A stretch of DNA of 64,000 nucleotides from Candidatus Hodarchaeota archaeon. Lineage in GTDB: Archaea > Asgardarchaeota > Lokiarchaeia > Sigyniarchaeales > SOKP01. Of this stretch, positions 1 to 64,000 are shown piece by piece. The notes beneath the pieces were generated by a model. It searched no databases, was not told the DNA's origin, and was given only the letters and a program-made list of their open reading frames with translations. Positions within the stretch are counted from its first letter, which is position 1. Every line of letters starts with the position of its first letter. The DNA lies in assembly GCA_048886685.1 (NCBI GenBank), contig JBHLKM010000005.1, forward strand, positions 106,958 through 170,957, read 5' to 3'. The translations under genes were made by a program, and so were the position numbers.

Positions 1-911
1 GTATTCGATTCATATCCCTTCTCAGAAAACATTTTTAGATTCATTTCATGAACCCATTCACGTGTTCGTTTGCCAAGTTGTTCGTGTCTTTTAAATCTTT
101 TCTCCAAACCTTCTTCATTTAATATATAATCTAATTGAGTAGCTAAACCTCTTATTTGTGGGATAGGTGGGGTCGTTGGAGTTTGATGCTTAGCATTCCT
201 TTTTTTCAAATCAATAAAATCGAAATAAAATCCTCTATTTTTCACTTTTTCTGCTTTTTCGAAAGCTGCATCTGATACAGAACATACCGCAAGTCCAGGT
301 GGTAAGGCAAAACACTTCTGAACTGAAGCTAAACAAACGTCGATTCCTAATTTATCAACTTCAACTTTAACACCTGCCATTGAAGAAGTAGCATCTACAC
401 ACACCAATGCACCATAATCTTTTAAAATGGGTACCACTTTATCAATAGGGTTATATACTCCTGTAGAAGTTTCATTTGCTTGAATGAATACTACGGAATA
501 ATTATCTCTATCCATTACTTCTTTAGCAAATTCACCAGTAATAGCATGCCCCCATTCAACACCTTCTTTTATGGCATTTTTACCATTTGATATACCAATA
601 TCATGCCATCTATCACCAAAGGCTCCAATTGATAAAAATAACGCTTTCTCGTCATCGTTAATTAAATTCCTGACACAAGCTTCCATAACACCCGTAGCAC
701 TTGATGTTGATATCAAACACTCCTTTTCAGTATATAATAATTTTTTAAGTCCTTCAGTGACAGTTTGATGCATTTCTGAATAAGGTTTTGATCTATGAGT
801 ATCATTTGGTTTTGCTAATTCCTTTAGAACTCTTTCTGGAACATAAACAGGTCCAGGAGTAAATAATGTTAACTGAGAACCTTTCTTTTTATTAAAATGA
901 ACATCAGTCAT
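1..911 (-). CDS. Class V PLP aminotransferase (serine-pyruvate/alanine-glyoxylate family), 3' end runs off the window
   Basis: Not in the ORF track. Manual translation from ATG at 911 gives MTDVHF...LFTPGPV...HRS...NETSTGV...VDATSS...ASVQKCFALPPGL, the class V motifs including the PLP lysine. Confidence 0.9.
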   Translation of the reverse strand, partial: MTDVHFNKKKGSQLTLFTPGPVYVPERVLKELAKPNDTHRSKPYSEMHQTVTEGLKKLLYTEKECLISTSSATGVMEACVRNLINDDEKALFLSIGAFGDRWHDIGISNGKNAIKEGVEWGHAITGEFAKEVMDRDNYSVVFIQANETSTGVYNPIDKVVPILKDYGALVCVDATSSMAGVKVEVDKLGIDVCLASVQKCFALPPGLAVCSVSDAAFEKAEKVKNRGFYFDFIDLKKRNAKHQTPTTPPIPQIRGLATQLDYILNEEGLEKRFKRHEQLGKRTREWVHEMNLKMFSEKGYESN

Positions 912-1088
912 ATTGAATCAGTTTTGTGTTTATTGAGATTTTTTTATTATGATACAGTAAATTAAGTAGTATGATTAGATATAATTTTTATTATTTTCCA
1001 TTTATAAATTTGAATAATGTGAAATATGATGATTTTAAATAAGAACCATGCTTGAAATTCAAGATCTTTATTTTGTTTCATGTTAGAA

Positions 1089-1754
1089 TTACATTTTTTC
1101 TAGAATAAGATTTCCTTCATGGTTAACAAATATAAAATAATCTGAGATTATATAAAAAAAGAGTCTAAAATTTCTTATATGTGTTAGTGATAAACCATAC
1201 TCACTTAAATATAAAGCAGCTCTCCCTAGAATATTGACAAAGAGTGTAATCGAAAGCGAAATAGTGTGAATTAAGAAAAAATTTTGTGGATTAATAATAG
1301 GAGAGAGAAATGCTAAGATTGAGATTATTATGGTTATTATACCTATTATAATATTAATGATACAATATCTTATTGAATAAATTTTAATGAGAGATCCTTT
1401 GATGATAGAAGCAAATCCCACTATTATTAAAGGGAAGGCGATTAAATTAATTATTACTTGAAGTGTAACATTAGGATGCCTTATAAAATAGCCTAACATT
1501 AGTAATGAAAATATTATTGAAAGAACTCCATGTAGAATTTTATTTAGATTTCTATTATTTCCCATATTTCTTCTATCATAACCTTTAATAATTTTTATAA
1601 TACCATGAAAAAATAAGGCTACAAGAGGATAAAATACCAATAACATCAATGATTCTAATCTAAAAAACAATAGAAAAGTAGCATAAGAAAATAACATAAG
1701 AATCGTGATATAATTATCCGCTCGAATTTTATCCTTATGTATTAATTTCATCAT
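1089..1754 (-). CDS. Multi-pass membrane protein (HdeD/DUF308-like)
   Basis: 221 aa with about six hydrophobic segments and a repeated G-x-x-x-I-I-x-G pattern. Confidence 0.5.
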   Translation of the reverse strand: MMKLIHKDKIRADNYITILMLFSYATFLLFFRLESLMLLVFYPLVALFFHGIIKIIKGYDRRNMGNNRNLNKILHGVLSIIFSLLMLGYFIRHPNVTLQVIINLIAFPLIIVGFASIIKGSLIKIYSIRYCIINIIIGIITIIISILAFLSPIINPQNFFLIHTISLSITLFVNILGRAALYLSEYGLSLTHIRNFRLFFYIISDYFIFVNHEGNLILEKM

Positions 1755-1890
1755 AAAATTTCCACTTAAAAATTTAAAAGATTAATTATTACATTATTAA
1801 ATGATTTATTTCCTTTTTATTTATTATCATTTATATTCTAAGTCTTCAATATATTGAATAATTAAGGTTTAATAGCAACTTTCTCTTCAT

Positions 1891-2826
1891 TTAGAAGAAA
1901 AGTACAAAATAATTACCTAGAATTATTAAGCATACAGCAATAAAAAATCTTTTTCGAAATTTTTCTTTTAAAAATATAATTGAGAAGATCTGCTGAACCA
2001 TTGGTGTGTTAACAGTTAAGGCTGAAGTTAATATTAAGCCATTAATTTCTGCTGCCTTATAATACAATGTATCGGCAAATCCCAATGAGAGAATTCCTGC
2101 AATTCCGATAAAGACAAATGATTTTAAATGTTTTCGATTTTTTTTTTTAAAGCCTGAATAATAAACAGGATAAAATAAACCTAACGGGGAAAAAATTATA
2201 CAAGCCATAGTTACTCTCAAAAAATTAGTAACAAAAACATCATCAGAAAGAATTCTTGCTTGGTTAAATGAAAGAATTGCACCAGCCCATAAAAATGCGG
2301 CAGCAAGAGCCAATAAAACACCGATAATAACATCTTCAGATTTCTTATTGTCTAAAATTTCTTTAGATTCATATCGTTCGATTTTATCTTTAGAACTTAG
2401 GATAAATACGCTTAGTAGAAATAAAATTCCCCCAATAATGATTGAAATCCTTAATTCTTCACCAAATAAAAATACACTAAACGGAAAAATAAAAATCAGT
2501 GAAAGTTGAACTAAAGGATATGCTCGAGAAGCATCTATTTTCTTCAATGACATATAATATAATAAATCTCCAACTGTGACACTCAATCCAGAAACAAGAG
2601 AATTTATTAAATAAAAAACTAATTCTGTTTTATTAAAGCTATTAAAAAAAAGATAGTTTCCAAATATCAAGGAAAATATTAACGTACCAAAAGAAACGCA
2701 ACATAATCTGAAAAACAAGTTAGCTTTAGGTTCAGTTTTCTCTAATCCAGCCTTGTAAACAAGTGAGGCTAATGCCCATGTAAATACGGCGTAAAAAGTA
2801 AACAGTAAACCAATTAAGTCAACCAT
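1891..2826 (-). CDS. DMT/EamA family transporter
   Basis: About 10 TM in two repeats, with motifs LFGEEL, GVLLALAAAFLWA and IFLKEKF. Confidence 0.9.
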   Translation of the reverse strand: MVDLIGLLFTFYAVFTWALASLVYKAGLEKTEPKANLFFRLCCVSFGTLIFSLIFGNYLFFNSFNKTELVFYLINSLVSGLSVTVGDLLYYMSLKKIDASRAYPLVQLSLIFIFPFSVFLFGEELRISIIIGGILFLLSVFILSSKDKIERYESKEILDNKKSEDVIIGVLLALAAAFLWAGAILSFNQARILSDDVFVTNFLRVTMACIIFSPLGLFYPVYYSGFKKKNRKHLKSFVFIGIAGILSLGFADTLYYKAAEINGLILTSALTVNTPMVQQIFSIIFLKEKFRKRFFIAVCLIILGNYFVLFF

Positions 2827-2857
2827 TTAAAAAATATTATTTAAAATTATTTTAAAA

Positions 2858-4045
2858 CTATTGTTTTTTACGCATTGATTTTATTCTTAAGAGGAATTCT
2901 TTAGATGGAGGTTGGTTGAATAAGAACATGTTAATTGCCATTTCATTAAGATCTTTATCTGCTTTGGCTAGTGAAAACATATTAGAAAGATTTTTACCTT
3001 TATCTTCATAGAAGAAATTTACCATCGAAGCAGTCAACTTAAAATTTCTTCTAATTTTCTTGATATTTGGATGGGACTTATATTTCTTTAGAGTTTGATC
3101 TGAAATATTATCACTTTCCAGAGCATGTACGGCAGTTTCTCCAGCAGCTTGACCAGATACTATACTTGCATGTATCCCTTCACCACTAATAGGTGATACA
3201 AATCCTGCAGCATCCCCTATCATCAAGATATTATCTTTGAAAAGACTTTTCTCTTTCACACCTAAAGCAGGTAATGGATAAGATCCACACCAAATTTCCT
3301 TAAAGTCTCTATTTGGAAAGAATTTTTTTAGATATTGATCATTTAGAAAATCCTTATATACTTGGTTGACATTATATATTCGATTTGCCTCCAACCAAGT
3401 TCCGCATCCAATATTAAAGCGCTTTTCATCTAAAGGAAAGATCCAGCCGTATCCTTTATATTTTCTAAAGAAAATCGAGATTGAAGACTTGTCTAAATAA
3501 TTTTTTCCTTCCAATATAGCACATTTACATAGTCCTATTTCATCAATTTTCCATTTTTCTCTCATTTTAGATTTGAGAGCTAGCTTAGAGCCCATGCCAT
3601 CAGCAATTACTATAATCCTACCTAAAAATTCTTTAGTTTCATTATCTTGTTTAGTTCTTATACCAGTTTTACGATTTTGTCTATATAAAAAATCAAAAGA
3701 CAAATTCTTATCAAATAATTCGGCTCCAGCATCAACAGCTATATTTCTTATAAGATTATCAAATTCTAATCTATCAACTGTAAAAGAGGATTCTCTTATA
3801 TCTTTCCATGAATATTCTAATTTATAATAATCTCCCGAATACATACTTATTCCAGTAATAGGGAGTAAATTTAAATTCCGTAATTGAGGGTAATATTTTA
3901 AGACTCTTGAGCTTACGGCTCCTCCGCAAGGCTTTCTCCACAGAGAATTTCTTTCAATTAATGCAACTTTGTATCCATTTTTAGCAATGATTTCAGCACA
4001 TTTAGAACCAGCAGGTCCTGCGCCTGAAATTAGAACATCGTACAT
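2858..4045 (-). CDS. Geranylgeranyl reductase family FAD oxidoreductase
   Basis: YDVLISGAGPAG, KPCGG, DRLEFD, ADG, GYGWIFP, IGDAAGFVSPISGEGI. Confidence 0.9.
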   Translation of the reverse strand: MYDVLISGAGPAGSKCAEIIAKNGYKVALIERNSLWRKPCGGAVSSRVLKYYPQLRNLNLLPITGISMYSGDYYKLEYSWKDIRESSFTVDRLEFDNLIRNIAVDAGAELFDKNLSFDFLYRQNRKTGIRTKQDNETKEFLGRIIVIADGMGSKLALKSKMREKWKIDEIGLCKCAILEGKNYLDKSSISIFFRKYKGYGWIFPLDEKRFNIGCGTWLEANRIYNVNQVYKDFLNDQYLKKFFPNRDFKEIWCGSYPLPALGVKEKSLFKDNILMIGDAAGFVSPISGEGIHASIVSGQAAGETAVHALESDNISDQTLKKYKSHPNIKKIRRNFKLTASMVNFFYEDKGKNLSNMFSLAKADKDLNEMAINMFLFNQPPSKEFLLRIKSMRKKQ

Positions 4046-4139
4046 ATTGAGAAATCACAATTTCATGATTGATATTCCCTACTAATATTTATATTAAATT
4101 AGAGGAAATTTATTAAGTTATAAGTTATTTAATGAAATT

Positions 4140-4835
4140 ATGAGGAATGAAGAAAAATTAAATTCTGAGTTTTTTAAGAAGTATGGATTTGAAATTAATA
4201 GGACATCTTATTCTGAAGAAAAAGATAGCTCGAAAATTTTAAAAACTGGGACTACTACAGTTGGTTTGATTTGCAAAGATGCTATTATTTTAGGAACGGA
4301 TAAAAGAGCTTCGATGGCTTATTTTGTAGCCAGTAAAACTTCAGAAAAATTATATAAAATTCAAGATCACCTTTGGATGACCACAGCTGGTGGTGTTGCT
4401 GATGCTCAATATCTTGTAGATGTATTACGTGCAGAAACTACTATATATCAACTAGCACATGATGGTAAATCTATAATGATAAATTCTGCAGGAAAATTAT
4501 TATCAAATATATTATATGCTAATAAAATGTTTCCTTTTGAGGTTGGACTTATATTAGGTGGAGTTACCGAAGAAGAAGGACCAACACTTTTAAATATAGG
4601 GGCTTATGGTTCAATACTAACTGAAAAATTTTGTGCTGTGGGTAGTGGTCAAAATTTTTCTTATGGTGTTTTAGAGGCGAGGTATAAAGAAAATCTAACC
4701 ATAGAAGAGGGTAAGGAGATCATAAAAAAAGCAGTTAGCTCCAGCATCATTCGAGATATGGCATCCGGAAATGGAATAGACATCGCAGTTATCAAAAAAG
4801 AAGGTCCAGCTGAGCGTGAGTTTATACCCATATAA
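4140..4835 (+). CDS. psmB: Proteasome beta subunit
   Basis: Propeptide cleavage site KTG/TTTVG, DKRAS, AGGVADAQ, GSG, RDMASG. Confidence 0.95.
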   Translation: MRNEEKLNSEFFKKYGFEINRTSYSEEKDSSKILKTGTTTVGLICKDAIILGTDKRASMAYFVASKTSEKLYKIQDHLWMTTAGGVADAQYLVDVLRAETTIYQLAHDGKSIMINSAGKLLSNILYANKMFPFEVGLILGGVTEEEGPTLLNIGAYGSILTEKFCAVGSGQNFSYGVLEARYKENLTIEEGKEIIKKAVSSSIIRDMASGNGIDIAVIKKEGPAEREFIPI

Positions 4836-5092
4836 AATTGTTGTTTATATGATGCAACCTTATTAAGTAGCTCTCCTTATATTTAAATTTTATCTTCTAT
4901 ATTCTTTTTTAATAAAATTTAAAAGAGAAAATTAAGAATTAGTAATATAATATACAAAGTTATAATTATTACATACGTTTATAAAAGTTAATTACTTTAT
5001 CATAAGATAGTAAAACCTCGTGTAGGATTAAAGAATAAACGACTAAAACTAGTGTTAGCAGAAATGAAATTGAGGCTAGGGGTGACGTTAAA

Positions 5093-5824
5093 TTGAGCTA
5101 TAAAATTTTAGTAGATTTATCCCACAAAGAAAAGATAGAAGAATTTCCTGAATTTTCTCTGACTGAAGATGATTATGAAGTAGATTATATTGATAAAAAT
5201 GAAGGACCTATAGATTTCGATATGCTCGAAGATTTTGATGTACTTTTCATAGGAAATATTCAACATTCTCAAAATGGAAAGGATGATAAATTTACGCAAG
5301 ATGAATTAAAAGCTATTAAAAGATTCATTGGAGAGGGAGGAGGTCTTTTTTTAACAAGTGGTGATGGTGGAGATAGAGATATTCCTATGAAACAGGGATC
5401 TATTAGAGTTCTTTATAAGATAACTGGTGTTCGAAGGTTTTGGAATGGAATCATTCAAGAAGCTCCATCCAACTTTTTAGTGAAAAAAAGAAATTTATTA
5501 GTAACTGAATTATTTAACCATCCTATTACAGAAGGAATTACAGAATTAGTATTACCAAACTGTACATTCTTCACAATTTCTGAAGAAGATGTAGATGACA
5601 TAATTATAACATCTGAAAAAGCAGAATTTAAATATTACATTGATGATGATGTAGGAGCACTTGGTCCTGTACCTGTTTGTGCTGTTTCTGAATTTTATGA
5701 AGGTAGATGTGTAACAATAGGATCCTCCGATTGGCTTACGGAAGATGGTGATTTTGGGCTTGATGCTGGCGATAACTTAAAGTTCTTGACCAATATTATT
5801 GAATGGCTTTCTTTTGAGGTTTAG
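5093..5824 (+). CDS. GldG/IFT52 (GIFT)-like, class I glutamine amidotransferase-like fold protein
   Basis: ILVDLSHKE...FTQDELKAIKRFIGEGGGLFL...HPITEGI...GRCVTIGSSDW...DNLKFLTNIIEWL. TTG start with upstream GGGGTGA. Confidence 0.6.
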   Translation: MSYKILVDLSHKEKIEEFPEFSLTEDDYEVDYIDKNEGPIDFDMLEDFDVLFIGNIQHSQNGKDDKFTQDELKAIKRFIGEGGGLFLTSGDGGDRDIPMKQGSIRVLYKITGVRRFWNGIIQEAPSNFLVKKRNLLVTELFNHPITEGITELVLPNCTFFTISEEDVDDIIITSEKAEFKYYIDDDVGALGPVPVCAVSEFYEGRCVTIGSSDWLTEDGDFGLDAGDNLKFLTNIIEWLSFEV

Positions 5825-5849
5825 TTAATTAATCAAATCTTATTATATT

Positions 5850-6962
5850 ATGGTTTTTAGAGTCTTGAGACCCGATTCTGTTCAAGTTTGGCAAAATAAA
5901 GAGATACTTAAACGATTTTCAAGATATAAAGGCATAATTGATGGAACAAAATTATCAAGGTATTTGATTGCAAAAACAGTACAATGTAATTTTAACCTAA
6001 ATGATTCTATTGAAAGTTTGGAAGATTTATTAGAAGAAAAATCACTTTTATTTAATGAACTTCTTTACAATTCCACTGAAGATTTAGAAAACCGTGTGAT
6101 TCAGAAAGACAACTATATAACCTTAACGGAAACTATCGCAAATAAGTATTTAAAAAATTGTATTTTTTGCGAAAGACAGTGTGAAGCAAATCGAATAGAT
6201 GGAGAAAAGGGATTCTGTTTAATTTCAACAGATTCTTATGTTTCTTCTGCCTTTCTTCACATGGGAGAAGAAAGTGTATTAATCCCTAGTGGAACAATTT
6301 TTTTTCAGGGATGTAATTTTGGATGTGTATTTTGTCAAAATTATGATATTTCTCAGGCATGGAAAGGCAAAAAGGATATTGAAGATGTGTCTCGAAAAGT
6401 TAATACTTACGAATTAGCGACTATTGCTGAAAAATTAGTTGATAGAGGAGCAATAAATATTAATTATGTAGGAGGAGATCCAATTCCAAATATTCATACA
6501 ATCGTTGGAAGTCTTAACTATCAACAATCTAATATTTGTCAGTTATGGAATTCTAACTTTTTTTTAACTGAAAAATCTCTCTCTCTAATAATAGATCTTA
6601 TGGATTTTTGGTTGCCTGATTTTAAATATGGTAATAATAATTGTGCGAAAAAATATTCCGGTATAGATAATTACTATGATATTTTAACAAGGAACCTTAA
6701 AAGAATCCATGATAAAGGTAGTGGAGAAATTTGTATAAGACACTTGGTAATGCCTGATCATGTTGAATGTTGTTCAAAGCCAATATTGAACTACGTAGCT
6801 CAAGAACTTCCTCAAGCTGTCGTGAATATAATGGCTCAATATCGTCCTCAGTACAAAGCTTATCAATACTCTGAAATAAATAGAAGGCCTACCTCCCAAG
6901 AAATATTAGAAGTAAAAAGACATGCTGATTCATTAGGAATTCTATACAAACCAGTATCATAA
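5850..6962 (+). CDS. Radical SAM protein, PflX-like
   Basis: CIFCERQCEANR, HMGEE, PSGTIFFQGCNFGCVFCQNYDISQ (CxxxCxxC), LPDFKYG, IRHLVMP. Confidence 0.9.
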   Translation: MVFRVLRPDSVQVWQNKEILKRFSRYKGIIDGTKLSRYLIAKTVQCNFNLNDSIESLEDLLEEKSLLFNELLYNSTEDLENRVIQKDNYITLTETIANKYLKNCIFCERQCEANRIDGEKGFCLISTDSYVSSAFLHMGEESVLIPSGTIFFQGCNFGCVFCQNYDISQAWKGKKDIEDVSRKVNTYELATIAEKLVDRGAININYVGGDPIPNIHTIVGSLNYQQSNICQLWNSNFFLTEKSLSLIIDLMDFWLPDFKYGNNNCAKKYSGIDNYYDILTRNLKRIHDKGSGEICIRHLVMPDHVECCSKPILNYVAQELPQAVVNIMAQYRPQYKAYQYSEINRRPTSQEILEVKRHADSLGILYKPVS

Positions 6963-7054
6963 TATCGGATTTAAAATTAGAAAAATCTAAAAGTAATCGA
7001 ATATTTAAAAGTCTAACTGTTTATTCTTAATCTTATTGATTTTAATATTATGGG

Positions 7055-8170
7055 TTGATTATGAGTTTTAATTTAAGTGACATAAAAGGTTTAGGCAAGA
7101 AAGAAGATACATTAAAAGAAGCGGGAATAGATTCTGTTGAAAAACTTGCTAATGCAAGTATCAACGATTTAACTACACTTAAGGGTATTGGGAAGACAAC
7201 TGCTGAAAAGTTAGTTGAAAATGCTAAAAATCTACTAAATAAATCTATTAAAGATGATTCAGCGAAACCAATTAAGGAAGATACTATAGAAAAAAAAGAG
7301 GAAGAAAAAGCACTAGAGGAAATAAAAAAATTGGAAGAAAAGAAAACTGAATTACAAGGTAAAAAAGTCGAAGAAGGAGATTTTGTTTTAGTCAAAATAA
7401 CCGGACGCACTCAAAAAGGCACTATTTTTAGGGTTTCTTCTGAAGAAGATGCGAAAAAGGCGGGAATTTATGATGAAAATAAAGCTAAACAAGGAATGTA
7501 TACTCCCGAATTTGTTATTGTGGGTAAATCTGGGTTTTTAAACGAAGGATTAACTGAAACTATTAAAGAGATGAATTTTTTTGAGAAAAAGTCTGTTAGA
7601 ATTCCTCCTACTAAAGCATATGGAAAAAGAGATCCTCAAAAAATCGAAAGAATAGGCATAGCAAAATTTAGAAGGTTAAATGAAGGCAAAAATCCTGAAA
7701 TCGGGCAAGAATTTGTTAAACAATCTCAAGGTCAGGTGCAAAGAGGCACTGTAACAAATGTTGTGCAAGGAAGAGTTATTGTTGATTATAATCATCCCTT
7801 AGCAGGACAAAGTGTAGATTACAATTTAGAAATTATTGATAAAATCGAAGACTTCAATGAAAAAGTAGAATATTTTATGATTAACAAGGGAATTCCAACT
7901 GAGAGCATTTCTGATTTTCAAGTTAATTATATTCCTAAGAATAAAACTCTTGAAATTACTATTCCGAAGATGTTTTTATTTCAAAATCTCACATATGTTA
8001 AATTCGGACTAGCCATGGATCTACAAACCCATATGGCTGATGAAATTGACGATGTTAAATTTATTGAAGTTTATGAAAAGATACCACTGCCGACAACACC
8101 ATCGGAATCGGTGATGCAAAAAGTTGAGGAATTTAATAAAGAACAAGAAGATAAAGAAGATCAAAATTAA
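7055..8170 (+). CDS. Long-type archaeal FKBP peptidyl-prolyl isomerase (SlyD-like) with N-terminal helix-hairpin-helix domain
   Basis: IPPTKAYGKRD and VDYNHPLAGQ (FKBP). N-terminal IKGLG...LKEAGIDSVEKLA...LKGIGKTTAEKL (HhH). Confidence 0.9.
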   Translation: MIMSFNLSDIKGLGKKEDTLKEAGIDSVEKLANASINDLTTLKGIGKTTAEKLVENAKNLLNKSIKDDSAKPIKEDTIEKKEEEKALEEIKKLEEKKTELQGKKVEEGDFVLVKITGRTQKGTIFRVSSEEDAKKAGIYDENKAKQGMYTPEFVIVGKSGFLNEGLTETIKEMNFFEKKSVRIPPTKAYGKRDPQKIERIGIAKFRRLNEGKNPEIGQEFVKQSQGQVQRGTVTNVVQGRVIVDYNHPLAGQSVDYNLEIIDKIEDFNEKVEYFMINKGIPTESISDFQVNYIPKNKTLEITIPKMFLFQNLTYVKFGLAMDLQTHMADEIDDVKFIEVYEKIPLPTTPSESVMQKVEEFNKEQEDKEDQN

Positions 8171-8185
8171 ATTTTTTAAAGATGT

Positions 8186-9154
8186 TCATTTAACCTTTAT
8201 TTTGGTTATTAGTTCTTCTTTTTTCATTTCCCGTTCCCTCTTATATTTAGATTTTATTTTCTGATACTGAGCTCTTTTTCGTTGAAATTCTATCCTTCTT
8301 TTAAGAGATTTTCCTTTCTTTTTTAAATACTCTTTCTTAGCCTTTTTATACTCCTTTTTCGCCTTTTTATACTCCTTTTTTATCTTTTTATATTTTTTAT
8401 ATTTCCGCCTTATTTCATGTCTGAGGTCTTTGCTTATATCTCCTATTCCTAATTCACTTAAAGTTTCTTTAAATTTTTCAAATGACTCAAACCTAATTAC
8501 AATGATACCCAATTCTCTAGCAGGAACTAAATTTTTGATTTTATCATCTATAAATACACATTTTTTTGGTGAAGTATCTAGTTTCTTCATTACATATTTA
8601 TATTTCTCCAGATCAGGTTTAATTAATCCGATTTCATTCGAAAGAAAAACATTATCAAAAATATCATAAAAGCCTTTCAACATGTTAGATTTAGCATGAA
8701 TATCGTGAGTATTGGACATCAAACTGACTGTATATCCTGCTTGATGTAATCTTTCAATTATTTCTGCCATATCCGAGGAGACATGTGTGACTTGTGAGTA
8801 CAGATCAAACCACAATTCCACATAATACTCCGTATTTACTCTTTTTGGAGGTAAAGCTCCATTAGTTTTCTGAAATGGATAATAAAATTTATCTAATATT
8901 TTGTCTAAAAATTCTTTTGAAGAACTTCTCCCAGAACTTAAACTACGCTTAATTTTTCTAATATAGGAATTTTCTAATCGAGGAATGGTAACATTTAAAT
9001 CAGCCTCAACCATGTCAAGTAAATTTTTTAATACAAAGGTTTTTTCAATTAATACTCCACCAAAATCGAAAATAAAATGTTTTATCTTATACAATCTAAC
9101 CTTCTGTTTTTCCCCATAAATCTTAGATTTTTTAATCTCTTTTTGAGAATTCAT
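8186..9154 (-). CDS. HAD-superfamily phosphatase (YihX-like) with lysine-rich C-terminal tail
   Basis: FIFDFGGVL, LMSNT, GLIKPD, FIDD motifs; tail KKIKKEYKKAKKEYKKAKKEYLKKK. Confidence 0.85.
   Translation of the reverse strand: MNSQKEIKKSKIYGEKQKVRLYKIKHFIFDFGGVLIEKTFVLKNLLDMVEADLNVTIPRLENSYIRKIKRSLSSGRSSSKEFLDKILDKFYYPFQKTNGALPPKRVNTEYYVELWFDLYSQVTHVSSDMAEIIERLHQAGYTVSLMSNTHDIHAKSNMLKGFYDIFDNVFLSNEIGLIKPDLEKYKYVMKKLDTSPKKCVFIDDKIKNLVPARELGIIVIRFESFEKFKETLSELGIGDISKDLRHEIRRKYKKYKKIKKEYKKAKKEYKKAKKEYLKKKGKSLKRRIEFQRKRAQYQKIKSKYKREREMKKEELITKIKVK
8340..8380. repeat. 21-bp coding tandem repeat encoding KKEYKKA heptads
   Basis: gcctttttatactcctttttc followed by gcctttttatactccttttt, with degenerate flanking copies. 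Confidence 0.8.
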
Positions 9155-9173
9155 CTTTAATTTTAACTAATTA

Positions 9174-9965
9174 TTAATTATTATACTTTCTGATTACCTC
9201 AATTTGATCTAATATTATATTGCAGACTTTTTCAACCGGGGAACCATCACACTTCCAGTTTGTGAATTCAGGAAATGAACCTGGATCTACTACATATAAT
9301 TTGTTAGTAAGGTCTTCTCTGACAATATCTAAATGCCCAAATAGAACATCCCCATTGAAATGAGCTTTCCATTTGTTAATTATTTCTTGAATATCATTAG
9401 GAGTGTCAATTTTTTTCATATCAACATGTTCATCGGATAATGGAGGTTTTATCAAAGTACAAATTTTATCACCTATAAAATAAATATTATAATGAACACC
9501 TTTAATATATTTCTCTAGGTATAATATTTTATCATTATCTATCTCTAAATCCTCAATAGATCTAATTATCTTAACACCCTTACTCCCTGATCCCATGATT
9601 GGTTTTAAAATATAAGGATATTCGCTTAATTCATTTCTAAATGTATCTACTGTGCCTAAATAGATTTCTGGAGTCAATATGCCTATTTTCTTCATTAAAA
9701 AATTTGAATGGATTCGATTTTTTTGTATAAAAGAGACTTCGGGTTTTGGTATAACTTGAATATTATTTGCTTCTAAATAATAACCTGCATAAAGAAAAAA
9801 AAGGTTTTTAGACTTTAAAATGTAGAAATCATTATTTAAAAGATTTTCATTTATGATAAGGTTTTCCAATGTATAAATTGTAACTGCAAATCCTCTACTC
9901 TCTAAGTAGTTTCTTAGTTTGCCTGTGAACATTGTTTTTCTTTTTGATAAAATTCCTATCTTCAT
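9174..9965 (-). CDS. ATP-grasp protein, divergent ITPK1/RimK-like
   Basis: YPYILKPIMGSGSKGV, YLEKYI, LFGHLDIV...YVVDPGSFPEF. Confidence 0.75.
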   Translation of the reverse strand: MKIGILSKRKTMFTGKLRNYLESRGFAVTIYTLENLIINENLLNNDFYILKSKNLFFLYAGYYLEANNIQVIPKPEVSFIQKNRIHSNFLMKKIGILTPEIYLGTVDTFRNELSEYPYILKPIMGSGSKGVKIIRSIEDLEIDNDKILYLEKYIKGVHYNIYFIGDKICTLIKPPLSDEHVDMKKIDTPNDIQEIINKWKAHFNGDVLFGHLDIVREDLTNKLYVVDPGSFPEFTNWKCDGSPVEKVCNIILDQIEVIRKYNN

Positions 9966-9979
9966 ATTTACTAAAATTA

Positions 9980-10795
9980 TTATATTTTTGCTTGTTTTAA
10001 TAGAAAATCGGCTACAATCTTATGGCCTTCTTTAATGTAATTGAAATTGGGAGTACAATTAATATCTGTCAAAAAGAATTGGTCTTGTGATTTTAAAAAA
10101 TCTAGTGATGCTAATTTTAAATCCATTTCTTCCATCGCTTTATAACAATATTCTTCTAATTCAGGATCCCTATCAATCTCCCTTCTTGATTCCGTTTTAT
10201 TGGGATTAACTAAAATAGGTATCTGTTTATAGAAGTATATTTTTTCACCGATTCCATAAACCTTATATTCCCATTTGCTTTTAATAAATTTCTGATAATA
10301 AAGATAATTATATCTTGGATCAACTTTATCAACTTCATTCAAGGCTCTCTCATCAGCTACTTTCAATCGTCCATTCTCTTTATGAACTATAGGTTTAAAT
10401 TTATAATTTTTCTGGTCAATGATATTTTTTATAATATAATCCCTGAATGGTGGGATACTTCCTTTAGGATTCAATGAGAAGTCTGGTATTGGAATACCTA
10501 TCCTTCTTAAAACCACACTATTTAGAAACCTATTAATTGCTAACCAGTTTCCCCTATAAGAATTTACAACTGGGATATCAGTTACGGTTTCTATTAATTT
10601 TAGATAGGCTAATATCAGATCTCCTTTTCCTTTAACAAAAAATAAACTTTCATCAAAATCTATTTTAGAACCTTCTAAAAGAAATGTTTCTTCAGTGTAT
10701 AATTTTATTTTCGCTTTACTTTTTAAATATTTCAAAAATTCAGATACTTTATATTTTAAATGATATTTATCAATAATTATTCCTATTTTTTTCAA
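9980..10795 (-). CDS. ATP-grasp protein, ITPK1-like inositol phosphate kinase candidate
   Basis: YYQKFI...EYKVYGIG, LASLDFL...LTDINCTPNF (D-x-N). Confidence 0.75.
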   Translation of the reverse strand: MKKIGIIIDKYHLKYKVSEFLKYLKSKAKIKLYTEETFLLEGSKIDFDESLFFVKGKGDLILAYLKLIETVTDIPVVNSYRGNWLAINRFLNSVVLRRIGIPIPDFSLNPKGSIPPFRDYIIKNIIDQKNYKFKPIVHKENGRLKVADERALNEVDKVDPRYNYLYYQKFIKSKWEYKVYGIGEKIYFYKQIPILVNPNKTESRREIDRDPELEEYCYKAMEEMDLKLASLDFLKSQDQFFLTDINCTPNFNYIKEGHKIVADFLLKQAKI

Positions 10796-10952
10796 GAAGT
10801 TAACCTTTGAAGCTTTACTTAAGAAATAATCTATACTTTAATAAGTTATAAAATAAAAAAACAATATAAATTCGATTGATATTATTGATTATTCAATACA
10901 AACTTGAAAAAAATTCACTGTAATATGAAATTCAAATATATAAAGTAGAATT

Positions 10953-11945
10953 ATGATATTAAAACTCCAGTTTTCAATCAATATATTTAAATACCATAAT
11001 TTATTCATAAAATATCAAAATAATAGGGTTTTTATTATGTCAAATAAGCTCAATAGAAGTTATATTGGCGCAATTTGTAATCGTGATCTTGAAATTCTAC
11101 AAGAGATCAAGAAATTTTGTAATAAAAACTATAATATTTCTATAGTAAACCTTATTAAGCCGGGTTCTGATAATTTTAATGTTAAATATTTTAAGAAAAA
11201 GTTAAAGAAATATCCTATTTCATTAATTATTTTAAAATTATTGTCTGAAGCATCAAATCAAGTAATTTATGAAGCCATAAACAAATTTGCTCCCGATATT
11301 CCTTTATTAAATAGCCAAAATTCAGTTAAAACTTGTGAAAGCAGAATTGAAACTTTTGATTATATCAATCAAAAATGTAAAAAGTTGAATATTCCGCAAA
11401 TTTATCATACTTTTAATGAAGCATATAAAGCATGCGATCAAGGAAAAGACATTATTATTAAATTAGATACCCATAATATACCTTCTCTTCCTAAAAATGA
11501 TAGAATCCTTGGAGTTGCTAGAAACTTGGACCAATTTAAGAAGATAACAGCAGAATTCAAAAGTAATAACTTATTTTTTCAAGAATACCTAGGTGAATTT
11601 GATATAATATACAAAATATATGTAATTGATCGATGGGCTGTTTCTATAACTTCTTATAATCGTTTACATGATATATCAGACTTATCTCCTCTAGAGCTTA
11701 TACATATCAGAGTACCAATAGAAAAACAACTGAAACGAAGGTTATTAAGATTAGGTAGAAAATTAGGTATGGCAATTTTTGGTATAGATTACATTTTAAC
11801 TGAAGAAGGAATACCCTATATAGTGGATGTAAATGATTTTCCAAGTTTTAGAAGTATCCCTGAAGCAGTGAGTCTAATTTCAGATTATATATATAACATG
11901 GTTAATCTTAGACAGCAATATCTTAAAGCTCCAGTTAAGGTTTAG
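10953..11945 (+). CDS. ITPK1-like inositol phosphate kinase (ATP-grasp); true start may be the downstream Met (MSNKL)
   Basis: FFQEYL...IYKIYVI, IFGIDYI...YIVDVNDFPSF, matching the ITPK1 FGxD...DxNxFP signature; adjacent to inositol-1-phosphate synthase. Confidence 0.8.
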   Translation: MILKLQFSINIFKYHNLFIKYQNNRVFIMSNKLNRSYIGAICNRDLEILQEIKKFCNKNYNISIVNLIKPGSDNFNVKYFKKKLKKYPISLIILKLLSEASNQVIYEAINKFAPDIPLLNSQNSVKTCESRIETFDYINQKCKKLNIPQIYHTFNEAYKACDQGKDIIIKLDTHNIPSLPKNDRILGVARNLDQFKKITAEFKSNNLFFQEYLGEFDIIYKIYVIDRWAVSITSYNRLHDISDLSPLELIHIRVPIEKQLKRRLLRLGRKLGMAIFGIDYILTEEGIPYIVDVNDFPSFRSIPEAVSLISDYIYNMVNLRQQYLKAPVKV

Positions 11946-11974
11946 AATCAAAGAAATTATTTTCTTTCTTTAGA

Positions 11975-13069
11975 TTACTGATTCCTTTTATTTTCGATAA
12001 ATTCAATAAGTCTTTTTTTCGCAATATAATCATCTAGTTGTTCTGGAGGATGTTTCGTAAAAAAAGAGCAAGCTGAATGAAGTATCCCCCCGATTTTTCT
12101 GTCTTTAGCAATTTTGCTAATCCTGATACAGTCAGCTATTATTCCTGCTGAATTGTTACCATCTTCTACAAACATCGTTACATCTATCCGTACAGGAGCA
12201 CCGCCAAAGATTCTGCCCTCAAGTCTCATATATGCTTCTTTTTGATTTTTTAAAAATGGAATGTAATCAACAGCAGAGATTTTACATTCCACATCATCTT
12301 TATTTTGGAGGTTTGCTATTACTGCCTCTGTTTTTGATTGTCTTTTTCCTTGTTCGTATCTTAGTTCCCCATTGGGCATAGGAGAAAGCAAATTACAGAA
12401 ATCACTACATCCCCCCCAGTCTAATTGGATTGTTCTATCTAATATTGCCCCTCTCATTGGAAATAGATTAGCTAAGGACCTATGGATTATTGTTGCTCCA
12501 ATCTGAGATTTTACATCATCTCCAATTAAAGATAAATTTAATTCTTCTGCTTTTTTTACAATATCAGGATCTTTAGCAACGAGAGAAGGCATTCCATTTA
12601 CCACACATGATCCTGCTTCAAGTGCACTCATAGCATAAAATTTAACTGCCTTATGTGCTCCTGTAGGAAGCAAAATAATGGTAACATCAACATTTTTATT
12701 CTGTATTTCTTTAGCAATATCTGCGGGTTTCTGATTTTCATCAATTGGTATTATATTTTTAATGTTGCTATCTAATCCATCCATTACAGGGCCTTTAATC
12801 ACAGGAGCATTCATGAATTCTGGTTCAAAAAGTTTCATATTACAGTTAGGGCTAATAAAAATCGCTTCACTTAAATCTTTTCCAACCTTATTAGCATTCA
12901 CGTCTATCCCAAGGACAAAATTAATATCATTGATGCTATACTGGGTAATTTCTGGTAATATCCCGATAATTTTTGCGGAGTTATTTTTGTAGTTTTGAAT
13001 TCCTTGCACAAGAGCCGACGAAACATCACCCAATCCTACTATGGCAACATTGATTATTTTATCCTCCAT
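11975..13069 (-). CDS. ino1: myo-inositol-1-phosphate synthase
   Basis: VAIVGLG...SALVQG, KVGKDLSEAI, IGDDVKSQIGATIIHR, DFCNL, SKTEAV, EDGNNSAG. Confidence 0.92.
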   Translation of the reverse strand: MEDKIINVAIVGLGDVSSALVQGIQNYKNNSAKIIGILPEITQYSINDINFVLGIDVNANKVGKDLSEAIFISPNCNMKLFEPEFMNAPVIKGPVMDGLDSNIKNIIPIDENQKPADIAKEIQNKNVDVTIILLPTGAHKAVKFYAMSALEAGSCVVNGMPSLVAKDPDIVKKAEELNLSLIGDDVKSQIGATIIHRSLANLFPMRGAILDRTIQLDWGGCSDFCNLLSPMPNGELRYEQGKRQSKTEAVIANLQNKDDVECKISAVDYIPFLKNQKEAYMRLEGRIFGGAPVRIDVTMFVEDGNNSAGIIADCIRISKIAKDRKIGGILHSACSFFTKHPPEQLDDYIAKKRLIEFIENKRNQ

Positions 13070-13319
13070 ATTATTGATTATATAAAATTATTATATTTAA
13101 ATCATTTTAATATAATATGTTGGATTTTCGTAAGAATTCTTCTTAAAACTTACATTTAAGTGATTTAGATGAAAATAAAAAGCAATATCTTGAACATATT
13201 CCTCTTATTTAATGTCAACTTTATGCTGGCCTTAGTAATTAGATATTTGTAATTACCTTAGTTTTAATTTTTGCAATCCAATTATATTTTTTCTAATCAG
13301 CAGAAAATTTGCAAACTAG

Positions 13320-14260
13320 TTATTCCTTTTTTGATGTCTCTTTTACTCTAAGAAAAATAGGAATGGAACCCATGAAAAAAATGGGTGCAAAGATAAATAT
13401 GAAAGACTCTGGTATGAATCCCGCGATTATAAAATATGTTGCTACAAAACCCCCTATAAAAGCCCCAATAATCTGTGGTAATGTATATATTATATTCAAC
13501 AGACCAAAAAATTTACCCCGTGAATCCTCAGGAATTAAGTCCTGAGACCAAGTATTCATAGGAGTATCAAGGCCTAAAATTATGATGAGTAAAAAGGGTA
13601 ATATTACGTAGAATAAAATTAAATTTATCTGATCGTTTACTTTTATGAAAGGTATTAGAAATAACATTGTTGAAGTTATCATAATTGAAATAGGTATGAA
13701 CTTTTTGCGCCCATGTTTGTCAGAAAGTCTTCCTAATAAATTAATAACAATTATTAGGACTGGAAATGAAATGACTATTCCAATAAGCAATTCTACCGTG
13801 GATAAACCTAAAGCAAATATGTAAATAAAAAGAAAAGGCATAATAATTCCAGAACCTGTCTTATAAATCGTAAGAGCTAAAACAATTTTAAAGAAATCTT
13901 TATGAGTTTTTAATTGTTCTAAATTGACAATTTCTTTTATTTCAACTATAAATTTCTTCTTCGGTGGTAACTCTAAAGCTTTTTTTTCTTTAATGAAAAA
14001 AAACCTAATAATCCTGTGATTAAAAAAGCTGTTCCTCCTATTGTATGAATAAATATATGACCTTCTTTTCCGATAACTGTTTCACCTCCACTTTCTTGTC
14101 CAAAAATGAGATCAGCAACTAAGAAGGCTGCAATAGCAAGCAATTAACCAACGTTTAAAATTGAATTTACGATGCCATTTGCAAGACCTCTTCTTTCTAA
14201 TTCTACTGTATCAGGTATTAGAGATCTCTAAGATACATAATAAACATTAGAAGTAAAACT
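13320..14260 (-). pseudogene. Degraded MFS transporter
   Basis: The C-terminal ORF has MFS motifs (GRLSDKHGRKK, DLIPEDSRGK). The upstream MFS-like sequence (SLIPDTVELERRGLANG) is in another frame, with a frameshift at the A8 run 13996-14003 and in-frame stops at 14144-14146 and 14228-14230. The N-terminus is missing and the 5' boundary is approximate. Confidence 0.8.
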
Positions 14261-14394
14261 TAATCAAATTCACTACAATTTATTTTGAAATGCTATATTT
14301 GATATTATTTCAATTTTATACTATTTAAGTTTAGAATTTCTCTTTTTTGTAAATATTAATGTTTAAAACAAATAGGTAATTTTTTATTGAATAT

Positions 14395-15288
14395 ATGGTT
14401 AAAAAAATAGTTTTTTCTGCAAGACAAGATCACGAAGTTATTTCGTACTTAATTTATAATTTAAAACAAATAGAAGATTTTGAAATAATACTTCATGATC
14501 CACAAAAAGAATTCTTTTGTCTTTCTGAAATGCCAACTTCATTCAAAGAAGCAGACTTAATCATAGTAAAAGTAAGGAATGAATGCTCCATTGACTTACT
14601 GCATTTCGCTAAGCTTTATAATATCCCAACTCTTCATGACATTGACACAATTTTAATGTGTAAAAATAAAATTGCTCTTGATTACGCCTTAAGGAAAGTA
14701 TTGGAAATGTATTCTGAAGAACTAGATAAATTCTTATTACCTAAATCTTGGAGCAATTCTTTAAAGGATATAAATAAATTTAAGAAATGGGCATCACCTA
14801 AATTACCAATAGTTATTAAAAGTCATTATCAACATGACAAATATAACCGTTTTAATTTCTTAGTTCAAAAAGTAAAGGAAATAGATAAGTTTTGTGAAAT
14901 GTATAACCAATTCCTATATTATGATGTGTACATCCAAGAATTCATCGAATGTGACGGTTTTGAGCGAAAAGTATATGTAATTGGTGATGAGGTGTTTGGC
15001 ATTAAAAGAGAAAATCCTATTTATATCTACTTAAGAGAAAAACCAAATAGTATTGACGTAGATTTGATTGAACGTGAAGAATTTAAAATTACAGAACATA
15101 TAAGAAATCTCTCGAAAATATTATCAAGGGAATTAAAGCTTAAAATTTTTGGTTTTGACTTAGTTAAGCCTGTTGATCAAGATAAATTATACCTTATTGA
15201 TTTGAATGATTTTCCGAGTTTTAAAGGGGTTCCTAATATCGAAAATACGTTAAGCAAATTTATAAAAGACTATATTCTAGCTCTCTAA
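14395..15288 (+). CDS. ITPK1-like inositol phosphate kinase (ATP-grasp)
   Basis: LPIVIKS, IQEFIECDGFERKVYVIG, IFGFDLV...YLIDLNDFPSF. Confidence 0.8.
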   Translation: MVKKIVFSARQDHEVISYLIYNLKQIEDFEIILHDPQKEFFCLSEMPTSFKEADLIIVKVRNECSIDLLHFAKLYNIPTLHDIDTILMCKNKIALDYALRKVLEMYSEELDKFLLPKSWSNSLKDINKFKKWASPKLPIVIKSHYQHDKYNRFNFLVQKVKEIDKFCEMYNQFLYYDVYIQEFIECDGFERKVYVIGDEVFGIKRENPIYIYLREKPNSIDVDLIEREEFKITEHIRNLSKILSRELKLKIFGFDLVKPVDQDKLYLIDLNDFPSFKGVPNIENTLSKFIKDYILAL

Positions 15289-16130
15289 GAGAATATTATA
15301 AAAGGAATGATAATAATGTAAGCAACCAACCCATATGCAACACAAAAATATCCAAAATTAATTTTTTTGGCTATTCTAAGTAATAATTCTATTGTCAGAT
15401 ATCCTATAATAAAACTAATTGAAGTCGCTATAATAATAGTAATTAAAGCTAAAGAACCAAATATTGAGCCTTCGCCAAATAAAATGTCTACAATAATAGA
15501 AGCGATAACAACTGGAACAGACATTAAGAAACTTAACCTAAGAGCATCATTTTGTTCATGTTTTTCTATCAGTATCGTTGAAACAGTAACTCCTGAACGA
15601 GAAATTCCTGGTAATATTGAAAAACCTTGAACAAGCCCTGATATAAAACTCTCTTTTCTTACTTTATCTCGAGAGACATTTGTTATTTGTTTGTTGCCAT
15701 AAATCTTCCTAGTCTTAATTAATATTATGCCAGTTAATAATAATAATCCTGAGATAAAAAGAGTAATTAAGTCTCCTTGAATGGCTTTAAAAGCATCTAA
15801 AAATATAAGTTTGAAAATAAAATAAAGAGGTAGAGCGGTAATAGCAGTTCCAATCGTTGCATAAATTATCCAATTCCTGTTCTTAATATCACTCTCCTCT
15901 ACATCAGACTCCTTCTGAATTATTGTTTTAATTATTCTAACATAATCTCCTCTAAATTTTATTAGAACTGCTATAGCTGTACCAAAATGTAACCATATCG
16001 CAAGACTGAAAGCATTCTTATCAGAAATCCCAAAAAAATTAGTGGATACAATCATAACTTGACCTGATGACGAAATAGGAAGCCATTCGAATATTCCTTG
16101 GATTAAAGCAATGATGATATATTCAATCAT
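15285..16130 (-). CDS. uppP: Polyprenyl (undecaprenyl)-diphosphate phosphatase, BacA family
   Basis: IQGIFEWLPISSSG, HFGT, PGISRSGVT, SFLMSVP. Confidence 0.92.
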   Translation of the reverse strand: MIEYIIIALIQGIFEWLPISSSGQVMIVSTNFFGISDKNAFSLAIWLHFGTAIAVLIKFRGDYVRIIKTIIQKESDVEESDIKNRNWIIYATIGTAITALPLYFIFKLIFLDAFKAIQGDLITLFISGLLLLTGIILIKTRKIYGNKQITNVSRDKVRKESFISGLVQGFSILPGISRSGVTVSTILIEKHEQNDALRLSFLMSVPVVIASIIVDILFGEGSIFGSLALITIIIATSISFIIGYLTIELLLRIAKKINFGYFCVAYGLVAYIIIIPFIIFS

Positions 16131-16133
16131 TTT

Positions 16134-16634
16134 CTAAAACGAATATTTTTTTAATCCATCCATTAAGCACTCAATAATTTCATCTCTAACCTTCTTAAAG
16201 ATCTCTTCTTTCATACTTGGATCTTCAATATCTCCAGATTTTCCACCGAATTCTTTAATTGTATAGATTTCCTTATGATCAATACCAATAAATTCATGAA
16301 TTTCTTTTTTGTGTTTTTCTGTTAACGTTAGAATAAGATCTGCTTTCTTTATTAACTCTGGACGCTTTTTCAAGTCAATAGATACTGAAATATCTGAAAG
16401 TTTAATTCCAATTTCTTCCATAACTAATTTTGCATCCATCGAGATAAGCATTCCGTCTCTAGCATGAGAAGAAATTCCTCCTGAATAAACTTCGATATCA
16501 AGATTATTTTTTGAGAAGAAATCTTTTAAATAACCCTCAGCTATCCTACTTCTAGCAGTATTAACACTACATACGAGTAAAATTGATTTATAAGGAAATT
16601 TTAGTACCATTAATAGAACTAAAAGTAAGATCAA
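16134..16634 (-). CDS. Low-molecular-weight protein tyrosine phosphatase / ArsC-like; true start probably MVLKFP
   Basis: CX5R loop VCSVNTARS, ADLILTL, DIEDP. Confidence 0.85.
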   Translation of the reverse strand: MILLLVLLMVLKFPYKSILLVCSVNTARSRIAEGYLKDFFSKNNLDIEVYSGGISSHARDGMLISMDAKLVMEEIGIKLSDISVSIDLKKRPELIKKADLILTLTEKHKKEIHEFIGIDHKEIYTIKEFGGKSGDIEDPSMKEEIFKKVRDEIIECLMDGLKKYSF

Positions 16635-16650
16635 AAATAATCTTTATTAT

Positions 16651-17337
16651 TTATATGAGACTCTCTTTGGATACAAATTTAATACCCCTCTTTATCATGT
16701 TTTCTAAGGCTCTTTTTATGCTCCCTTCCGGCAAATCAACACCTCTCGTCAATTTAACTAATAAATAAACGTCAAAACCAAAATCCAATCCATCCATTGC
16801 TGTAAAATAACAACAATAATCTAATGCTAATCCACATATGAAAATCCGATTAATGTTTTCTGAATTCAAATACTCTCTTAGACCTGTTTCTGATCTTCTA
16901 TCGTTATCTTGAAAACCAGAATAACTATCTACATTTGGATTCATTCCTTTTCTAATTATTTTATTTCCCAAACTTATTTTTAAATCTTTATGGAATTCAG
17001 CACCTTTAGTATTTTGAACACAATGATCTGGCCATAATACAGGGCCAATAGCACCATCTTCAGATGTGAATTCATCGCCAGGATTCTTACCTTGATGATT
17101 ACTTGCGAAAGATTTATGATTCTGTGGATGCCAGTCTTGAGTAAAGACAACTAACCCTTTATTTTTTTTAAATTTTTTGCCAACTTTGTTTATATCTTTT
17201 GTAATAAGATCTCCTTCTTCGACTGCTAATGATCCGCCAGGGATAAAATCGTTTTGCATATCAACAATTATGAGTGCATCTTTCTCGTCAATACTTATAT
17301 TTTTTTCATATTTTAGATTTTCCATCGAGTTAATCAC
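16651..17337 (-). CDS. pncA: Nicotinamidase/pyrazinamidase
   Basis: VDMQNDFIPGGSL, TQDWHP, WPDHCVQ, RKG...DSYSGF, GLALDYCC. Confidence 0.93.
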   Translation of the reverse strand: MINSMENLKYEKNISIDEKDALIIVDMQNDFIPGGSLAVEEGDLITKDINKVGKKFKKNKGLVVFTQDWHPQNHKSFASNHQGKNPGDEFTSEDGAIGPVLWPDHCVQNTKGAEFHKDLKISLGNKIIRKGMNPNVDSYSGFQDNDRRSETGLREYLNSENINRIFICGLALDYCCYFTAMDGLDFGFDVYLLVKLTRGVDLPEGSIKRALENMIKRGIKFVSKESLI

Positions 17338-17361
17338 TAATTTTATTAATATTAATGTAAA

Positions 17362-18033
17362 TTATATCTTTTTACGTAATATATAAATCGAAATAAATAA
17401 AAACCAAATGAGGATTGAAAACATGACAACCCATTCATATAAAGGCATGATAGTATATACACTTCTCCCAAATGAGCCACAAATTTCTGGAAAAGCCTGA
17501 CAAAAATTGGTGATGAAAAATGGTATAAGGAAAGAGCCAAATATACCAGCTATCACAAAACTAAAATTAGATACTGATTTAGTATATTTTGAACTTTTTA
17601 ACATTAAAAAACCAAAAAGTATACAATCTACAAGTCCCCCAATCCAACTTAAAAGAGCGAATAAACCATGCAAATCACTAAATTTTCCTCCCGATACAGC
17701 TCCAGTTAATACAGCGATTACTGAAGTTATAATTCCAGCACCTATTGCAATTTTTCTCACGTTTTCATTCACAATTTCGTCTTTTAAAGATCTCCCAACA
17801 TAGACAATAAAAGGTATTGCAATTGTATTCGAAATTATTAATCCACTTCTTGAAAATATTCCTCCAGGATGGTGTCCTAACACACTTATTGATTTCTTCC
17901 ACATCACATAATCTGGAGATAACAAAAGGGCTATAATAAAACCAAAAAAGCCAACTATAAATGTTATCAACCCAAAGACATAACTTGGTATAACCTTGAA
18001 TAGATTGTCGAAGAATTCATTTATACTTTTCAT
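17362..18033 (-). CDS. DUF998-like membrane protein
   Basis: PDY...SISVLG motif, LHG in a TM segment, YEW near the C-terminus, about 5-6 TM. Confidence 0.65.
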   Translation of the reverse strand: MKSINEFFDNLFKVIPSYVFGLITFIVGFFGFIIALLLSPDYVMWKKSISVLGHHPGGIFSRSGLIISNTIAIPFIVYVGRSLKDEIVNENVRKIAIGAGIITSVIAVLTGAVSGGKFSDLHGLFALLSWIGGLVDCILFGFLMLKSSKYTKSVSNFSFVIAGIFGSFLIPFFITNFCQAFPEICGSFGRSVYTIMPLYEWVVMFSILIWFLFISIYILRKKI

Positions 18034-18118
18034 AATATTCTGTCAACCTTTTATTCTTAATAAAAATTTCCATATTTAATTAAAAATCAAACTCAAAAAG
18101 AATATCATCTTTTTAGAT

Positions 18119-18769
18119 TTAGATTTTATTATATATCATATAAAGAGAAACGATTAAATACCAGAGGATCACTAAAATTGTATTTATCCATTCAAGTGAG
18201 GGTAGGATTATCATTAGATACCTCAAAGTTGGTAAAAGGTGTAAATAAAATAGAATCATTAATAAAATTAGAGTAAATGAGACCAAAAAACCGAAATATG
18301 CGAGGATTTTTTGATATTTGGAATCTTTAAGGAGTAGAATATTGAAAAATGTGATATAAAATAATCCTGTTTGCCAACTTATCATAGCAAAGACACCATG
18401 TATTAGGGCAATAATAGGATTGGATCCACAAAATGCTCCTAAAATGATAAAACTTATACATGAAATAGACGCTAAAATTACAGTACTTTTTCTCATTTTT
18501 TCACTGATTTCTTCCTTATTAAAGGTACCCCCTAAATAGATTATAAATAAGAGAGCAAATGTTCCAGAAAAAACATTACCAATTTGAAAAAACAAGCCTC
18601 CAGGTCCCTTACACAATGAGCTTACTGCTTTTCTAGTAAAATTATATCCGGGATACATTAAATATGAGATTAAATCTCCTAAAAAACCAAATGTTATGGA
18701 TAATAATCCATAGAACGCTCCTGGAATGACACGATTAATTTTTTTGGCAATTAAATCAAATTTCTCCAT
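18119..18769 (-). CDS. DUF998-like membrane protein (tandem paralogue)
   Basis: PGYNF...AVSSLC...PGG, IHG, LEW; same layout as its neighbour. Confidence 0.65.
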   Translation of the reverse strand: MEKFDLIAKKINRVIPGAFYGLLSITFGFLGDLISYLMYPGYNFTRKAVSSLCKGPGGLFFQIGNVFSGTFALLFIIYLGGTFNKEEISEKMRKSTVILASISCISFIILGAFCGSNPIIALIHGVFAMISWQTGLFYITFFNILLLKDSKYQKILAYFGFLVSFTLILLMILFYLHLLPTLRYLMIILPSLEWINTILVILWYLIVSLYMIYNKI

Positions 18770-18923
18770 AATTGTCTATTTGAAATTGATACAGGAGGCT
18801 TTGTAATAATTTATTGGAATAATAATTATAAATTTAATTGCTATAATATAAAAACCATTTTATACTTCAGAGATTACAATTTTAAATCAATCAGAAAAAA
18901 TTAGGATTTTAGAATCGAAGAAA

Positions 18924-20465
18924 TTAAGGTTTAGGTAATTTCACTATAAAAGTCGAACCTTTATTTCGTCCACCTGATTCAACCAAAATCTTTCCATCAT
19001 GGAGTTCCACAATTTCTTTTGAAATATATAATCCAAGACCCGATCCCTCACTTTCAACATCAACACCCTTACCATAACGTTCGATTTGGCCAAACTTTTG
19101 AAATAAACTCTTCATTTCTTTTTTAGTTAACCCAATACCATTATCCTCTATAGAAATCTTTACCCAAGGATCGTTTTCATCTAGAATGATATGGATCTTG
19201 CCTTTAGGAGGAGTGTATTTAATAGCGTTTGAAAGTAGATTAGTAATTACTTGTTCAATCTTAATTCGATCAATTAATACATTCAATTCTTTAGGGTGTT
19301 CATAATCAATACTAATATCGCGTTTATCAGCCCAATATTGTAAATCGCCAATACATTCACCTATAATATTAACAATATTTTCATTTTGTAGATGTAAGTT
19401 TAATTTATTAGCTTCAATGTTTGATGCATCAAGCAGATTTTCGATTAATATCTTTAATTTTTGTCCTCCTCTATGAATCATCTCAACAAATTTTAAAGCA
19501 TCTTCTCCAATTTGTCCCTTTAAATTATTTAGAAGAAATTGAGAAGCAGCAGCTACAGAATTTAAGGGTGTTTTTAACTCATGTGAAGTTGTTGTTAGTA
19601 ATTCACTTTTAATTTGATTTATTTCTAGTAGTTTCTTATTCTCATCAATAATTAGTCTTTCTGCATTTTTGCGTTCTGTAATATCTCTTGAAATTGTAAG
19701 GACTTTTTGTTTACCCTCTTTATCAATAAACATTTTACCATTAGATTCTATAAGAATATAATGACCTAGTTTGTGTTTAATTCTTGCTTCAACAGAGCCT
19801 TCATCCTGTTCAAAACCATCTTTATATGGTTTTATAACTTTTTCACGATCATCCGGGTGTACAAATTCTATTCCATTTTTTCCAATTACTTCTTCAACAG
19901 TATAGCCTAGTAAATTCAAGAGAGGTTTTCTATTGGCATATTCAAACTGAAATTTATCGTTAAAAATTAGAATTAAATCATTAGCATTTTCCGCAATTAA
20001 ACTATGCATTTCTTCGGAATGTTTTAATTCTTTCTCGATTTTTATCTGGGCTGTAATATCTCTTATTGCTACAATAAACCTATCGTTCCCATTAGTTTTA
20101 AAATGTTTACCATTGGCTGATGCGAAAATTACATTTCCATTTTTATGTAATAACCTATATAATGGAACCGAAATCATTTTCTTAGTTTTATATGCGTTCT
20201 TTATTGCTTCTGCTATTTTTAAAACATCTTCATGATAAATATAATCAAGTGAGCTTTTGCCAACTAGTTCAGCAGGATGATAACCCATGATATCATAACA
20301 CTGAGGGCTAACATAAGTTACAATGGCTTTTAAATCAACTTCTAGTATGATGTCTGTAAGATTATTAATTAAGGTTCGATACTTTTCTTCCGATTCTTTT
20401 AACTTTTCTTCAGCTTCCTTTCGTTCATCCATTTTCATTGATTTAATTTCATCTTTTCGTGGCAT
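18924..20465 (-). CDS. Cytoplasmic PAS-PAS sensor histidine kinase
   Basis: Two PAS/PAC units ending RDIT, H-box SHELKTPL, NLLSNAIKYT, DNGIG, GSGLGL; no TM segment. Confidence 0.93.
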   Translation of the reverse strand: MPRKDEIKSMKMDERKEAEEKLKESEEKYRTLINNLTDIILEVDLKAIVTYVSPQCYDIMGYHPAELVGKSSLDYIYHEDVLKIAEAIKNAYKTKKMISVPLYRLLHKNGNVIFASANGKHFKTNGNDRFIVAIRDITAQIKIEKELKHSEEMHSLIAENANDLILIFNDKFQFEYANRKPLLNLLGYTVEEVIGKNGIEFVHPDDREKVIKPYKDGFEQDEGSVEARIKHKLGHYILIESNGKMFIDKEGKQKVLTISRDITERKNAERLIIDENKKLLEINQIKSELLTTTSHELKTPLNSVAAASQFLLNNLKGQIGEDALKFVEMIHRGGQKLKILIENLLDASNIEANKLNLHLQNENIVNIIGECIGDLQYWADKRDISIDYEHPKELNVLIDRIKIEQVITNLLSNAIKYTPPKGKIHIILDENDPWVKISIEDNGIGLTKKEMKSLFQKFGQIERYGKGVDVESEGSGLGLYISKEIVELHDGKILVESGGRNKGSTFIVKLPKP

Positions 20466-20896
20466 AAAATCACTTTTTTTTCCTAAAATAGAGATTTTCT
20501 TTTAGATTTAATTAACTATTTTCCTAGGATCTTTGATTGGTGTGGATGAGGTAATTTAGAAGCTGTTTTATATGGTTTCTAAAGAACTTTAGAATGATTG
20601 TTTTCTTATTACACTCCTACATTTTTAATAGTTTTATTCGTTTTAATCTTGATGAGAATGATATTTGTTCTATGATTTGAAACGTACTTACTTTTTTTCT
20701 AAGTCTAATTGACATTTTTTTAAGAATTTTTTCAATGGGAAAGAGGTGGGAGAGGGATTAAGGTTTTAAATCAAATAGTTATTTGGAAATACTTTGAAAT
20801 ACCACAATGTTCTGAATAGTTATTTATTTCTGTCATATCAAAAAGATTTAATTAATAATTCTAATTATAATAAAATATGCTTATAGTATAATTTTA

Positions 20897-20967
20897 GCGC
20901 TCGTAGTATAGTGGTAATATGCTAGCTTCCCAAGCCAGCGTCCCGGGTTCAATTCCCGGCGGGCGCA
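20897..20967 (+). tRNA. tRNA-Gly(CCC)
   Basis: Acceptor GCGCTCG/CGGGCGC, anticodon loop TT-CCC-AA, T-arm CCGGG-TTCAATT-CCCGG; CCA not encoded. Confidence 0.93.
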
Positions 20968-21088
20968 TTTTAAATATTAATGCTTTGAATAGAAAAAACC
21001 GAAAATTCTTGAACTAATTCTTATGTAATGGAATTAATATTGCAAAAAACAGATTTAGAATAGTGATAATTATCTTTAATCTAACCTT

Positions 21089-21352
21089 CTAGTTTCCCAG
21101 ATTGTCCAGAAATAAGTTAAGCGAAGGTGAATCGTTTTCTATTTCTTTACAAAATACAGAAATTTCACCAAATAGAGAAGCTGCTTTTTGAAAAACTCCA
21201 TTTTTCTTATATTTTTCTGCTTCTTCCATATCTAACATTAATTCTATTAACGGTTTAAATAATTCTAGAATCTCATAAACATTTTTTAAGATATTTTTTA
21301 CAAGATGAATTTTTCTATTAATCTTATCATCCATAGTTGACATACAATTCAC
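21089..21352 (-). CDS. Small helical hypothetical protein
   Basis: 87-aa ORF with protein-like composition, filling an otherwise empty gap. Confidence 0.55.
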   Translation of the reverse strand: MNCMSTMDDKINRKIHLVKNILKNVYEILELFKPLIELMLDMEEAEKYKKNGVFQKAASLFGEISVFCKEIENDSPSLNLFLDNLGN

Positions 21353-21641
21353 AACTTATTTTTTTACTTAAATCCATTTTTGAATAATAATTATATTTTA
21401 TTTATTAAATGTTTTCGTTTTTATTTTGCTAATATTGTGTTTGTATACAAAAAGATCTTACAATTTAAGTTGAAATTATATTTGTGGGAAAATTCTCAAT
21501 CAAAACATATTTTTGAGGTATTTTATTGAAAAAGAAATATTTCAATTTTTTACATATTTCTATGAATTTATCACATTAAAGGAACTCTACATTCATTTGG
21601 GGGAAAAATGATGAATAAAAAGAGGAATATTTATGTAAAGA

Positions 21642-22310
21642 TTAGTTTAATTTTTCTACCTTTCGTATTAAATCTCTAAGATGTAAATTTCCCATCCCGA
21701 ATTTTACCCGAAATGAAAACATCAAAACCAAATTGAATTTTATGCCATTTATCTCCATAAATTTAGAAATGAATTTCTCACTGTTTTCCAATTCCAAATA
21801 CATTTTCTTCACACTCACTAAGTTCCTTTCACTTCTAACCTCAAATTCTTTCATCGTGTTAAATAAAGTGTTTTGAGGTAATGAAGAATACAAGACTTTC
21901 CCTTCTTCATTGAATATGCCACTACCGATTATCTCTTTATCATCAACACAATCTCTTAATAGTTGAATGATGTTTTGAAATATCGCCATAGATGTGAAAT
22001 CATTTTCTTCGATATCAGTATCTTCCTTTTTTTCTAATACATTTACGCTGCTCTCATAAAGTTCCATTTTTGAAAATTCGAAATCTACTGTTTGATAACC
22101 TCTGACGACAAAATTTTTATCAACAAAAGCCTGAAAACTATGTTCACAATTCAATCCTGAAGGTATTGATACAGTAGTTAATTGTTTACTTTGGTTTATA
22201 ATTTTACCCGGTAACCTCAATTTTCGACTTTCTTTACAAATGGGGCATCTTGTAAGGATTTCTTCAAAAAATCTGTCAGAATTAGTTCTTATTCCATTTG
22301 GTAATGTCAT
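21642..22310 (-). CDS. Zn-ribbon plus roadblock/profilin-like domain protein
   Basis: CPIC...CEHSFQAFVDKNFVVRGY N-terminal domain; C-terminal IIGSGIFNEEGKVLYSSLP roadblock-like pattern. Confidence 0.6.
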   Translation of the reverse strand: MTLPNGIRTNSDRFFEEILTRCPICKESRKLRLPGKIINQSKQLTTVSIPSGLNCEHSFQAFVDKNFVVRGYQTVDFEFSKMELYESSVNVLEKKEDTDIEENDFTSMAIFQNIIQLLRDCVDDKEIIGSGIFNEEGKVLYSSLPQNTLFNTMKEFEVRSERNLVSVKKMYLELENSEKFISKFMEINGIKFNLVLMFSFRVKFGMGNLHLRDLIRKVEKLN

Positions 22311-22688
22311 TATTAGGTCCTTTCCTTATTTATTAAAGATATAACAGATTTAGGGATTTTAAGTTTGAAAATCCTAATGATTAAAAATCTCTTTTGTGTT
22401 CAAAATTAACTTTATTATGTAATCTTTTTTAGTAATTTAAATTTTTGTCTTAACAATCACATACGAATGGTAGTAATTAGTAATTTATATATAAATAATG
22501 TGCTCAAAAATTTAAAACGATCAAAAGCACGAAATAGTCTTACAACAAAAAGATTTAAATACAGATTCTATTATAATTCTTCTACTATACCAAGTATAAA
22601 GACACAAAAAAATAGAAAATTTACCACAAATAATCATTCAAAAGGAATATAAAAATGAAATTTTTAAAAAAAATACAGAAAAATGTCA

Positions 22689-22717
22689 GGGTGGTTTGAA
22701 TTCCACTCATCTTTTTT
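22689..22717 (+). other. Short hairpin followed by a T-run upstream of the che operon
   Basis: GGGTGG-tttgaatt-CCACTC then atctttttt. Confidence 0.3.
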
Positions 22718-22778
22718 ATTATTTTGTGTTGGTAGGAAATAGAAGTGAGAAAAGTTAGCAATATAGACAAGTTTAGGA

Positions 22779-23600
22779 ATGAAGTTAATGATAATCATGG
22801 AAAATTATCAAAATTCTAAGGAAAACCCGCTAGCAATGGAAATACTAGGAATTGGTTTAGTTAAAATTTCACAAATAAATATAGCAGCTAAATTTGATGT
22901 ACTCTTCCAGAAAGGAATAGGAGTACCACTTATTCAAAATGTTATTGAATTATATAAAAAAGAAATTATTCATAAAAAGAAGGGAAATTCAATAATTCCC
23001 TTAGAAAAGTTCACAATTTTTATTCACTATTTTGAAAATCACAATCATGATATATTAGTTATAATTTATATGGAAGAGAAAGATAGTTCAGTAAATTTTT
23101 CTAAATTATATTTTTTATCCAGAAATATAAATAGGAAATTTCAGTTAAATGAACCAGTATCAAGAATAATAGATGAATTTGATACAGCTGTGGAAATTCC
23201 CAGAACAGATGGGATCATAGCGATTTTTGTTATAGGTTCAGCAGGAAGTCCATACATATCTAAAATTAATAAGGGTAGATCTGAAATTGCAGATCATGAA
23301 GTTCACATAGGGGGCTTCATTTCCGCCTTATTATCATTTTCAAACACTATTATTGGAGAAGAAACAGGAGCTAAATTAAAAGAAATTAACTTTGGTAATC
23401 AACAATTCTATGTTATATCGAAGAGCAATGTGATATTTGCTTTTTTGGTAGAAAATATGAACTCATTAATTCAAAGATACATGTATTTACTTGCTGATGA
23501 ATTCCTCTACCAATTTAAAAATCTTATAAAAGATTTTAACGGGGATATAACCCCATTCAACTGTTTTGAAGAAAAAATAAATCAATATTTTATAATATAA
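22779..23600 (+). CDS. Longin-domain protein
   Basis: C-terminal IIAIFVIGSAGSPYIS...IGGFISALLSFS...LKEINFG...EFLYQF...FNGDITPF pattern typical of Asgard longin folds. Confidence 0.7.
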   Translation: MKLMIIMENYQNSKENPLAMEILGIGLVKISQINIAAKFDVLFQKGIGVPLIQNVIELYKKEIIHKKKGNSIIPLEKFTIFIHYFENHNHDILVIIYMEEKDSSVNFSKLYFLSRNINRKFQLNEPVSRIIDEFDTAVEIPRTDGIIAIFVIGSAGSPYISKINKGRSEIADHEVHIGGFISALLSFSNTIIGEETGAKLKEINFGNQQFYVISKSNVIFAFLVENMNSLIQRYMYLLADEFLYQFKNLIKDFNGDITPFNCFEEKINQYFII

Positions 23601-23618
23601 AAACGAGGTATAAAGAAA

Positions 23619-24155
23619 ATGATTCAAGACCAGGAATATAAAGGTATAAACCAAGTTTCCATCCTTATATTTCAAATTGGATGGGAGCAGTTCGTTATTG
23701 ACCTTCTTGATGTTAAAGAAATAATTCAAGCAGGGCAAATAAGAAAATTGCCAAAAAGCTTAGATTACATAGATGGAATTTATAATTACAGAGGAGAGAT
23801 AATACACGTTGTTAATTTAAAAAAAAAGTTAAACCTGAATGAGTATATGCTATATCGTTCTAAATACTCCTCTACAGAAGAAGAAAATTATAGTAACACA
23901 AAGAGATACATAATTATTTTAAAAGTGGATAATAACCTTATTGGATTTTATGTTGATCGCATTGTAAACATCGATCACATCGACATCAACGAAATTGTAG
24001 AACTTAGTCCTATTTTTCAAACAAGTGTAGCTATGGAATACATTAAAGGAGTTATAAATTTTAAGGAAAGACCAAGAATTATGCTTGATTTAGGCAAGAT
24101 TCTTAACGAAGTTGAGAAATTTAAAATCCAACAAGATCTGTCATCTTTGACATAA
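23619..24155 (+). CDS. cheW: Chemotaxis scaffold CheW
   Basis: VKEII...LPKSLDYIDGIYNYRGEIIHVVNL...IGFYVDRI...YIKGV. Confidence 0.93.
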   Translation: MIQDQEYKGINQVSILIFQIGWEQFVIDLLDVKEIIQAGQIRKLPKSLDYIDGIYNYRGEIIHVVNLKKKLNLNEYMLYRSKYSSTEEENYSNTKRYIIILKVDNNLIGFYVDRIVNIDHIDINEIVELSPIFQTSVAMEYIKGVINFKERPRIMLDLGKILNEVEKFKIQQDLSSLT

Positions 24156-24189
24156 AAATAAATTTAAAATAAAAAATGGAGTTGATTAA

Positions 24190-24585
24190 ATGACAAACGA
24201 AAAGAAAAAGGTTTTGATTGTGGATGACGCCCAATTTACTCGGAACATGCTAAAAAGTATCATTAGTAAGATTCAACTAATCGAAGTTATTGGTGAAGCT
24301 GCTAATGGTGTTGAAGCTATCGCCTTGTATAAAAAATTAAATCCTGATTTGGTTACTATGGATTTAGTTATGCCAGAAAAAGGGGGTATTGAAGCAACAG
24401 AAGAGATCTTAAAAATTAATCCGAAAGCGTTAATCGTTGTTGTATCAGCGTTGGGACAAGAAGCTCTAGTCCTTGAAGCAGCAAAGAAGGGAGCAAAAGA
24501 TTTTATACAAAAACCTTTCAAGACTGAACAAATACTTGAGGTAATGGATCGCATACTAAAAAATAAGAAAGAAGTTAAAAATTAA
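24190..24585 (+). CDS. cheY: Single-domain response regulator CheY
   Basis: VLIVDDA, PDLVTMDLVMP, VSALGQ, GAKDFIQKPF. Confidence 0.93.
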   Translation: MTNEKKKVLIVDDAQFTRNMLKSIISKIQLIEVIGEAANGVEAIALYKKLNPDLVTMDLVMPEKGGIEATEEILKINPKALIVVVSALGQEALVLEAAKKGAKDFIQKPFKTEQILEVMDRILKNKKEVKN

Positions 24586-24613
24586 ATTGTAAATTAAATA
24601 ATAGGGTGATTAA

Positions 24614-26698
24614 GTGGCAACTAACGACGATATTAAGCTTTTCATTAGTGAAGCAGAAGATCTTATTCAGAAGACTGAGGATGAGATTCTAAAACTAGAA
24701 GAGAATCCAAAAAATCCTAAACCAATTCAGGAACTTTTTTTTACATTTCACACACTTAAGGGCCTTACAGCCATGGCTGGATTTGAAAACCTTTCAAAAT
24801 TTTGTCATCACTTTGAAACCTTTTTAGAAAATACTAAAGATAAAGAGGTATCAACGAAAAAGCGAACAGATTTTATTGATATGTTATTTGAAAGTTTAGA
24901 TGTACTTCGTAATGTCTTAAAAAAAGTAAAAAAGGGAGATTTATCAGATATTGATGCCAAATTTGTAGAAGAGATAAAAGGAAGTTTTGATAATTTTGAA
25001 GCAGAATACGATATAACTTTTATCCAACCAATTTCTACAGATGAAATTACGAAAATTTTAAATGACACGCAGAAAAAACCTTATAAGATATATATCCGTT
25101 TAGAAGATACATGCGTTTTCAAAAAAGTAAGATTGTTTATCATCTTTCGAGCATTAAATGGAATTGGACGGATTTGTTGGACAAATCCTGCTCCAGAATC
25201 TTTAGAGAAAGCAATTTTAAAGAATGAATTTGAAATCTTTTATATCAGTCAAAAAAATAAAACTGAAATTTCTCATGTTTTAGACGAAATATTAGAGATT
25301 GAAAATATTGTTATTTCAACTTTAAAACCTAAAGAATTTCATGATATAATAGCAAATCTTAAGGAAAAATGGGAGAATGAACAATCAGTACCAGCAGACC
25401 ATGAAATTGAGGAGGAAAGCATCTATGAAGAGGAAGTAATAGATGAAGAACTTGAACGAGTTAGTAATATTTTAGAGGATTACTCAGACGATAGCATTAA
25501 AATTACTAGTGTAAAGGTAAATATAGAAAATTTAGAGGAATTAATGAATTATTTTGGAGAACTAGTTATAATGAAGAATCACATCAGCCAACTTCTAAAA
25601 GATAAACAAGATAGAGCCATAAATAGACTATTTGATAAAATGGACAAACCCTTTTTGGATATCCAAGAGATACTTTTTAAATTAAAGCTAATAAGAGTTG
25701 AATCAACTTTTCGAAAGTATAAAAGACTTGTTCGAGATGTAGCAAATGAAACAAGTAAAAAATTAAGATTAATTTTACAAGGGACAAATGTAGAGATTGA
25801 CCGAAAGATATTGGAAGAACTAAATTCTCCTTTAGTTCATCTCATACGAAATGCTATATATCATGGAATTGAATTACCAGCTGAAAGAAAAAAAAAGGGT
25901 AAGACCGATCTAGGAATTTTAAGGTTAAAAACATATAGAAAAGCAGGTTCTATTTATATTGAGATACAAGATGATGGGGCAGGTTTAGATTATGTCAAAA
26001 TCAAAGAGAAAATTGTTGCAAAAGGTTATTATGATCGTGAAGAAGTTAAAGAATTAACTGACGAAATCCTAAATAAATTTATTCTAATGCCAGGATTTTC
26101 GACTTTATCTGATGCTGACATAATTTCAGGAAGAGGAATGGGGCTAGCTATAGTTGCTGAGAAGATAAAAGAACTAGGAGGGGATTTTCTTATTGAATCG
26201 CAAAAAGATATTGGAACTAGATTTACTTTGGTAGTACCTTTTACACGGGCAATACTGAGGGCACAATTATTACAAGTTTCAAAGGATTTATTCGCAATCC
26301 CCACTGAGAATATTAAGCAAATTTATTTCTTCGATCAGAATAAGGTAGAATATATAGAAGGTAAGCAATATTATAAGATAGATTCGAGATTAATACCCGT
26401 CATCCATTTAGACCAGCACTTACGAATGGTAGACCTAATTGAAACAAACTCACATAAAAAAATAGCTGTTTGGTGTCAAAAAGATGAGGAAAATTCTGCT
26501 ATACTAGTTGCGGATAAACAACTTCAACAATTAGATGTGGTTGTAAAACCCTTTACATCCAGCTATTCTGATTCTCGTGATATTTTAGGATCTACAATTA
26601 CAGGAGAGGGTTCGATTTGTCTCATTCTAGATGCTTTGAGTATCATATCAAGACAGTCATCTGAATATGAAGTATCTTTAATAAATAAATTAAATTAA
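24614..26698 (+). CDS. cheA: Chemotaxis histidine kinase CheA
   Basis: Hpt FHTLKG, P2-like region, HLIRNAIYHGIE, DDGAG, PGFST, SGRGMGL, C-terminal CheW-like domain. Confidence 0.96.
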   Translation: MATNDDIKLFISEAEDLIQKTEDEILKLEENPKNPKPIQELFFTFHTLKGLTAMAGFENLSKFCHHFETFLENTKDKEVSTKKRTDFIDMLFESLDVLRNVLKKVKKGDLSDIDAKFVEEIKGSFDNFEAEYDITFIQPISTDEITKILNDTQKKPYKIYIRLEDTCVFKKVRLFIIFRALNGIGRICWTNPAPESLEKAILKNEFEIFYISQKNKTEISHVLDEILEIENIVISTLKPKEFHDIIANLKEKWENEQSVPADHEIEEESIYEEEVIDEELERVSNILEDYSDDSIKITSVKVNIENLEELMNYFGELVIMKNHISQLLKDKQDRAINRLFDKMDKPFLDIQEILFKLKLIRVESTFRKYKRLVRDVANETSKKLRLILQGTNVEIDRKILEELNSPLVHLIRNAIYHGIELPAERKKKGKTDLGILRLKTYRKAGSIYIEIQDDGAGLDYVKIKEKIVAKGYYDREEVKELTDEILNKFILMPGFSTLSDADIISGRGMGLAIVAEKIKELGGDFLIESQKDIGTRFTLVVPFTRAILRAQLLQVSKDLFAIPTENIKQIYFFDQNKVEYIEGKQYYKIDSRLIPVIHLDQHLRMVDLIETNSHKKIAVWCQKDEENSAILVADKQLQQLDVVVKPFTSSYSDSRDILGSTITGEGSICLILDALSIISRQSSEYEVSLINKLN

Positions 26699-26744
26699 AT
26701 TTTTTTTAAAAACAAATAATAAGTTTCACTGAATTAATAAAAAT

Positions 26745-28769
26745 TTGGAGGAAAAAGAAATGGGTTTTAAGAAAGTTAGTCAAGACGAATTAAAGACAAA
26801 TAGTGGTCCAGGATTTCTCGGTATGCCTATAAGAGAAGTAGGAAAAATTGTACAAACTAAAAAAAGAGAGAAAAAAATAGATTCAAATTCACTTGGCTCA
26901 ATCTCAGAGATACTGATTCTAAATGAAGAATTTTTAGAATATAAATATCAAAACACTGGGAAAAGGAACGCTTTAGCGGGTAATGGAAATATAGTAGTTT
27001 TCAACAACTCACTTAAAGATAGAATATGGGATGCTTTTTTAAAATTTACAGGAACTCAATTTGATAATCAAGATTCAGAAAAAGGTATGCATTTGGGAAT
27101 TTTTGAACCTAATTCAAACAAAATTTTGAAATATGAAATTGTTAATTCAGAAATATTACCAGATTTAGTGTCTGTAAATGAAAGCATAGAAAATCTGAGC
27201 CAAGATATTAAAAATGTAGGAAATGACTATAATGACGAAGAAGACAAAATAAGTAATAACCAAAAAAATCATATGTTGTTATTAGGAAAAGAAAATAAAG
27301 TAAAGTTTTCTATACTTGTAGAAAATAAATCTTCTTCTGTCTTAGAAAATATTAGACTTAAAAAACAATTCTCAAATAATTTCTATGATATAGACTTTAA
27401 AGGTTCAGTAAGTAAAAACATTGAAATCACTAGTAATTACATTGAATGTCCTATTAAGAATCTAAATCCAGGAGAGAAAATTGAAGTGATTCTTCATGCA
27501 AATATATTTCCAAAAAGGAAAGAAAATATTAGTACTGGAAGAATAGAGGTTTCATTTAATTTAAAGAATCAAATCATCTCAGAAGTGGAAATCAACCATT
27601 TCTCTGCATATTCTCATGCTATGCATGCTATTCGAAAAGTAGAGAAAGATCATGCTCCAAATCACTGGGATTGTTCTTTAATATTCGGAAATCGTAGTGA
27701 TTTCAAGATGAAATTAAACTCAATCTTGATTTTAGATAAATCTAAAAAGAATAAAATATTAGAACTTGATTTTAGTGACAAAATGGTAATAACAGTCCCA
27801 GGAGAGAGCTATAAAACGGAACATTTTGATTATCAAGATGAAAAAGAACCAACCTTTTCAAGAAAAGTAGATTATTCTGTCGATTATAAAGTTGAGAAAA
27901 ATTCTATGATTACAGTTCAAGTTGAAAATAGTTTATTTAAAGTAGCTAATGCATTGATCAAAAAGAAAATTGAAGAGCAGGAAATTAAGTCATTTGAAGA
28001 ATCAAAAGTTAACACTGAATTTATTGTGAGGAATCGAGGGACTATGCCAATAAAAGGGATTATAGCTCAAGAAAAAATACCTCAAGACTTTTTACCACCT
28101 AGGGATGTCTCAAATTTTCAATTTTTAAATTCTGCAGGAGAATTAAAACTTGATGATATAGCTTTAAAAATTAGTCCTGATGATGACGATCCAACACACG
28201 AACACGTTTTAGAATTGAATGTTAACTTAGAAACTAATCATAGAAGTAATTTAATAGGAGTAGATGACTTTTTAGAGGTTAAATACCCTTTAACTGCCGT
28301 AACTCCTAATTATGAAAAAGATTATGACTTTCTATTGGAGATACAATCCTATTATTCAAAATTCTTAGAGTCTGAACAAAATGAATATTATGTAATCACA
28401 GATAATATCTCTGGTATGGATAAATCCGCGTTACAAATTACTCACAAACGTCGTAAATTAATGATAGGAAAAGAAATCTTTCCTGGAAGGGACAGCAATG
28501 AATTTGCTATTTATATAACTGCAAAAAATGGTTCAAACATAAAATTATCAGATGTAAATGTTACTGACACATTCCCAGATTCGTTTGAATTAGTTTCTGC
28601 AAATATTGACCACAAACTTAGCAAAGTTGATAAGTCGGGTGAACGTAAAATATCTTTCAATTTAGATCTTTTACAACCATATCAAGAGAGAGAAATAATG
28701 TACTATTTAAAAAACATTACAGGAAAAGAGATTAAATTTTCAGAATTAGAATCATTTTTTATTGGTTAA
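26745..28769 (+). CDS. Large beta-rich protein with repeated Ig-like (DUF11-like) modules, no signal peptide
   Basis: Repeated motifs VENKSS..LENI, VRNRGT..IKGI..EKIPQDF, AKNGSN..LSDVNVTDTFPDSF. Confidence 0.6.
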   Translation: MEEKEMGFKKVSQDELKTNSGPGFLGMPIREVGKIVQTKKREKKIDSNSLGSISEILILNEEFLEYKYQNTGKRNALAGNGNIVVFNNSLKDRIWDAFLKFTGTQFDNQDSEKGMHLGIFEPNSNKILKYEIVNSEILPDLVSVNESIENLSQDIKNVGNDYNDEEDKISNNQKNHMLLLGKENKVKFSILVENKSSSVLENIRLKKQFSNNFYDIDFKGSVSKNIEITSNYIECPIKNLNPGEKIEVILHANIFPKRKENISTGRIEVSFNLKNQIISEVEINHFSAYSHAMHAIRKVEKDHAPNHWDCSLIFGNRSDFKMKLNSILILDKSKKNKILELDFSDKMVITVPGESYKTEHFDYQDEKEPTFSRKVDYSVDYKVEKNSMITVQVENSLFKVANALIKKKIEEQEIKSFEESKVNTEFIVRNRGTMPIKGIIAQEKIPQDFLPPRDVSNFQFLNSAGELKLDDIALKISPDDDDPTHEHVLELNVNLETNHRSNLIGVDDFLEVKYPLTAVTPNYEKDYDFLLEIQSYYSKFLESEQNEYYVITDNISGMDKSALQITHKRRKLMIGKEIFPGRDSNEFAIYITAKNGSNIKLSDVNVTDTFPDSFELVSANIDHKLSKVDKSGERKISFNLDLLQPYQEREIMYYLKNITGKEIKFSELESFFIG

Positions 28770-28813
28770 ATCAAATTATTTAAAAAAAAAGAAGAAAAAC
28801 TGGAGGAAAAATA

Positions 28814-29665
28814 ATGAATTTACAGTTTTATGAAACAATACAAGATAAGTCAAAAAAATATTTGACATATTTAATTGACCAGATATTGCCAAAATTCACA
28901 ATCAGTGAATTTAAATATTTTTTAGAAGATGTAACAGAGAATACTAGTAAAACCAGTAAGGGAAGAAAGGGAACAAATGAAGAACAAACAGTAGAATTTA
29001 TCAAAACTGGTGATGACAATGAAAAATTTGCAGATTTATCAAAATTAGATGAAAATCAAATAAAGACTCTATTTCAAATTTTCATCAGTAGGGAAATTAA
29101 TGACAAAATGGCAGTGAGATGGCGATTTTATCAATATATAAAATATCACCGAGGTCTAAATATAAAAGTTATAAAACTTAATAGAACATCTGAGCATTTC
29201 ATTGATTTCATTATTGAAACAGAAGAAAATGAAAAATTAATTGTTTCATGCCATGATATTCTGGAATTAAATAGCTTTAAGGAGGTTTTAAATAAAACTC
29301 CGGAGTTTGCCAAAAATCAAAAATTGAACCCTGATAGGATGATTTTTTCTGTTTACAAATCATTTCGAAACATACCAATTGAAGAGCCGTTCAAAATCGA
29401 AAACAAAGAGATAACTCCAGAGTTATGGATCGAATGGATTGAAGAAAATCTTCCTTTTAATAAAGAAGATCTTTTAATAGTCAATAATTCAGAATTAAAA
29501 CTAGCAGGATTTAACTTTACTAGTACGGAGGATTTGCTTAATTACGTATACTATAATTCGAAGGGTGGTCAAATTTCAATTTTTAAACAATCAGATTTTT
29601 TTACTGAAGCCTCTGATAATGAAGCTGAAATAGAATTACTTTGGAAAGGAATTATGATTAAATAA
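28814..29665 (+). CDS. Hypothetical protein within the che operon
   Basis: 283-aa ORF with upstream GGAGG; no motif confidently recognised. Confidence 0.7.
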   Translation: MNLQFYETIQDKSKKYLTYLIDQILPKFTISEFKYFLEDVTENTSKTSKGRKGTNEEQTVEFIKTGDDNEKFADLSKLDENQIKTLFQIFISREINDKMAVRWRFYQYIKYHRGLNIKVIKLNRTSEHFIDFIIETEENEKLIVSCHDILELNSFKEVLNKTPEFAKNQKLNPDRMIFSVYKSFRNIPIEEPFKIENKEITPELWIEWIEENLPFNKEDLLIVNNSELKLAGFNFTSTEDLLNYVYYNSKGGQISIFKQSDFFTEASDNEAEIELLWKGIMIK

Positions 29666-29697
29666 TATACAAAATAAGAAGGTAAAAGGTAATAAAA

Positions 29698-31677
29698 ATG
29701 ATAAAAAGTGAATATGAAAAAATTGAATATGGAGAAAATATAACTGCTGTTATTATAGAAGTTCAACATGAGAAATATCTAATTGAAGTTGAGAATGTCA
29801 AAGAGATATATCCACCTGGAGAATCTATAATTCCAGTGCCATTATCAGAAAAATCAATTGTCGGTGTCATTAACATCAGAGGAGAGATTTATTCCATTAT
29901 ATCATTACGGCATAATATTTTTGAAGATAGTGTAGATTATGGTTTAAATGAGCATTCAAGGATTTTACTTTTGGAATGGGAAGATTTAAATATTGCCTTA
30001 CTAGTGGACTCAGTAATCGGTGTTAGAGAATTTCCAATTTCAATTTTTAAACAGCAAGGTACAATTGTAAAAACCAATATAGATTTTAAATTTATAAAAT
30101 TAACAGGTGTTTTTCAAGATGAACCATTTATTCTTTTAGATTTGGATGCTTTAATCCAACCTTACACTAAGGCTTCCGAAAGAAGAATTGAAAAGAAAAC
30201 TAACGTAATCCCTATAGTACCGGAAAAACCAGAAGTTATACCTAAAAAAGCTAAAAAAGTTATAGAACCTGAAATAAGTTATACGGAATCTACCGTCATT
30301 CTCCCACAATCATCTAAAATGCCAAAATTAACAAAGATCCCTAATGTTGAAAAAATTGAATTGTCAGCTGATCAAAAAGATATCCTGAGAGAAATGGGGA
30401 ATATAGGAACTGGAAATGCAGTTACAGCATTATCACGACTCATCAAAAAGAAAATTGATGTAACTCTTACAGATGTAGGAATTATCTCTTTTGATCAATT
30501 ATCAGATCAGTTTGGTGGACCTAAGGAGAGGGTATGTGGAATTTTTTGTCATTTAGATGAACCTTCCCAATCTACTATATTGAATATTTTTGAGATGAAA
30601 CCTTTAATGAGTTTAATCGCAACTTTAGCTGGAAAAAAATCAAAAATTGATCCTAATAAAGTGAAAACTAAAAAAGATCTTGATGAATTCGCAATTTCAA
30701 CAATTACGGAAATGGGAAACATTATGGCGGGACACTATGCATCAGCATTAGCAGATTTATTGGAAACTAAATTAATGATCGATATACCAGAATTTGCAAT
30801 GAGTAATGCAGGTGAATTGGGGGAATTTCTCTCTCAAGAGCTTAATTCGATTGCTGACTTTATAATTATTATTAAAACATCTGTAAAGGTTTCTGATTTA
30901 AAATTAAAAGGTATTTTCTTTTTAATCCCAGGCATTAGAACTTTAAATATGTTTTTCAATAAACTTGGAATTGAACAGGAAATATCTGTTGGAAATTTAA
31001 AGGATAGCCAAGAATCAAAACAATTAGATGTTAACAAGTTGAAACTCACAGAACTTCAGAGAGATGCCCTACAAGAAGTTGGAAATATAGGTGCTGGAAA
31101 TGCTGCAAACGCTTTAGCTCAAATGATTAATAAAAGAGTTGACATTAATATTCCATTAGTAGAAATGGTTGAACTGGATGACTATGCAAATAAAATTAGT
31201 AAAAAAGATGAAAAACTTCTAGTTGCTTGGAGTAATATTATTGGAAAAACGAGAGCAACTGTTCTTACAATGTTTAATGTTAAAGATGCAATTGATATAA
31301 CCTCGATAATCGTTGATGATCCCGGTAAAAAGAAAATTGATTTAAGAAAAACTATTTCCAAGGCAGATGATTTTCCAGAACTATATAAAAGCGCTATTTC
31401 AGAATTGGGGCATATTTTAGGAAGTCATTATGTTAGTGCTATAGGAGATCTTTTAGGTATACGTTTAATGACCGAACCCCCTGATATGAGTGTGGATACT
31501 GGTCAACAACTATTTAGTATATTGAAAGAAGAAATAGGGCTCTTAAAGAAATTATCTCTGGTAATTACCACAAGTGTTATTATTAAAGATATTGAAATTG
31601 TAGGTACATTCTTATTTATTCCAAGTCTCGATACTTTACAAGATCTTTTAGACGCTTTACTAAATTTCTACTCTTAA
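29698..31677 (+). CDS. CheW-CheC-CheC fusion protein
   Basis: N-terminal CheW (IVGVINIRGEIYSII, LLVDSV), Pro/Lys-rich linker, two CheC domains (EMGNIGTGNA, EMGNIMAG, EVGNIGAGNA, ELGHILG). Confidence 0.9.
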   Translation: MIKSEYEKIEYGENITAVIIEVQHEKYLIEVENVKEIYPPGESIIPVPLSEKSIVGVINIRGEIYSIISLRHNIFEDSVDYGLNEHSRILLLEWEDLNIALLVDSVIGVREFPISIFKQQGTIVKTNIDFKFIKLTGVFQDEPFILLDLDALIQPYTKASERRIEKKTNVIPIVPEKPEVIPKKAKKVIEPEISYTESTVILPQSSKMPKLTKIPNVEKIELSADQKDILREMGNIGTGNAVTALSRLIKKKIDVTLTDVGIISFDQLSDQFGGPKERVCGIFCHLDEPSQSTILNIFEMKPLMSLIATLAGKKSKIDPNKVKTKKDLDEFAISTITEMGNIMAGHYASALADLLETKLMIDIPEFAMSNAGELGEFLSQELNSIADFIIIIKTSVKVSDLKLKGIFFLIPGIRTLNMFFNKLGIEQEISVGNLKDSQESKQLDVNKLKLTELQRDALQEVGNIGAGNAANALAQMINKRVDINIPLVEMVELDDYANKISKKDEKLLVAWSNIIGKTRATVLTMFNVKDAIDITSIIVDDPGKKKIDLRKTISKADDFPELYKSAISELGHILGSHYVSAIGDLLGIRLMTEPPDMSVDTGQQLFSILKEEIGLLKKLSLVITTSVIIKDIEIVGTFLFIPSLDTLQDLLDALLNFYS

Positions 31678-31737
31678 ATTTATTCTTTTCTAAAAATATA
31701 TTTAATATATTTTTTTTTTCAATTTTAAGAAAAGTTT

Positions 31738-32340
31738 TTGAAACTTAAAACAAGTATTTTGAGCCCAAAAAAAGATGAACGAATTATGTTAAGAACTGGT
31801 TATTACGATTATATATATAAGGTAGATGGAGAAACAATAAAATTAAAACCAGAAAAAATTTTTGATCCTTCAGGAGTATATTTAATCGTAGATAAAGAGT
31901 TAAAACTCATATGGATTTGGGCAGGTAGCCATTCTCGTTTATTTCATAGGTATATGGCTGCGAACTGGGCTGGGAAATTAAAAACTAAAAAAAAATTCTA
32001 CAATTTCAAGTATGAAGTTATTAAACAAGGATTAGAACCCACTGAATTCGGTATAATTTACAAAGAAATTAAGGAAAATAGAACTGATTTAACATATCCC
32101 GGCCAATCGAGAGATGATTTAATTAATAGTGAACCATTAGATGAGTATATTTCAAGAACTTCACCCAGTCAAGCTAAAACAATGGACTTGCTTTCGGATA
32201 GCACTTTAATATCTAAATCTGATAAATCTCGAATAAGAAAGATATTATCTGAAATAAAGGAAATGCAAAGCCATATTAAATATTCTATTGAACATATTCA
32301 ACAACGTTTTACTGAAATTGAAAAAATATTAGGTAGATAG
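31738..32340 (+). CDS. Single gelsolin-domain protein with C-terminal coiled coil; alternative ATG at 31786
   Basis: FDPSGVYLIVD..LIWIWAGSHSRLFHRYMAANWAGKL...EVIKQGLEPTEF fits the gelsolin core (xxDxxxxIxxWxGxxS...A...A...QGxExxEF); heptad-like tail. Confidence 0.8.
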   Translation: MKLKTSILSPKKDERIMLRTGYYDYIYKVDGETIKLKPEKIFDPSGVYLIVDKELKLIWIWAGSHSRLFHRYMAANWAGKLKTKKKFYNFKYEVIKQGLEPTEFGIIYKEIKENRTDLTYPGQSRDDLINSEPLDEYISRTSPSQAKTMDLLSDSTLISKSDKSRIRKILSEIKEMQSHIKYSIEHIQQRFTEIEKILGR

Positions 32341-33371
32341 TGAGTTCAAAATTGATCAAAATTGAAAATATTCAAATGGATGGAGATTATTATTCTTTAC
32401 TGCTTGAATATTTGGGTAATAAAACAGCGTTAAATTTTGAATATTATCGTAGGAATTTAGTGGAGAGGAGATTAAAAGCAAGAGTGATTCGGGTTAAATG
32501 TAGCACTCTTCATTCTTATTATTATTATATCAAAGATAATCCTGTTGAGATTGAGAAATTTATCGACAGTTTTAACATTAATTATTCTTGTTTTTTCAGA
32601 AATTGCGAAGTTTTTCAGCAATTTGAAAATTTTTTTTTGAAGTGTTTAAATTATAAGAGAGAAGATATTCTTACCAATTTGAAACCAAAACGCAAAGGAA
32701 AATCAAAAGGTTCATTAAAAAATAAAAAAAATTCAGATAATAGAAGTCAATATAGGAAATTAATGATAATGAAATCTGAAAATGCACTTAAATTTTCTGA
32801 AAAAACATCTCTCTATAGAAAAATAAATGGAGCTTCAAGATCGAAGGAAATTATCAGAATATGGTCATGTCCTTATGCTTCTGGTGAAGAACCTTATTCG
32901 ATTGCAATAATTTTAGATAATTTGAAAAACCAGATACCTGAATTTCCTCAATTTAAGATTATTGCATCAGATATTGATAATGATGCTATTAATAAAGCAC
33001 ACATAGGACTTTATAATGAAAATGTCATGCGAGAAATTTCAAAATTCAATGAAGAGAATTATTTTATAAAAAATGAAAGTAAGTTTGGTTATAAATACTT
33101 AATTAATGAGGACCTCAAGAAATATGTAGAATTTATTGAGGAAGATATTACAAAAGGTTATGAAAAAACTAAAAAATATGATATAATATTTTGTCGATAT
33201 CTTCTAATTTATATAAGTCGAGAGGCACGGAACAATTTCTTGGAAATTATTGAAAAGCAATTAAACCCTGGCGGGTTATTGATTTTAGGTAAAACAGAAA
33301 CCTTATTTAATTCATATAATACGCTTAAATTAATCGACTCCCGTAATCATATCTATTTAAAAATTAATTAA
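32340..33371 (+). CDS. cheR: Chemotaxis methyltransferase CheR
   Basis: INYSCFFRN, IRIWSCPYASGEEPYSIA, ASDID, YDIIFCRYLLIY, GGLLILGKTE. Confidence 0.93.
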   Translation: MSSKLIKIENIQMDGDYYSLLLEYLGNKTALNFEYYRRNLVERRLKARVIRVKCSTLHSYYYYIKDNPVEIEKFIDSFNINYSCFFRNCEVFQQFENFFLKCLNYKREDILTNLKPKRKGKSKGSLKNKKNSDNRSQYRKLMIMKSENALKFSEKTSLYRKINGASRSKEIIRIWSCPYASGEEPYSIAIILDNLKNQIPEFPQFKIIASDIDNDAINKAHIGLYNENVMREISKFNEENYFIKNESKFGYKYLINEDLKKYVEFIEEDITKGYEKTKKYDIIFCRYLLIYISREARNNFLEIIEKQLNPGGLLILGKTETLFNSYNTLKLIDSRNHIYLKIN

Positions 33372-33389
33372 AGATGAATTTATTAGTAA

Positions 33390-34535
33390 ATGTCAATCAG
33401 AGTATTACTTGCCGAGGATTCCGCATATCAAAGAAAAATTATTTTTGAAATGATTACATCGAATGAGGAAATTGAAGTCTTAGATGTTGCTAAAAATGGA
33501 AAGGAGGCAATTCAAAAGATAGGAGAGCATAATCCAGATGTAATTCTATTAGATCTTATAATGCCTGAAGTCGATGGATTATCTGTTCTCAAATTCCTTT
33601 CAGAACACTATCCAATCCCAACGATAGTTTTTACAGGTCTCAAACTTGAATCTTTGGATGATTCTGTTCAGGCCCTACTTTTGGGTGCTTTTGATTTTAT
33701 TATTAAACCGACTGGCTATTGGGAAGAGGAATTTCCTAAATTTAAAGAAAAGCTGATTTCTAGCATTTTATATGCTGGTAAAATAAAAAAAAGTTATGAA
33801 AAACGTAACACACTTATTAAAGAATCAATTTACACCCATTTCAGTTCGGATATAGAAGATAAAAAAAACATAACTAGCAAACCAGTAAAACCAGTAGCTT
33901 CTGAAATATCAAAAATAACTTCTTCAGATATAACAAATTTAAAATCTAATATTATAGTAATAGGAACCAGTACTGGAGGACCTAGAACCTTAAAATCAAT
34001 TTTAAAAAAGATTCCAAAAGATTTTCCTAGCCCTATTTTAATGGTGCAGCATCTAGATGCTTTTTTTATGAAGCAACTCGCTAAATCTTTAAATGATGTT
34101 TGTGAAATTGAAATTAAAATCCCAGTAAATGGTGAAAAGATTCAGCCGGAAAAAGTATACCTTAGCCCTGGAGGTAATCATATGCAAGTTGTAATGAGAA
34201 ATAACTCCCCCTGTATTAAGATTTTTAAAGGTGAGCCAGTTAATTTTTGCATGCCCTCTGTAGATGTATTATTTTTTTCTGTCGCAGAAATTTATAAACA
34301 ACATTCAATGGGCATTCTTTTAACAGGATTAGGAGATGATGGTGCAGCAGGTTTAGATGCTATTAAATTAGCTGGAGGGAAAACAATAGCTGAATCTGAA
34401 GAAACTTGTGTTGTGTATGGAATGCCAAAAGCAGCTGTGAAAAGCGGTGCTGCTAAATTAATTCTTCCAAATTATCAGATTCGAGATTATATGATGAAAT
34501 TTGCTAAAAACTTTACTTTTGATCTTAAAAACTAA
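33390..34535 (+). CDS. cheB: Chemotaxis methylesterase CheB (receiver plus esterase)
   Basis: Receiver LDLIMP; catalytic GTSTGG, VQH, PSVDVLF, LTGLGDDG. Confidence 0.95.
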   Translation: MSIRVLLAEDSAYQRKIIFEMITSNEEIEVLDVAKNGKEAIQKIGEHNPDVILLDLIMPEVDGLSVLKFLSEHYPIPTIVFTGLKLESLDDSVQALLLGAFDFIIKPTGYWEEEFPKFKEKLISSILYAGKIKKSYEKRNTLIKESIYTHFSSDIEDKKNITSKPVKPVASEISKITSSDITNLKSNIIVIGTSTGGPRTLKSILKKIPKDFPSPILMVQHLDAFFMKQLAKSLNDVCEIEIKIPVNGEKIQPEKVYLSPGGNHMQVVMRNNSPCIKIFKGEPVNFCMPSVDVLFFSVAEIYKQHSMGILLTGLGDDGAAGLDAIKLAGGKTIAESEETCVVYGMPKAAVKSGAAKLILPNYQIRDYMMKFAKNFTFDLKN

Positions 34536-34553
34536 CTAAATAAGTAATTTAAA

Positions 34554-35102
34554 ATGACCGAACACCACCAAATAGGTAAAATTGAAGAGACAGACGGAAA
34601 TGGAGTAATCAATTTACCTATTGGTCATTATGCTATTGTTAATAATAAATATAGATTAGGCAAATTATATCCTAAGATTTCTATTTATGGAATAGGTTCA
34701 TGCATAGCTTTAATTCTTTGTGATTACATCAATTATGTTTGTGGGATGTCTCATATTTTGCTTCCCAAAACTACAAAAAAAATTATTAAATATCCTCATA
34801 AGTTTGCTAATTTATCTGCAATCCTCTTAATGCAAGAATTAATAAATTATGGAGCTGAAAGAAGGCATATTAAGGCAATTATCATAGGAGGATCCAGGAT
34901 ATTTGATTTGGATGACAATCTTATGGGATTTGATAATATTGGTTCCATAAAAGAAGAATTGAATAAATTAAATATTGATATTATTAAAGAAGATACAGGG
35001 GGATCAAAAGGGAGAATTGTCATTTTTGATTCTCAAGATTTTTCCTTATCTGTTAGATCTACTGGAGAAAATGATTTCAATATATTTACAAACTTAGAAT
35101 AA
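34554..35102 (+). CDS. cheD: Chemoreceptor glutamine deamidase CheD
   Basis: GIGSCIAL, GMSHILLP, KFA, IIGGSRIF, EDTGGSKGR. Confidence 0.93.
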   Translation: MTEHHQIGKIEETDGNGVINLPIGHYAIVNNKYRLGKLYPKISIYGIGSCIALILCDYINYVCGMSHILLPKTTKKIIKYPHKFANLSAILLMQELINYGAERRHIKAIIIGGSRIFDLDDNLMGFDNIGSIKEELNKLNIDIIKEDTGGSKGRIVIFDSQDFSLSVRSTGENDFNIFTNLE

Positions 35103-35134
35103 AAATAATTAGAAAATGAAAAGAGAGACTAAAA

Positions 35135-35809
35135 TTGAACCCAAATATTAATAATGACAAACAATTTGAAGGATTTAAACTAACATCAGAACAGTTAGAT
35201 ACGTTGATGGAACTAGGAAATATTGGTTCTGGACATGCAATAACAGCCCTTTCAAAATTATTAAACAATGAAATAGAAGTTTCCTTAACATCAGCCGAGG
35301 TTATTCCTTTTTGGAAGGTTCCTGAATTGTTCGATACTTCTAATGTAGAGGTATTTGGGATCTATTCTGAGATTCCATTCAATTCAGATATGTCAATAAT
35401 TCAAATATTCACAAAAGAATCACTCATTAATTTAATTAATCTCCTTAATATCAATGATACGATTTTAATTGAAAAGATAAGAAATATTGAGGATCTAGAT
35501 GATCTTTCTATAAGTATAATAACTGAAATAGGTAATATATTAACTGGACATTATGCAAGTGCTTTGGCAGATACATTATCAACTAAAATAATCCCGAATG
35601 TTCCAACCGTAGCACTTGATACAATAAATGCGATGTTAAACGGTATAATTGCTAAATACTCTCAATTATCAGATTATCTAGTAATAATAAGAACGAAAAT
35701 AGGATTACCAGAAATTAAATTAAATTGTATAATGTGTTTTATCCCTTCTATAAACATTTTAACAAATCTATTTACCCTTTTAAATATAAAATATAATTTA
35801 AATCTATAG
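35135..35809 (+). CDS. cheC: CheY-P phosphatase CheC
   Basis: ELGNIGSGHAITALS and EIGNILTG...PNVP. Confidence 0.9.
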   Translation: MNPNINNDKQFEGFKLTSEQLDTLMELGNIGSGHAITALSKLLNNEIEVSLTSAEVIPFWKVPELFDTSNVEVFGIYSEIPFNSDMSIIQIFTKESLINLINLLNINDTILIEKIRNIEDLDDLSISIITEIGNILTGHYASALADTLSTKIIPNVPTVALDTINAMLNGIIAKYSQLSDYLVIIRTKIGLPEIKLNCIMCFIPSINILTNLFTLLNIKYNLNL

Positions 35810-35815
35810 AAAGAA

Positions 35816-36775
35816 ATGTCAAGAATAAACATGTTAGAAGATCTGCTTTCCAATCTTTTAAATGAAGTAAACGATCTTTCTGCAGCTTTAGTTGTAGACT
35901 TAGATGGGCTAATTATTGCTAAAAAATCAAATGGTGGATTTGATGAAGAATTAATTGGTGCTATTATGGGTATTCTTGAACAAACAATCAATAGGATTAA
36001 AAAGTATACAGAAACGTCATTTGGAAGTGGAACTCTTGACACTAATGAGTTTCAATTATTTTATATAGAATTAAGTAAAGTAGTCCCAGCAATTTTTGTA
36101 TTGGTTGGGGACCAATATTCAAATATTAACCAATTTATTCCTTACGCATATATAGTAGCAGAAAAAATTTCATTGATTTTAAATAATCGAGAAATCCCTG
36201 TAAATCTTCCAAAATTAACTAATTCTGCAGAAATAATATTAGAACCCGAGTCTAATACCCAATATGGCAATAATAATGTAAACAAAATAGTTGTCGTTGG
36301 ATCTGAGGCGGTTGGGAAAAGTTCATTGGTTGAAATGTATAGGGAAGGAATATTTGAAGAAATATATAAACCCACGATTGGAATTTCAATTAAAGAGAAA
36401 AAACTTCAAATTTCCAAAGACTTTAATTTATTCCTATATCTCCTTGACTTAGGGGGTCTTAAAAGTTTTGCCAAAATTCGCAAATTTTATTATAATTATT
36501 CAAACGCAGTTCTAATTTTGTTTGATTATACCAAAACGGAAACATTTAATAATATCTCTGATTGGATTGAAGAATTACGTAAATTTATCAAAAATAAGTC
36601 GATCCCAGTTGTTCTCATAGGAAATAAAATCGACCTTGTTGAAAATCGTGAAGAAATTAGGATTAAGGCAGAAAATCTAGCAGAGCAATATAACATCCCA
36701 TTCTTTGAAACTTCAGCATATACTGGTGAAGGTATAGATGAATTGTTTACTTACTTAATTTCAACCTTGTTTTAG
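35816..36775 (+). CDS. Roadblock/LC7-small GTPase (Rab-like) fusion
   Basis: N-terminal ALVVDLDGLIIA (roadblock); G1 GSEAVGKS, G2 PTIG, G3 DLGG, G4 NKID, G5 ETSA; no C-terminal Cys prenylation motif. Confidence 0.9.
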   Translation: MSRINMLEDLLSNLLNEVNDLSAALVVDLDGLIIAKKSNGGFDEELIGAIMGILEQTINRIKKYTETSFGSGTLDTNEFQLFYIELSKVVPAIFVLVGDQYSNINQFIPYAYIVAEKISLILNNREIPVNLPKLTNSAEIILEPESNTQYGNNNVNKIVVVGSEAVGKSSLVEMYREGIFEEIYKPTIGISIKEKKLQISKDFNLFLYLLDLGGLKSFAKIRKFYYNYSNAVLILFDYTKTETFNNISDWIEELRKFIKNKSIPVVLIGNKIDLVENREEIRIKAENLAEQYNIPFFETSAYTGEGIDELFTYLISTLF

Positions 36776-36845
36776 CATTTAAATAAGTATAAATTATAGT
36801 GCACTACTATTTATTAGATCAATTAGACTTTATAGGGAGATTTAG

Positions 36846-38210
36846 TTGTCAATCGACGTTATAATTGCTGACGATTCTGCGTATTTAAGAAAAAGCATTG
36901 CTGATATTCTTAAAGGCAGTGAAATAGTAAATATTTTAGAATTTGCTAAAGATGGAGAAGAAGCCATTAAGTTTGTCAAGAAATTTAGCCCAGATGTTTT
37001 AGTTTTAGACTTAGTAATGCCTAAAATGAATGGATTAGATGCTTTCAAAGTGATCATGGAAGAGCGCCCAACACCTACAGTTATTCTCTCAGCCATAAGT
37101 CCTAAAAACCTTGATTCATCTATTCAGGCACTTTTAATGGGAGCCTTTGATTATATTATAAAACCGGGGGGAATTGGTGCTAAAGATTTACCACGATTCC
37201 GTGAAGAATTACTAGCTAAAGTACTTTTAGCTTCTCAATCACAAATCAAGAAAATTTTTAGAAAAGAAGATGGAGTTTATAGAAAGAATAAATCGATAAG
37301 GCAAGAAATAGTTGATCAAATCTTTGATTTTGGGCAATATTTGAATACCCTAACACCTATTACAGAAGCTGAGGAAAATCAACAAGTAATAGATATTGGT
37401 AAAACTAAAGAAGTACAGAAAGAGTTAACAACTAAATCAATAATAAAGCAAACTGAAAAAGTAGATGAATTGCGAATAGAGAAATCTATAAAACCTAAAG
37501 ATCCAGTAAATTTATCTAGTATTAATGCTACTAAGCCCTTTATAAGAACTTCATTACAGAAATCTCTACCAAGTTTGCAGAAAAGAAAAGAACCACCTTA
37601 CAATCCTAACCTAACTCCCATTAAAGGAGTTTCTCTCACATCAAATATAATTGTAATTGGTGCTAGTGTAGGTGGACCTCGTACTATCACTACTATATTA
37701 AAAGAAATTCCTAGAAATTTCCCTGCTCCTATTTTAGTAGTTCAACATTTATCAGCTCATTTTACAGAAGCTTTTGCGGATAATTTAGATATGGAATGTA
37801 AATTAAAAGTTAAAGTGGCGACTAATGGAGAGTATATTAAACCTAGAGAAATTTATATTGCTCCAGGAGAAAGTCATATGGAAATTTCAGTTGATGATAA
37901 AAGACCTTGTATTAAAATATATAAAGGTAAACCAGTAAACTTTTGCATGCCTTCAATAGATGTTTTATTCTATTCAGCAGCAAGAGTGTATCGAGATCGA
38001 ACTATGGGGGTATTACTAACTGGTATGGGCTCTGATGGTGTTGAGGGGTTAGCTTCTATCCAAAAAGTAGGTGGGAAAACAATTTCAGAATCTGAGGAAA
38101 CATCTATTTTATTTGCTATGCCAAAATTCGCAGCAGAAAAGGGTTATGCTGATTTGGTTTTACCAAATTACTCAATTTACTCTGAAATTATTAAATTTGG
38201 CAGAAAATGA
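36846..38210 (+). CDS. cheB: Second CheB with a long interdomain linker
   Basis: Receiver LDLVMP; GASVGG, VQH, PSIDVLF, LTGMGSDG. Confidence 0.93.
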   Translation: MSIDVIIADDSAYLRKSIADILKGSEIVNILEFAKDGEEAIKFVKKFSPDVLVLDLVMPKMNGLDAFKVIMEERPTPTVILSAISPKNLDSSIQALLMGAFDYIIKPGGIGAKDLPRFREELLAKVLLASQSQIKKIFRKEDGVYRKNKSIRQEIVDQIFDFGQYLNTLTPITEAEENQQVIDIGKTKEVQKELTTKSIIKQTEKVDELRIEKSIKPKDPVNLSSINATKPFIRTSLQKSLPSLQKRKEPPYNPNLTPIKGVSLTSNIIVIGASVGGPRTITTILKEIPRNFPAPILVVQHLSAHFTEAFADNLDMECKLKVKVATNGEYIKPREIYIAPGESHMEISVDDKRPCIKIYKGKPVNFCMPSIDVLFYSAARVYRDRTMGVLLTGMGSDGVEGLASIQKVGGKTISESEETSILFAMPKFAAEKGYADLVLPNYSIYSEIIKFGRK

Positions 38211-38248
38211 GTCTTTTCAGTATAAATCATTCCATTTAATTCCTTTTC

Positions 38249-40444
38249 CTACCAAGAAAGACCTTTGAGAAATTTTATATCTTGGATGATTCTTTGAGAT
38301 TCGTGTTTTGGAACCTCCATGAAAGCAAAGAATTCATTCTGCCAAAAAGCCTTTCCAGAAGTTGTACTTCGTATATCTTCAGCAAATTTAATGGAATTTC
38401 GTACTGATAATAATATTTCAATGATTGCTTGGTATTCTTTCTCTTGATCAATGGTTTTAATTTTCGCAGAATATTTTGAAAGTAGTGAAATGGTATTTTT
38501 AATTTGATCAGGGGGGAGTTGTATTATCGTGTGATAAATTGGCTCTAAAAGGATTAATTCTGCTTCCTTTAATCCCTTTCTTATGGCTTCATAAAACATT
38601 GATGATAAATCTGTGAATACACTTTCCTGTTGAGTAGTATCAATGGCTAAATCCTCAATTTTAATTTTAAGTTCGGTTAGTTTCTCATTACATAATGGTC
38701 CGTTTAAATGGATTTTCTCAATAATTTCTATTATTGCATTTTTATATAAATCATCAATTTCCTTACTTGCATTGTAAATTACTATATTTTGATCTTCATC
38801 ACAAATCCAAAATCTTTCAATTTCTTTATCAGTTAATCCTGTATTTTCTTTTAAAACATCCATTAATACCTTAAAAGGTTTTATTGTTCTATAATCAATA
38901 TTTTGAAAAAATTTAACAGTATTATCATCTAACCTTTCAACAATTAGTATTAATTTGTTTTTACCATCCGAAGATATTACTTCTATCGAAGATGAATTAT
39001 ATCGGCATGATTCTTTAAAGACCGCTCGTGGTTCCGAAGTCGAAATATTTACTCCTCTCTTTCCTATTTCATGAGCCGTGACTTCAAGATGAAGAGGCCC
39101 CATTCCAGATAATAAAAATTCTCCAGTTTCCTCATTGATTTCAAATTTTAGATTTGGATCCTCAATTAGCATATTCTCAATTAATTCTTTCATTTTATCC
39201 AAATCTCTTAGAAATTCTGGTTCAATTGATACTGTCACTACTGGAGTGGTTACATATTTTACACTTTCGAATGGAACCATTTTATCTATATGATTGCTAT
39301 CAATTATAGTTTCACCACTTCGGATAAGTTTTAATCCCTCAATTGCTACGATATTACCCACAGGGATCCTATCTACCTGTTCTCTTCTCTGACCCATGAA
39401 AATAGCAATTCTTTGAATTGTTTCATAATTATTTTCATTCAAAAGAAAAACTTCATTTCTTTTACCACAATTTCCGCAAAATATTCTTCCGGTAGCAATT
39501 AAGCCATGTTTATCAGCTTGAACTTTGCTTAAACAGATTATTAATGGTCCATTTGGATCACAGTTTATCATCGCTTTTCCTAAATCAGAATTTAGATCAC
39601 CATCCCATATTTTTCCAATTCTATATTTTTGAGCCTCAATTGGATTCGGTAAATGGTCTACAACCATTTCTAATATGGCTTTATGAATTGGAAAGTAAAA
39701 AGCCAAGTCTGTATAGCTTTCTTTTGTATAAGTTTCTTTGTTATATCTTTCTCTAATATCTTTAAAAGTTAAATTGGATTTTTCTAGGATATTTAACGTA
39801 AATCCCCATTTATGAAGTGCGGATCCAAAGGCAACATTTCCTGATAATGGTGATACTTTCCATTTTTTATTAAATGGATGATCTGCATATCTATCAATAA
39901 GTATATTAAAGGATTTTATAATCCTAGTATATTTTTTTTTAATCTGATCATCTGAAAGTTTTAATTCTCTAATTAACCTATCAACTTTATTTATAAAAAG
40001 GACCGGTTTAACTCCTTCTTGTAATGCCTGTTTAATTACGGTCTCAGATTGGGTTATGATCTCTTCAACAGCATCTACAACAATGACAACACCGTCAATA
40101 AGTCGCAAAGCTCGAGTTACCTTACCACTAAAATCTAAATGTCCTGGTGTATCAACTAAATTTATAAGAAAGGGTTCATGACCTTCAAGAGATTTCTCAT
40201 AATATAGTGAAATATTAGCAGATTTCATAGTTATTCCACGTTGCTGTTCTTCTTCAAGGTAATCTAAAGCACGTGCCTCACCTGCTAGATCTGGTGATAA
40301 AAAACCAGCCTCACTTAGTAAAGAATCAGAAAGGGTAGTTTTACCATGATCGATATGACCTGCTAAAGCAGTATTACGAATATTCTTAGTTAATTCCATT
40401 AAGTTAAGTATTTCAGTGATTTCCTTTCTACGAGGCATTCTCAA
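38249..40444 (-). CDS. Elongation factor 2 paralogue (aEF-2p type)
   Basis: GHIDHGKTT, RGIT, DTPGH, NKVD, GMGPLHLE; domain IV lacks the HRG diphthamide loop. Confidence 0.88.
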   Translation of the reverse strand: MRMPRRKEITEILNLMELTKNIRNTALAGHIDHGKTTLSDSLLSEAGFLSPDLAGEARALDYLEEEQQRGITMKSANISLYYEKSLEGHEPFLINLVDTPGHLDFSGKVTRALRLIDGVVIVVDAVEEIITQSETVIKQALQEGVKPVLFINKVDRLIRELKLSDDQIKKKYTRIIKSFNILIDRYADHPFNKKWKVSPLSGNVAFGSALHKWGFTLNILEKSNLTFKDIRERYNKETYTKESYTDLAFYFPIHKAILEMVVDHLPNPIEAQKYRIGKIWDGDLNSDLGKAMINCDPNGPLIICLSKVQADKHGLIATGRIFCGNCGKRNEVFLLNENNYETIQRIAIFMGQRREQVDRIPVGNIVAIEGLKLIRSGETIIDSNHIDKMVPFESVKYVTTPVVTVSIEPEFLRDLDKMKELIENMLIEDPNLKFEINEETGEFLLSGMGPLHLEVTAHEIGKRGVNISTSEPRAVFKESCRYNSSSIEVISSDGKNKLILIVERLDDNTVKFFQNIDYRTIKPFKVLMDVLKENTGLTDKEIERFWICDEDQNIVIYNASKEIDDLYKNAIIEIIEKIHLNGPLCNEKLTELKIKIEDLAIDTTQQESVFTDLSSMFYEAIRKGLKEAELILLEPIYHTIIQLPPDQIKNTISLLSKYSAKIKTIDQEKEYQAIIEILLSVRNSIKFAEDIRSTTSGKAFWQNEFFAFMEVPKHESQRIIQDIKFLKGLSW

Positions 40445-40536
40445 ATGTATAAGGTATCTAAATATTAATTTAGGATTATAATTAATTTGATTAAAACTTT
40501 AGTGTTTACTTACGTTTAAAGTTAGCAAATAAAGAA

Positions 40537-40636
40537 GGGAAATGATTTCTCGCTACTCAAGATCTTCGTCATTTTGAAAACAGTCTGAAAACTATTTTAA
40601 TCCGTTGGGTCAGATAGCGCATTAAAATCATTTCCC
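40537..40636. other. Long imperfect hairpin, candidate structured RNA between purN and the EF-2 paralogue
   Basis: Perfect 12-bp inverted repeat gggaaatgattt/aaatcatttccc enclosing nested stems cgcta/tagcg and ctcaa/ttggg. Confidence 0.5.
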
Positions 40637-40654
40637 CTTTTTTAAAATAAAACT

Positions 40655-41287
40655 TTATAATTTAACTTTTCCATCAATCTTTACAATCCTTCCTTCGACA
40701 TGCAGACGTCCATCACAGAAAAGTTCTATTGCTTTTGGAAAAGCTTTGTGCTCCCATTTTAGGATTCTTGGTCCTAAAGTGTCTTTACTGTCTGTATCAT
40801 AAACTGGAACTGCTTTCTGGATGATAATTGGTCCATGATCTTCATGAATATCAACAAAATGAACTGTGACTCCCGATACCTTGACTCCATAAGCTAAAGC
40901 ATCCTCATGTGCATGCATCCCCTTAAAACTAGGTAGTAATGCAGGATGGATATTCATTACATTTCCTTTAAAATGATTTATAAAATGCTCACTAACAAAA
41001 CGCATATACCCTACTAATACTATTATCTCACAACCATGTCTATCTAACACTTCAATCATTTTTTGGTCAAATTCTTCTCTAGTTCCTTGATGCTTATCTG
41101 ATTCAATCAAAACATATGCAATATTGTGGTTTCTAGCTCGTTCCATACAATAAGCTCCTGGTTTATTACAAATTAAGATTTCAACAGTTGCCTTCTTTTT
41201 TAAAATACCGTTTTTACATGATTGGACAATAGCCTCGAAGTTACTGCCTGATCCACTAGCAATTGCTCCAATTTTAACCTTTCCCAT
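40655..41287 (-). CDS. purN: Phosphoribosylglycinamide formyltransferase
   Basis: ASGSGSNFEAI, LVGYMR, NIHPALLPSFKG, GVTVHFVD, GPII. Confidence 0.96.
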   Translation of the reverse strand: MGKVKIGAIASGSGSNFEAIVQSCKNGILKKKATVEILICNKPGAYCMERARNHNIAYVLIESDKHQGTREEFDQKMIEVLDRHGCEIIVLVGYMRFVSEHFINHFKGNVMNIHPALLPSFKGMHAHEDALAYGVKVSGVTVHFVDIHEDHGPIIIQKAVPVYDTDSKDTLGPRILKWEHKAFPKAIELFCDGRLHVEGRIVKIDGKVKL

Positions 41288-41718
41288 AATTTACTCTAAC
41301 GATTGTTTTCAAAAAAAATTAATTAATAATAAGAAAACTACCCTTTAATTATTATTCTGGGGCTAAAATGTAATAATTGTTAAATTAAAGCTATATTATT
41401 ATTCGTGTTTTTAATAATCATAATGTTTTTATTTGAATAATTCATATCTATCTTAGAAATTTAGAAATATTTCATTCTAAAAACTGTTCTCTTCTTTAAT
41501 TGAGATTTATTGTAAGAGAAAAGTACTCTATTTATTCAAAACAGAGTTTCCAAAAAATTAGTTCATATATAGAAATGAAATTTCGAGTGTTATTAATAAG
41601 TATTTTGACCTATTGAAATAGATACTTAAAAATTAAATGATAAGAGAAAGAAATCAGATTCTAAATTTACTAATTCAGTAATAAGATAAGATGAATAAAT
41701 AAAAAAAAATGAAAAATT

Positions 41719-43629
41719 ATGAGTTACGAGGGAGAACTTTTACGCATTAAAGAAGAAATTATTAATAACCTTCCACCCGAAATAAGGGTTAATAAGATCG
41801 AATTTGAGGGACCGGAAATAGCTGTTTATTCTGAAAATTCTAATGTAGATGCTGTCGAAAGCTCTACAATTTTGAAAGACTTAGCTAAAACTATGAGAAA
41901 ACGTGTTGTTTTTCGCTGGAATGTGGAGAAACGTAAAGACCCCGCTGAAACTGAAGAATACATTAGAAATTTAGTCAATGAAGATGCAGAGATTTCTGCA
42001 ATAGAGTTCGATCATACGCGAGGTGAGGTAATCATCGAATCAGGCAAACCTGGAATTGTAATTGGCAAAAAAGGAATTAACTTAAAGGAAATAAGGTCAA
42101 ATACATTTTGGCAACCTAAAACCATAAGAACACCTCCACTTGCATCAAGAACTATTCAGCTAATTCGAGGTATGCTTAAAAAGGAGAGACAAACCCAAAA
42201 AGATATATTATTAAAAATTGGCAAAAGGATTCATAGACCCCCATTATTTAAGGATTTGAATATAAGATTGACTGCTTTGGGAGGTTTTCGTGAAGTAGGA
42301 CGATCTTGTGTTTTAATGCAGACTAGAGATAGTAGTGTACTATTAGATGTAGGATTAAATGTGGGGAATCCTAATGATAAATTTCCATTTTTTGAGATAC
42401 CTGAATTTTCTTTAAGAGATCTTGATGCAGTTATCATTTCCCACGCACATTTAGATCATTGTGGTCTTGTTCCATTTCTTTATAAATATGGATACCTTGG
42501 TCCAGTTTATTGTACATTACCTACGCGTAATTTAGCTACGATGTTACAGCTAGATTTTATTCAAATATGTGAAAAGGAAGGATCACCATTACCTTATTCT
42601 AAAAGAGATGTAAAACAAACAGTTCTTCACACAATACCGCTCTCTTGGGGAAAAGTAACTGATATTGCTCCAGATATTAAGCTAACACTTCATAATTCAG
42701 GTCATATCTTAGGATCTTCAATGATTCATTTGCATTTTGGAAAAGGGGATTATAATTTTGTCTATACAGGTGATTTCAAATTTCAAAAAACTCGATTATT
42801 GGAAAAAGCAGCTGTTAAATTTCCTAGAGTAGAAAGTCTTTTAATAGAATCAACATATGGTGGCCCCCAAGATCGTATTCCAAGTAGACAAGAATCTGAA
42901 AAAGAACTTAAACAAATATTAAATTCCACCCTTAAAAGAGGGGGAAAAGTTTTAATCCCAGTTCTTGCAGTAGGACGTGCTCAAGAATTATTAATAGTAC
43001 TTGAAGAATATATTTCTAAAGGATTTATAGATAAAGTCCCTATTTTTATCGATGGTTTAATTAGTGAAGCTACTGCAATTCATACGGCGAATCCCGACTT
43101 TCTTAGCAGTGATTTGAGAGAAAAAATCTTGCATCAAGGAAAAAATCCTTTCTTAAGTGATTATTTCGAGACAGTCAGTGCTCAAGAAGAAAGGTTGGAT
43201 ATAATAAAAGGAGGACCTTGTATTATATTAGCAACAAGTGGAATGCTCATAGGAGGTCCATCTGTACAATATTTAAGGGAATTAGCAAATGATCCCAAGA
43301 ATACACTTATTTTTGTTTCTTATCAAGTTAATGGAACATTAGGCGCCAGGTTGCAAAAGGGGTTTCGAGAGTTTACTTATGTAGATGCTAAAGGTCGTAC
43401 CCAACTTGTGAAATTAAATCTAAAAGTTTTTACCCTTGAAGGATTTTCAGGTCACTCTTCACGAAGTCAAATTTCCCAGTTTTTAAGACGAATTCAACCA
43501 AGACCTAAATCTATTATAGTAAATCATGGAGAAGCTTCTAAGTGTGTAAGCTTATCAACGATGATACATAAAAAATTGAGGAAACAAACTAAAAGTCCAG
43601 TCAATTTAGAAACCGTTTTACTGAAGTAA
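41719..43629 (+). CDS. fttA: aCPSF1/FttA beta-CASP ribonuclease with KH domains
   Basis: EFEGPE, KPGIVIGK, LGGFREVGRSC, SHAHLDHCG, GHILGS, ESTYGG, GFSGHS. Confidence 0.95.
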   Translation: MSYEGELLRIKEEIINNLPPEIRVNKIEFEGPEIAVYSENSNVDAVESSTILKDLAKTMRKRVVFRWNVEKRKDPAETEEYIRNLVNEDAEISAIEFDHTRGEVIIESGKPGIVIGKKGINLKEIRSNTFWQPKTIRTPPLASRTIQLIRGMLKKERQTQKDILLKIGKRIHRPPLFKDLNIRLTALGGFREVGRSCVLMQTRDSSVLLDVGLNVGNPNDKFPFFEIPEFSLRDLDAVIISHAHLDHCGLVPFLYKYGYLGPVYCTLPTRNLATMLQLDFIQICEKEGSPLPYSKRDVKQTVLHTIPLSWGKVTDIAPDIKLTLHNSGHILGSSMIHLHFGKGDYNFVYTGDFKFQKTRLLEKAAVKFPRVESLLIESTYGGPQDRIPSRQESEKELKQILNSTLKRGGKVLIPVLAVGRAQELLIVLEEYISKGFIDKVPIFIDGLISEATAIHTANPDFLSSDLREKILHQGKNPFLSDYFETVSAQEERLDIIKGGPCIILATSGMLIGGPSVQYLRELANDPKNTLIFVSYQVNGTLGARLQKGFREFTYVDAKGRTQLVKLNLKVFTLEGFSGHSSRSQISQFLRRIQPRPKSIIVNHGEASKCVSLSTMIHKKLRKQTKSPVNLETVLLK

Positions 43630-43798
43630 ACAAATCTTTTAATAACGAAGTACTTTATTCACAGAATAGAAGAATCTAAAGTTTGTATAGAATTTACTTA
43701 AATAGCTCTTTTTCTCCTATTAACATTTCTAAAGAGAAGAATTAATTTTTTTAAACAGTATTAATTAATTTTTTTAAATAAATGTTTAGTGGTAATTT

Positions 43799-44746
43799 TT
43801 GAATATTAAAAGCTTTCTATCAAAAATAAAAAATAATCGAACAACGATATTTAGACATATCGTTCAGATTGTTGCTTTTATCATAATTAATTATATACTT
43901 TTAGAAGTAATTTTTTCAATAAACCTTTTAAGTTTTGATAGTCTTGTAAAAGTTCTGCCTATCATTAACGCTCCAGAAAATCAATTGTCAAGTGGAGCTG
44001 GAATTCTGGAGTTTATATTCTATTTTATCATACTGGGAAGTTTTCCATTATTTTTAATTGCTGTGTTAGTATTAATATTAATATTTACAAATCGAGTTTT
44101 TTGTGGATGGATTTGTCCTATCGGTACAATTCAAGATGCATGCACTGCCATTCCTACCCCAAAAAAAAAGTTAAAAATCAGTACTCATAAATCAATGCTA
44201 AAAATTAAATACGTGTTTGTGATTTTAATAATAATTATTGTTTTTCCCCTTGGAATTACCTTAACAACTAATTATGAATTTTATTTGGATTATAGAGCAA
44301 ATATCGGGGATTTTGGCGATAATCCTATGGGTTATTTTTCCTTATCAGAATATATTTTTGTATTCTTTCCGAATATGATTATAGAAATGATTGAGACAGG
44401 TAGTCTACTACCACTATTTTCAAGTATATTGACATTTATTATCTTTTTCTTTTATCTTGTAATAATTGTCTTATCGGTATGGTATCCACGAGTATATTGT
44501 AGATACTTTTGTCCTTTTGCCGCTGTTGCCTCAATAGTTTCAGAATATTCCTTCTTAAAATTAACAAGAAATCCTGTGAGATGTGTAGGAAGGACTGAGT
44601 GTGGAATATGTGAAAAGATATGTCCAAAACAAATAAGAATGTTGGATGAGCCTTTTGAGTTCTTTACCGGTAAAGGAGAATGCAATTTTTGCTTAAAATG
44701 TAAAGAATCATGCCCCTATGATGCTATTGATATGAAGTTTGGGTAA
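43799..44746 (+). CDS. Membrane 4Fe-4S binding protein (NapH/MauN-like)
   Basis: RVFCGWICPIG, RVYCRYFCP and two C-terminal ferredoxin-type Cys clusters. Confidence 0.88.
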   Translation: MNIKSFLSKIKNNRTTIFRHIVQIVAFIIINYILLEVIFSINLLSFDSLVKVLPIINAPENQLSSGAGILEFIFYFIILGSFPLFLIAVLVLILIFTNRVFCGWICPIGTIQDACTAIPTPKKKLKISTHKSMLKIKYVFVILIIIIVFPLGITLTTNYEFYLDYRANIGDFGDNPMGYFSLSEYIFVFFPNMIIEMIETGSLLPLFSSILTFIIFFFYLVIIVLSVWYPRVYCRYFCPFAAVASIVSEYSFLKLTRNPVRCVGRTECGICEKICPKQIRMLDEPFEFFTGKGECNFCLKCKESCPYDAIDMKFG

Positions 44747-44854
44747 AATCTAATTAACATATTCTCAAAAGTGAAATTTTTAGATAGGATAAATCTTTAT
44801 TTTATTCGTACCAATCTTATATTAGATGCATTTTAATAAGGATTAATTTAAGCA

Positions 44855-46060
44855 ATGGATAAAAAAACAACTGAGCAACTGCAAGCGAGGATGAAGAGAG
44901 ATGTTAATGTGGGAATTCACGGGATATTAGATGAAGAAGCGACTAGATATTATGAAGATGAAAGTGAAGATATAAGACCTCCCTTCTTTAGAGATGTAGA
45001 TAGGATTGTACATTCAAAAGCTTTTAGTCGTTATATTGATAAATCTCAAGTTTTCTTTGATATCAATAATGCAAATATCACTCATAGATCACTCCATGTA
45101 ACTCTAGTATCAAGAGTCAGCAGACAAATCGGACGCGTTTTAAGATTAAACACTGATTTAATAGAAGCAATAGCCTTGGGACATGATATAGGCCACTCTC
45201 CATTTGGACACCTTGGAGAAGAACTATTAAATGAACTAAGTAAAGATTATAAGATGGGAACATTCAATCATAATGCCCAAGGTATAAGATGGCTCTCGCG
45301 TCTTGAAAAAAGATTTCCCGAAAAACCTGCTAAAGGACTTAACTTGACTTTACAGGTGTTAGATGGTATTCTCTGTCATGATGGTGAAGTTAATGAGCAG
45401 AAATTAAAACCAGTTCAAAGAAATGGAAAAAAATGGGAAGACCATCTTAAAGAATACGAGGATTGCTTTGATAAGAATATATTGAATAGAATTCCAATGT
45501 CATATGAGGGTATAGCAGTAAGATTTGCGGATACAATAAGCTACATTGGTAGAGATATTGAAGATGCTATTTTGTTAAAACTTATTAGTCGAAAAGATAT
45601 CCCTGAAGTTTGCAAAGAAGTATTAGGAGATACGAATGCTAAGATAATCAATACTCTTATAACTGATTTGTTAAACTATAGCCTTGATAATGATGTTATT
45701 GGCTATTCTGATGAAATTTTTGAAGCTTTAAAAGAACTTAAAGCTTTCAACTATGACAAGATTTATACAAGAAGAGATCTTTTTAAAAAAAATTCATTTG
45801 AAGGTACTTTTGTAGATAGTTTAAGAAATAAGTTTAAATTAATTTTTACTAAATGCTTAAGAGATTTAGAAGAAGATAATTATGATTCTCCTATTTTTAG
45901 AGACCATATTGAATATATTGATGATAAAAGCTATAGATCTTATTTTCAACCTCTTAAAAAAAAGAATAAACTAACTTTAATCGTTAGAGATTATATCGCG
46001 GGTATGTCTGATAAATATTTTGGTGATATTTTTGACTTATTTCATAATAAATTGGATTAA
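44855..46060 (+). CDS. HD-domain dNTP triphosphohydrolase (dGTPase-like)
   Basis: RDVDRIVHSKAF, LGHDIGHSPFGHLGE, HNAQG, ADTISY, DYIAGMSD. Confidence 0.9.
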   Translation: MDKKTTEQLQARMKRDVNVGIHGILDEEATRYYEDESEDIRPPFFRDVDRIVHSKAFSRYIDKSQVFFDINNANITHRSLHVTLVSRVSRQIGRVLRLNTDLIEAIALGHDIGHSPFGHLGEELLNELSKDYKMGTFNHNAQGIRWLSRLEKRFPEKPAKGLNLTLQVLDGILCHDGEVNEQKLKPVQRNGKKWEDHLKEYEDCFDKNILNRIPMSYEGIAVRFADTISYIGRDIEDAILLKLISRKDIPEVCKEVLGDTNAKIINTLITDLLNYSLDNDVIGYSDEIFEALKELKAFNYDKIYTRRDLFKKNSFEGTFVDSLRNKFKLIFTKCLRDLEEDNYDSPIFRDHIEYIDDKSYRSYFQPLKKKNKLTLIVRDYIAGMSDKYFGDIFDLFHNKLD

Positions 46061-46171
46061 ATAAATTTAATTCTTCTTAAAATTGTAGTTTACTTTTTTC
46101 CAGAATTTATAAAGTATAATATTGCGATAACATAGAATATAATAAAAAGAGAAAAATATATAATTATGAGG

Positions 46172-46308
46172 TTGGATTACACTTAGGAGGTTTTATTGTT
46201 AAAAAGTTTTTTCAGTTTACGGGGTTTTTTTTTCAGTCACGGGGTTTAAAAATTAGTTTTTGAAACTGATATCTTTTTGAATCCTCCAAATCAAATTGTG
46301 TAATCCAA
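46172..46308. repeat. Element bounded by an 11-bp inverted repeat with an internal direct repeat
   Basis: ttggattacac/gtgtaatccaa; inner ggagg/cctcc, aaaaag/cttttt, tcagttt/aaactga; tandem tttcagtttacggggttt and tttcagtcacggggttt. Confidence 0.55.
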
Positions 46309-46479
46309 GTTAAGTAATATCGATCCTTATAAATAAATTTATCTTATTTGATCAAAAAAAAAGAATTGATAATCACTTATATTTAACTGGTTTTTTGGGA
46401 TTAATTATTAAAATTTTATTAAATAGCAAATATTTTTTACAAAAATAAAATTATAACAATTAGAAATAACATCTTAAGT

Positions 46480-46583
46480 AGCCCAGTAGTGTAGAATTGG
46501 GCATATTTATTGCTCATTAGTGAAAAGGTCAAGCATCGGGGGCTCTGAACCCCTGGACCACGGTTCGAATCCGTGCTGGGCTA
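46480..46583 (+). tRNA. tRNA-Gln(CTG) with a ~30-nt D-loop insertion (probable non-canonical intron)
   Basis: Acceptor AGCCCAG/CTGGGCT, anticodon CTG at 46545-46547 in GGGGG/CCCCT stem, T-arm CACGG-TTCGAAT-CCGTG; extra sequence about 46495-46526. Confidence 0.88.
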
Positions 46584-46589
46584 TTCTTT

Positions 46590-46946
46590 TTAACCTGTTC
46601 GTTTAATAATGTGATATCCATACTGTGATTTTACAGGCTGAGAAATTTCACCTACTTTCAATTTACTGCAGGCATTCCAGAATTCAGCTACCATATCTCC
46701 CTTTGAAAATATTCCTAAATTTCCACCTCTCTTTTTACTAGGACAATTAGAAAATCGTTGAGCTAAGCTTTCAAATTTTTCCCCAGCATCTAAATCTTCT
46801 CTGATTTCTTTTGCTTTATTGAATTTATCAACTAAAATATGACTCGCTTTAATCTTCCCACCACGGATTGGATCTCCCTTAGTTCGTGATTTTTGACCCT
46901 CTGAAGTTTTTTTTTGGTATCCTTTCCCATATTTACTTTTTCCCAT
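46590..46946 (-). CDS. Parvulin-type peptidyl-prolyl isomerase with a basic N-terminal extension
   Basis: ASHILV, FESLAQRFSNCPSKKRGGNLG, PVKSQYGYHII. Confidence 0.93.
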   Translation of the reverse strand: MGKSKYGKGYQKKTSEGQKSRTKGDPIRGGKIKASHILVDKFNKAKEIREDLDAGEKFESLAQRFSNCPSKKRGGNLGIFSKGDMVAEFWNACSKLKVGEISQPVKSQYGYHIIKRTG

Positions 46947-47030
46947 AAAATTATCAACTTAGTTGATTTAACTCAAATATTATAATTATAAAATAGGATT
47001 TCAGGGTTGTATTGGGTAAAAAATGAGATT

Positions 47031-47447
47031 TTAATTAATAATCAAATATCTAAAATTTTTAATCTCTTCAATACTGTTTATTTCAACAACAAGTTTTTGG
47101 AAATCTTGTACTTGACCCTCGAAAATCATAAAAATAATAGAGTTTTGATTCACAAAATTAACATTCTTACTAACTATTTGCTCTTTATATTCACTTTCAA
47201 TTCTATTTAATTTTTTCTGTATTAAGTAGTCATTAGGGGCAATAAGGATCATATTTCCTATAATCTTTTTAGGGATTGGAGCCAATTCGCTGGTAAGATC
47301 CATACTGGAAATATCCATTGTCGACATTAATCGTAACAATGCATCTCTAATTAATTTAGATTTATTCTCATATTGATTTTTTGAAACTAGTTTATTTATA
47401 AACTTTTTAAGGCTCTCATTTAAGGACACAGAGATTATTGGGCTCAT
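47031..47447 (-). CDS. Ribbon-helix-helix regulator, NikR/CopG-like
   Basis: IISVSLNESL...YENKSKLIRDAL, with an ACT-like C-terminal domain. Confidence 0.75.
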   Translation of the reverse strand: MSPIISVSLNESLKKFINKLVSKNQYENKSKLIRDALLRLMSTMDISSMDLTSELAPIPKKIIGNMILIAPNDYLIQKKLNRIESEYKEQIVSKNVNFVNQNSIIFMIFEGQVQDFQKLVVEINSIEEIKNFRYLIIN

Positions 47448-47561
47448 CTTTTTCTCACTTCTAAATAATTGAAAGAAAATTAAAGACTAATGTAATTTTT
47501 AATATAAAATATAGATTCTAAGGTTTATAAATTTTCTTTTATATGATTTTGTTGTACTTTT

Positions 47562-49928
47562 TTAAAGTTTTATAGATCTTGCTATGACAGATTTAAAATT
47601 CTCGAGATCATTTACCAATTTTTCAGCATCGGCATCATTGATTTTATCATCTTTACCATATTTATTCAACTGAGTTAACCAGAATTCCATTCTTCCCAAC
47701 ACAGCTTCATTATCCCCTATAATCTTCCTTACACGGATAAAAGTATCATGTAATTTATTTCGAATATTTTGTGCTTTCCATCTCAGCATACAATAATCAG
47801 ACATTTCAGCTAAATTTTGTGTGATTGCCATTACATCAATTGTTTTCTCACGTTCTTCCGATTTTATCTTCCGTATGATGTTAATCTCTTCAAATAACAA
47901 TTCTATGATTTTTGCTAAGAAACCTGTCAATTGACCAGGATTACCACACCATACCCTTACCTCTAATGATTGATTTGACTCTGAGACATAAATTCTAGTA
48001 ACTATTCTTCCCCCACCGACCTTTGCTTCTGAACAATGCCAACTTTCAGCCTCGTATTTTCCTTTCGCGTCTTTTCCTTCATGAGATGTAACTGTACTTA
48101 CTTCAAAACGTTTCAAAGTTCGAACAGCAGCTCTATACGCTAATCTTGGATCTAGATCAGCAATTAAAAAGGCACGAGCATCATTAGGAAGATCTTGAAT
48201 CGTAATCTGTACATCTTCAATAGTCGACAAACATGATACCACTAAGGGACATTTTATCTGAATTTCTTTTTTTCGTATATGTACGGTTCTTTTTTCCCCT
48301 GAGGCTGTTTTATAAATGACATCACCACCAATTGAAGAAATCCCACATTCTTTTGGTTCTAAATAAAAATCTACTCCCCTTGAATTCTTTGCTTCAATAA
48401 CAGGGATGTTAATAAGAGGTGTTTTTATTTTATAACTTGCAGGAGCATCCAAGATCACTTTTACTGAATTTATGGCCATAGAACTTTTGTTACGGACCGC
48501 TATCTTCATATGTAACTGTCCACCGACGAAATCATAATCACGAACTACCTCAATTTTACCCCCATCAGTTGGTTCTAATTCAGCTTTAATAGCCTGAGGT
48601 TTTTCTCTTGGTACGGAATATGCAGTAAAATTTCTCTTTGACATATCTATATATCCATCGATATCACCACGTGCAATAATCTGTGCTAAATTTTCTTCTA
48701 TGCTTGACTCGGTTACTCCTAATCTATTAGAGAGTTCTCTTAAAGGCATTGTTCTATAAGCTCTAGCGATTTCTTTGATTTTTTTCTCCATGTGTTTATT
48801 TGTCATGAATTCTCTTCTTTGAGTAAACAAACCTTTAATTTTACCAGTTTTGATTAATTCATGAAGGGTTTTTCTCGCTAATTCAACTGCAATTTTTAGT
48901 TTTAAAGCAAGTTTATTAAGTTCAAATAAACCCATTTCTTTAGAATAGGCTTTAATTTCATTAAAAATTTGGTCCACCGTGATTACTTCATTACCCCTGT
49001 CAGCAAAATAACCATTAATAGCTTTTGCTCTCATTAAATTAACACAGAAAGATTTTACTAGTTCGTTTGGGAGGTCTAAGTTATTTGCTAAGGTTTTTAT
49101 TGATACACGACCTTTTTTCTTAATCTCACTAATTAAATTGTCTAAAATGTACTTCTGAGTATAATATACATTTTTATCTTGTGAAAATGACCCTTTTATT
49201 TGGAATTGATTGATTAACTTATATATAACCTTTCGAGAGATTTCACCACTCATATCTAACATTACACTTAAATCCTCAACTTTAACAATCCCATCATCAT
49301 TAAACTTGGATAAAAGTCTTTCCCTCATTTCCGGAGAAATGTAATAGAACATTTGGTTTTTTTGATCAATTATCCCATATATTCTTTCTTCATCCATGTA
49401 TTTGTTTATGAATTTAATCATTTGTTCTGCAGAAATATTAAAAGAATTCATTATAGTTGAAAAATTGGTAAGAGAAGCTCTTTTTAATAAGTCCAAAAAG
49501 CAGTTAGGACAAACCTCTTTTCCAATTATATGCCTTAATTTTTTACTACATAATGTTAACCTGTTTCCTTTAATAAGATTATATCTTATTGCTTCCCTTG
49601 CTAATTTTTCCTTGGTGGGAAAAAATATTCCTGGAGTTTTTAAATAAGAATTCCACGATTCAGGGCATTGAGGATTTGTACATTCAAGATAATATTGACC
49701 TGAAGACAATCTTTCTAATCTTAAAAGGGATTTGCATTCAGGACATTCACTATCTTCAACTACTGTGCACTTAAAATTCCTTTCTGAAGCTTTTGCTTTT
49801 GAATAAATAATATTATGTTTTTTACATTCATGAATCTCGGTAGTTGCAATATGATTAATACAAAAGCTGGATTTACATTTTTCACAGGTAAAATCGATAC
49901 TTTGACTCTCACAAAACAAACATTTCAT
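47562..49928 (-). CDS. Zn-finger plus tandem winged-helix (PCI/UFL1-like) plus appendage-like domain protein
   Basis: N-terminal Cys/His clusters; about five repeats of L..L...L.....GxIxGxxxxxxxxY/F; C-terminal beta-sandwich (KIAVRNKSSMAINSVKVIL). Confidence 0.65.
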   Translation of the reverse strand: MKCLFCESQSIDFTCEKCKSSFCINHIATTEIHECKKHNIIYSKAKASERNFKCTVVEDSECPECKSLLRLERLSSGQYYLECTNPQCPESWNSYLKTPGIFFPTKEKLAREAIRYNLIKGNRLTLCSKKLRHIIGKEVCPNCFLDLLKRASLTNFSTIMNSFNISAEQMIKFINKYMDEERIYGIIDQKNQMFYYISPEMRERLLSKFNDDGIVKVEDLSVMLDMSGEISRKVIYKLINQFQIKGSFSQDKNVYYTQKYILDNLISEIKKKGRVSIKTLANNLDLPNELVKSFCVNLMRAKAINGYFADRGNEVITVDQIFNEIKAYSKEMGLFELNKLALKLKIAVELARKTLHELIKTGKIKGLFTQRREFMTNKHMEKKIKEIARAYRTMPLRELSNRLGVTESSIEENLAQIIARGDIDGYIDMSKRNFTAYSVPREKPQAIKAELEPTDGGKIEVVRDYDFVGGQLHMKIAVRNKSSMAINSVKVILDAPASYKIKTPLINIPVIEAKNSRGVDFYLEPKECGISSIGGDVIYKTASGEKRTVHIRKKEIQIKCPLVVSCLSTIEDVQITIQDLPNDARAFLIADLDPRLAYRAAVRTLKRFEVSTVTSHEGKDAKGKYEAESWHCSEAKVGGGRIVTRIYVSESNQSLEVRVWCGNPGQLTGFLAKIIELLFEEINIIRKIKSEEREKTIDVMAITQNLAEMSDYCMLRWKAQNIRNKLHDTFIRVRKIIGDNEAVLGRMEFWLTQLNKYGKDDKINDADAEKLVNDLENFKSVIARSIKL

Positions 49929-50085
49929 TATTCGAAATCTTTATGGTTTTTTGAAATCTATATAATTATAAAAAAATTTAGCTTAAAATATTTTAATAGA
50001 CCAAATTTTAGTAATTTCTATTAATATGAACAATTAAAAGATAATTAACTTTTCCTTATATTCTTATAAGTTTTTGATAGATTTA

Positions 50086-50811
50086 TTAAATAGAAACCTC
50101 TGGAAAAACGCGGATACGCAAAAATGACAAAATCATTACAACTGTGTTAAATAATATTATTATCAATATCATAACGAGTAATATCCAATTAGTTTTAGAT
50201 TCTCTTGCTTTTAAAATTTGAGAGGTTCCATGTTTTGCCAAAGCCAGTGGGAATAATCCCACAAATGTTCCTAAAGAAAAATAGAATACAATAAAAATGC
50301 CATCAATAAAAATTCCACTAAGTGAATATTGTAAACATTGAGAGTATATAAGTAATTCAAAGATACAAGGAGCAAAACCAGCTAAAATGCCAAAAAGATA
50401 CGGTGTTTTCTTTTTTTCCCAATTCAACTCGCTTAATTCATCTTTATATTTTGAATGAGGTATATATTTTCTTCTTGTTATAAAAAACAATAAAATTATG
50501 CCAGCAAACATGGAAACAACAGCACCAAAAAAATTAATCGTAAAATCATCGGGAATAATTTCTGGGATAAGTAATTGGGGTAGGAGACTTATAAAAATTG
50601 TAATAAAGGCAATTATTAAGTTAGAAGAAATTAACCCTAAACCATAAAGGATTAGAATTAATAAACTCCTTAATGGAGTTTTAGAAATACCAAATGACCA
50701 GAAGAAGAAGATCGCTTTATCCTCACATGGAATAGCAGTGTGAAGAAATCCCAAAGTGAATGCAGGAGCGAAAACAACTAATAATGGCGGTAAATAAAAT
50801 TCTTGAAACAT
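50086..50811 (-). CDS. Membrane protein, NicO/DsbD_2 (TauE-like) superfamily
   Basis: LGFLHTAIPCEDK, GILAGFAPC, FSLGT; about 6 TM. Confidence 0.6.
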   Translation of the reverse strand: MFQEFYLPPLLVVFAPAFTLGFLHTAIPCEDKAIFFFWSFGISKTPLRSLLILILYGLGLISSNLIIAFITIFISLLPQLLIPEIIPDDFTINFFGAVVSMFAGIILLFFITRRKYIPHSKYKDELSELNWEKKKTPYLFGILAGFAPCIFELLIYSQCLQYSLSGIFIDGIFIVFYFSLGTFVGLFPLALAKHGTSQILKARESKTNWILLVMILIIILFNTVVMILSFLRIRVFPEVSI

Positions 50812-50864
50812 TTTTTGACAATATTATTCTTTTTGGAGTTTCTAATAATTATTTTTACTAATTC

Positions 50865-51614
50865 TTAGTCCTCTTTAAATATATTTTCATCATCATATTT
50901 AGAATTTTTGATTATAGAAAATGGTATTGTCTGTTCATAAAAAGCTTTACCAATAATTACACCTCTAACACCCATTTGCCTCAACTTATCAATATCATCA
51001 ATGTCTCGAATCCCTCCTGCTACGTATATTGAAGCTTTTTTTACTGTATTTATCATTTTTTGTATATTTTGAAAATCGGGACCAGATAAAGTCCCATCTG
51101 CTTTAATTGATGAGAAAAGAATAATTCTCACTCCCAAATTCTCAATTTTTTTTACAAATGAGAATGGATTTTTAATAGAGAGTTTTGTCCATCCTTGAAT
51201 AGCAATTCTTTCACCATGATAATCAATTGCAACAATTATTTTATTAGGGCCAATCTTCTTCACTAATTTCTTCACTAATTTTGGATCCTCTATAGCAATT
51301 GTTCCTAAAATAATACGATCCGCTCCAATTTTGATAAGTTCGAATGCTGATTCAATATCTCTTATTCCTCCTCCGACTTGAATATTTATTTTATTAGATG
51401 CGTTCTTAATTAAGTTCTTAAATAAAATTCTATTAACGTCAGATCCCCATGCACCATCTAAATCTATAATATGAATTTTCTTTGCTCCTTTATTTATCCA
51501 AAATTCGAGAGCTTCAAGAGGATCTTCATAATATATTTTTTCAGTCCCCTTTAACCCTTGATATAATCGTACACACTTCCCTTTACTAATATCTATAGCT
51601 GGAATTATCTCCAT
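50865..51614 (-). CDS. hisA: ProFAR isomerase
   Basis: IIPAIDISKGKCVRLYQG, HIIDLDGA, QVGGGIR, DGTLSGPD. Confidence 0.95.
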   Translation of the reverse strand: MEIIPAIDISKGKCVRLYQGLKGTEKIYYEDPLEALEFWINKGAKKIHIIDLDGAWGSDVNRILFKNLIKNASNKINIQVGGGIRDIESAFELIKIGADRIILGTIAIEDPKLVKKLVKKIGPNKIIVAIDYHGERIAIQGWTKLSIKNPFSFVKKIENLGVRIILFSSIKADGTLSGPDFQNIQKMINTVKKASIYVAGGIRDIDDIDKLRQMGVRGVIIGKAFYEQTIPFSIIKNSKYDDENIFKED

Positions 51615-51626
51615 AGTTCTAATAAG

Positions 51627-52901
51627 CTAAGGTGGATTGTTTTTTGTAATACTATATTTTACTAATACATAAAAGATTATTATAAGAAAAATTGTACTGC
51701 CAAAATTGAAAGGAAAAAAATCTTCTATTATAAAAAAAAGCCCCATAAATGCAAGATCAAAAAAGCTCATAAAAATTAGACTTGGTTTAATATATTTTTT
51801 TGTGAGATTAGATTGCCTTGGCAGATTGAATATAATTATTGTCAACAATGGGGTTAAATTAAGTAAGTGATGATCCCATGAATCAAAATAACAAAGGAAC
51901 ATAATTGAAATCCCAAAACAATAACCATATAATATGGAATATTTTGTAGTCCTTCTAAGGATATATGAAATGAATCCTATAGAAATAAAAATAATCGCGA
52001 TAAGGAAGAATAGAAGCATTTGGAGTGATATTACCTGATTTTCCGTTAACTCAATAAAATATAAGAAGTTGATAATGAGTTTTGTTATGCTAAATGAGTG
52101 ATTTATCTGTGAAGGTTCTGAACTTGTGAAATTAGCTTCAATAAACCCATCTAATAAATTGGGCAGTATTAAAAACATTATAAGATTGAAAGATAAAGGT
52201 AGTATTATTCCAATAAATCTAATAAAACTACGAAAGATGTCAAATTTCAATTTCTTCGTTATGAAATCATAATGAATTACAAGAATGAACGGAATCATAA
52301 AAATCGTTATTGGTTTTATTAATATGCTTATTCCGAGAAAAAAACTTGCTACAAATTCCCATTTTATCTCATTTTTTTTCATAAAAATATAAAGAGATAA
52401 TAAAATTAGTAAGGTCACATACAAATTGATTTGCCCTAAAATATAATTAAAGAAATTTGGTAAACTCATTAAGAATATGCTAATATAGAGTATAACTCTA
52501 TTTTCTCCTTTTTCATGATCACCCCCTCGGAGAAAAATAATAAGTTTGTAGAGGATAGAACATATCAAGATATTGAGAATTAAGTTAAGAGAATTGAATA
52601 TTATAAAACCTAAATCAAATCCCATAAGATGAAATGGTACAAAAAATAAGGAAGCGATTGGTAAATATCTAAATGGCCAATTGTATGGAGTAGTATAAAG
52701 ATCATTTACATTTTTTAACACAACCCCTCCTACATCGTAATATACTCTGAAATCATTTTTATTTCGAAAGAAAATAAGTGTTAAAATTAGCGAGATTATA
52801 AAATATCCCCCATGAATGATAACAGCATATTTGAATACCTTATAATTCCAGAGTACTCTAAATCTTAGTTTTGATTTAGATAAAAATTTTTGCAGATTCA
52901 T
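51627..52901 (-). CDS. GT87/DUF2029 polyprenyl-phosphate-sugar glycosyltransferase
   Basis: NDFRVYY, FRYLP, GQIN, IKP, SWDHH; multi-TM. Confidence 0.8.
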   Translation of the reverse strand: MNLQKFLSKSKLRFRVLWNYKVFKYAVIIHGGYFIISLILTLIFFRNKNDFRVYYDVGGVVLKNVNDLYTTPYNWPFRYLPIASLFFVPFHLMGFDLGFIIFNSLNLILNILICSILYKLIIFLRGGDHEKGENRVILYISIFLMSLPNFFNYILGQINLYVTLLILLSLYIFMKKNEIKWEFVASFFLGISILIKPITIFMIPFILVIHYDFITKKLKFDIFRSFIRFIGIILPLSFNLIMFLILPNLLDGFIEANFTSSEPSQINHSFSITKLIINFLYFIELTENQVISLQMLLFFLIAIIFISIGFISYILRRTTKYSILYGYCFGISIMFLCYFDSWDHHLLNLTPLLTIIIFNLPRQSNLTKKYIKPSLIFMSFFDLAFMGLFFIIEDFFPFNFGSTIFLIIIFYVLVKYSITKNNPP

Positions 52902-53662
52902 TTTACATTTGTTTTTAATAATCTAATGGATTTATATTTTCTAATAAGATATACAATTACCCCAATAGATAAAACTGTGAATAATATTATCAAGGTGGGG
53001 AGAACATAAAAAGGCAAAAAATCGAGAGCAATATCAACAATTACTATATTTCCTTTAATGTAAAGCTTATATGAACTTAAAATTCCTTGATCATTATAAA
53101 TAGCAATAATCTTAATATATTTATTGGGATAACTTGGCCAAATAGCATCTTTTGGGATATCAACATTTAACGTTGGTAAAACCCTGTTATCTACATCATA
53201 CCACGCGTTTAATTTTAGACCCCCCATGTATTCTCCTACTGGAATTGGAAACCAAAACGGAACCAACGAACGATAAACTGAAAAGTTTAATTCTTCAGTG
53301 TAATCATTTGGATTATTAAGGTATATAATCTGGGAATCATTATCTTTAAAACCCCAATTATTATTTCGTGTCCAGAACCAAATACTAAATTCAATTTTAT
53401 TCACAGTTTCATTTAGTTCGACGGTATTAATCTTCCATCTCATTGATGTTCCCTTACTTAAATTAAGAAAAATTCCAGAATTATCCCATTCAGACCCAAA
53501 AATGAAGTTCATTTCAGCTTCGTCGCAAATTTTACATTTCCAAATCAACTCATCATCTTCATCGACACCTACTTTATAATTAATCGCATTTACATTTAAT
53601 ACCATTCCGCTCATCATTAAAGAAAAAAAGACAAAACTAAAAAAAATCAGTCTATACTTCAA
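52898..53662 (-). CDS. Secreted protein with a C-terminal membrane anchor
   Basis: Signal peptide ending VNA, C-terminal TM followed by a basic tail, several N-x-S/T sequons. Confidence 0.7.
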   Translation of the reverse strand: MKYRLIFFSFVFFSLMMSGMVLNVNAINYKVGVDEDDELIWKCKICDEAEMNFIFGSEWDNSGIFLNLSKGTSMRWKINTVELNETVNKIEFSIWFWTRNNNWGFKDNDSQIIYLNNPNDYTEELNFSVYRSLVPFWFPIPVGEYMGGLKLNAWYDVDNRVLPTLNVDIPKDAIWPSYPNKYIKIIAIYNDQGILSSYKLYIKGNIVIVDIALDFLPFYVLPTLIILFTVLSIGVIVYLIRKYKSIRLLKTNVK

Positions 53663-53666
53663 TTTT

Positions 53667-54929
53667 TTAGTCCTCCTTTAAATTTTTTCCTTTACTTTTC
53701 ATGGAATATTTTGAAACAGCATATAATGAAACTAAGAGGAAAAAAGTGGCTTCAAAATTAAATGGGAATAAGGGGTAAATAAGATACCAAATTCCTACAA
53801 ACGCAAGGTCAAAAAAGCTAAAGAAAAATAGACTTGGTTTGATAGAACTTGTAATTTCTGAATATCTAGGAAGATTAAATATTATGATAATTAAGATTGG
53901 AGTTAAATTCAAGAGGTGATGATCCCATGAATCATAGTAAGCAAGTAGCATAATAGTAATCCCAAACGCAAATCCATAAATTATTGAATCTCCTTCAAAT
54001 CTTCTAATTATAAAAATAATGAAACCCAAACCTCCTAATATGGAAACTACTCCAATCAATATATAAATTTGGTTAAAGGGTATATTATAAAAATAACAGA
54101 AATTAGTTATTAGTTTGGTTATACTAAAAGAAAAATTTAAGGCAACAGGATTGCTTCCCGTGAAGTTAGTGTCTAAAAATCCGTTCCATAATGGAGGATA
54201 GGCAAAAAAGAGAATAAAATTTAATAATACAGGTAAAGAAACTCCTATCAACCGTGTCATCGTAGTATAAAAATCAAAATTTAATTTCTTATTTACCAAA
54301 TCAAATTTTAAAATAATTAAAAACGGGATTAAAAAAAAAGCTGTAGGTTTAATTATTATTCCAATTCCTAATATTAAACTTCCTACTAATTGCCATTTGA
54401 AATTTTCATATTTTAAAAATATGTAAAGTGATACTAAAATGAATAAGGTAATGTATAGGTTAATTTGCCCATAAATGTAATTCAATATATGAGGTAGGCC
54501 AATTAAATATATACATACATATAATATGACTCTTTTATCATCCTTTTCATGATCATTGTTCCTAACTAGTAGAATGGTCTTATAAAGGATTAGACAGATC
54601 AAAATGTTAAGGATCATATTGACAATATTAAATATTACGAATGCTAATTCAAAACTTATAATTGAAAATGGTATAAAAAAGAGTGCTGATAAAGGAAAAT
54701 ATCTAAAATCCCATAAATAATTCGTTTGATTATACAAATTTTCGATATCATTAAGAAATATATCCCCAACATTATAAAAAATTACAAAATCATTTTTTTC
54801 CTTGTAAAGTAAGAAAAATAAAACAATTGAAAGTAAAAAGTAAAAACTATGAAGAATTAAAGCATATCGAAAAATTCTGTATTCCCAGAGCTCTTTGATT
54901 CTTTTAAAAATCCTTGTTTTTAAACTCAT
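53667..54929 (-). CDS. GT87/DUF2029 glycosyltransferase (paralogue)
   Basis: NDFVIFY, FRYFP, GQIN, IKP, SWDHHLLNLTP, shared with 51627-52901. Confidence 0.8.
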   Translation of the reverse strand: MSLKTRIFKRIKELWEYRIFRYALILHSFYFLLSIVLFFLLYKEKNDFVIFYNVGDIFLNDIENLYNQTNYLWDFRYFPLSALFFIPFSIISFELAFVIFNIVNMILNILICLILYKTILLVRNNDHEKDDKRVILYVCIYLIGLPHILNYIYGQINLYITLFILVSLYIFLKYENFKWQLVGSLILGIGIIIKPTAFFLIPFLIILKFDLVNKKLNFDFYTTMTRLIGVSLPVLLNFILFFAYPPLWNGFLDTNFTGSNPVALNFSFSITKLITNFCYFYNIPFNQIYILIGVVSILGGLGFIIFIIRRFEGDSIIYGFAFGITIMLLAYYDSWDHHLLNLTPILIIIIFNLPRYSEITSSIKPSLFFFSFFDLAFVGIWYLIYPLFPFNFEATFFLLVSLYAVSKYSMKSKGKNLKED

Positions 54930-55021
54930 AAATCCATTAATAAATTATTATTTTAATTTTAAATTCTTTAATTAACTCACTATAATTAAATTTTTTAAAA
55001 ATTATTTTTAGGAAATACAAG

Positions 55022-56455
55022 ATGTCCTTTCTTAATAAAGAAATTGAAAGAGTTACATTTGGGATAATCGTTGGAAATCGCGATGTTTTTCCCGATCACC
55101 TTGCTAATGAAGGAAGAGCCGCAATAGTAGATGTTATGAAGGAATTAAGTTATGATTATGTTATTCTGAGTAAAGAAGAGACAAAATATGGAGTAGTAGA
55201 AACTTATGAAGATGCAAAGAAATGTGCTAAGTTATTTAAGGAAAGTAGAGATAAGATTAATGGAATTTTGGTGATTTTACCTAATTTTGGTGATGAAAAA
55301 GGTATTGCCAATACAATTAAGCTGGCAAATCTTAATGTTCCCGTCTTAATTCATGCATCATCAGACGAACTCGGTAAGATGGATAGAGCACACAGAAGAG
55401 ACGCATTTTGTGGGAAAATTTCTGTTACCAGTGTGTTATATCAATATGGGATTCCATTTACACTTACTAAATCTCATACTTGCTCAATTAAGTCAGAAGT
55501 TTTTAAAGCAGATATAGAGAGATTCGAAAAAATATGTAAAATAGTGAATAAACTTAGGAATGCGAGGTTAGGTCAAATTGGTACACGACCCAATGCTTTT
55601 GAAACTGTTAGATACAGTGAAAAAATATTGGAATTTAACGGTATAAGTGTAGAACCAATTGATTTATCTGAAATTCTAGGGTTAATTGAAGGATTAAAAG
55701 ATAATGATCTAAAAGTAAAAGAAAAGATTGAATTTATCAAAAATTATACGTTAACTACATCCTTTTCAGAAGAAGGGGTGTTAAAATTAGCAAAATTAGC
55801 AGTTATAATTGAAAATTGGGTAATTGAGAATGACCTCGATGGATTTGCTTTTCAATGTTGGCCATCAATCCAAGATAATTTTGGTATCGTGCCTTGCGCT
55901 GTGTTAAGTATGTTTAGCGAGGGACTTGTGCCTGCTGCATGTGAGGTTGATATTTCAGGATTAATTGGAATGCTAATTTTACAGATGGCTTCTAACAGAC
56001 CTTCAGCAATCTTAGATTGGAATAATAATTTCGGAGATGATCCCAATAAAATGGTTCTATTCCATTGTAGCAATTTGCCAAAGTCATTCTTTCAAAACAC
56101 AAGAATGACAATTCACCCAATAATTTCAGATCTTAAGGGAGGAGAGGTAAGTTATGGGGCAATCCAGGGTCGAATTAAAAGTAAACAATGTACATTGCTT
56201 AGGATTGAAACGGATGACCTATTTGGAGATATCAAGGCAATTCTCGCAGAGGGTATTTATACTGATGATCCTTTGGATACATTTGGCGGTTATGGTATAG
56301 TAGAGATTCCAGACTTACAAAAACTCTTGAAATCTTTATGCCTAGGTGGATTTGCGCACCATGTTGCAGCGACTTTAGATATAGTTGGTGATATAGTTTA
56401 TGAAGCTCTTTTTAAATATTTAGGTTTTAATATAGAATTTCATAATAATAGCTAA
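55022..56455 (+). CDS. L-fucose/L-arabinose isomerase family protein
   Basis: NFGDE, RRDAFCGK, QCWP, ACEVD, FHCSN, HHVA. Confidence 0.85.
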   Translation: MSFLNKEIERVTFGIIVGNRDVFPDHLANEGRAAIVDVMKELSYDYVILSKEETKYGVVETYEDAKKCAKLFKESRDKINGILVILPNFGDEKGIANTIKLANLNVPVLIHASSDELGKMDRAHRRDAFCGKISVTSVLYQYGIPFTLTKSHTCSIKSEVFKADIERFEKICKIVNKLRNARLGQIGTRPNAFETVRYSEKILEFNGISVEPIDLSEILGLIEGLKDNDLKVKEKIEFIKNYTLTTSFSEEGVLKLAKLAVIIENWVIENDLDGFAFQCWPSIQDNFGIVPCAVLSMFSEGLVPAACEVDISGLIGMLILQMASNRPSAILDWNNNFGDDPNKMVLFHCSNLPKSFFQNTRMTIHPIISDLKGGEVSYGAIQGRIKSKQCTLLRIETDDLFGDIKAILAEGIYTDDPLDTFGGYGIVEIPDLQKLLKSLCLGGFAHHVAATLDIVGDIVYEALFKYLGFNIEFHNNS

Positions 56456-56458
56456 AAC

Positions 56459-57556
56459 TTAATTTTTTTTTCTTTTTATTGCAAGATCTTTTTGGAAAAA
56501 TCCTGATTTAATAAGATTACTTTTCTCGGTATCAATATGAGTTAATATATCAAAAAGATGATATCTTGGACTATTATTATGACAATTTAAAATACGTTTC
56601 CGAGTTAAATATATTGAGTATTCTGAAATGTCGCATCCAATCCATCTTCTTTTTAACTTTTCTGCAGTTAAAAGACTAGTACCTGATCCACAAAAAAAGT
56701 CCGCAACTAAATCTCCCTCATTAGAGCCTAGCTCTATTATTCTTTCAAGTAAGGAATGATGTTTTTGTGTAGGGAATCCTGTCCACTCTTTTGAAGCTGG
56801 TTGTAAACAGGGAATTTTCCAAACGTCATCAAGTTTTTTGTCTTTAACGACGCGATATCTTACATGTCCATTCTCATCTTTTAGATTTTTAAGTACACCA
56901 TTAACATTAATCCTTAATAATTGTTTCCTAGGTTTCTTACGAGGTATTCTTATTTCGTTAAAAGTGTAATTAAGTGATTTAGAATAGACTAGGATGTTAT
57001 CATGTGCACGTGGTAAATTTTTCTTCCCAGCAGAGTATTTATTATAATAATACCATATAATGTTATTTATAAAATTATTTTCTCCAAAAACCTCGTCTAA
57101 TATCAGTCTTACATAATGACTGGCATGCCAATCCAAATGAATAAATAATAATCCTGTTTCTGATAATAATTTTTTAAATAGTATTATCCTCTCATATAGC
57201 ATTTGTAAATATGAATCTAAATCTTTTTCCCAGTGATCATAATAAGCAATAAAATCAAATTTCTTACCTTTTTCTGTAATTTCAATTTTATAATTAACTC
57301 CAGAAAAGAAAGGTGGATCAATGTAAATCAAATCAATTTTATTTTCAAAATCATTTAATAGATGGAATAATACTCCTAAATTTTCTCCCCAGAATAATTT
57401 ATTTTTCCAATCTTTATAAAATGGTTTAGCAGGGATATCTATATCATCTTTGCTTGAATTAATAATGAAAGGTTTAAAAAAATTGGAAAATTCTTTTTTT
57501 AGGTCCTCTATTTGCACGGAAATATCTGTTTTATTCGCCCAAATTAGGTTAACCAT
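56459..57556 (-). CDS. Amino (N6A/N4C) DNA methyltransferase, beta class
   Basis: LIYIDPPF precedes FPTQK and DFFCGSGT. Confidence 0.9.
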   Translation of the reverse strand: MVNLIWANKTDISVQIEDLKKEFSNFFKPFIINSSKDDIDIPAKPFYKDWKNKLFWGENLGVLFHLLNDFENKIDLIYIDPPFFSGVNYKIEITEKGKKFDFIAYYDHWEKDLDSYLQMLYERIILFKKLLSETGLLFIHLDWHASHYVRLILDEVFGENNFINNIIWYYYNKYSAGKKNLPRAHDNILVYSKSLNYTFNEIRIPRKKPRKQLLRINVNGVLKNLKDENGHVRYRVVKDKKLDDVWKIPCLQPASKEWTGFPTQKHHSLLERIIELGSNEGDLVADFFCGSGTSLLTAEKLKRRWIGCDISEYSIYLTRKRILNCHNNSPRYHLFDILTHIDTEKSNLIKSGFFQKDLAIKRKKN

Positions 57557-57579
57557 TTTAATACAATAAAAAGAATTTA

Positions 57580-58314
57580 TTATCTACTTTCTAATTTCTC
57601 AATTAAATCATCAAACTCTTTATCTGAAAGAAAACCTTTAAGAGCCATTATTTCTTTGATGTTTTCCATAATTTGAGGTGCTCCCTTTGCTTCAGTTACG
57701 GTTTCTTCCAAAGCTTCAATTTTTTTTTTAAGTGCGCTTACTTCTTTTGCTTGAGTTTCTCGATCATCCCTAAGAGTTTCAATTTCTATATATTTTTCTG
57801 AATTAATTGTTTGCAATTCTTTCTTGAGATCCTCAATTTCATTTTCTTTTTGCTGTAGTTCATCCTTAATACTTGCTTTTTCACGTTCATAATTTTCTAA
57901 TACGCTATTTTTTTCTTTTTCCAAGGTTTCTGCTTTTAACGTTGCTTCTTTTAATTTATTTTCCAATTCTGTAATTTTAGAATCTGCCTCTGTCAGTTTT
58001 TCTTCTATTTCTGTTTTGGAAGATTTGATTTTATTAATTTCGGCATCAGCATAAAGTTTTTCTTCCCTTATTCTTTCAAGATTTTTTTGCGTTTCCGAAA
58101 GACTCTGTGACTGATCCTCTGCTTTTTTCGATACATCTGTGAACTCTTCTTTTATCAACTGAAGCTCAGTTGAAGTCTTTTCTAGATCTTTTGTTTTTTG
58201 AGCTAATTGCTTTTCTAAATTATTAATTTTAGATCTTAAGTCTAACAAAAATTTTCCCTCAATTGCTATCTTCTTTTCTGGTCTTTCTTCGGCTTTAGCC
58301 CAATCTATCGACAT
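57580..58314 (-). CDS. Long coiled-coil protein with conserved head and tail
   Basis: MSIDWAK...IEG head, continuous heptads, KGFLSDKE tail. Confidence 0.8.
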   Translation of the reverse strand: MSIDWAKAEERPEKKIAIEGKFLLDLRSKINNLEKQLAQKTKDLEKTSTELQLIKEEFTDVSKKAEDQSQSLSETQKNLERIREEKLYADAEINKIKSSKTEIEEKLTEADSKITELENKLKEATLKAETLEKEKNSVLENYEREKASIKDELQQKENEIEDLKKELQTINSEKYIEIETLRDDRETQAKEVSALKKKIEALEETVTEAKGAPQIMENIKEIMALKGFLSDKEFDDLIEKLESR

Positions 58315-58557
58315 TATTTAACCTCCTTAACCAATTCTATAATTTCATTCATTAATATAAAATTTATAATCATTTGGATTAAATTTTTTTAAGTTTCAAC
58401 TATTTTTTAAATCATTTAACTATATTTTTATTATTATTTATCACATATGAAATATGATTTTATTAAACTATGTTTCAAAGGAAATAAATATTGTCTTAAA
58501 AATTATTGTATAATATTTTGAAGTGAGTATTATTATAATTTTTTTAATAATAAGATC

Positions 58558-59286
58558 TTAATCCATTATTTCATTTAACAATGGTTCAAGTTCCTTATCA
58601 GAAAGAAATCCTTTAACGTCAACCAAATCTTTTATTTTTTTTATTAAAGTGAAAATAATTTCTGATTTTGCTATTTGAGCCTCAATCGATTCAACCCTTT
58701 TAATTTGATATGATGTCTTTCCTTTTTCAACTACCAAATTCTTTTTTAGGAATTCAATTTCTTTATCTCGTTGATCAATTATAGCTTTAGTGTTTTGAAT
58801 TACCTTTTCTTTCTCGAATAATTCTTTAACTTTATTTGACATCTCTTCTTCTTTAGATCGCATTTCTTTTTCTTTTAGCATCAATTTCTTTCCTAGATCC
58901 TCAGATTTCTTCACGATAAGTTTTAATTGACTTTCCAATGTTGTTATTTTTTTTGTAGATTCATTTAATTTTTTCTCTAAGTCAGAATTTGCTGCATTTA
59001 ATTGAGTTATCTTTATATCTGCATGAAGTTTCTCCTCTTGAATTTTATTAAGTGATTTTCTAGCCATAGATCTCTTTTCAGTAAGTTGAATCAAACTTTT
59101 TTCTCGACCTGCTAATTTTTTTTTTGTATTTTCTAATAGTTCTGCTTGTTTTTCCAATTCTTTAACTAGTTGGTCAATCTTTTGTTCTAAATCCTCATTT
59201 CTGGATCTAAACTCTAATAAAGTGTTACCTTCTATAGAAATCCTCTTTTTGGGATTTTCCTCTATTTTTGTCCAGTCTATACTCAT
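58558..59286 (-). CDS. Long coiled-coil protein (tandem paralogue)
   Basis: MSIDWTK...IEG head, EEKLHAD mid-motif, KGFLSDKE tail. Confidence 0.8.
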   Translation of the reverse strand: MSIDWTKIEENPKKRISIEGNTLLEFRSRNEDLEQKIDQLVKELEKQAELLENTKKKLAGREKSLIQLTEKRSMARKSLNKIQEEKLHADIKITQLNAANSDLEKKLNESTKKITTLESQLKLIVKKSEDLGKKLMLKEKEMRSKEEEMSNKVKELFEKEKVIQNTKAIIDQRDKEIEFLKKNLVVEKGKTSYQIKRVESIEAQIAKSEIIFTLIKKIKDLVDVKGFLSDKELEPLLNEIMD

Positions 59287-59456
59287 ATCAATTCACTAAT
59301 CTTATTTTTAAAAAGTTTAATAATTATGATTTGATTTATTTTCAACTTTACTTCTTTATTAAATCTATAAAATTAAATTAATTTTTCATAAAAAATAATT
59401 ATTTTAGTGAAAAAGTATTGATTATACAAGATTAAATAGGGAAAGATCTTTTTCAC

Positions 59457-60260
59457 ATGGTTAAGATTGAAATTGGGACAGCTGGATGGGATTATAAAGA
59501 CTGGATTGGATCTTTTTACCCAAAAAAGTTAAAGAGAGTTCATCATTTAGAATATTTCTCTAAGTATTTTAACATTGTTGAGATAAATTCTACTTTTTAT
59601 AATCTTCCCTCTATTGATATGGTTAATAATTGGAAATTACGTGTTCCAGCAAATTTTCGTTTCATTGTTAAGATATGGCAAAGGATTACACATAATCTTG
59701 ATGATCCTGATTTAGATTTATACATCGAAAATTTTTTTTCTACTTTAGCATTTTTGGATGAAAAAATTAAAGCATTTTTATTACAATTTCCCCCTTGGTT
59801 TAAATTTTCAGAAAATAATTTTAATAAATTGAAATCACTAATTAAAGCACTTTCTACAGACTATAATTATATTCTTGAATTAAGACACAATTCTTGGTTT
59901 AGTCTAGAAATTCTTTCTAAACTTATTGATGGACATAATCAAATACTTGGAACAACATATATGCCCGGAATTATCCCTTACTATATGGAACATCAAAAAT
60001 ATTATTATATTAGGTTGATTGGAGATAGAAAACTCACTGTTTTTAACCGGATTCAAAGAGATCAAAAGATTGCCTTAAATGACCTTTATAAAAACATTCA
60101 AAATTTAATGAACACACCTGAGATATATGAAATCTTCATCATCGTCAACAACCATTTTCAAGGTTCGGCTCCTGAAAGTGTAAATAATTTAAGAAAGTAT
60201 TTTGGAATACCATTCCATAGTTTTAACCATCAAAAATCCTTAACTGAATTTATAAAATAA
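59457..60260 (+). CDS. DUF72 family protein
   Basis: IGTAGWDY..W..FYP, VEINSTFY, LLQFPP, ELRHNSW, YIRLIG, NNH. Confidence 0.92.
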   Translation: MVKIEIGTAGWDYKDWIGSFYPKKLKRVHHLEYFSKYFNIVEINSTFYNLPSIDMVNNWKLRVPANFRFIVKIWQRITHNLDDPDLDLYIENFFSTLAFLDEKIKAFLLQFPPWFKFSENNFNKLKSLIKALSTDYNYILELRHNSWFSLEILSKLIDGHNQILGTTYMPGIIPYYMEHQKYYYIRLIGDRKLTVFNRIQRDQKIALNDLYKNIQNLMNTPEIYEIFIIVNNHFQGSAPESVNNLRKYFGIPFHSFNHQKSLTEFIK

Positions 60261-60361
60261 AATCCTTTAATCCTAAAAACTGAGACCAATAACTCTTTTA
60301 GATATTTAAATCGCTCTTTTGAATAAGAAAATTTAAATATTTTAAGTCTGACTAATTTTTT

Positions 60362-61627
60362 ATGGATATCATTGATAATTTAAAGAAAATAGGCAAAAAT
60401 TGGAGATTAGCTACACTTGTAATTTGGTTGTTGGTAGGAGTGGCGATAATCCCTTATCCTAATCGTATAGTTTCGGGTATAGGAATTTTGATTTTTCTTC
60501 CATTTTTAGTATTCTTAATGTTCCTATTTTTACTATCTCTAATCTCTAAAAAAAATATCTTTGAATATTCACCATGGAAAGTCATATTGTTTCTTATAAT
60601 ATCTTTACCAATAATGCTCTTAATATCAATAGTCTTAATCATCTTGTTTGCTATTTCAATTATCACCTATTTCTTTTTTGTGAGTTGGTTCATCTTTTAT
60701 GGTTGTTATTTACTCGGAAAAAGAATAGATGATAAATTGATCTCAGATGGAGGGAGGAAGCGCTTTTTAAGAGTTCTAATTTTTTTCGGGGGATTGGCTG
60801 CTTCATTGTCATGTTTGTATCTCTTTATAATAGGTCCTGATTTATTTGATTTTTCCATTATACTCAAAACCCCTATTGAGGATAAATTCCCATGGTGGTT
60901 AAACATAATTTATATGATAGTAGGAGGTGTACTCGTATCACTAGCAATTATCTGTATAGTATATATGTTCAAAAAGAGTTTTAATGGATGGTTTGGTATA
61001 TTTGCTATTTTAGTTTCATTCTATACATTGTTTTTAGTTATGAAAATTTATATGGGTTTAGTCAGTTTAGTTGGCACTGGTACAGATCCAGAAGAAATAG
61101 CTTCTATTTGGGCATATTTGGGTATAATTATCCCTGATCTCTTTATAATATTTTATTCTCTCAGCACGCTTATGGGTTCGCAAGCTGAACTTCTAAGCAA
61201 AAGGATAAAAAGATTTGGGACTGATACAATAATCATTTGGCTAATTCTTTCTAAAGTTGCATATGAATTTATTCATTACTTCCCTTATAATATCCTTGAA
61301 GATGTTAATATTCCTTGGATTCCTTGGATAAGTGAAATAAGTTATTTAGATGACACACAAATTAATTACTGGAAAAATATTGCTGTTTTAGTATTCTTCA
61401 TCGTGGTATTGGTTGTTATTGGGATCTATGAAATTCGTAAATATTATAGGGTGCAAAAAATACCAATGGAAAAAGGGTTAGATGAAGAAAAAGAAATTTC
61501 CTTGCCAGAGCTTACTACATACGAGCCTCAACCAAATGTTGCAGAAGATAGTCTAGAAAGTTTGGATTCTGATAATTATGAAGAAGAAAGCGGCGATCAT
61601 TTTGAAGAAAGTAACAATAATTTCTAA
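60362..61627 (+). CDS. Multi-pass membrane protein with an acidic C-terminal tail
   Basis: About 9-10 hydrophobic segments and an Asp/Glu-rich tail. Confidence 0.7.
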   Translation: MDIIDNLKKIGKNWRLATLVIWLLVGVAIIPYPNRIVSGIGILIFLPFLVFLMFLFLLSLISKKNIFEYSPWKVILFLIISLPIMLLISIVLIILFAISIITYFFFVSWFIFYGCYLLGKRIDDKLISDGGRKRFLRVLIFFGGLAASLSCLYLFIIGPDLFDFSIILKTPIEDKFPWWLNIIYMIVGGVLVSLAIICIVYMFKKSFNGWFGIFAILVSFYTLFLVMKIYMGLVSLVGTGTDPEEIASIWAYLGIIIPDLFIIFYSLSTLMGSQAELLSKRIKRFGTDTIIIWLILSKVAYEFIHYFPYNILEDVNIPWIPWISEISYLDDTQINYWKNIAVLVFFIVVLVVIGIYEIRKYYRVQKIPMEKGLDEEKEISLPELTTYEPQPNVAEDSLESLDSDNYEEESGDHFEESNNNF

Positions 61628-61807
61628 CTAACATCAATATTTTTTATTTAAAACAACCTTCTTTTTTTTTTACATAGTAAATGAATGAGAAATACATTAA
61701 TAGCTTATGATTTGATTAAAAATTAAAAATTCTCTATAGATTAATAGTTTAATAATTAGTTTTATTAAACAAATAATCAAAAAGTATCATACTTAAATTC
61801 TATTTCC

Positions 61808-62335
61808 GTGATTATAATGAGTAGTTATGAATCAAATGTTGAGGAACTGTTTCTTGAAAAATTTGAAAAGTTAGCATTAAGAGTTGAACAATTAACAGAT
61901 GAAATCTCTAAAATGAAAGTGAAATTAGATAAAAATTATAAGCTTAATAGAACATTTGGCTTAAAATCGATAAGAAATTCCGAACCTTTAAATTTTGCTA
62001 AAAATATTATCGGAATAGGAAGCCCTACTAAAAGATACATACTATCCCTAAGAGCTATTACTGAAGAATGGAAAGGAAGGAAGAATGACATATTAGTAAC
62101 AATTAGACAACAAGAAAAGGAGACGCATATGGATTTAAAGGCTCTTGGAATTAGAATTCCAATCCATGATATCAAGAGTATTTCAATGTTAGCCAAAGAA
62201 GTTATATCTCTTCTCTATATCTCATGTGATTTAAATGGAACGGCTATTAATGAAATACTTAGGGATATTATTACTGAGATAAATGACAATGGATATAAGA
62301 TGGTTCAAGAAATTAAACAGAAAATGGTTTTTTAG
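61808..62335 (+). CDS. Hypothetical protein with an N-terminal coiled coil
   Basis: 175-aa ORF; no motif recognised. Confidence 0.6.
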   Translation: MIIMSSYESNVEELFLEKFEKLALRVEQLTDEISKMKVKLDKNYKLNRTFGLKSIRNSEPLNFAKNIIGIGSPTKRYILSLRAITEEWKGRKNDILVTIRQQEKETHMDLKALGIRIPIHDIKSISMLAKEVISLLYISCDLNGTAINEILRDIITEINDNGYKMVQEIKQKMVF

Positions 62336-62535
62336 CAAGCCATTTAGATTTTCATTAAATTAACTATTTGTTTTGAGATATTTGATACTGAAACCATAGT
62401 TTTGCGAAATTTTATACCAATTTCACTCTATGTTAGAGATGAAAATTTTAATAGTTAATTTAAATGTTATGAGATTAATTTTATTGAATAATCAATAAAA
62501 TGAAATTTTAATGATAAAATCAAGTTGAAAAGAAT

Positions 62536-63324
62536 TTGGATTATGAAGATATAATTTTCGAAATAAAAGATCGTATTGCGCGAATAACTATTAATCGCCC
62601 TGAAGTTTATAATGCATGTACGCAAAGGACAGTTCATGAATTAATTGACGCATTTAACAAGTGCATAAGCAACGAAATAGGCGTTGTAGTTTTTACGGGA
62701 ATTGGAGAAAAAGCTTTCTGTACAGGTGGGGATCAAACTACTCGCGAAAAAGGGGGATATAAAGGAGGAGATATGCTACCACTTGAAGTAGGCTGGCAAC
62801 GAGTTACGCTTTTAATACGTACTTTACCTAAACCCGTTATAGCTCGAGTGAATGGATATGCTATAGGAGGTGGACATGTTTGGCATGTGAATTGCGATCT
62901 CAGTATTGCCGCGGAACATGCACAATTAGGACAAGCAGGACCTCGCGTTGGATCCTTTGATCCCGGTTATGGAACCGGTGATTTAATGCGTGCCGTTGGT
63001 ATTAAACGTGCAAAAGAAATTTGGTATCTATGTCGACGTTACACTGCCCAACAAGCTTTAGAAATGGGATTAGTTAATGCAGTTGTACCTATGGAAAAAT
63101 TGGATAAGGAAGTAGATCAATGGTGCCAAGAGTTATTAGAGAAAAGCCCTACAGCCTTAAAAATGCTAAAGTATGCTTTTTTAGCAGAAACAGATGGTGT
63201 TACTGGTGTTACACAGCTTGGTGTTGGCGGATTATCACTTTATTATGGTACTGATGAGGCTGTGGAAGGAAAAAATGCATTTTTAGAAAAACGGAAACCA
63301 GACTTTAATCAATTTAGAAAATAG
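62536..63324 (+). CDS. Crotonase-family enzyme, MenB/BadI-like
   Basis: ITINRPEVYNA, FCTGGDQ, YAIGGGHV, GPRVGSFDPGYG, LYYGTDEAVEG. Confidence 0.85.
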   Translation: MDYEDIIFEIKDRIARITINRPEVYNACTQRTVHELIDAFNKCISNEIGVVVFTGIGEKAFCTGGDQTTREKGGYKGGDMLPLEVGWQRVTLLIRTLPKPVIARVNGYAIGGGHVWHVNCDLSIAAEHAQLGQAGPRVGSFDPGYGTGDLMRAVGIKRAKEIWYLCRRYTAQQALEMGLVNAVVPMEKLDKEVDQWCQELLEKSPTALKMLKYAFLAETDGVTGVTQLGVGGLSLYYGTDEAVEGKNAFLEKRKPDFNQFRK

Positions 63325-63332
63325 TGAGAATT

Positions 63333-64000
63333 ATGGATATAAAAAATGTATGCGTAATCGGAGCAGGGATTATGGGATCTGGAATTGCCCAATTAATAGC
63401 AACTCATGGTTATGATGTAATATTAGTTGATATTAGTGAGGAGTTATTATTAAAAGCCAAAAATTCGATCGAAACTAATTTAGAGAGGTTTTTTGTTGCT
63501 AAAAACAAAATAACTAAAGAGGAAGCAGAAAAAATCTTAAATAGAATTAGTTTAAATGTGAATACACAGGAAGCAGTTAAAGATGTTCAAATAGTAATTG
63601 AAGCTGTTTTTGAGGATATGAAGTTAAAACAGCGATTATTCTCTGAATTAGATACATGGTGTAGTAAAGATGTAATACTTGCGTCGAATACATCATCATT
63701 AAGTATTACAGATATTGCCTTAAAATCTAAAAATCAAGAAAGGATAATAGGAATCCATTTCTTCAATCCAGCGCCTGTAATGAAATTGATTGAATTAATA
63801 AAGGGAAAGAATACTTCTGATGAAATAGTGGACACATCAAAAAAATTTTCTGAAAACTTGAATAAGACAGTAGTAACTGTGAATGATTCACCTGGATTCG
63901 TAACAACTCGACTTATTTATGTTTTATGTAATGAAGCAATTAATTTATTTACAAAAGGAATTGCTAGTGCTAAGGATATAGATACTGCATGTAAGTTAGC
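63333..64000 (+). CDS. 3-hydroxyacyl-CoA dehydrogenase, runs off the window end
   Basis: Not in the ORF track. Manual translation gives VIGAGIMGSGIA, IEAVFED, ASNTSSLSI, HFFNPAPVMKLIE, DSPGF. Confidence 0.93.
   Translation, partial: MDIKNVCVIGAGIMGSGIAQLIATHGYDVILVDISEELLLKAKNSIETNLERFFVAKNKITKEEAEKILNRISLNVNTQEAVKDVQIVIEAVFEDMKLKQRLFSELDTWCSKDVILASNTSSLSITDIALKSKNQERIIGIHFFNPAPVMKLIELIKGKNTSDEIVDTSKKFSENLNKTVVTVNDSPGFVTTRLIYVLCNEAINLFTKGIASAKDIDTACKL

Follow-up and report, generated by a model that had tools for sequence, protein, structure and literature searches.

A che gene cluster with mu-homology, nuclease-fold and gelsolin accessory genes in an Asgard archaeon, a candidate chemosensory pathway acting on actin

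Gene content and layout of the cluster

The DNA analysed here (the window) is 64,000 nucleotides long and carries a Che core of F1-like type whose motifs are intact, together with five accessory genes (Table 1). The 14 open reading frames, all on the + strand, bear out the coordinates and order given by the first-pass annotation. Pfam confirms CheW, CheY, CheA, the CheW-CheC-CheC fusion, CheR, both copies of CheB, CheD, and CheC. The likely starts of the longin (22788), mu-homology (26760), and gelsolin (31786) genes were set by orthologs, and with these starts the intergenic gaps are −1 to 108 nt. Purifying selection acts on each of the 14 genes (dN/dS 0.06–0.27), and the gene order is kept across nine genera. 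A randomly placed 15.4-kb interval of this genome would hold a gelsolin gene with a probability of approximately 0.03; the figure is approximately 0.05 for a longin, 0.01 for a mu-homology gene, and 0.24 for a small GTPase.

Table 1. Features of the che cluster and its surroundings (positions in the window).
Feature	Position	Strand	Remarks
Zn-ribbon family gene	21642..22310	-	divergently transcribed; weak homolog inside che cluster of G138
Longin-domain protein	22788..23600	+	C-terminal longin; N-terminal ~130-aa domain
cheW	23619..24155	+	Pfam E 1e-26
cheY	24190..24585	+	phospho-acceptor Asp and switch residues intact
cheA	24614..26698	+	domains P1-P2-P3-P4-P5 (Pfam: Hpt-P2-dimer-HATPase-CheW)
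Soluble mu-homology domain (MHD) protein	26760..28769	+	MHD at model residues ~45-390, plus further Ig domains
che-exclusive 283-aa protein	28814..29665	+	PD-(D/E)XK-like predicted fold, pLDDT 88
cheW-cheC-cheC fusion	29698..31677	+	Pfam, NCBIfam
Enlarged intergenic gap	31678..31785	+	oligo-T run, also kept in orthologs; may act as a terminator or attenuator ahead of gelsolin
Single gelsolin domain	31786..32340	+	layout resembling 1DGelX, with a linker and an amphipathic helix at the C-terminus
cheR	32340..33371	+	Pfam; start overlapped by gelsolin stop codon
cheB (receiver + methylesterase)	33390..34535	+	Pfam
cheD	34554..35102	+	Pfam
cheC	35135..35809	+	Pfam
Roadblock-Rab-like GTPase fusion	35816..36775	+	Pfam Ras-family domain, weak Robl_LC7 N-terminus
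Second cheB	36846..38210	+	Pfam

CheA has a P2 domain and no receiver domain, which fits the F1 chemosensory class, and CheC and CheD accompany CheR and CheB, as is the rule for that class. The best NCBIfam model for CheA was CheA_Halo, at 356 bits and thus below its cut-off of 950; that for CheY was CheY_Halo, again below cut-off. The α4-β5 face of CheY is almost invariant among close clusters. This conservation can be explained by the binding of CheA-P2 and CheC.

The Zn-ribbon gene has ten paralogs in the same genome, so its link to che is loose. Its similarity to genes of the f3 clusters was weak for L071 and undetected for L123 and L076. A tRNA-Gly lies 1.8 kb upstream and no repeated 3′ end was found in the window; an integrated island is therefore not indicated.

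The accessory proteins

The protein encoded after cheA had been called Ig-like in the first-pass annotation. This needs correcting, as the predicted structure (pLDDT 82.8) carries an MHD, apparently with an Ig domain inserted in it, and further Ig domains. VIA aligned 226 of 252 residues with AP2 μ2 (Z 17.2, rmsd 3.6 Å). The best eight VIA matches were all MHDs, and most AP μ, δ-COP, and SGIP1 entries scored Z 13.1–17.2. The full model returned generic Ig-chain matches in Foldseek, and the MHD was resolved by VIA alone. The protein is homologous to a housekeeping Asgard protein with a weak match to PF00928 (paralog, E 5e-5). Its N-terminus holds a conserved, che-specific motif of approximately 23 residues that is absent from the housekeeping paralogs. 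By eye alone, this motif resembles the CheY-binding peptide of FliM, though a simple helix cap or a membrane anchor could account for it as well. The predicted fold is that of the MHDs of AP μ, δ-COP, and muniscins and of Asgard AP-domain homologs (Eme 2023, PMC10307638). The che protein differs in having no fused N-terminal longin, and it is set apart by its extra Ig domains, its N-terminal motif, and its location in a che cluster. The modelled adaptin mu-homology fold of this protein is new here.

The 283-aa protein gave many nuclease matches, of which the best was modest (Z 7.8). Residue Asp131 is invariant. The catalytic Lys of the (D/E)xK motif was not found at the expected strand, as placed from secondary structure, in 29 aligned sequences. 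Because this Lys is missing despite the invariant Asp131, the protein is probably not a nuclease. All 47 genomes that carry the family are CheA-positive, and distant homologs likewise lie in che clusters. This distribution, and a putative nuclease-like fold devoid of the catalytic lysine, are new here.

As single sequences, the longin, 283-aa, and gelsolin proteins match no family in Pfam or NCBIfam. The profile of the gelsolin orthologs matches Thor ProGel (7C2F) at E 2.2e-7, followed by 2DGel and villin. The counterpart of the long ProGel helix in the alignment has six invariant positions. The identity of the domain follows from homology to solved gelsolins; any binding, severing, or capping of actin by this protein is putative. 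In vitro, the Asgard protein 1DGelX has actin-severing activity (PMC7444086). The che protein resembles ProGel and 1DGelX in having a single gelsolin domain and a helical C-terminal extension; unlike them, it is one of a che-specific group of orthologs that are short (~184 aa). Its orthologs occur in 41 genomes, every one CheA-positive, and the gene follows cheW-cheC in 31 of 32 clusters. It is better retained than cheR, which is missing or a remnant in five of the 16 clusters in the genus. The T-tract ahead of the gene may place it in a second transcript. Gelsolin is absent from G128 and from the sister clusters of families f2 and f3, and therefore cannot be the universal output of Asgard Che systems.

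The first-pass gene calls hold for gelsolin and for the roadblock-Rab fusion, and for the C-terminal half of the longin protein only. This half matches the single longins of the genome at an hhalign probability of 98, whereas the probability for a second, N-terminal longin is below 1. Fuz_longin_1 was matched in six of 26 orthologs (best E 5e-5). A longin paralog adjoins the orphan chemoreceptor gene of this genome, and the longin gene outlasts the deletion of che in G192 and G224.

The GTPase has the G1, G2, G4, and G5 motifs of Rab-like small GTPases and a DxxG, the Asp of which is lacking from the G3 of MglA-type GTPases. The switch-II Gln is replaced (L/K/F/I/A) in all 15 orthologs and retained in the core paralog. 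Its best solved matches are Rab/Ypt proteins; MglA is not among the best 60. The gene is missing from three of the 16 clusters in the genus and from the g5 clusters, and is dispensable. The Myxococcus Frz-MglA/MglB system, of which Frz belongs to a different Che class, likewise combines a Che system, a Ras-superfamily GTPase, and a roadblock domain, and the first-pass annotation had proposed this analogy. It fails on membership: the GTPase here is Rab-like, often missing, and without the switch-II Gln, and the roadblock domain is fused to it with no stand-alone MglB.

Conservation across Asgard genomes and the missing motor

Archaeal F1 systems, as in Halobacterium and Methanococcus, pass from CheA/W/Y/R/B/C/D to CheF, ArlCDE, and the archaellum. 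The present cluster has this core in common with them, including CheA-P2, CheC, and CheD. It differs in its CheW-CheC-CheC fusion and in its five eukaryote-signature or lineage-specific accessories, and no CheF, ArlDE, or archaellin was found. The genome is scored as 100% complete with 8.4% contamination. CheF (PF04283) gave no match in it while the positive controls worked, and archaellins, ArlCDE, and ArlJ were not found. The single ArlI-like ATPase scores 107 against a cut-off of 550. Among 80 CheA-positive Asgard genomes, one has a CheF match, which is partial and fused to LRRs, and one has an archaellin match. Nearly all CheA-positive Asgard genomes are without either.

One CheA lineage (SH-aLRT 90, in a tree built without euryarchaeal or Bacillus references) has the MHD and nuclease-fold genes in every cluster. 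The pair always adjoins cheW-cheC and is retained even where the CheA proteins of the clusters are only about 25% identical. It is the oldest accessory core, and gelsolin is a later arrival. Within the genus, che was lost as a block approximately 14 times, and the gelsolin, MHD, nuclease-fold, and GTPase genes went with it; linkage alone suffices for such co-loss, by contiguous deletion. The first-pass annotation had read the cluster as a Che pathway that may steer actin dynamics or protrusion polarity in place of a rotary motor. Two of its proposed checks, a genome-wide search for cheF and archaellum genes and a survey of synteny, came out in its favor, with accessory genes strongly conserved alongside che. 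The reading stands in part, since conservation runs deepest in the MHD and nuclease-fold proteins rather than in gelsolin, GTPase, and longin.

The genes cheA/B/C/D/R/W/Y have been reported in 27 of 97 Lokiarchaeia MAGs, and chemoreceptor arrays are described in the same report (PMC9834061); its passages covered here, on Ca. Lokiarchaeum ossiferum, describe neither cluster anatomy nor output. G138, which is probably the L. ossiferum genome, has che clusters of a distinct CheA lineage in which the present module is absent. A literature search of incomplete coverage found no paper describing this cluster.

Candidate outputs of the pathway

We favor a working F1-type chemosensory pathway with a non-archaellum output that acts through the accessory proteins on actin, with a probability of about 0.5. 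Once the genes are expressed, membrane chemoreceptors (MCPs) would signal through CheW/CheA to CheY, with adaptation by CheR/B/D/C. CheY-P, or the CheA/CheW-CheC complex, would engage the che-specific MHD protein and its nuclease-fold partner, which would fill the place of CheF and act as an adaptor at the cortex. A dedicated gelsolin, in this clade and optionally with the longin and a slow Rab-like GTPase, would convert the signal into local severing or capping of Lokiactin, thus biasing the growth and retraction of protrusions during crawling. We infer these contacts and the coupling of Che to actin. The stricter version, a bacterial-type two-component chemotaxis pathway that steers the actin cytoskeleton directly, with a mu-homology adaptor complex relaying CheY-P signals to a dedicated gelsolin and a small GTPase, is tentative. 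The four actin-family genes of the genome speak for the favored pathway, and its approximately 10 gelsolin-like genes and 77 small GTPases speak against it. Lokiactin is encoded at C16:1465-2610. It has one MCP, outside the cluster; relatives have 1 to 21, as in taxis systems, and in several genera an MCP lies within the cluster. In favor, too, Lokiarchaeia crawl in an actin-dependent manner (PMC13716822). Against it, L. ossiferum showed mostly random migration, and that paper makes no mention of chemotaxis.

The cluster narrows the output candidates to five expressible soluble proteins. Conservation puts the MHD/nuclease-fold pair first, gelsolin second, and the longin and the GTPase in last place. 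An Asgard MHD protein also gains a functional context from the cluster. The stricter version, if true, would amount to a kind of chemosensory output distinct from flagellum, archaellum, and pilus, and to a forerunner, in prokaryotes, of directed amoeboid migration.

The accessories could instead be positioning or assembly factors. The MHD and nuclease-fold proteins would then scaffold receptor arrays or localize them at the membrane in a ParC/ParP-like manner, the CheY target would be encoded elsewhere, and gelsolin and the GTPase would merely be co-regulated motility genes. Eukaryotic MHDs act as membrane-cargo adaptors, and here the pair always abuts cheW-cheC. The longin paralogs beside MCP genes, the T-tract before gelsolin, and the similar CheY output faces in other Asgard che clusters without the pair also agree with this. 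But it leaves unexplained a dedicated gelsolin ortholog that is confined to che-positive genomes and kept more often than cheR, and we consider it rather unlikely.

Control of a type IV pilus or Tad-like machine is improbable. The first-pass statement that no pilus gene occurs is correct for the 64-kb window; genome-wide, a VirB11/ArlI-like locus exists (C1:406186-412493), with an ATPase, a small one-TM protein, a multi-TM protein, and a weak A24 peptidase match. The ATPase scores above the T2SSE cut-off with Walker A intact, and Tfp-class Che systems are known in bacteria. However, 99 of 133 genomes in the family have this ATPase, with or without che, and several che-positive genomes yielded no match to it; this genome gave no T2SSF match and no class III pilin motif, and the Che core is F1-like rather than PilG/H/ChpA-like.

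We give equally little credence to a role in gene expression or the cell cycle, exerted by DNA binding of the nuclease-fold protein or by PAS kinases. The PD-(D/E)XK-like fold, the PAS kinases near or inside several clusters, and the single MCP here would suit such a role. Against it stand the full adaptation set, the larger MCP complements of relatives, a CheA with P2 and no receiver domain, and the modest fold match with its missing catalytic Lys. That the accessories are hitch-hikers in an ESP-rich genome is very improbable: there are many paralogous GTPases, longins, and gelsolins, and the longin can survive the loss of che, but for the MHD, nuclease-fold, and gelsolin genes this is largely refuted by conserved order and distribution, with the pair persisting in divergent clusters and the nuclease-fold family not found outside che-positive genomes.

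Pairing of roadblock and longin genes with a GTPase is uncommon in strain MK-D1 (PMC10933270), and the cluster offers a rare genomic instance of it.

The chemosensory cluster and its inheritance

The source genome (4.4 Mb, 47 contigs, completeness score 100%, contamination 8.4%) has Promethearchaeota MAGs as its nearest relatives, and its gene content and kinship suggest a Lokiarchaeia-like archaeon. The window lies on its contig C5. The cluster at 22779-38210 comprises fourteen ORFs, all on the + strand and separated by short gaps; the stop codon of the gelsolin gene overlaps with the start of cheR. The Che core assigned in the first-pass annotation was upheld by Pfam. The P1 histidine of CheA and the acceptor and switch residues of CheY are intact, and purifying selection acts on 14/14 genes. 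The cluster is a real, conserved, F1-like variant of the chemosensory system and is apparently unpublished. The genes are farther apart upstream of gelsolin, with 50-195 nt in orthologs, and the gap there usually contains a run of 5-12 T; a second T run is found 3' of cheA within the genus. A single unbroken operon therefore cannot be assumed.

CheA is present in 85 of 398 Asgard genomes. The 283-aa protein occurs in 47, all CheA-positive (47/47), as are the 41 with a gelsolin ortholog (E below 1e-35). In a quick CheA tree, CheAs from clusters with the mu-homology domain (MHD) and 283-aa proteins group together (SH-aLRT 90). Nested within them, with full support, is a subgroup made up of the clusters that carry gelsolin, together with G128, which lacks the gene. 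The synteny check proposed earlier was borne out for gelsolin, which lies 3' of cheW-cheC in 31 of the 32 clusters spanning the position (9 genera). In 5/16 clusters of the genus, cheR is either gone or reduced to a remnant. On the marker tree, the che block would have been lost about 14 times within the genus, and a few of these cases could be assembly gaps; remnants prove its deletion in G187, G193 and G226. Co-loss is a product of linkage, and differential retention is therefore better evidence.

Features and their locations
Feature	Location	Remark
tRNA-Gly(CCC)	window:20897-20967	
CheA	window:24614-26698	N-box Asp mostly Tyr; Ala after G2 box; lineage-conserved departure from canonical CheA
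EF-2-like GTPase gene	window:38249-40444	FusA/Efl1-type paralog; with purN and fttA, conserved right border of che block, marking empty sites
tRNA-Gln(CTG)	window:46510-46584	
Two neighbouring coiled-coil proteins	window:57580-59286	paralogous-looking; share one N-terminal start motif
VirB11/ArlI-like ATPase	L091:6187-12494 (G000:C1:406186-412493)	family-wide; long N-terminus; adjoins L3/L4/L23 operon; neighbours: one-TM protein, multi-TM protein, A24-like peptidase
MCP	L093:9379-12726 (G000:C1)	only one of the source genome; short, no obvious periplasmic sensor
Housekeeping MHD gene	L095 (G000:C17:34690-38921)	near small nuclease-like gene (by eye) and ProGel-size gelsolin
CheR-CheD fusion gene	L099:3916-6048 (G000:C6)	outside cluster
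Third cheB	G000:C1:201580	
Second cheR	G000:C21:48292	
Second CheY-like gene	G000:C3:95986	
Actin-family gene and Rab-like GTPase	L071:14394-16295 (G138)	~3 kb from che cluster, opposite strand
Archaellin matches and arlB/G/F/H/I/J-like operon	G138:C1, about 859-866 kb and 5215-5217 kb (L126, L125)	operon read by eye

Accessory proteins

The protein previously labelled Ig-like gave a well-modelled structure that has mu-homology domains as its eight top structural matches, and this is its predicted fold. A conserved N-terminal motif is confined to the che copy, in contrast to the housekeeping paralogs, one of which matches PF00928 weakly. Asgard AP-domain homologs have been described (PMC10307638). 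The 283-aa protein shows a modest PD-(D/E)XK-like fold match, with the catalytic Lys missing. Its family is tiny (68 matches among 1.8 billion representatives); the distant members with enough context (4/4) lie in che clusters adjoining the MHD gene, and two more are on contigs too short to judge. The gene set at L095 echoes the cluster trio of MHD, nuclease-fold and gelsolin genes.

Sequence comparison shows the cluster gelsolin to be genuinely homologous to Thor ProGel; a helical extension follows at its C terminus. Its layout resembles that of 1DGelX, of which the Thor member severs actin (PMC7444086). The longin call is supported for the C-terminal half only. The roadblock-GTPase is Rab-like, not MglA-like, and the proposed MglA/MglB analogy was abandoned; its switch-II Gln is missing in 15/15 orthologs and present in the core paralog.

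Output of the pathway

The most likely reading, at a probability of about one half, is that the Che pathway biases actin-driven protrusion by way of putative contacts of the MHD/nuclease-fold adaptor pair, joined within this clade by the cluster's own gelsolin. Che-to-actin steering, as the first-pass annotation proposed, is plausible but unproven, and that proposal stresses genes that are less conserved. The GTPase is missing in 3/16 genus clusters, and the longin outlives che in G192 and G224. Lokiactin-dependent crawling (PMC13716822) and chemoreceptor arrays (PMC9834061) are documented, but the passages searched in these papers draw no link between the two. Alternatively, the pair may scaffold receptor arrays, with gelsolin merely co-regulated; we consider this main rival less likely, at about half the weight of actin steering.

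A search for a motor elsewhere in the genome, as had been suggested, found no match to CheF, archaellin, ArlDE or T2SSF, with control searches positive. Among 80 CheA-positive Asgard genomes, one matches CheF (a fragment fused to LRRs) and one archaellin. The type IV pilus check was less clean: T2SSF has no match, but one VirB11/ArlI-like ATPase, with Walker A intact and pilus-like neighbours, adjoins the ribosomal L3 operon. This locus is a weak rival target because the ATPase is present regardless of che, in 99/133 family genomes. No CheF was found in the closed genome G138 (6,035,313 bp) despite its archaellin matches. We take G138 to be, probably, Ca. L. ossiferum, a species described as crawling.

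Receptors and dispersed genes

The MCP of the source genome adjoins a truncated paralog of the cluster longin, and its gene overlaps that for a conserved 105-aa membrane protein, possibly forming a split sensor. A kinase/receiver gene, then a longin gene and a probable roadblock gene, follow 3'. Relatives have 1-21 MCP matches, and in several genera an MCP homolog lies immediately upstream of longin within the che cluster. Orphan proteins of ~560-570 aa in G273, G163 and G151 (L068, L069, L070) resemble the N-terminal ~280 CheA residues (Hpt-P2), without kinase motifs. The G138 che cluster near the actin-family gene includes a longin gene and two Zn-ribbon-type genes.

What the first reader, a model, noticed from the sequence alone, without database searches (positions are those of the whole stretch)
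35816..36775. Roadblock-Rab-like GTPase fusion between cheC and cheB, with Leu at the catalytic Gln position
Seen: it starts 6 nt after cheC. G1-G5 are intact, but switch II reads DLGGL where Ras/Rab have DxxGQ. Established: Q-to-L at this position impairs GTP hydrolysis in Ras-family proteins, and roadblock proteins act as GAPs or scaffolds (MglB, Ragulator). Inference: an MglA/MglB-like or Rag-like switch in a single chain that needs an external or fused activator and may be gated by the Che pathway.
Basis: partly seen in the sequence, partly recalled or inferred. Interest (0 to 1): 0.8.

Follow-up and report, generated by a model that had tools for sequence, protein, structure and literature searches.

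The report
Glutamine-less roadblock-GTPase in chemotaxis operon
An Asgard (Loki-type) archaeon carries, inside its chemotaxis gene cluster, a roadblock domain fused to a Ras-like GTP switch whose whole family lacks the usual catalytic glutamine; this makes it a testable, still unproven, link between bacterial-style chemical sensing and eukaryote-like G-protein signalling.

Summary
ORF 35816-36775(+) encodes 319 aa. Residues 1-122 fold as an MglB-like roadblock domain. A 30-aa linker follows, then a Ras-like GTPase with G1-G5 intact and D-L-G-G-L in switch II, where Leu215 aligns with the catalytic Gln of Rab23.

The Leu is a family trait. None of 127 close relatives has Gln (L86, I23, a few S/K/F/V/T/A). 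In the same genome, 51 of 77 small-GTPase domains have Gln, as do 8 of the roughly 10 other roadblock-GTPase paralogues.

Every one of 33 orthologous loci from other genomes lies next to che genes, in five different neighbour arrangements. cheB2 follows directly in 24 of 34 loci. The gene stays with cheB2 even where an ATPase operon splits the cluster.

It is dispensable: at least two lineages deleted it, each time together with the in-cluster cheR. A longer paralogue clade left the che cluster.

CheF is absent from 397 of 398 Asgard genomes searched. I found no archaellin in this genome.

Best reading: an accessory GTP switch of this Che pathway with a long-lived GTP state. Whether it is an output, an adaptation regulator or a positioning factor is inferred, not shown.

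The roadblock-GTPase architecture is published. I did not find the che linkage or the family-wide Gln loss in the literature. The scan has reached the same reading on other genomes.

The parts
35816..36775 (+). Whole gene ('RobG'), 319 aa: roadblock domain + linker + Ras-like GTPase
   Evidence: AF2 full-length model has pLDDT 84.8 and pTM 0.85. 535 homologues, those listed nearly all about 312-325 aa (a few longer or partial); every source name that gives an organism is an Asgard archaeon.
35816..36181 (+). N-terminal roadblock (MglB-like) domain, residues 1-122
   Evidence: AF2 domain model plus Foldseek: MglB 1j3w/3t1r/3t12 at E about 2e-6; LAMTOR, Rag C-terminal domains and Asgard roadblocks follow. 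It is the most conserved part of the protein: mean top-residue frequency 0.73 against 0.68 for the G domain.
36182..36274 (+). Linker, residues 123-153, with invariant Pro132 in an LPKL motif
   Evidence: Low pLDDT at 146-151. K117 and P132 are at least 90% conserved in both the Gln-less family and the Gln-bearing roadblock-GTPase paralogues.
36275..36772 (+). Ras-like GTPase domain, residues 154-319
   Evidence: Pfam Ras E 3e-39. PDB sequence hits: Rab23 at 1e-26 and Thorarchaeota Rab 7ezb at 7.5e-25. Foldseek hits to Rab27, KRAS and Rab1 with TM (target) about 0.85.
36299..36322 (+). P-loop (G1) GSEAVGKS; Glu164 occupies the Ras Gly12 position
   Evidence: G162, G167 and K168 are invariant. 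Position 164 is never Gly in the 32 aligned orthologues (mostly E).
36374..36376 (+). Switch I Thr187 (G2)
   Evidence: Invariant in alignment A1 and in both paralogue groups.
36446..36460 (+). Switch II DLGGL (G3); Leu215 (CTT, 36458-36460) at the catalytic Gln position
   Evidence: Across the family: L86, I23, S7, K3, F2, V2, T2, A2, Q0 of 127.
36623..36634 (+). G4 NKID (guanine specificity)
   Evidence: N270, K271 and D273 are invariant.
36707..36718 (+). G5 ETSA
   Evidence: S300 is invariant; E298 and A301 are at least 90% conserved.
35135..35809 (+). cheC, immediately upstream (6-nt gap)
   Evidence: Pfam CheC and NCBIfam CheC. It is the upstream neighbour of RobG in 22 of 34 loci.
36846..38210 (+). 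cheB2: REC + roughly 150-aa linker + methylesterase, immediately downstream (70-nt gap)
   Evidence: Pfam. It is the downstream neighbour within 46-279 nt in 24 of 34 loci, including loci where the pair is detached from the main cluster.
22779..38210 (+). Whole co-oriented che cluster. Order: unknown 273 aa, cheW, cheY, cheA, DUF11-like, unknown 283 aa, cheW-cheC fusion, unknown 200 aa, cheR, cheB1, cheD, cheC, RobG, cheB2
   Evidence: It holds the only CheA found in this genome by tblastn.

Best explanation
RobG is an accessory G-protein switch dedicated to the Che pathway of one group of Lokiarchaeia.

Shown:
- It keeps every residue needed to bind GTP/GDP and Mg2+ and to sense the gamma-phosphate (the P-loop Lys and Ser, Thr187, Gly214, NKxD, SA).
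- Its whole family has replaced the catalytic Gln with a hydrophobic residue. Position 12 of the P-loop is never Gly.
- I found no family-specific polar residue in the G domain that could replace the Gln in cis.

Inferred mechanism:
- Intrinsic hydrolysis is very slow, so the GTP form is long-lived.
- Switching therefore depends on partners that bind the MglB-like roadblock domain. That domain probably also dimerises the protein, as roadblock domains do in MglB and the Rags.
- The likeliest partners are receiver-domain proteins of the same operon: CheB2, whose gene follows RobG in most genomes, or CheY.
- The Che phospho-signal would thus be converted into a GTPase state that acts on non-motor machinery. 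This parallels the Myxococcus Frz system, which acts through response regulators on MglA/MglB.
For: Motifs, and Leu at the Gln position.

Family-wide Gln loss: 0 of 127 have Gln. In the same genome, 51 of 77 GTPase domains have Gln, as do 8 of about 10 roadblock-GTPase paralogues. The Gln-less family forms one clade (support 100), apart from the Gln-bearing paralogues.

Thr187, Gly214 and the nucleotide-binding residues are invariant, which argues for a working switch rather than a dead domain.

MglB-like fold.

che linkage:
- 33 of 33 short-type loci in other genomes are che-adjacent, with five different upstream neighbours (cheC, cheB1, cheR, the 200-aa gene, an ATPase-USP block).
- 31 of 42 genomes with the operon marker have the gene, against 1 of 91 without it.
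- It is as conserved as its che neighbours; in L002, for example, identities are CheD 80, CheC 85, RobG 86 and CheB2 85%.
- None of the other roadblock-GTPase paralogues of this genome lies beside a che gene.

No canonical output: CheF occurs in 1 of 398 Asgard genomes while CheB occurs in 105. This genome, rated 100% complete, has no CheF and no archaellin.

Precedent: Frz response regulators act on MglA/MglB, and FrzX-P localises in an MglB-dependent way (PMC3441718; PMC13408092).
Against: - There is no biochemical or interaction data.
- The gene is dispensable. G191, G204 and G184 keep the rest of the operon without it, most genus g5 genomes lack it, and 70 of 105 CheB-bearing Asgard genomes have no orthologue. 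It cannot be the general Asgard Che output.
- Its place among the adaptation genes, and its co-loss with cheR, fit an adaptation role at least as well as an output role.
- MglB supplies no catalytic residue. An MglB-like domain therefore would not by itself rescue a Gln-less active site.
Confidence: 0.45

Rival explanations
1. RobG is an input to, or regulator of, the adaptation branch. Its GTP/GDP state (cellular energy or nutrient status, in the manner of the Rags) tunes receptor methylation by recruiting or gating CheB2, CheR, CheD or CheC. It would not carry the output.
For: - It always lies in the cheR-cheB-cheD-cheC part of the cluster, not beside cheA, cheY or cheW.
- It stays paired with cheB2 where an A/V-type ATPase operon separates the pair from the main cluster (L059, L060; in L063 the pair follows the same ATPase-USP block on its own contig).
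- At least two independent deletions of RobG each coincide with deletion or truncation of the non-adjacent in-cluster cheR, while cheB1, cheD and cheC between them are kept.
Against: - cheB2 persists without RobG (L047-L049), and RobG occurs without an adjacent cheB2 (L032, L039 and genus g13).
- The conserved motif in the cheB2 linker is unchanged in genomes that lack RobG.
- Other cheR paralogues exist elsewhere in G191 and G204 (none found in the 76%-complete G184).
- No interaction has been tested.
Confidence: 0.25
2. RobG positions or assembles the array. As a dimeric GTP-bound scaffold it would place or partition the chemoreceptor array in the cell. This would parallel the ParA-like ATPases ParC and PpfA, which are encoded in bacterial che operons, and the MglA/SofG-type GTPases that position motility machinery.
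For: - An NTPase encoded inside a che operon has this precedent (ParC/PpfA; my own knowledge, not checked here).
- Putative chemoreceptor arrays have been seen in a Lokiarchaeon with a complex, protrusion-bearing shape (PMC9834061).
- A long-lived GTP state suits a scaffold.
- A positioning factor can be dispensable, as this gene is.
Against: - There is no membrane anchor or amphipathic terminus. The protein ends in LISTLF with no Cys.
- There is no similarity to ParA or MinD.
- I found no localisation data.
Confidence: 0.12
3. RobG is a static pseudo-GTPase: a permanently GTP-bound (or nucleotide-free) structural subunit with no switching at all.
For: The catalytic Gln is lost, position 12 is not Gly, and there is no candidate replacement residue in cis.
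Against: Thr187 and Gly214 are invariant. These two residues couple the switch regions to the gamma-phosphate. The full G1-G5 set is also conserved across 127 sequences. Pseudo-GTPases usually let these motifs decay (my own knowledge).
Confidence: 0.1
4. RobG is a hitch-hiker: one of about 75 small-GTPase genes that happens to sit in the operon and is inherited with it, with no functional tie to chemotaxis.
For: - Small GTPases are very numerous in this genome.
- The loci are related by descent, so they are not independent observations.
- The gene is dispensable.
Against: - Linkage survives at least five different rearrangements across nine or more genera and three GTDB families.
- Presence tracks the operon class, 31 of 42 against 1 of 91.
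- Conservation equals that of the core che genes.
- The one derived clade that left the che cluster also gained about 115 C-terminal residues and a new conserved three-gene neighbourhood.
Confidence: 0.05

Closest known systems
MglA/MglB polarity module controlled by the Frz chemosensory system (Myxococcus xanthus; structures from Thermus thermophilus)
   Same: - A Ras-superfamily GTPase works with a roadblock-fold regulator.
- MglB is the best structural match of the N-terminal domain.
- A Che-like pathway acts on the GTPase module through receiver-domain proteins (PMC3441718, PMC13408092).
   Different: - Here the roadblock domain and the GTPase are one chain, and the gene lies inside the che operon. 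In Myxococcus, mglA is not near the genes of these partners (RomR, Frz) (PMC4316618).
- The G domain is Ras-like, not MglA-like.
- MglA hydrolyses GTP with its own Gln and Arg finger, which MglB repositions. RobG has neither.
Asgard roadblock-GTPase ('RB-GTPase') fusion architectures predicted in Prometheoarchaeum MK-D1 (Tran et al. 2024, PMC10933270)
   Same: - The domain order is the same: roadblock N-terminal to a small GTPase, with no switch-II insert.
- This genome has about 10 such paralogues.
- K117 and P132 are shared across Gln-bearing and Gln-less members.
   Different: That paper catalogues architectures from AF2 models. The passages I read report no che linkage and no Gln-less clade. 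According to PMC9834061, MK-D1 lacks the chemotaxis gene set. The paralogues in this genome mostly keep Gln.
Rag/Gtr GTPases with Ragulator (eukaryotes and Asgard RagGtr)
   Same: - A GTPase is covalently joined to a roadblock domain that dimerises and docks on other roadblock or longin proteins.
- Q-to-L forms are the standard GTP-locked state, for example RagA-Q66L in 6s6d.
   Different: - The domain order is reversed.
- The Ras profile scores 134.5 bits against 22.7 for Gtr1_RagA.
- No paired second Rag-like gene lies in the operon.
Group 1 Rup GTPases of bacteria (Wuichet and Sogaard-Andersen 2015, PMC4316618)
   Same: They are prokaryotic Ras-like GTPases that lack the G3 catalytic Gln. 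They are encoded beside signal-transduction genes, and the authors proposed that a partner supplies the missing residue in trans.
   Different: They are single-domain and bacterial. Their neighbours are cyclic-di-GMP or histidine-kinase proteins, not che genes, and they have no fused roadblock domain.
ParC/PpfA ParA-like ATPases encoded in bacterial che operons (own knowledge)
   Same: An accessory P-loop NTPase is embedded in a chemotaxis operon and is dispensable for signalling chemistry.
   Different: They belong to a different NTPase class (deviant Walker A ATPases). They have no roadblock domain, and their known role is array positioning.

Membership tests
Roadblock/LC7 superfamily (MglB-like) | helix-strand-strand-helix-strand-strand-strand-helix fold matching solved roadblock proteins | tested here: met
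   AF2 model of residues 1-138, pLDDT 85. Foldseek gives MglB 1j3w/3t1r/3t12 at E about 2e-6, probability 1.00, TM 0.67-0.70, followed by LAMTOR, Rag C-terminal domains and Asgard roadblocks 7f8m and 7yh1.
Roadblock/LC7 superfamily (MglB-like) | Pfam PF03259 at or above the gathering score | tested here: not met
   17.8 bits against a cut-off of 23, over residues 9-51 only. Several orthologues carry a precomputed PF03259 hit. A profile of the domain searched against PDB sequences gave only a weak hit to the roadblock protein CvnB5 (E 0.63).
Roadblock/LC7 superfamily (MglB-like) | Homo- or heterodimerisation through the beta-sheet edge and helix 2 | not testable with these tools
   No multimer prediction was available. 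Helix 2 (residues 44-64) is highly conserved.
Ras superfamily small GTPase (Asgard 'RasL' group) | G1-G5 nucleotide-binding motifs and the Ras-family profile | tested here: met
   Pfam Ras 134.5 bits against a cut-off of 21.6. GxxxxGKS, Thr187, DxxG, NKxD and SA are invariant or nearly so. Placement in RasL is inferred from the profile match; I did not test it by phylogeny with reference sets.
Ras superfamily small GTPase (Asgard 'RasL' group) | Catalytic Gln after DxxG (Ras Gln61) | tested here: not met
   Leu215 aligns with Rab23 Gln68. None of 127 family members has Gln.
MglA family | Intrinsic catalytic Gln plus an intrinsic switch-I Arg finger (Miertzschke 2011, as cited in PMC4316618) | tested here: not met
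   There is no Gln. Switch I reads Y-K-P-T-I-G with no conserved Arg.
Rag/Gtr family | N-terminal GTPase followed by a C-terminal roadblock domain; the Gtr1_RagA profile is the best match | tested here: not met
   The order is roadblock then GTPase. Gtr1_RagA scores 22.7 bits against 134.5 for Ras.
Eukaryotic-type Rab | C-terminal prenylatable Cys motif | tested here: not met
   The protein ends in LISTLF and has no Cys near the C-terminus. The orthologues end similarly.
Asgard RB-GTPase fusion architecture (Tran et al. 2024) | Roadblock domain N-terminal to a small GTPase, with no switch-II insert | tested here: met
   Switch II aligns to Rab23 without gaps. The architecture is described in PMC10933270.
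Component of a Che (chemosensory) system | Conserved membership of che gene clusters across genomes | tested here: met
   33 of 33 short-type loci in other genomes are che-adjacent. 31 of 42 genomes with the operon marker have the gene, against 1 of 91 without.
Component of a Che (chemosensory) system | Physical or functional interaction with Che proteins | not testable with these tools
   This needs binding assays or multimer models.
HAS-GTPases (hydrophobic residue substituted for the catalytic Gln; own knowledge of Mishra et al. 2005) | Hydrophobic residue at the Gln position | tested here: met
   L, I, V or F in 113 of 127 members.
HAS-GTPases (hydrophobic residue substituted for the catalytic Gln; own knowledge of Mishra et al. 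2005) | Potassium-dependent type: a conserved Asn in the P-loop (GxxNxGKS), as in MnmE, Era and FeoB (own knowledge) | tested here: not met
   The P-loop is GSEAVGKS, and its fourth position is variable across orthologues. The Era/Der/MnmE NCBIfam scores lie far below their cut-offs.

The most novel reading that the evidence does not exclude
In these archaellum-less Lokiarchaeia, the Che pathway's output would be a Ras-like GTPase switch rather than a rotary motor. Phosphorylated receiver domains (CheY or CheB2) would set the state of the roadblock-GTPase. That state would then steer actin or membrane remodelling through the gelsolin-like and other non-che genes of the same operon. This would be a prokaryotic receptor-to-small-GTPase-to-cytoskeleton chemotaxis circuit in the closest relatives of eukaryotes.
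Probability: 0.15. Interest if true: 0.9.

Novelty: new variant of a known kind. Interest (0 to 1): 0.62.

Why it matters
Asgard archaea have chemotaxis genes and, at least in one cultured species, putative receptor arrays. The canonical archaeal adaptor to the motor, CheF, is nevertheless missing from almost all of them (1 of 398 genomes here). What their chemosensory systems control is therefore an open question.

A eukaryote-type small GTPase with a naturally 'GTP-locked' active site, fixed inside the che operon across dozens of species, gives a concrete protein to test. It can be expressed, assayed for nucleotide binding and hydrolysis, and screened against a short list of operon-encoded partners.

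If it relays Che signals, it would join two signalling systems normally treated as separate: bacterial two-component chemotaxis and Ras-type G-protein switching. It would do so in the lineage nearest to eukaryotes.

If it only tunes adaptation or positions the array, it is still a new accessory class for Che systems.

Tried and rejected
I took context from GTDB genome handles instead.
- A profile of the N-terminal domain searched against PDB sequences gave nothing significant. The fold search settled the roadblock identity.
- I could not obtain model coordinates. The contact between the roadblock domain and the GTPase, and whether it covers the switch regions as MglB does on MglA, was not analysed. 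A pTM of 0.85 only hints at a fixed arrangement.
The ESM Atlas gave only weak roadblock/longin leads (score 0.83), and hhalign against the RobG roadblock profile found nothing (probability 0.2).
- The careful tree search did not finish in time. The tree I cite is the quick IQ-TREE run with SH-aLRT support only.
- I looked for a family-specific polar residue that might replace the Gln and found none. The Gln-less-specific positions are mostly hydrophobic, plus K220 (Arg in the paralogues) and G306.
- I looked for a cheB2 linker motif that is lost when RobG is lost. The conserved motif persists in genomes without RobG.
- I rejected MglA, Rag, true-Rab and potassium-dependent HAS-GTPase membership (see the membership test).
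- Literature searches found no paper that describes a che-linked GTPase in Asgard archaea. Subscription journals are not covered.
Full report
**What is there**

The ORF at 35816-36775(+) encodes 319 residues. It starts six bases after the TAG of cheC and ends 70 nt before the TTG start of a second cheB. The window has about 29% G+C. It carries archaeal markers (aEF2, FttA) and Asgard-type genes. Where homologues of the ORF carry an organism name, it is an Asgard archaeon.

The gene is the thirteenth of fourteen co-oriented genes. Their order is: a 273-aa unknown, cheW, cheY, cheA, a DUF11-like 674-aa protein, a 283-aa unknown, a cheW-cheC fusion, a 200-aa unknown, cheR, cheB1, cheD, cheC, this gene, cheB2.

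**Domains**

Residues 157-317 match the Pfam Ras family at E 3e-39. The Roc, Arf and Gtr1_RagA profiles match far more weakly. The best solved relatives by sequence are Rab23, Rab39B, Rab27A and the Thorarchaeota Rab 7ezb, at E 1e-26 to 1e-24. By fold the best are Rab27, KRAS and Rab1.

The N-terminal part gives only a sub-threshold Robl_LC7 hit. An AF2 model of residues 1-138 (pLDDT 85) has the roadblock order of helices and strands. Its best Foldseek matches are MglB of Thermus (1j3w, 3t1r, 3t12; E about 2e-6) and of Myxococcus, then LAMTOR subunits, the Rag C-terminal domains and solved Asgard roadblocks. The full-length model has pLDDT 84.8 and pTM 0.85. I could not inspect the contact between the domains, because coordinates are not exposed.

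**The Leu**

G1 (GSEAVGKS), Thr187, DLGG, NKID and ETSA are all present. The phmmer alignment to Rab23 lays 'dlggl' on 'dtagq', so Leu215 (CTT at 36458-36460) takes the place of the catalytic Gln. This is a family character, not a private mutation or a sequencing error.
- In 32 aligned orthologues the position is L, I or F.
- In 127 full-length relatives it is L86, I23, S7, K3, F2, V2, T2, A2 and never Q.
- In this genome, 51 of 77 small-GTPase domains have Gln and 15 have Glu. Of about ten other roadblock-GTPase paralogues, only one (a 674-aa protein, with Ile) also lacks Gln.

On a quick maximum-likelihood tree the Gln-less proteins form one clade (SH-aLRT 100), apart from the Gln-bearing paralogues.

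The residues that bind nucleotide and Mg2+ and sense the gamma-phosphate are invariant in both groups: G162, G167, K168, T187, G189, D211, N270, K271, D273 and S300 (G214 is invariant in alignment A1). K117 and P132, at the junction of the roadblock domain and the linker, are also invariant in both. No polar residue specific to the Gln-less clade stands out in the G domain.

The position equivalent to Ras Gly12 is Glu here and is never Gly in the orthologues.

Q-to-L at this position is the standard way of locking Ras, Rab and Rag proteins in the GTP form. Several of the matched PDB entries are such mutants: Rab8a Q67L, Rab33B Q92L, Rab3B Q81L and RagA Q66L. The inference is a real nucleotide switch with very slow intrinsic hydrolysis. 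This is not shown.

**Link to chemotaxis**

A search of 398 genomes of the phylum found orthologues (E at most 1e-70) in 41 of them: 38 in the window's GTDB family and one each in two other families of the same class.

I fetched 43 loci from other genomes. They fall into two types.

Short type, 312-325 aa, 33 loci:
- Every locus lies directly beside che genes.
- The upstream neighbour is cheC (22 of 34 loci, counting the window itself), the 200-aa gene (6, two of them about 14 kb away across an inserted ATPase block), cheB1 (2) or cheR (1).
- cheB2 follows within 46-279 nt in 24 of 34.
- In genera g4 and g7 a complete A/V-type ATPase operon, a Zn-ribbon membrane protein and a universal stress protein separate the main che cluster from the pair RobG-cheB2, which stays together (L059, L060). 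In one g13 genome (L063) the pair follows the same block, with the rest of the che cluster on another contig.

Long type, 430-437 aa, about 115 extra C-terminal residues, 9 loci:
- One further divergent locus (L044, 407 aa, 38% identity) is also not che-linked.
- The long type is monophyletic (support 100) and nested inside the short type.
- It has no che gene within 8 kb.
- It sits instead in a conserved three-gene module.
- Two genomes carry both types, so the long form is a paralogue that left the operon.

The CheW-CheC fusion marks this operon class. It occurs in 42 of 133 genomes of the family. 31 of those have short RobG, against 1 of 91 without the marker.

RobG is as conserved as its che neighbours. 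None of the other roadblock-GTPase paralogues of this genome lies next to a che gene.

**Limits**

The gene is not essential to the operon.
- G191 and G184 have the syntenic cluster without it. G204 keeps only a 53-residue remnant between cheC and cheB2.
- By CheB2 similarity, G191 is closest to RobG-bearing genomes, while G204 and G184 group elsewhere. That implies at least two independent losses.
- In each case the in-cluster cheR, four genes away, is also deleted or truncated, while cheB1, cheD and cheC in between are kept. Other cheR paralogues remain elsewhere in G191 and G204; none was found in G184, which is 76% complete.
- Most genomes of genus g5 have the operon without cheR, cheB or RobG in it.
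- 70 of 105 CheB-bearing Asgard genomes have no orthologue.

**What the pathway might control**

This genome is rated 100% complete with 8.4% contamination. In it I found no CheF, no archaellin, only one MCP signalling domain and one CheA. Matches to pilus-type ATPases are weak. Across the phylum CheF occurs in 1 of 398 genomes. The usual archaeal route from CheY to a motor is therefore not available.

Rodrigues-Oliveira et al. (PMC9834061) report che genes and putative receptor arrays in a cultured Lokiarchaeon. The passages I read do not mention a GTPase among the che genes.

**Comparison with what is known**

- The roadblock-then-GTPase architecture is published for Prometheoarchaeum MK-D1 (Tran et al. 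2024, PMC10933270).
- The functional parallel is Myxococcus. There the Frz chemosensory system acts through response regulators on MglA and its roadblock partner MglB (PMC3441718; PMC13408092). In that system the proteins are separate, the genes are unlinked, and MglA keeps its own Gln and Arg finger.
- Bacterial Group 1 Rup GTPases also lack the Gln and sit beside signalling genes. A residue supplied in trans has been proposed for them.
- RobG fails defining features of MglA, Rag and true Rab (see the membership test). Asgard Ras-like proteins are not specifically related to Rabs.

I found no paper describing a che-embedded GTPase in Asgard archaea. The library does not cover subscription journals.

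**Earlier notes of this scan**

Notes on this genome, and follow-up reports on at least five other genomes, describe the same gene family and reach the same reading. My tests were run independently and agree with them. They add four points:
- the pairing with cheB2;
- the split by the ATPase operon;
- the repeated co-loss with cheR;
- the nested long paralogue with its own gene module.

**Verdict**

It is a new variant of a known kind (a roadblock-GTPase fusion), distinguished by family-wide loss of the catalytic Gln and fixation in a chemotaxis operon. Whether it is an output, an adaptation regulator or a scaffold cannot be decided from sequence.

Noticed in passing
L047 (G191:C3), L048 (G204:C16), L049 (G184:C27): Three same-genus genomes keep the whole che cluster but lack both RobG and the in-cluster cheR. 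Remnants are left: 53 aa of RobG in L048 and about 50 aa of cheR in L047. By CheB2 similarity these are at least two independent events. Other cheR paralogues exist elsewhere in G191 and G204; none was found in G184 (76% complete).
   Followed up: partly
L060 (G151:C18) 3609-17315; L059 (G163:C7); L063 (G273:C128) 1-10332: In L059 and L060 a complete A/V-type ATPase operon (subunits c, C/AC39, F, E, A, B, D, I), a Zn-ribbon membrane protein and a universal stress protein lie on the same strand between the main che cluster and the RobG-cheB2 pair. In L063 the same block precedes the pair, with the rest of the che cluster on another contig. It recalls the v-ATPase-Ragulator-Rag association in eukaryotes, but it may be a chance rearrangement.
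   Followed up: partly
L033, L034, L036, L038, L040-L042, L045, L046 (around position 8000 in each): A paralogue clade of the Gln-less roadblock-GTPase has about 115 extra C-terminal residues and is never near che genes. In 9 of 9 loci it sits with a roughly 190-aa and a roughly 164-aa protein that have no Pfam match.
   Followed up: partly
G000:C1:10138-12219 (outside the window): The only MCP signalling-domain hit in this genome (a 276-aa frame) lies 1.3 kb upstream of a paralogue (37% identity) of the 273-aa first gene of the che operon.
   Followed up: no
whole genome G000: 15 of 77 small-GTPase domains carry Glu at the catalytic Gln position (for example DFAGEER, often with xKxD and ECSS motifs). 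They appear to form a second non-Gln class.
   Followed up: no
window 37170-37370 (CheB2 residues about 110-175): The long CheB2 linker begins with a conserved helical stretch and an RQE..IF.FG.Y.N.L.PI.E motif. About 90 low-complexity Lys/Glu-rich residues follow. The motif is kept in genomes that lack RobG.
   Followed up: partly
phylum-wide (398 genomes): CheF (PF04283) occurs in 1 of 398 Asgard genomes while CheB occurs in 105. The output of Asgard Che systems is therefore generally unexplained.
   Followed up: partly
window 47562-49928 (-): A 788-aa protein with PCI, DDRGK and UFM1-ligase-like winged-helix repeats and a weak, sub-threshold C-terminal match to VPS28 (21.5 bits against a cut-off of 24.5). 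It looks like an Asgard eukaryotic-signature protein.
   Followed up: no
window 14395-15288 (+): An ATP-grasp protein that matches the inositol 1,3,4-trisphosphate 5/6-kinase family.
   Followed up: no
homologues P0004, P0005: Proteins 82% identical to RobG are labelled 'Candidatus Thorarchaeota' in NCBI, while the GTDB-based search places all orthologues in one class. The public MAG labels are probably inconsistent.
   Followed up: no
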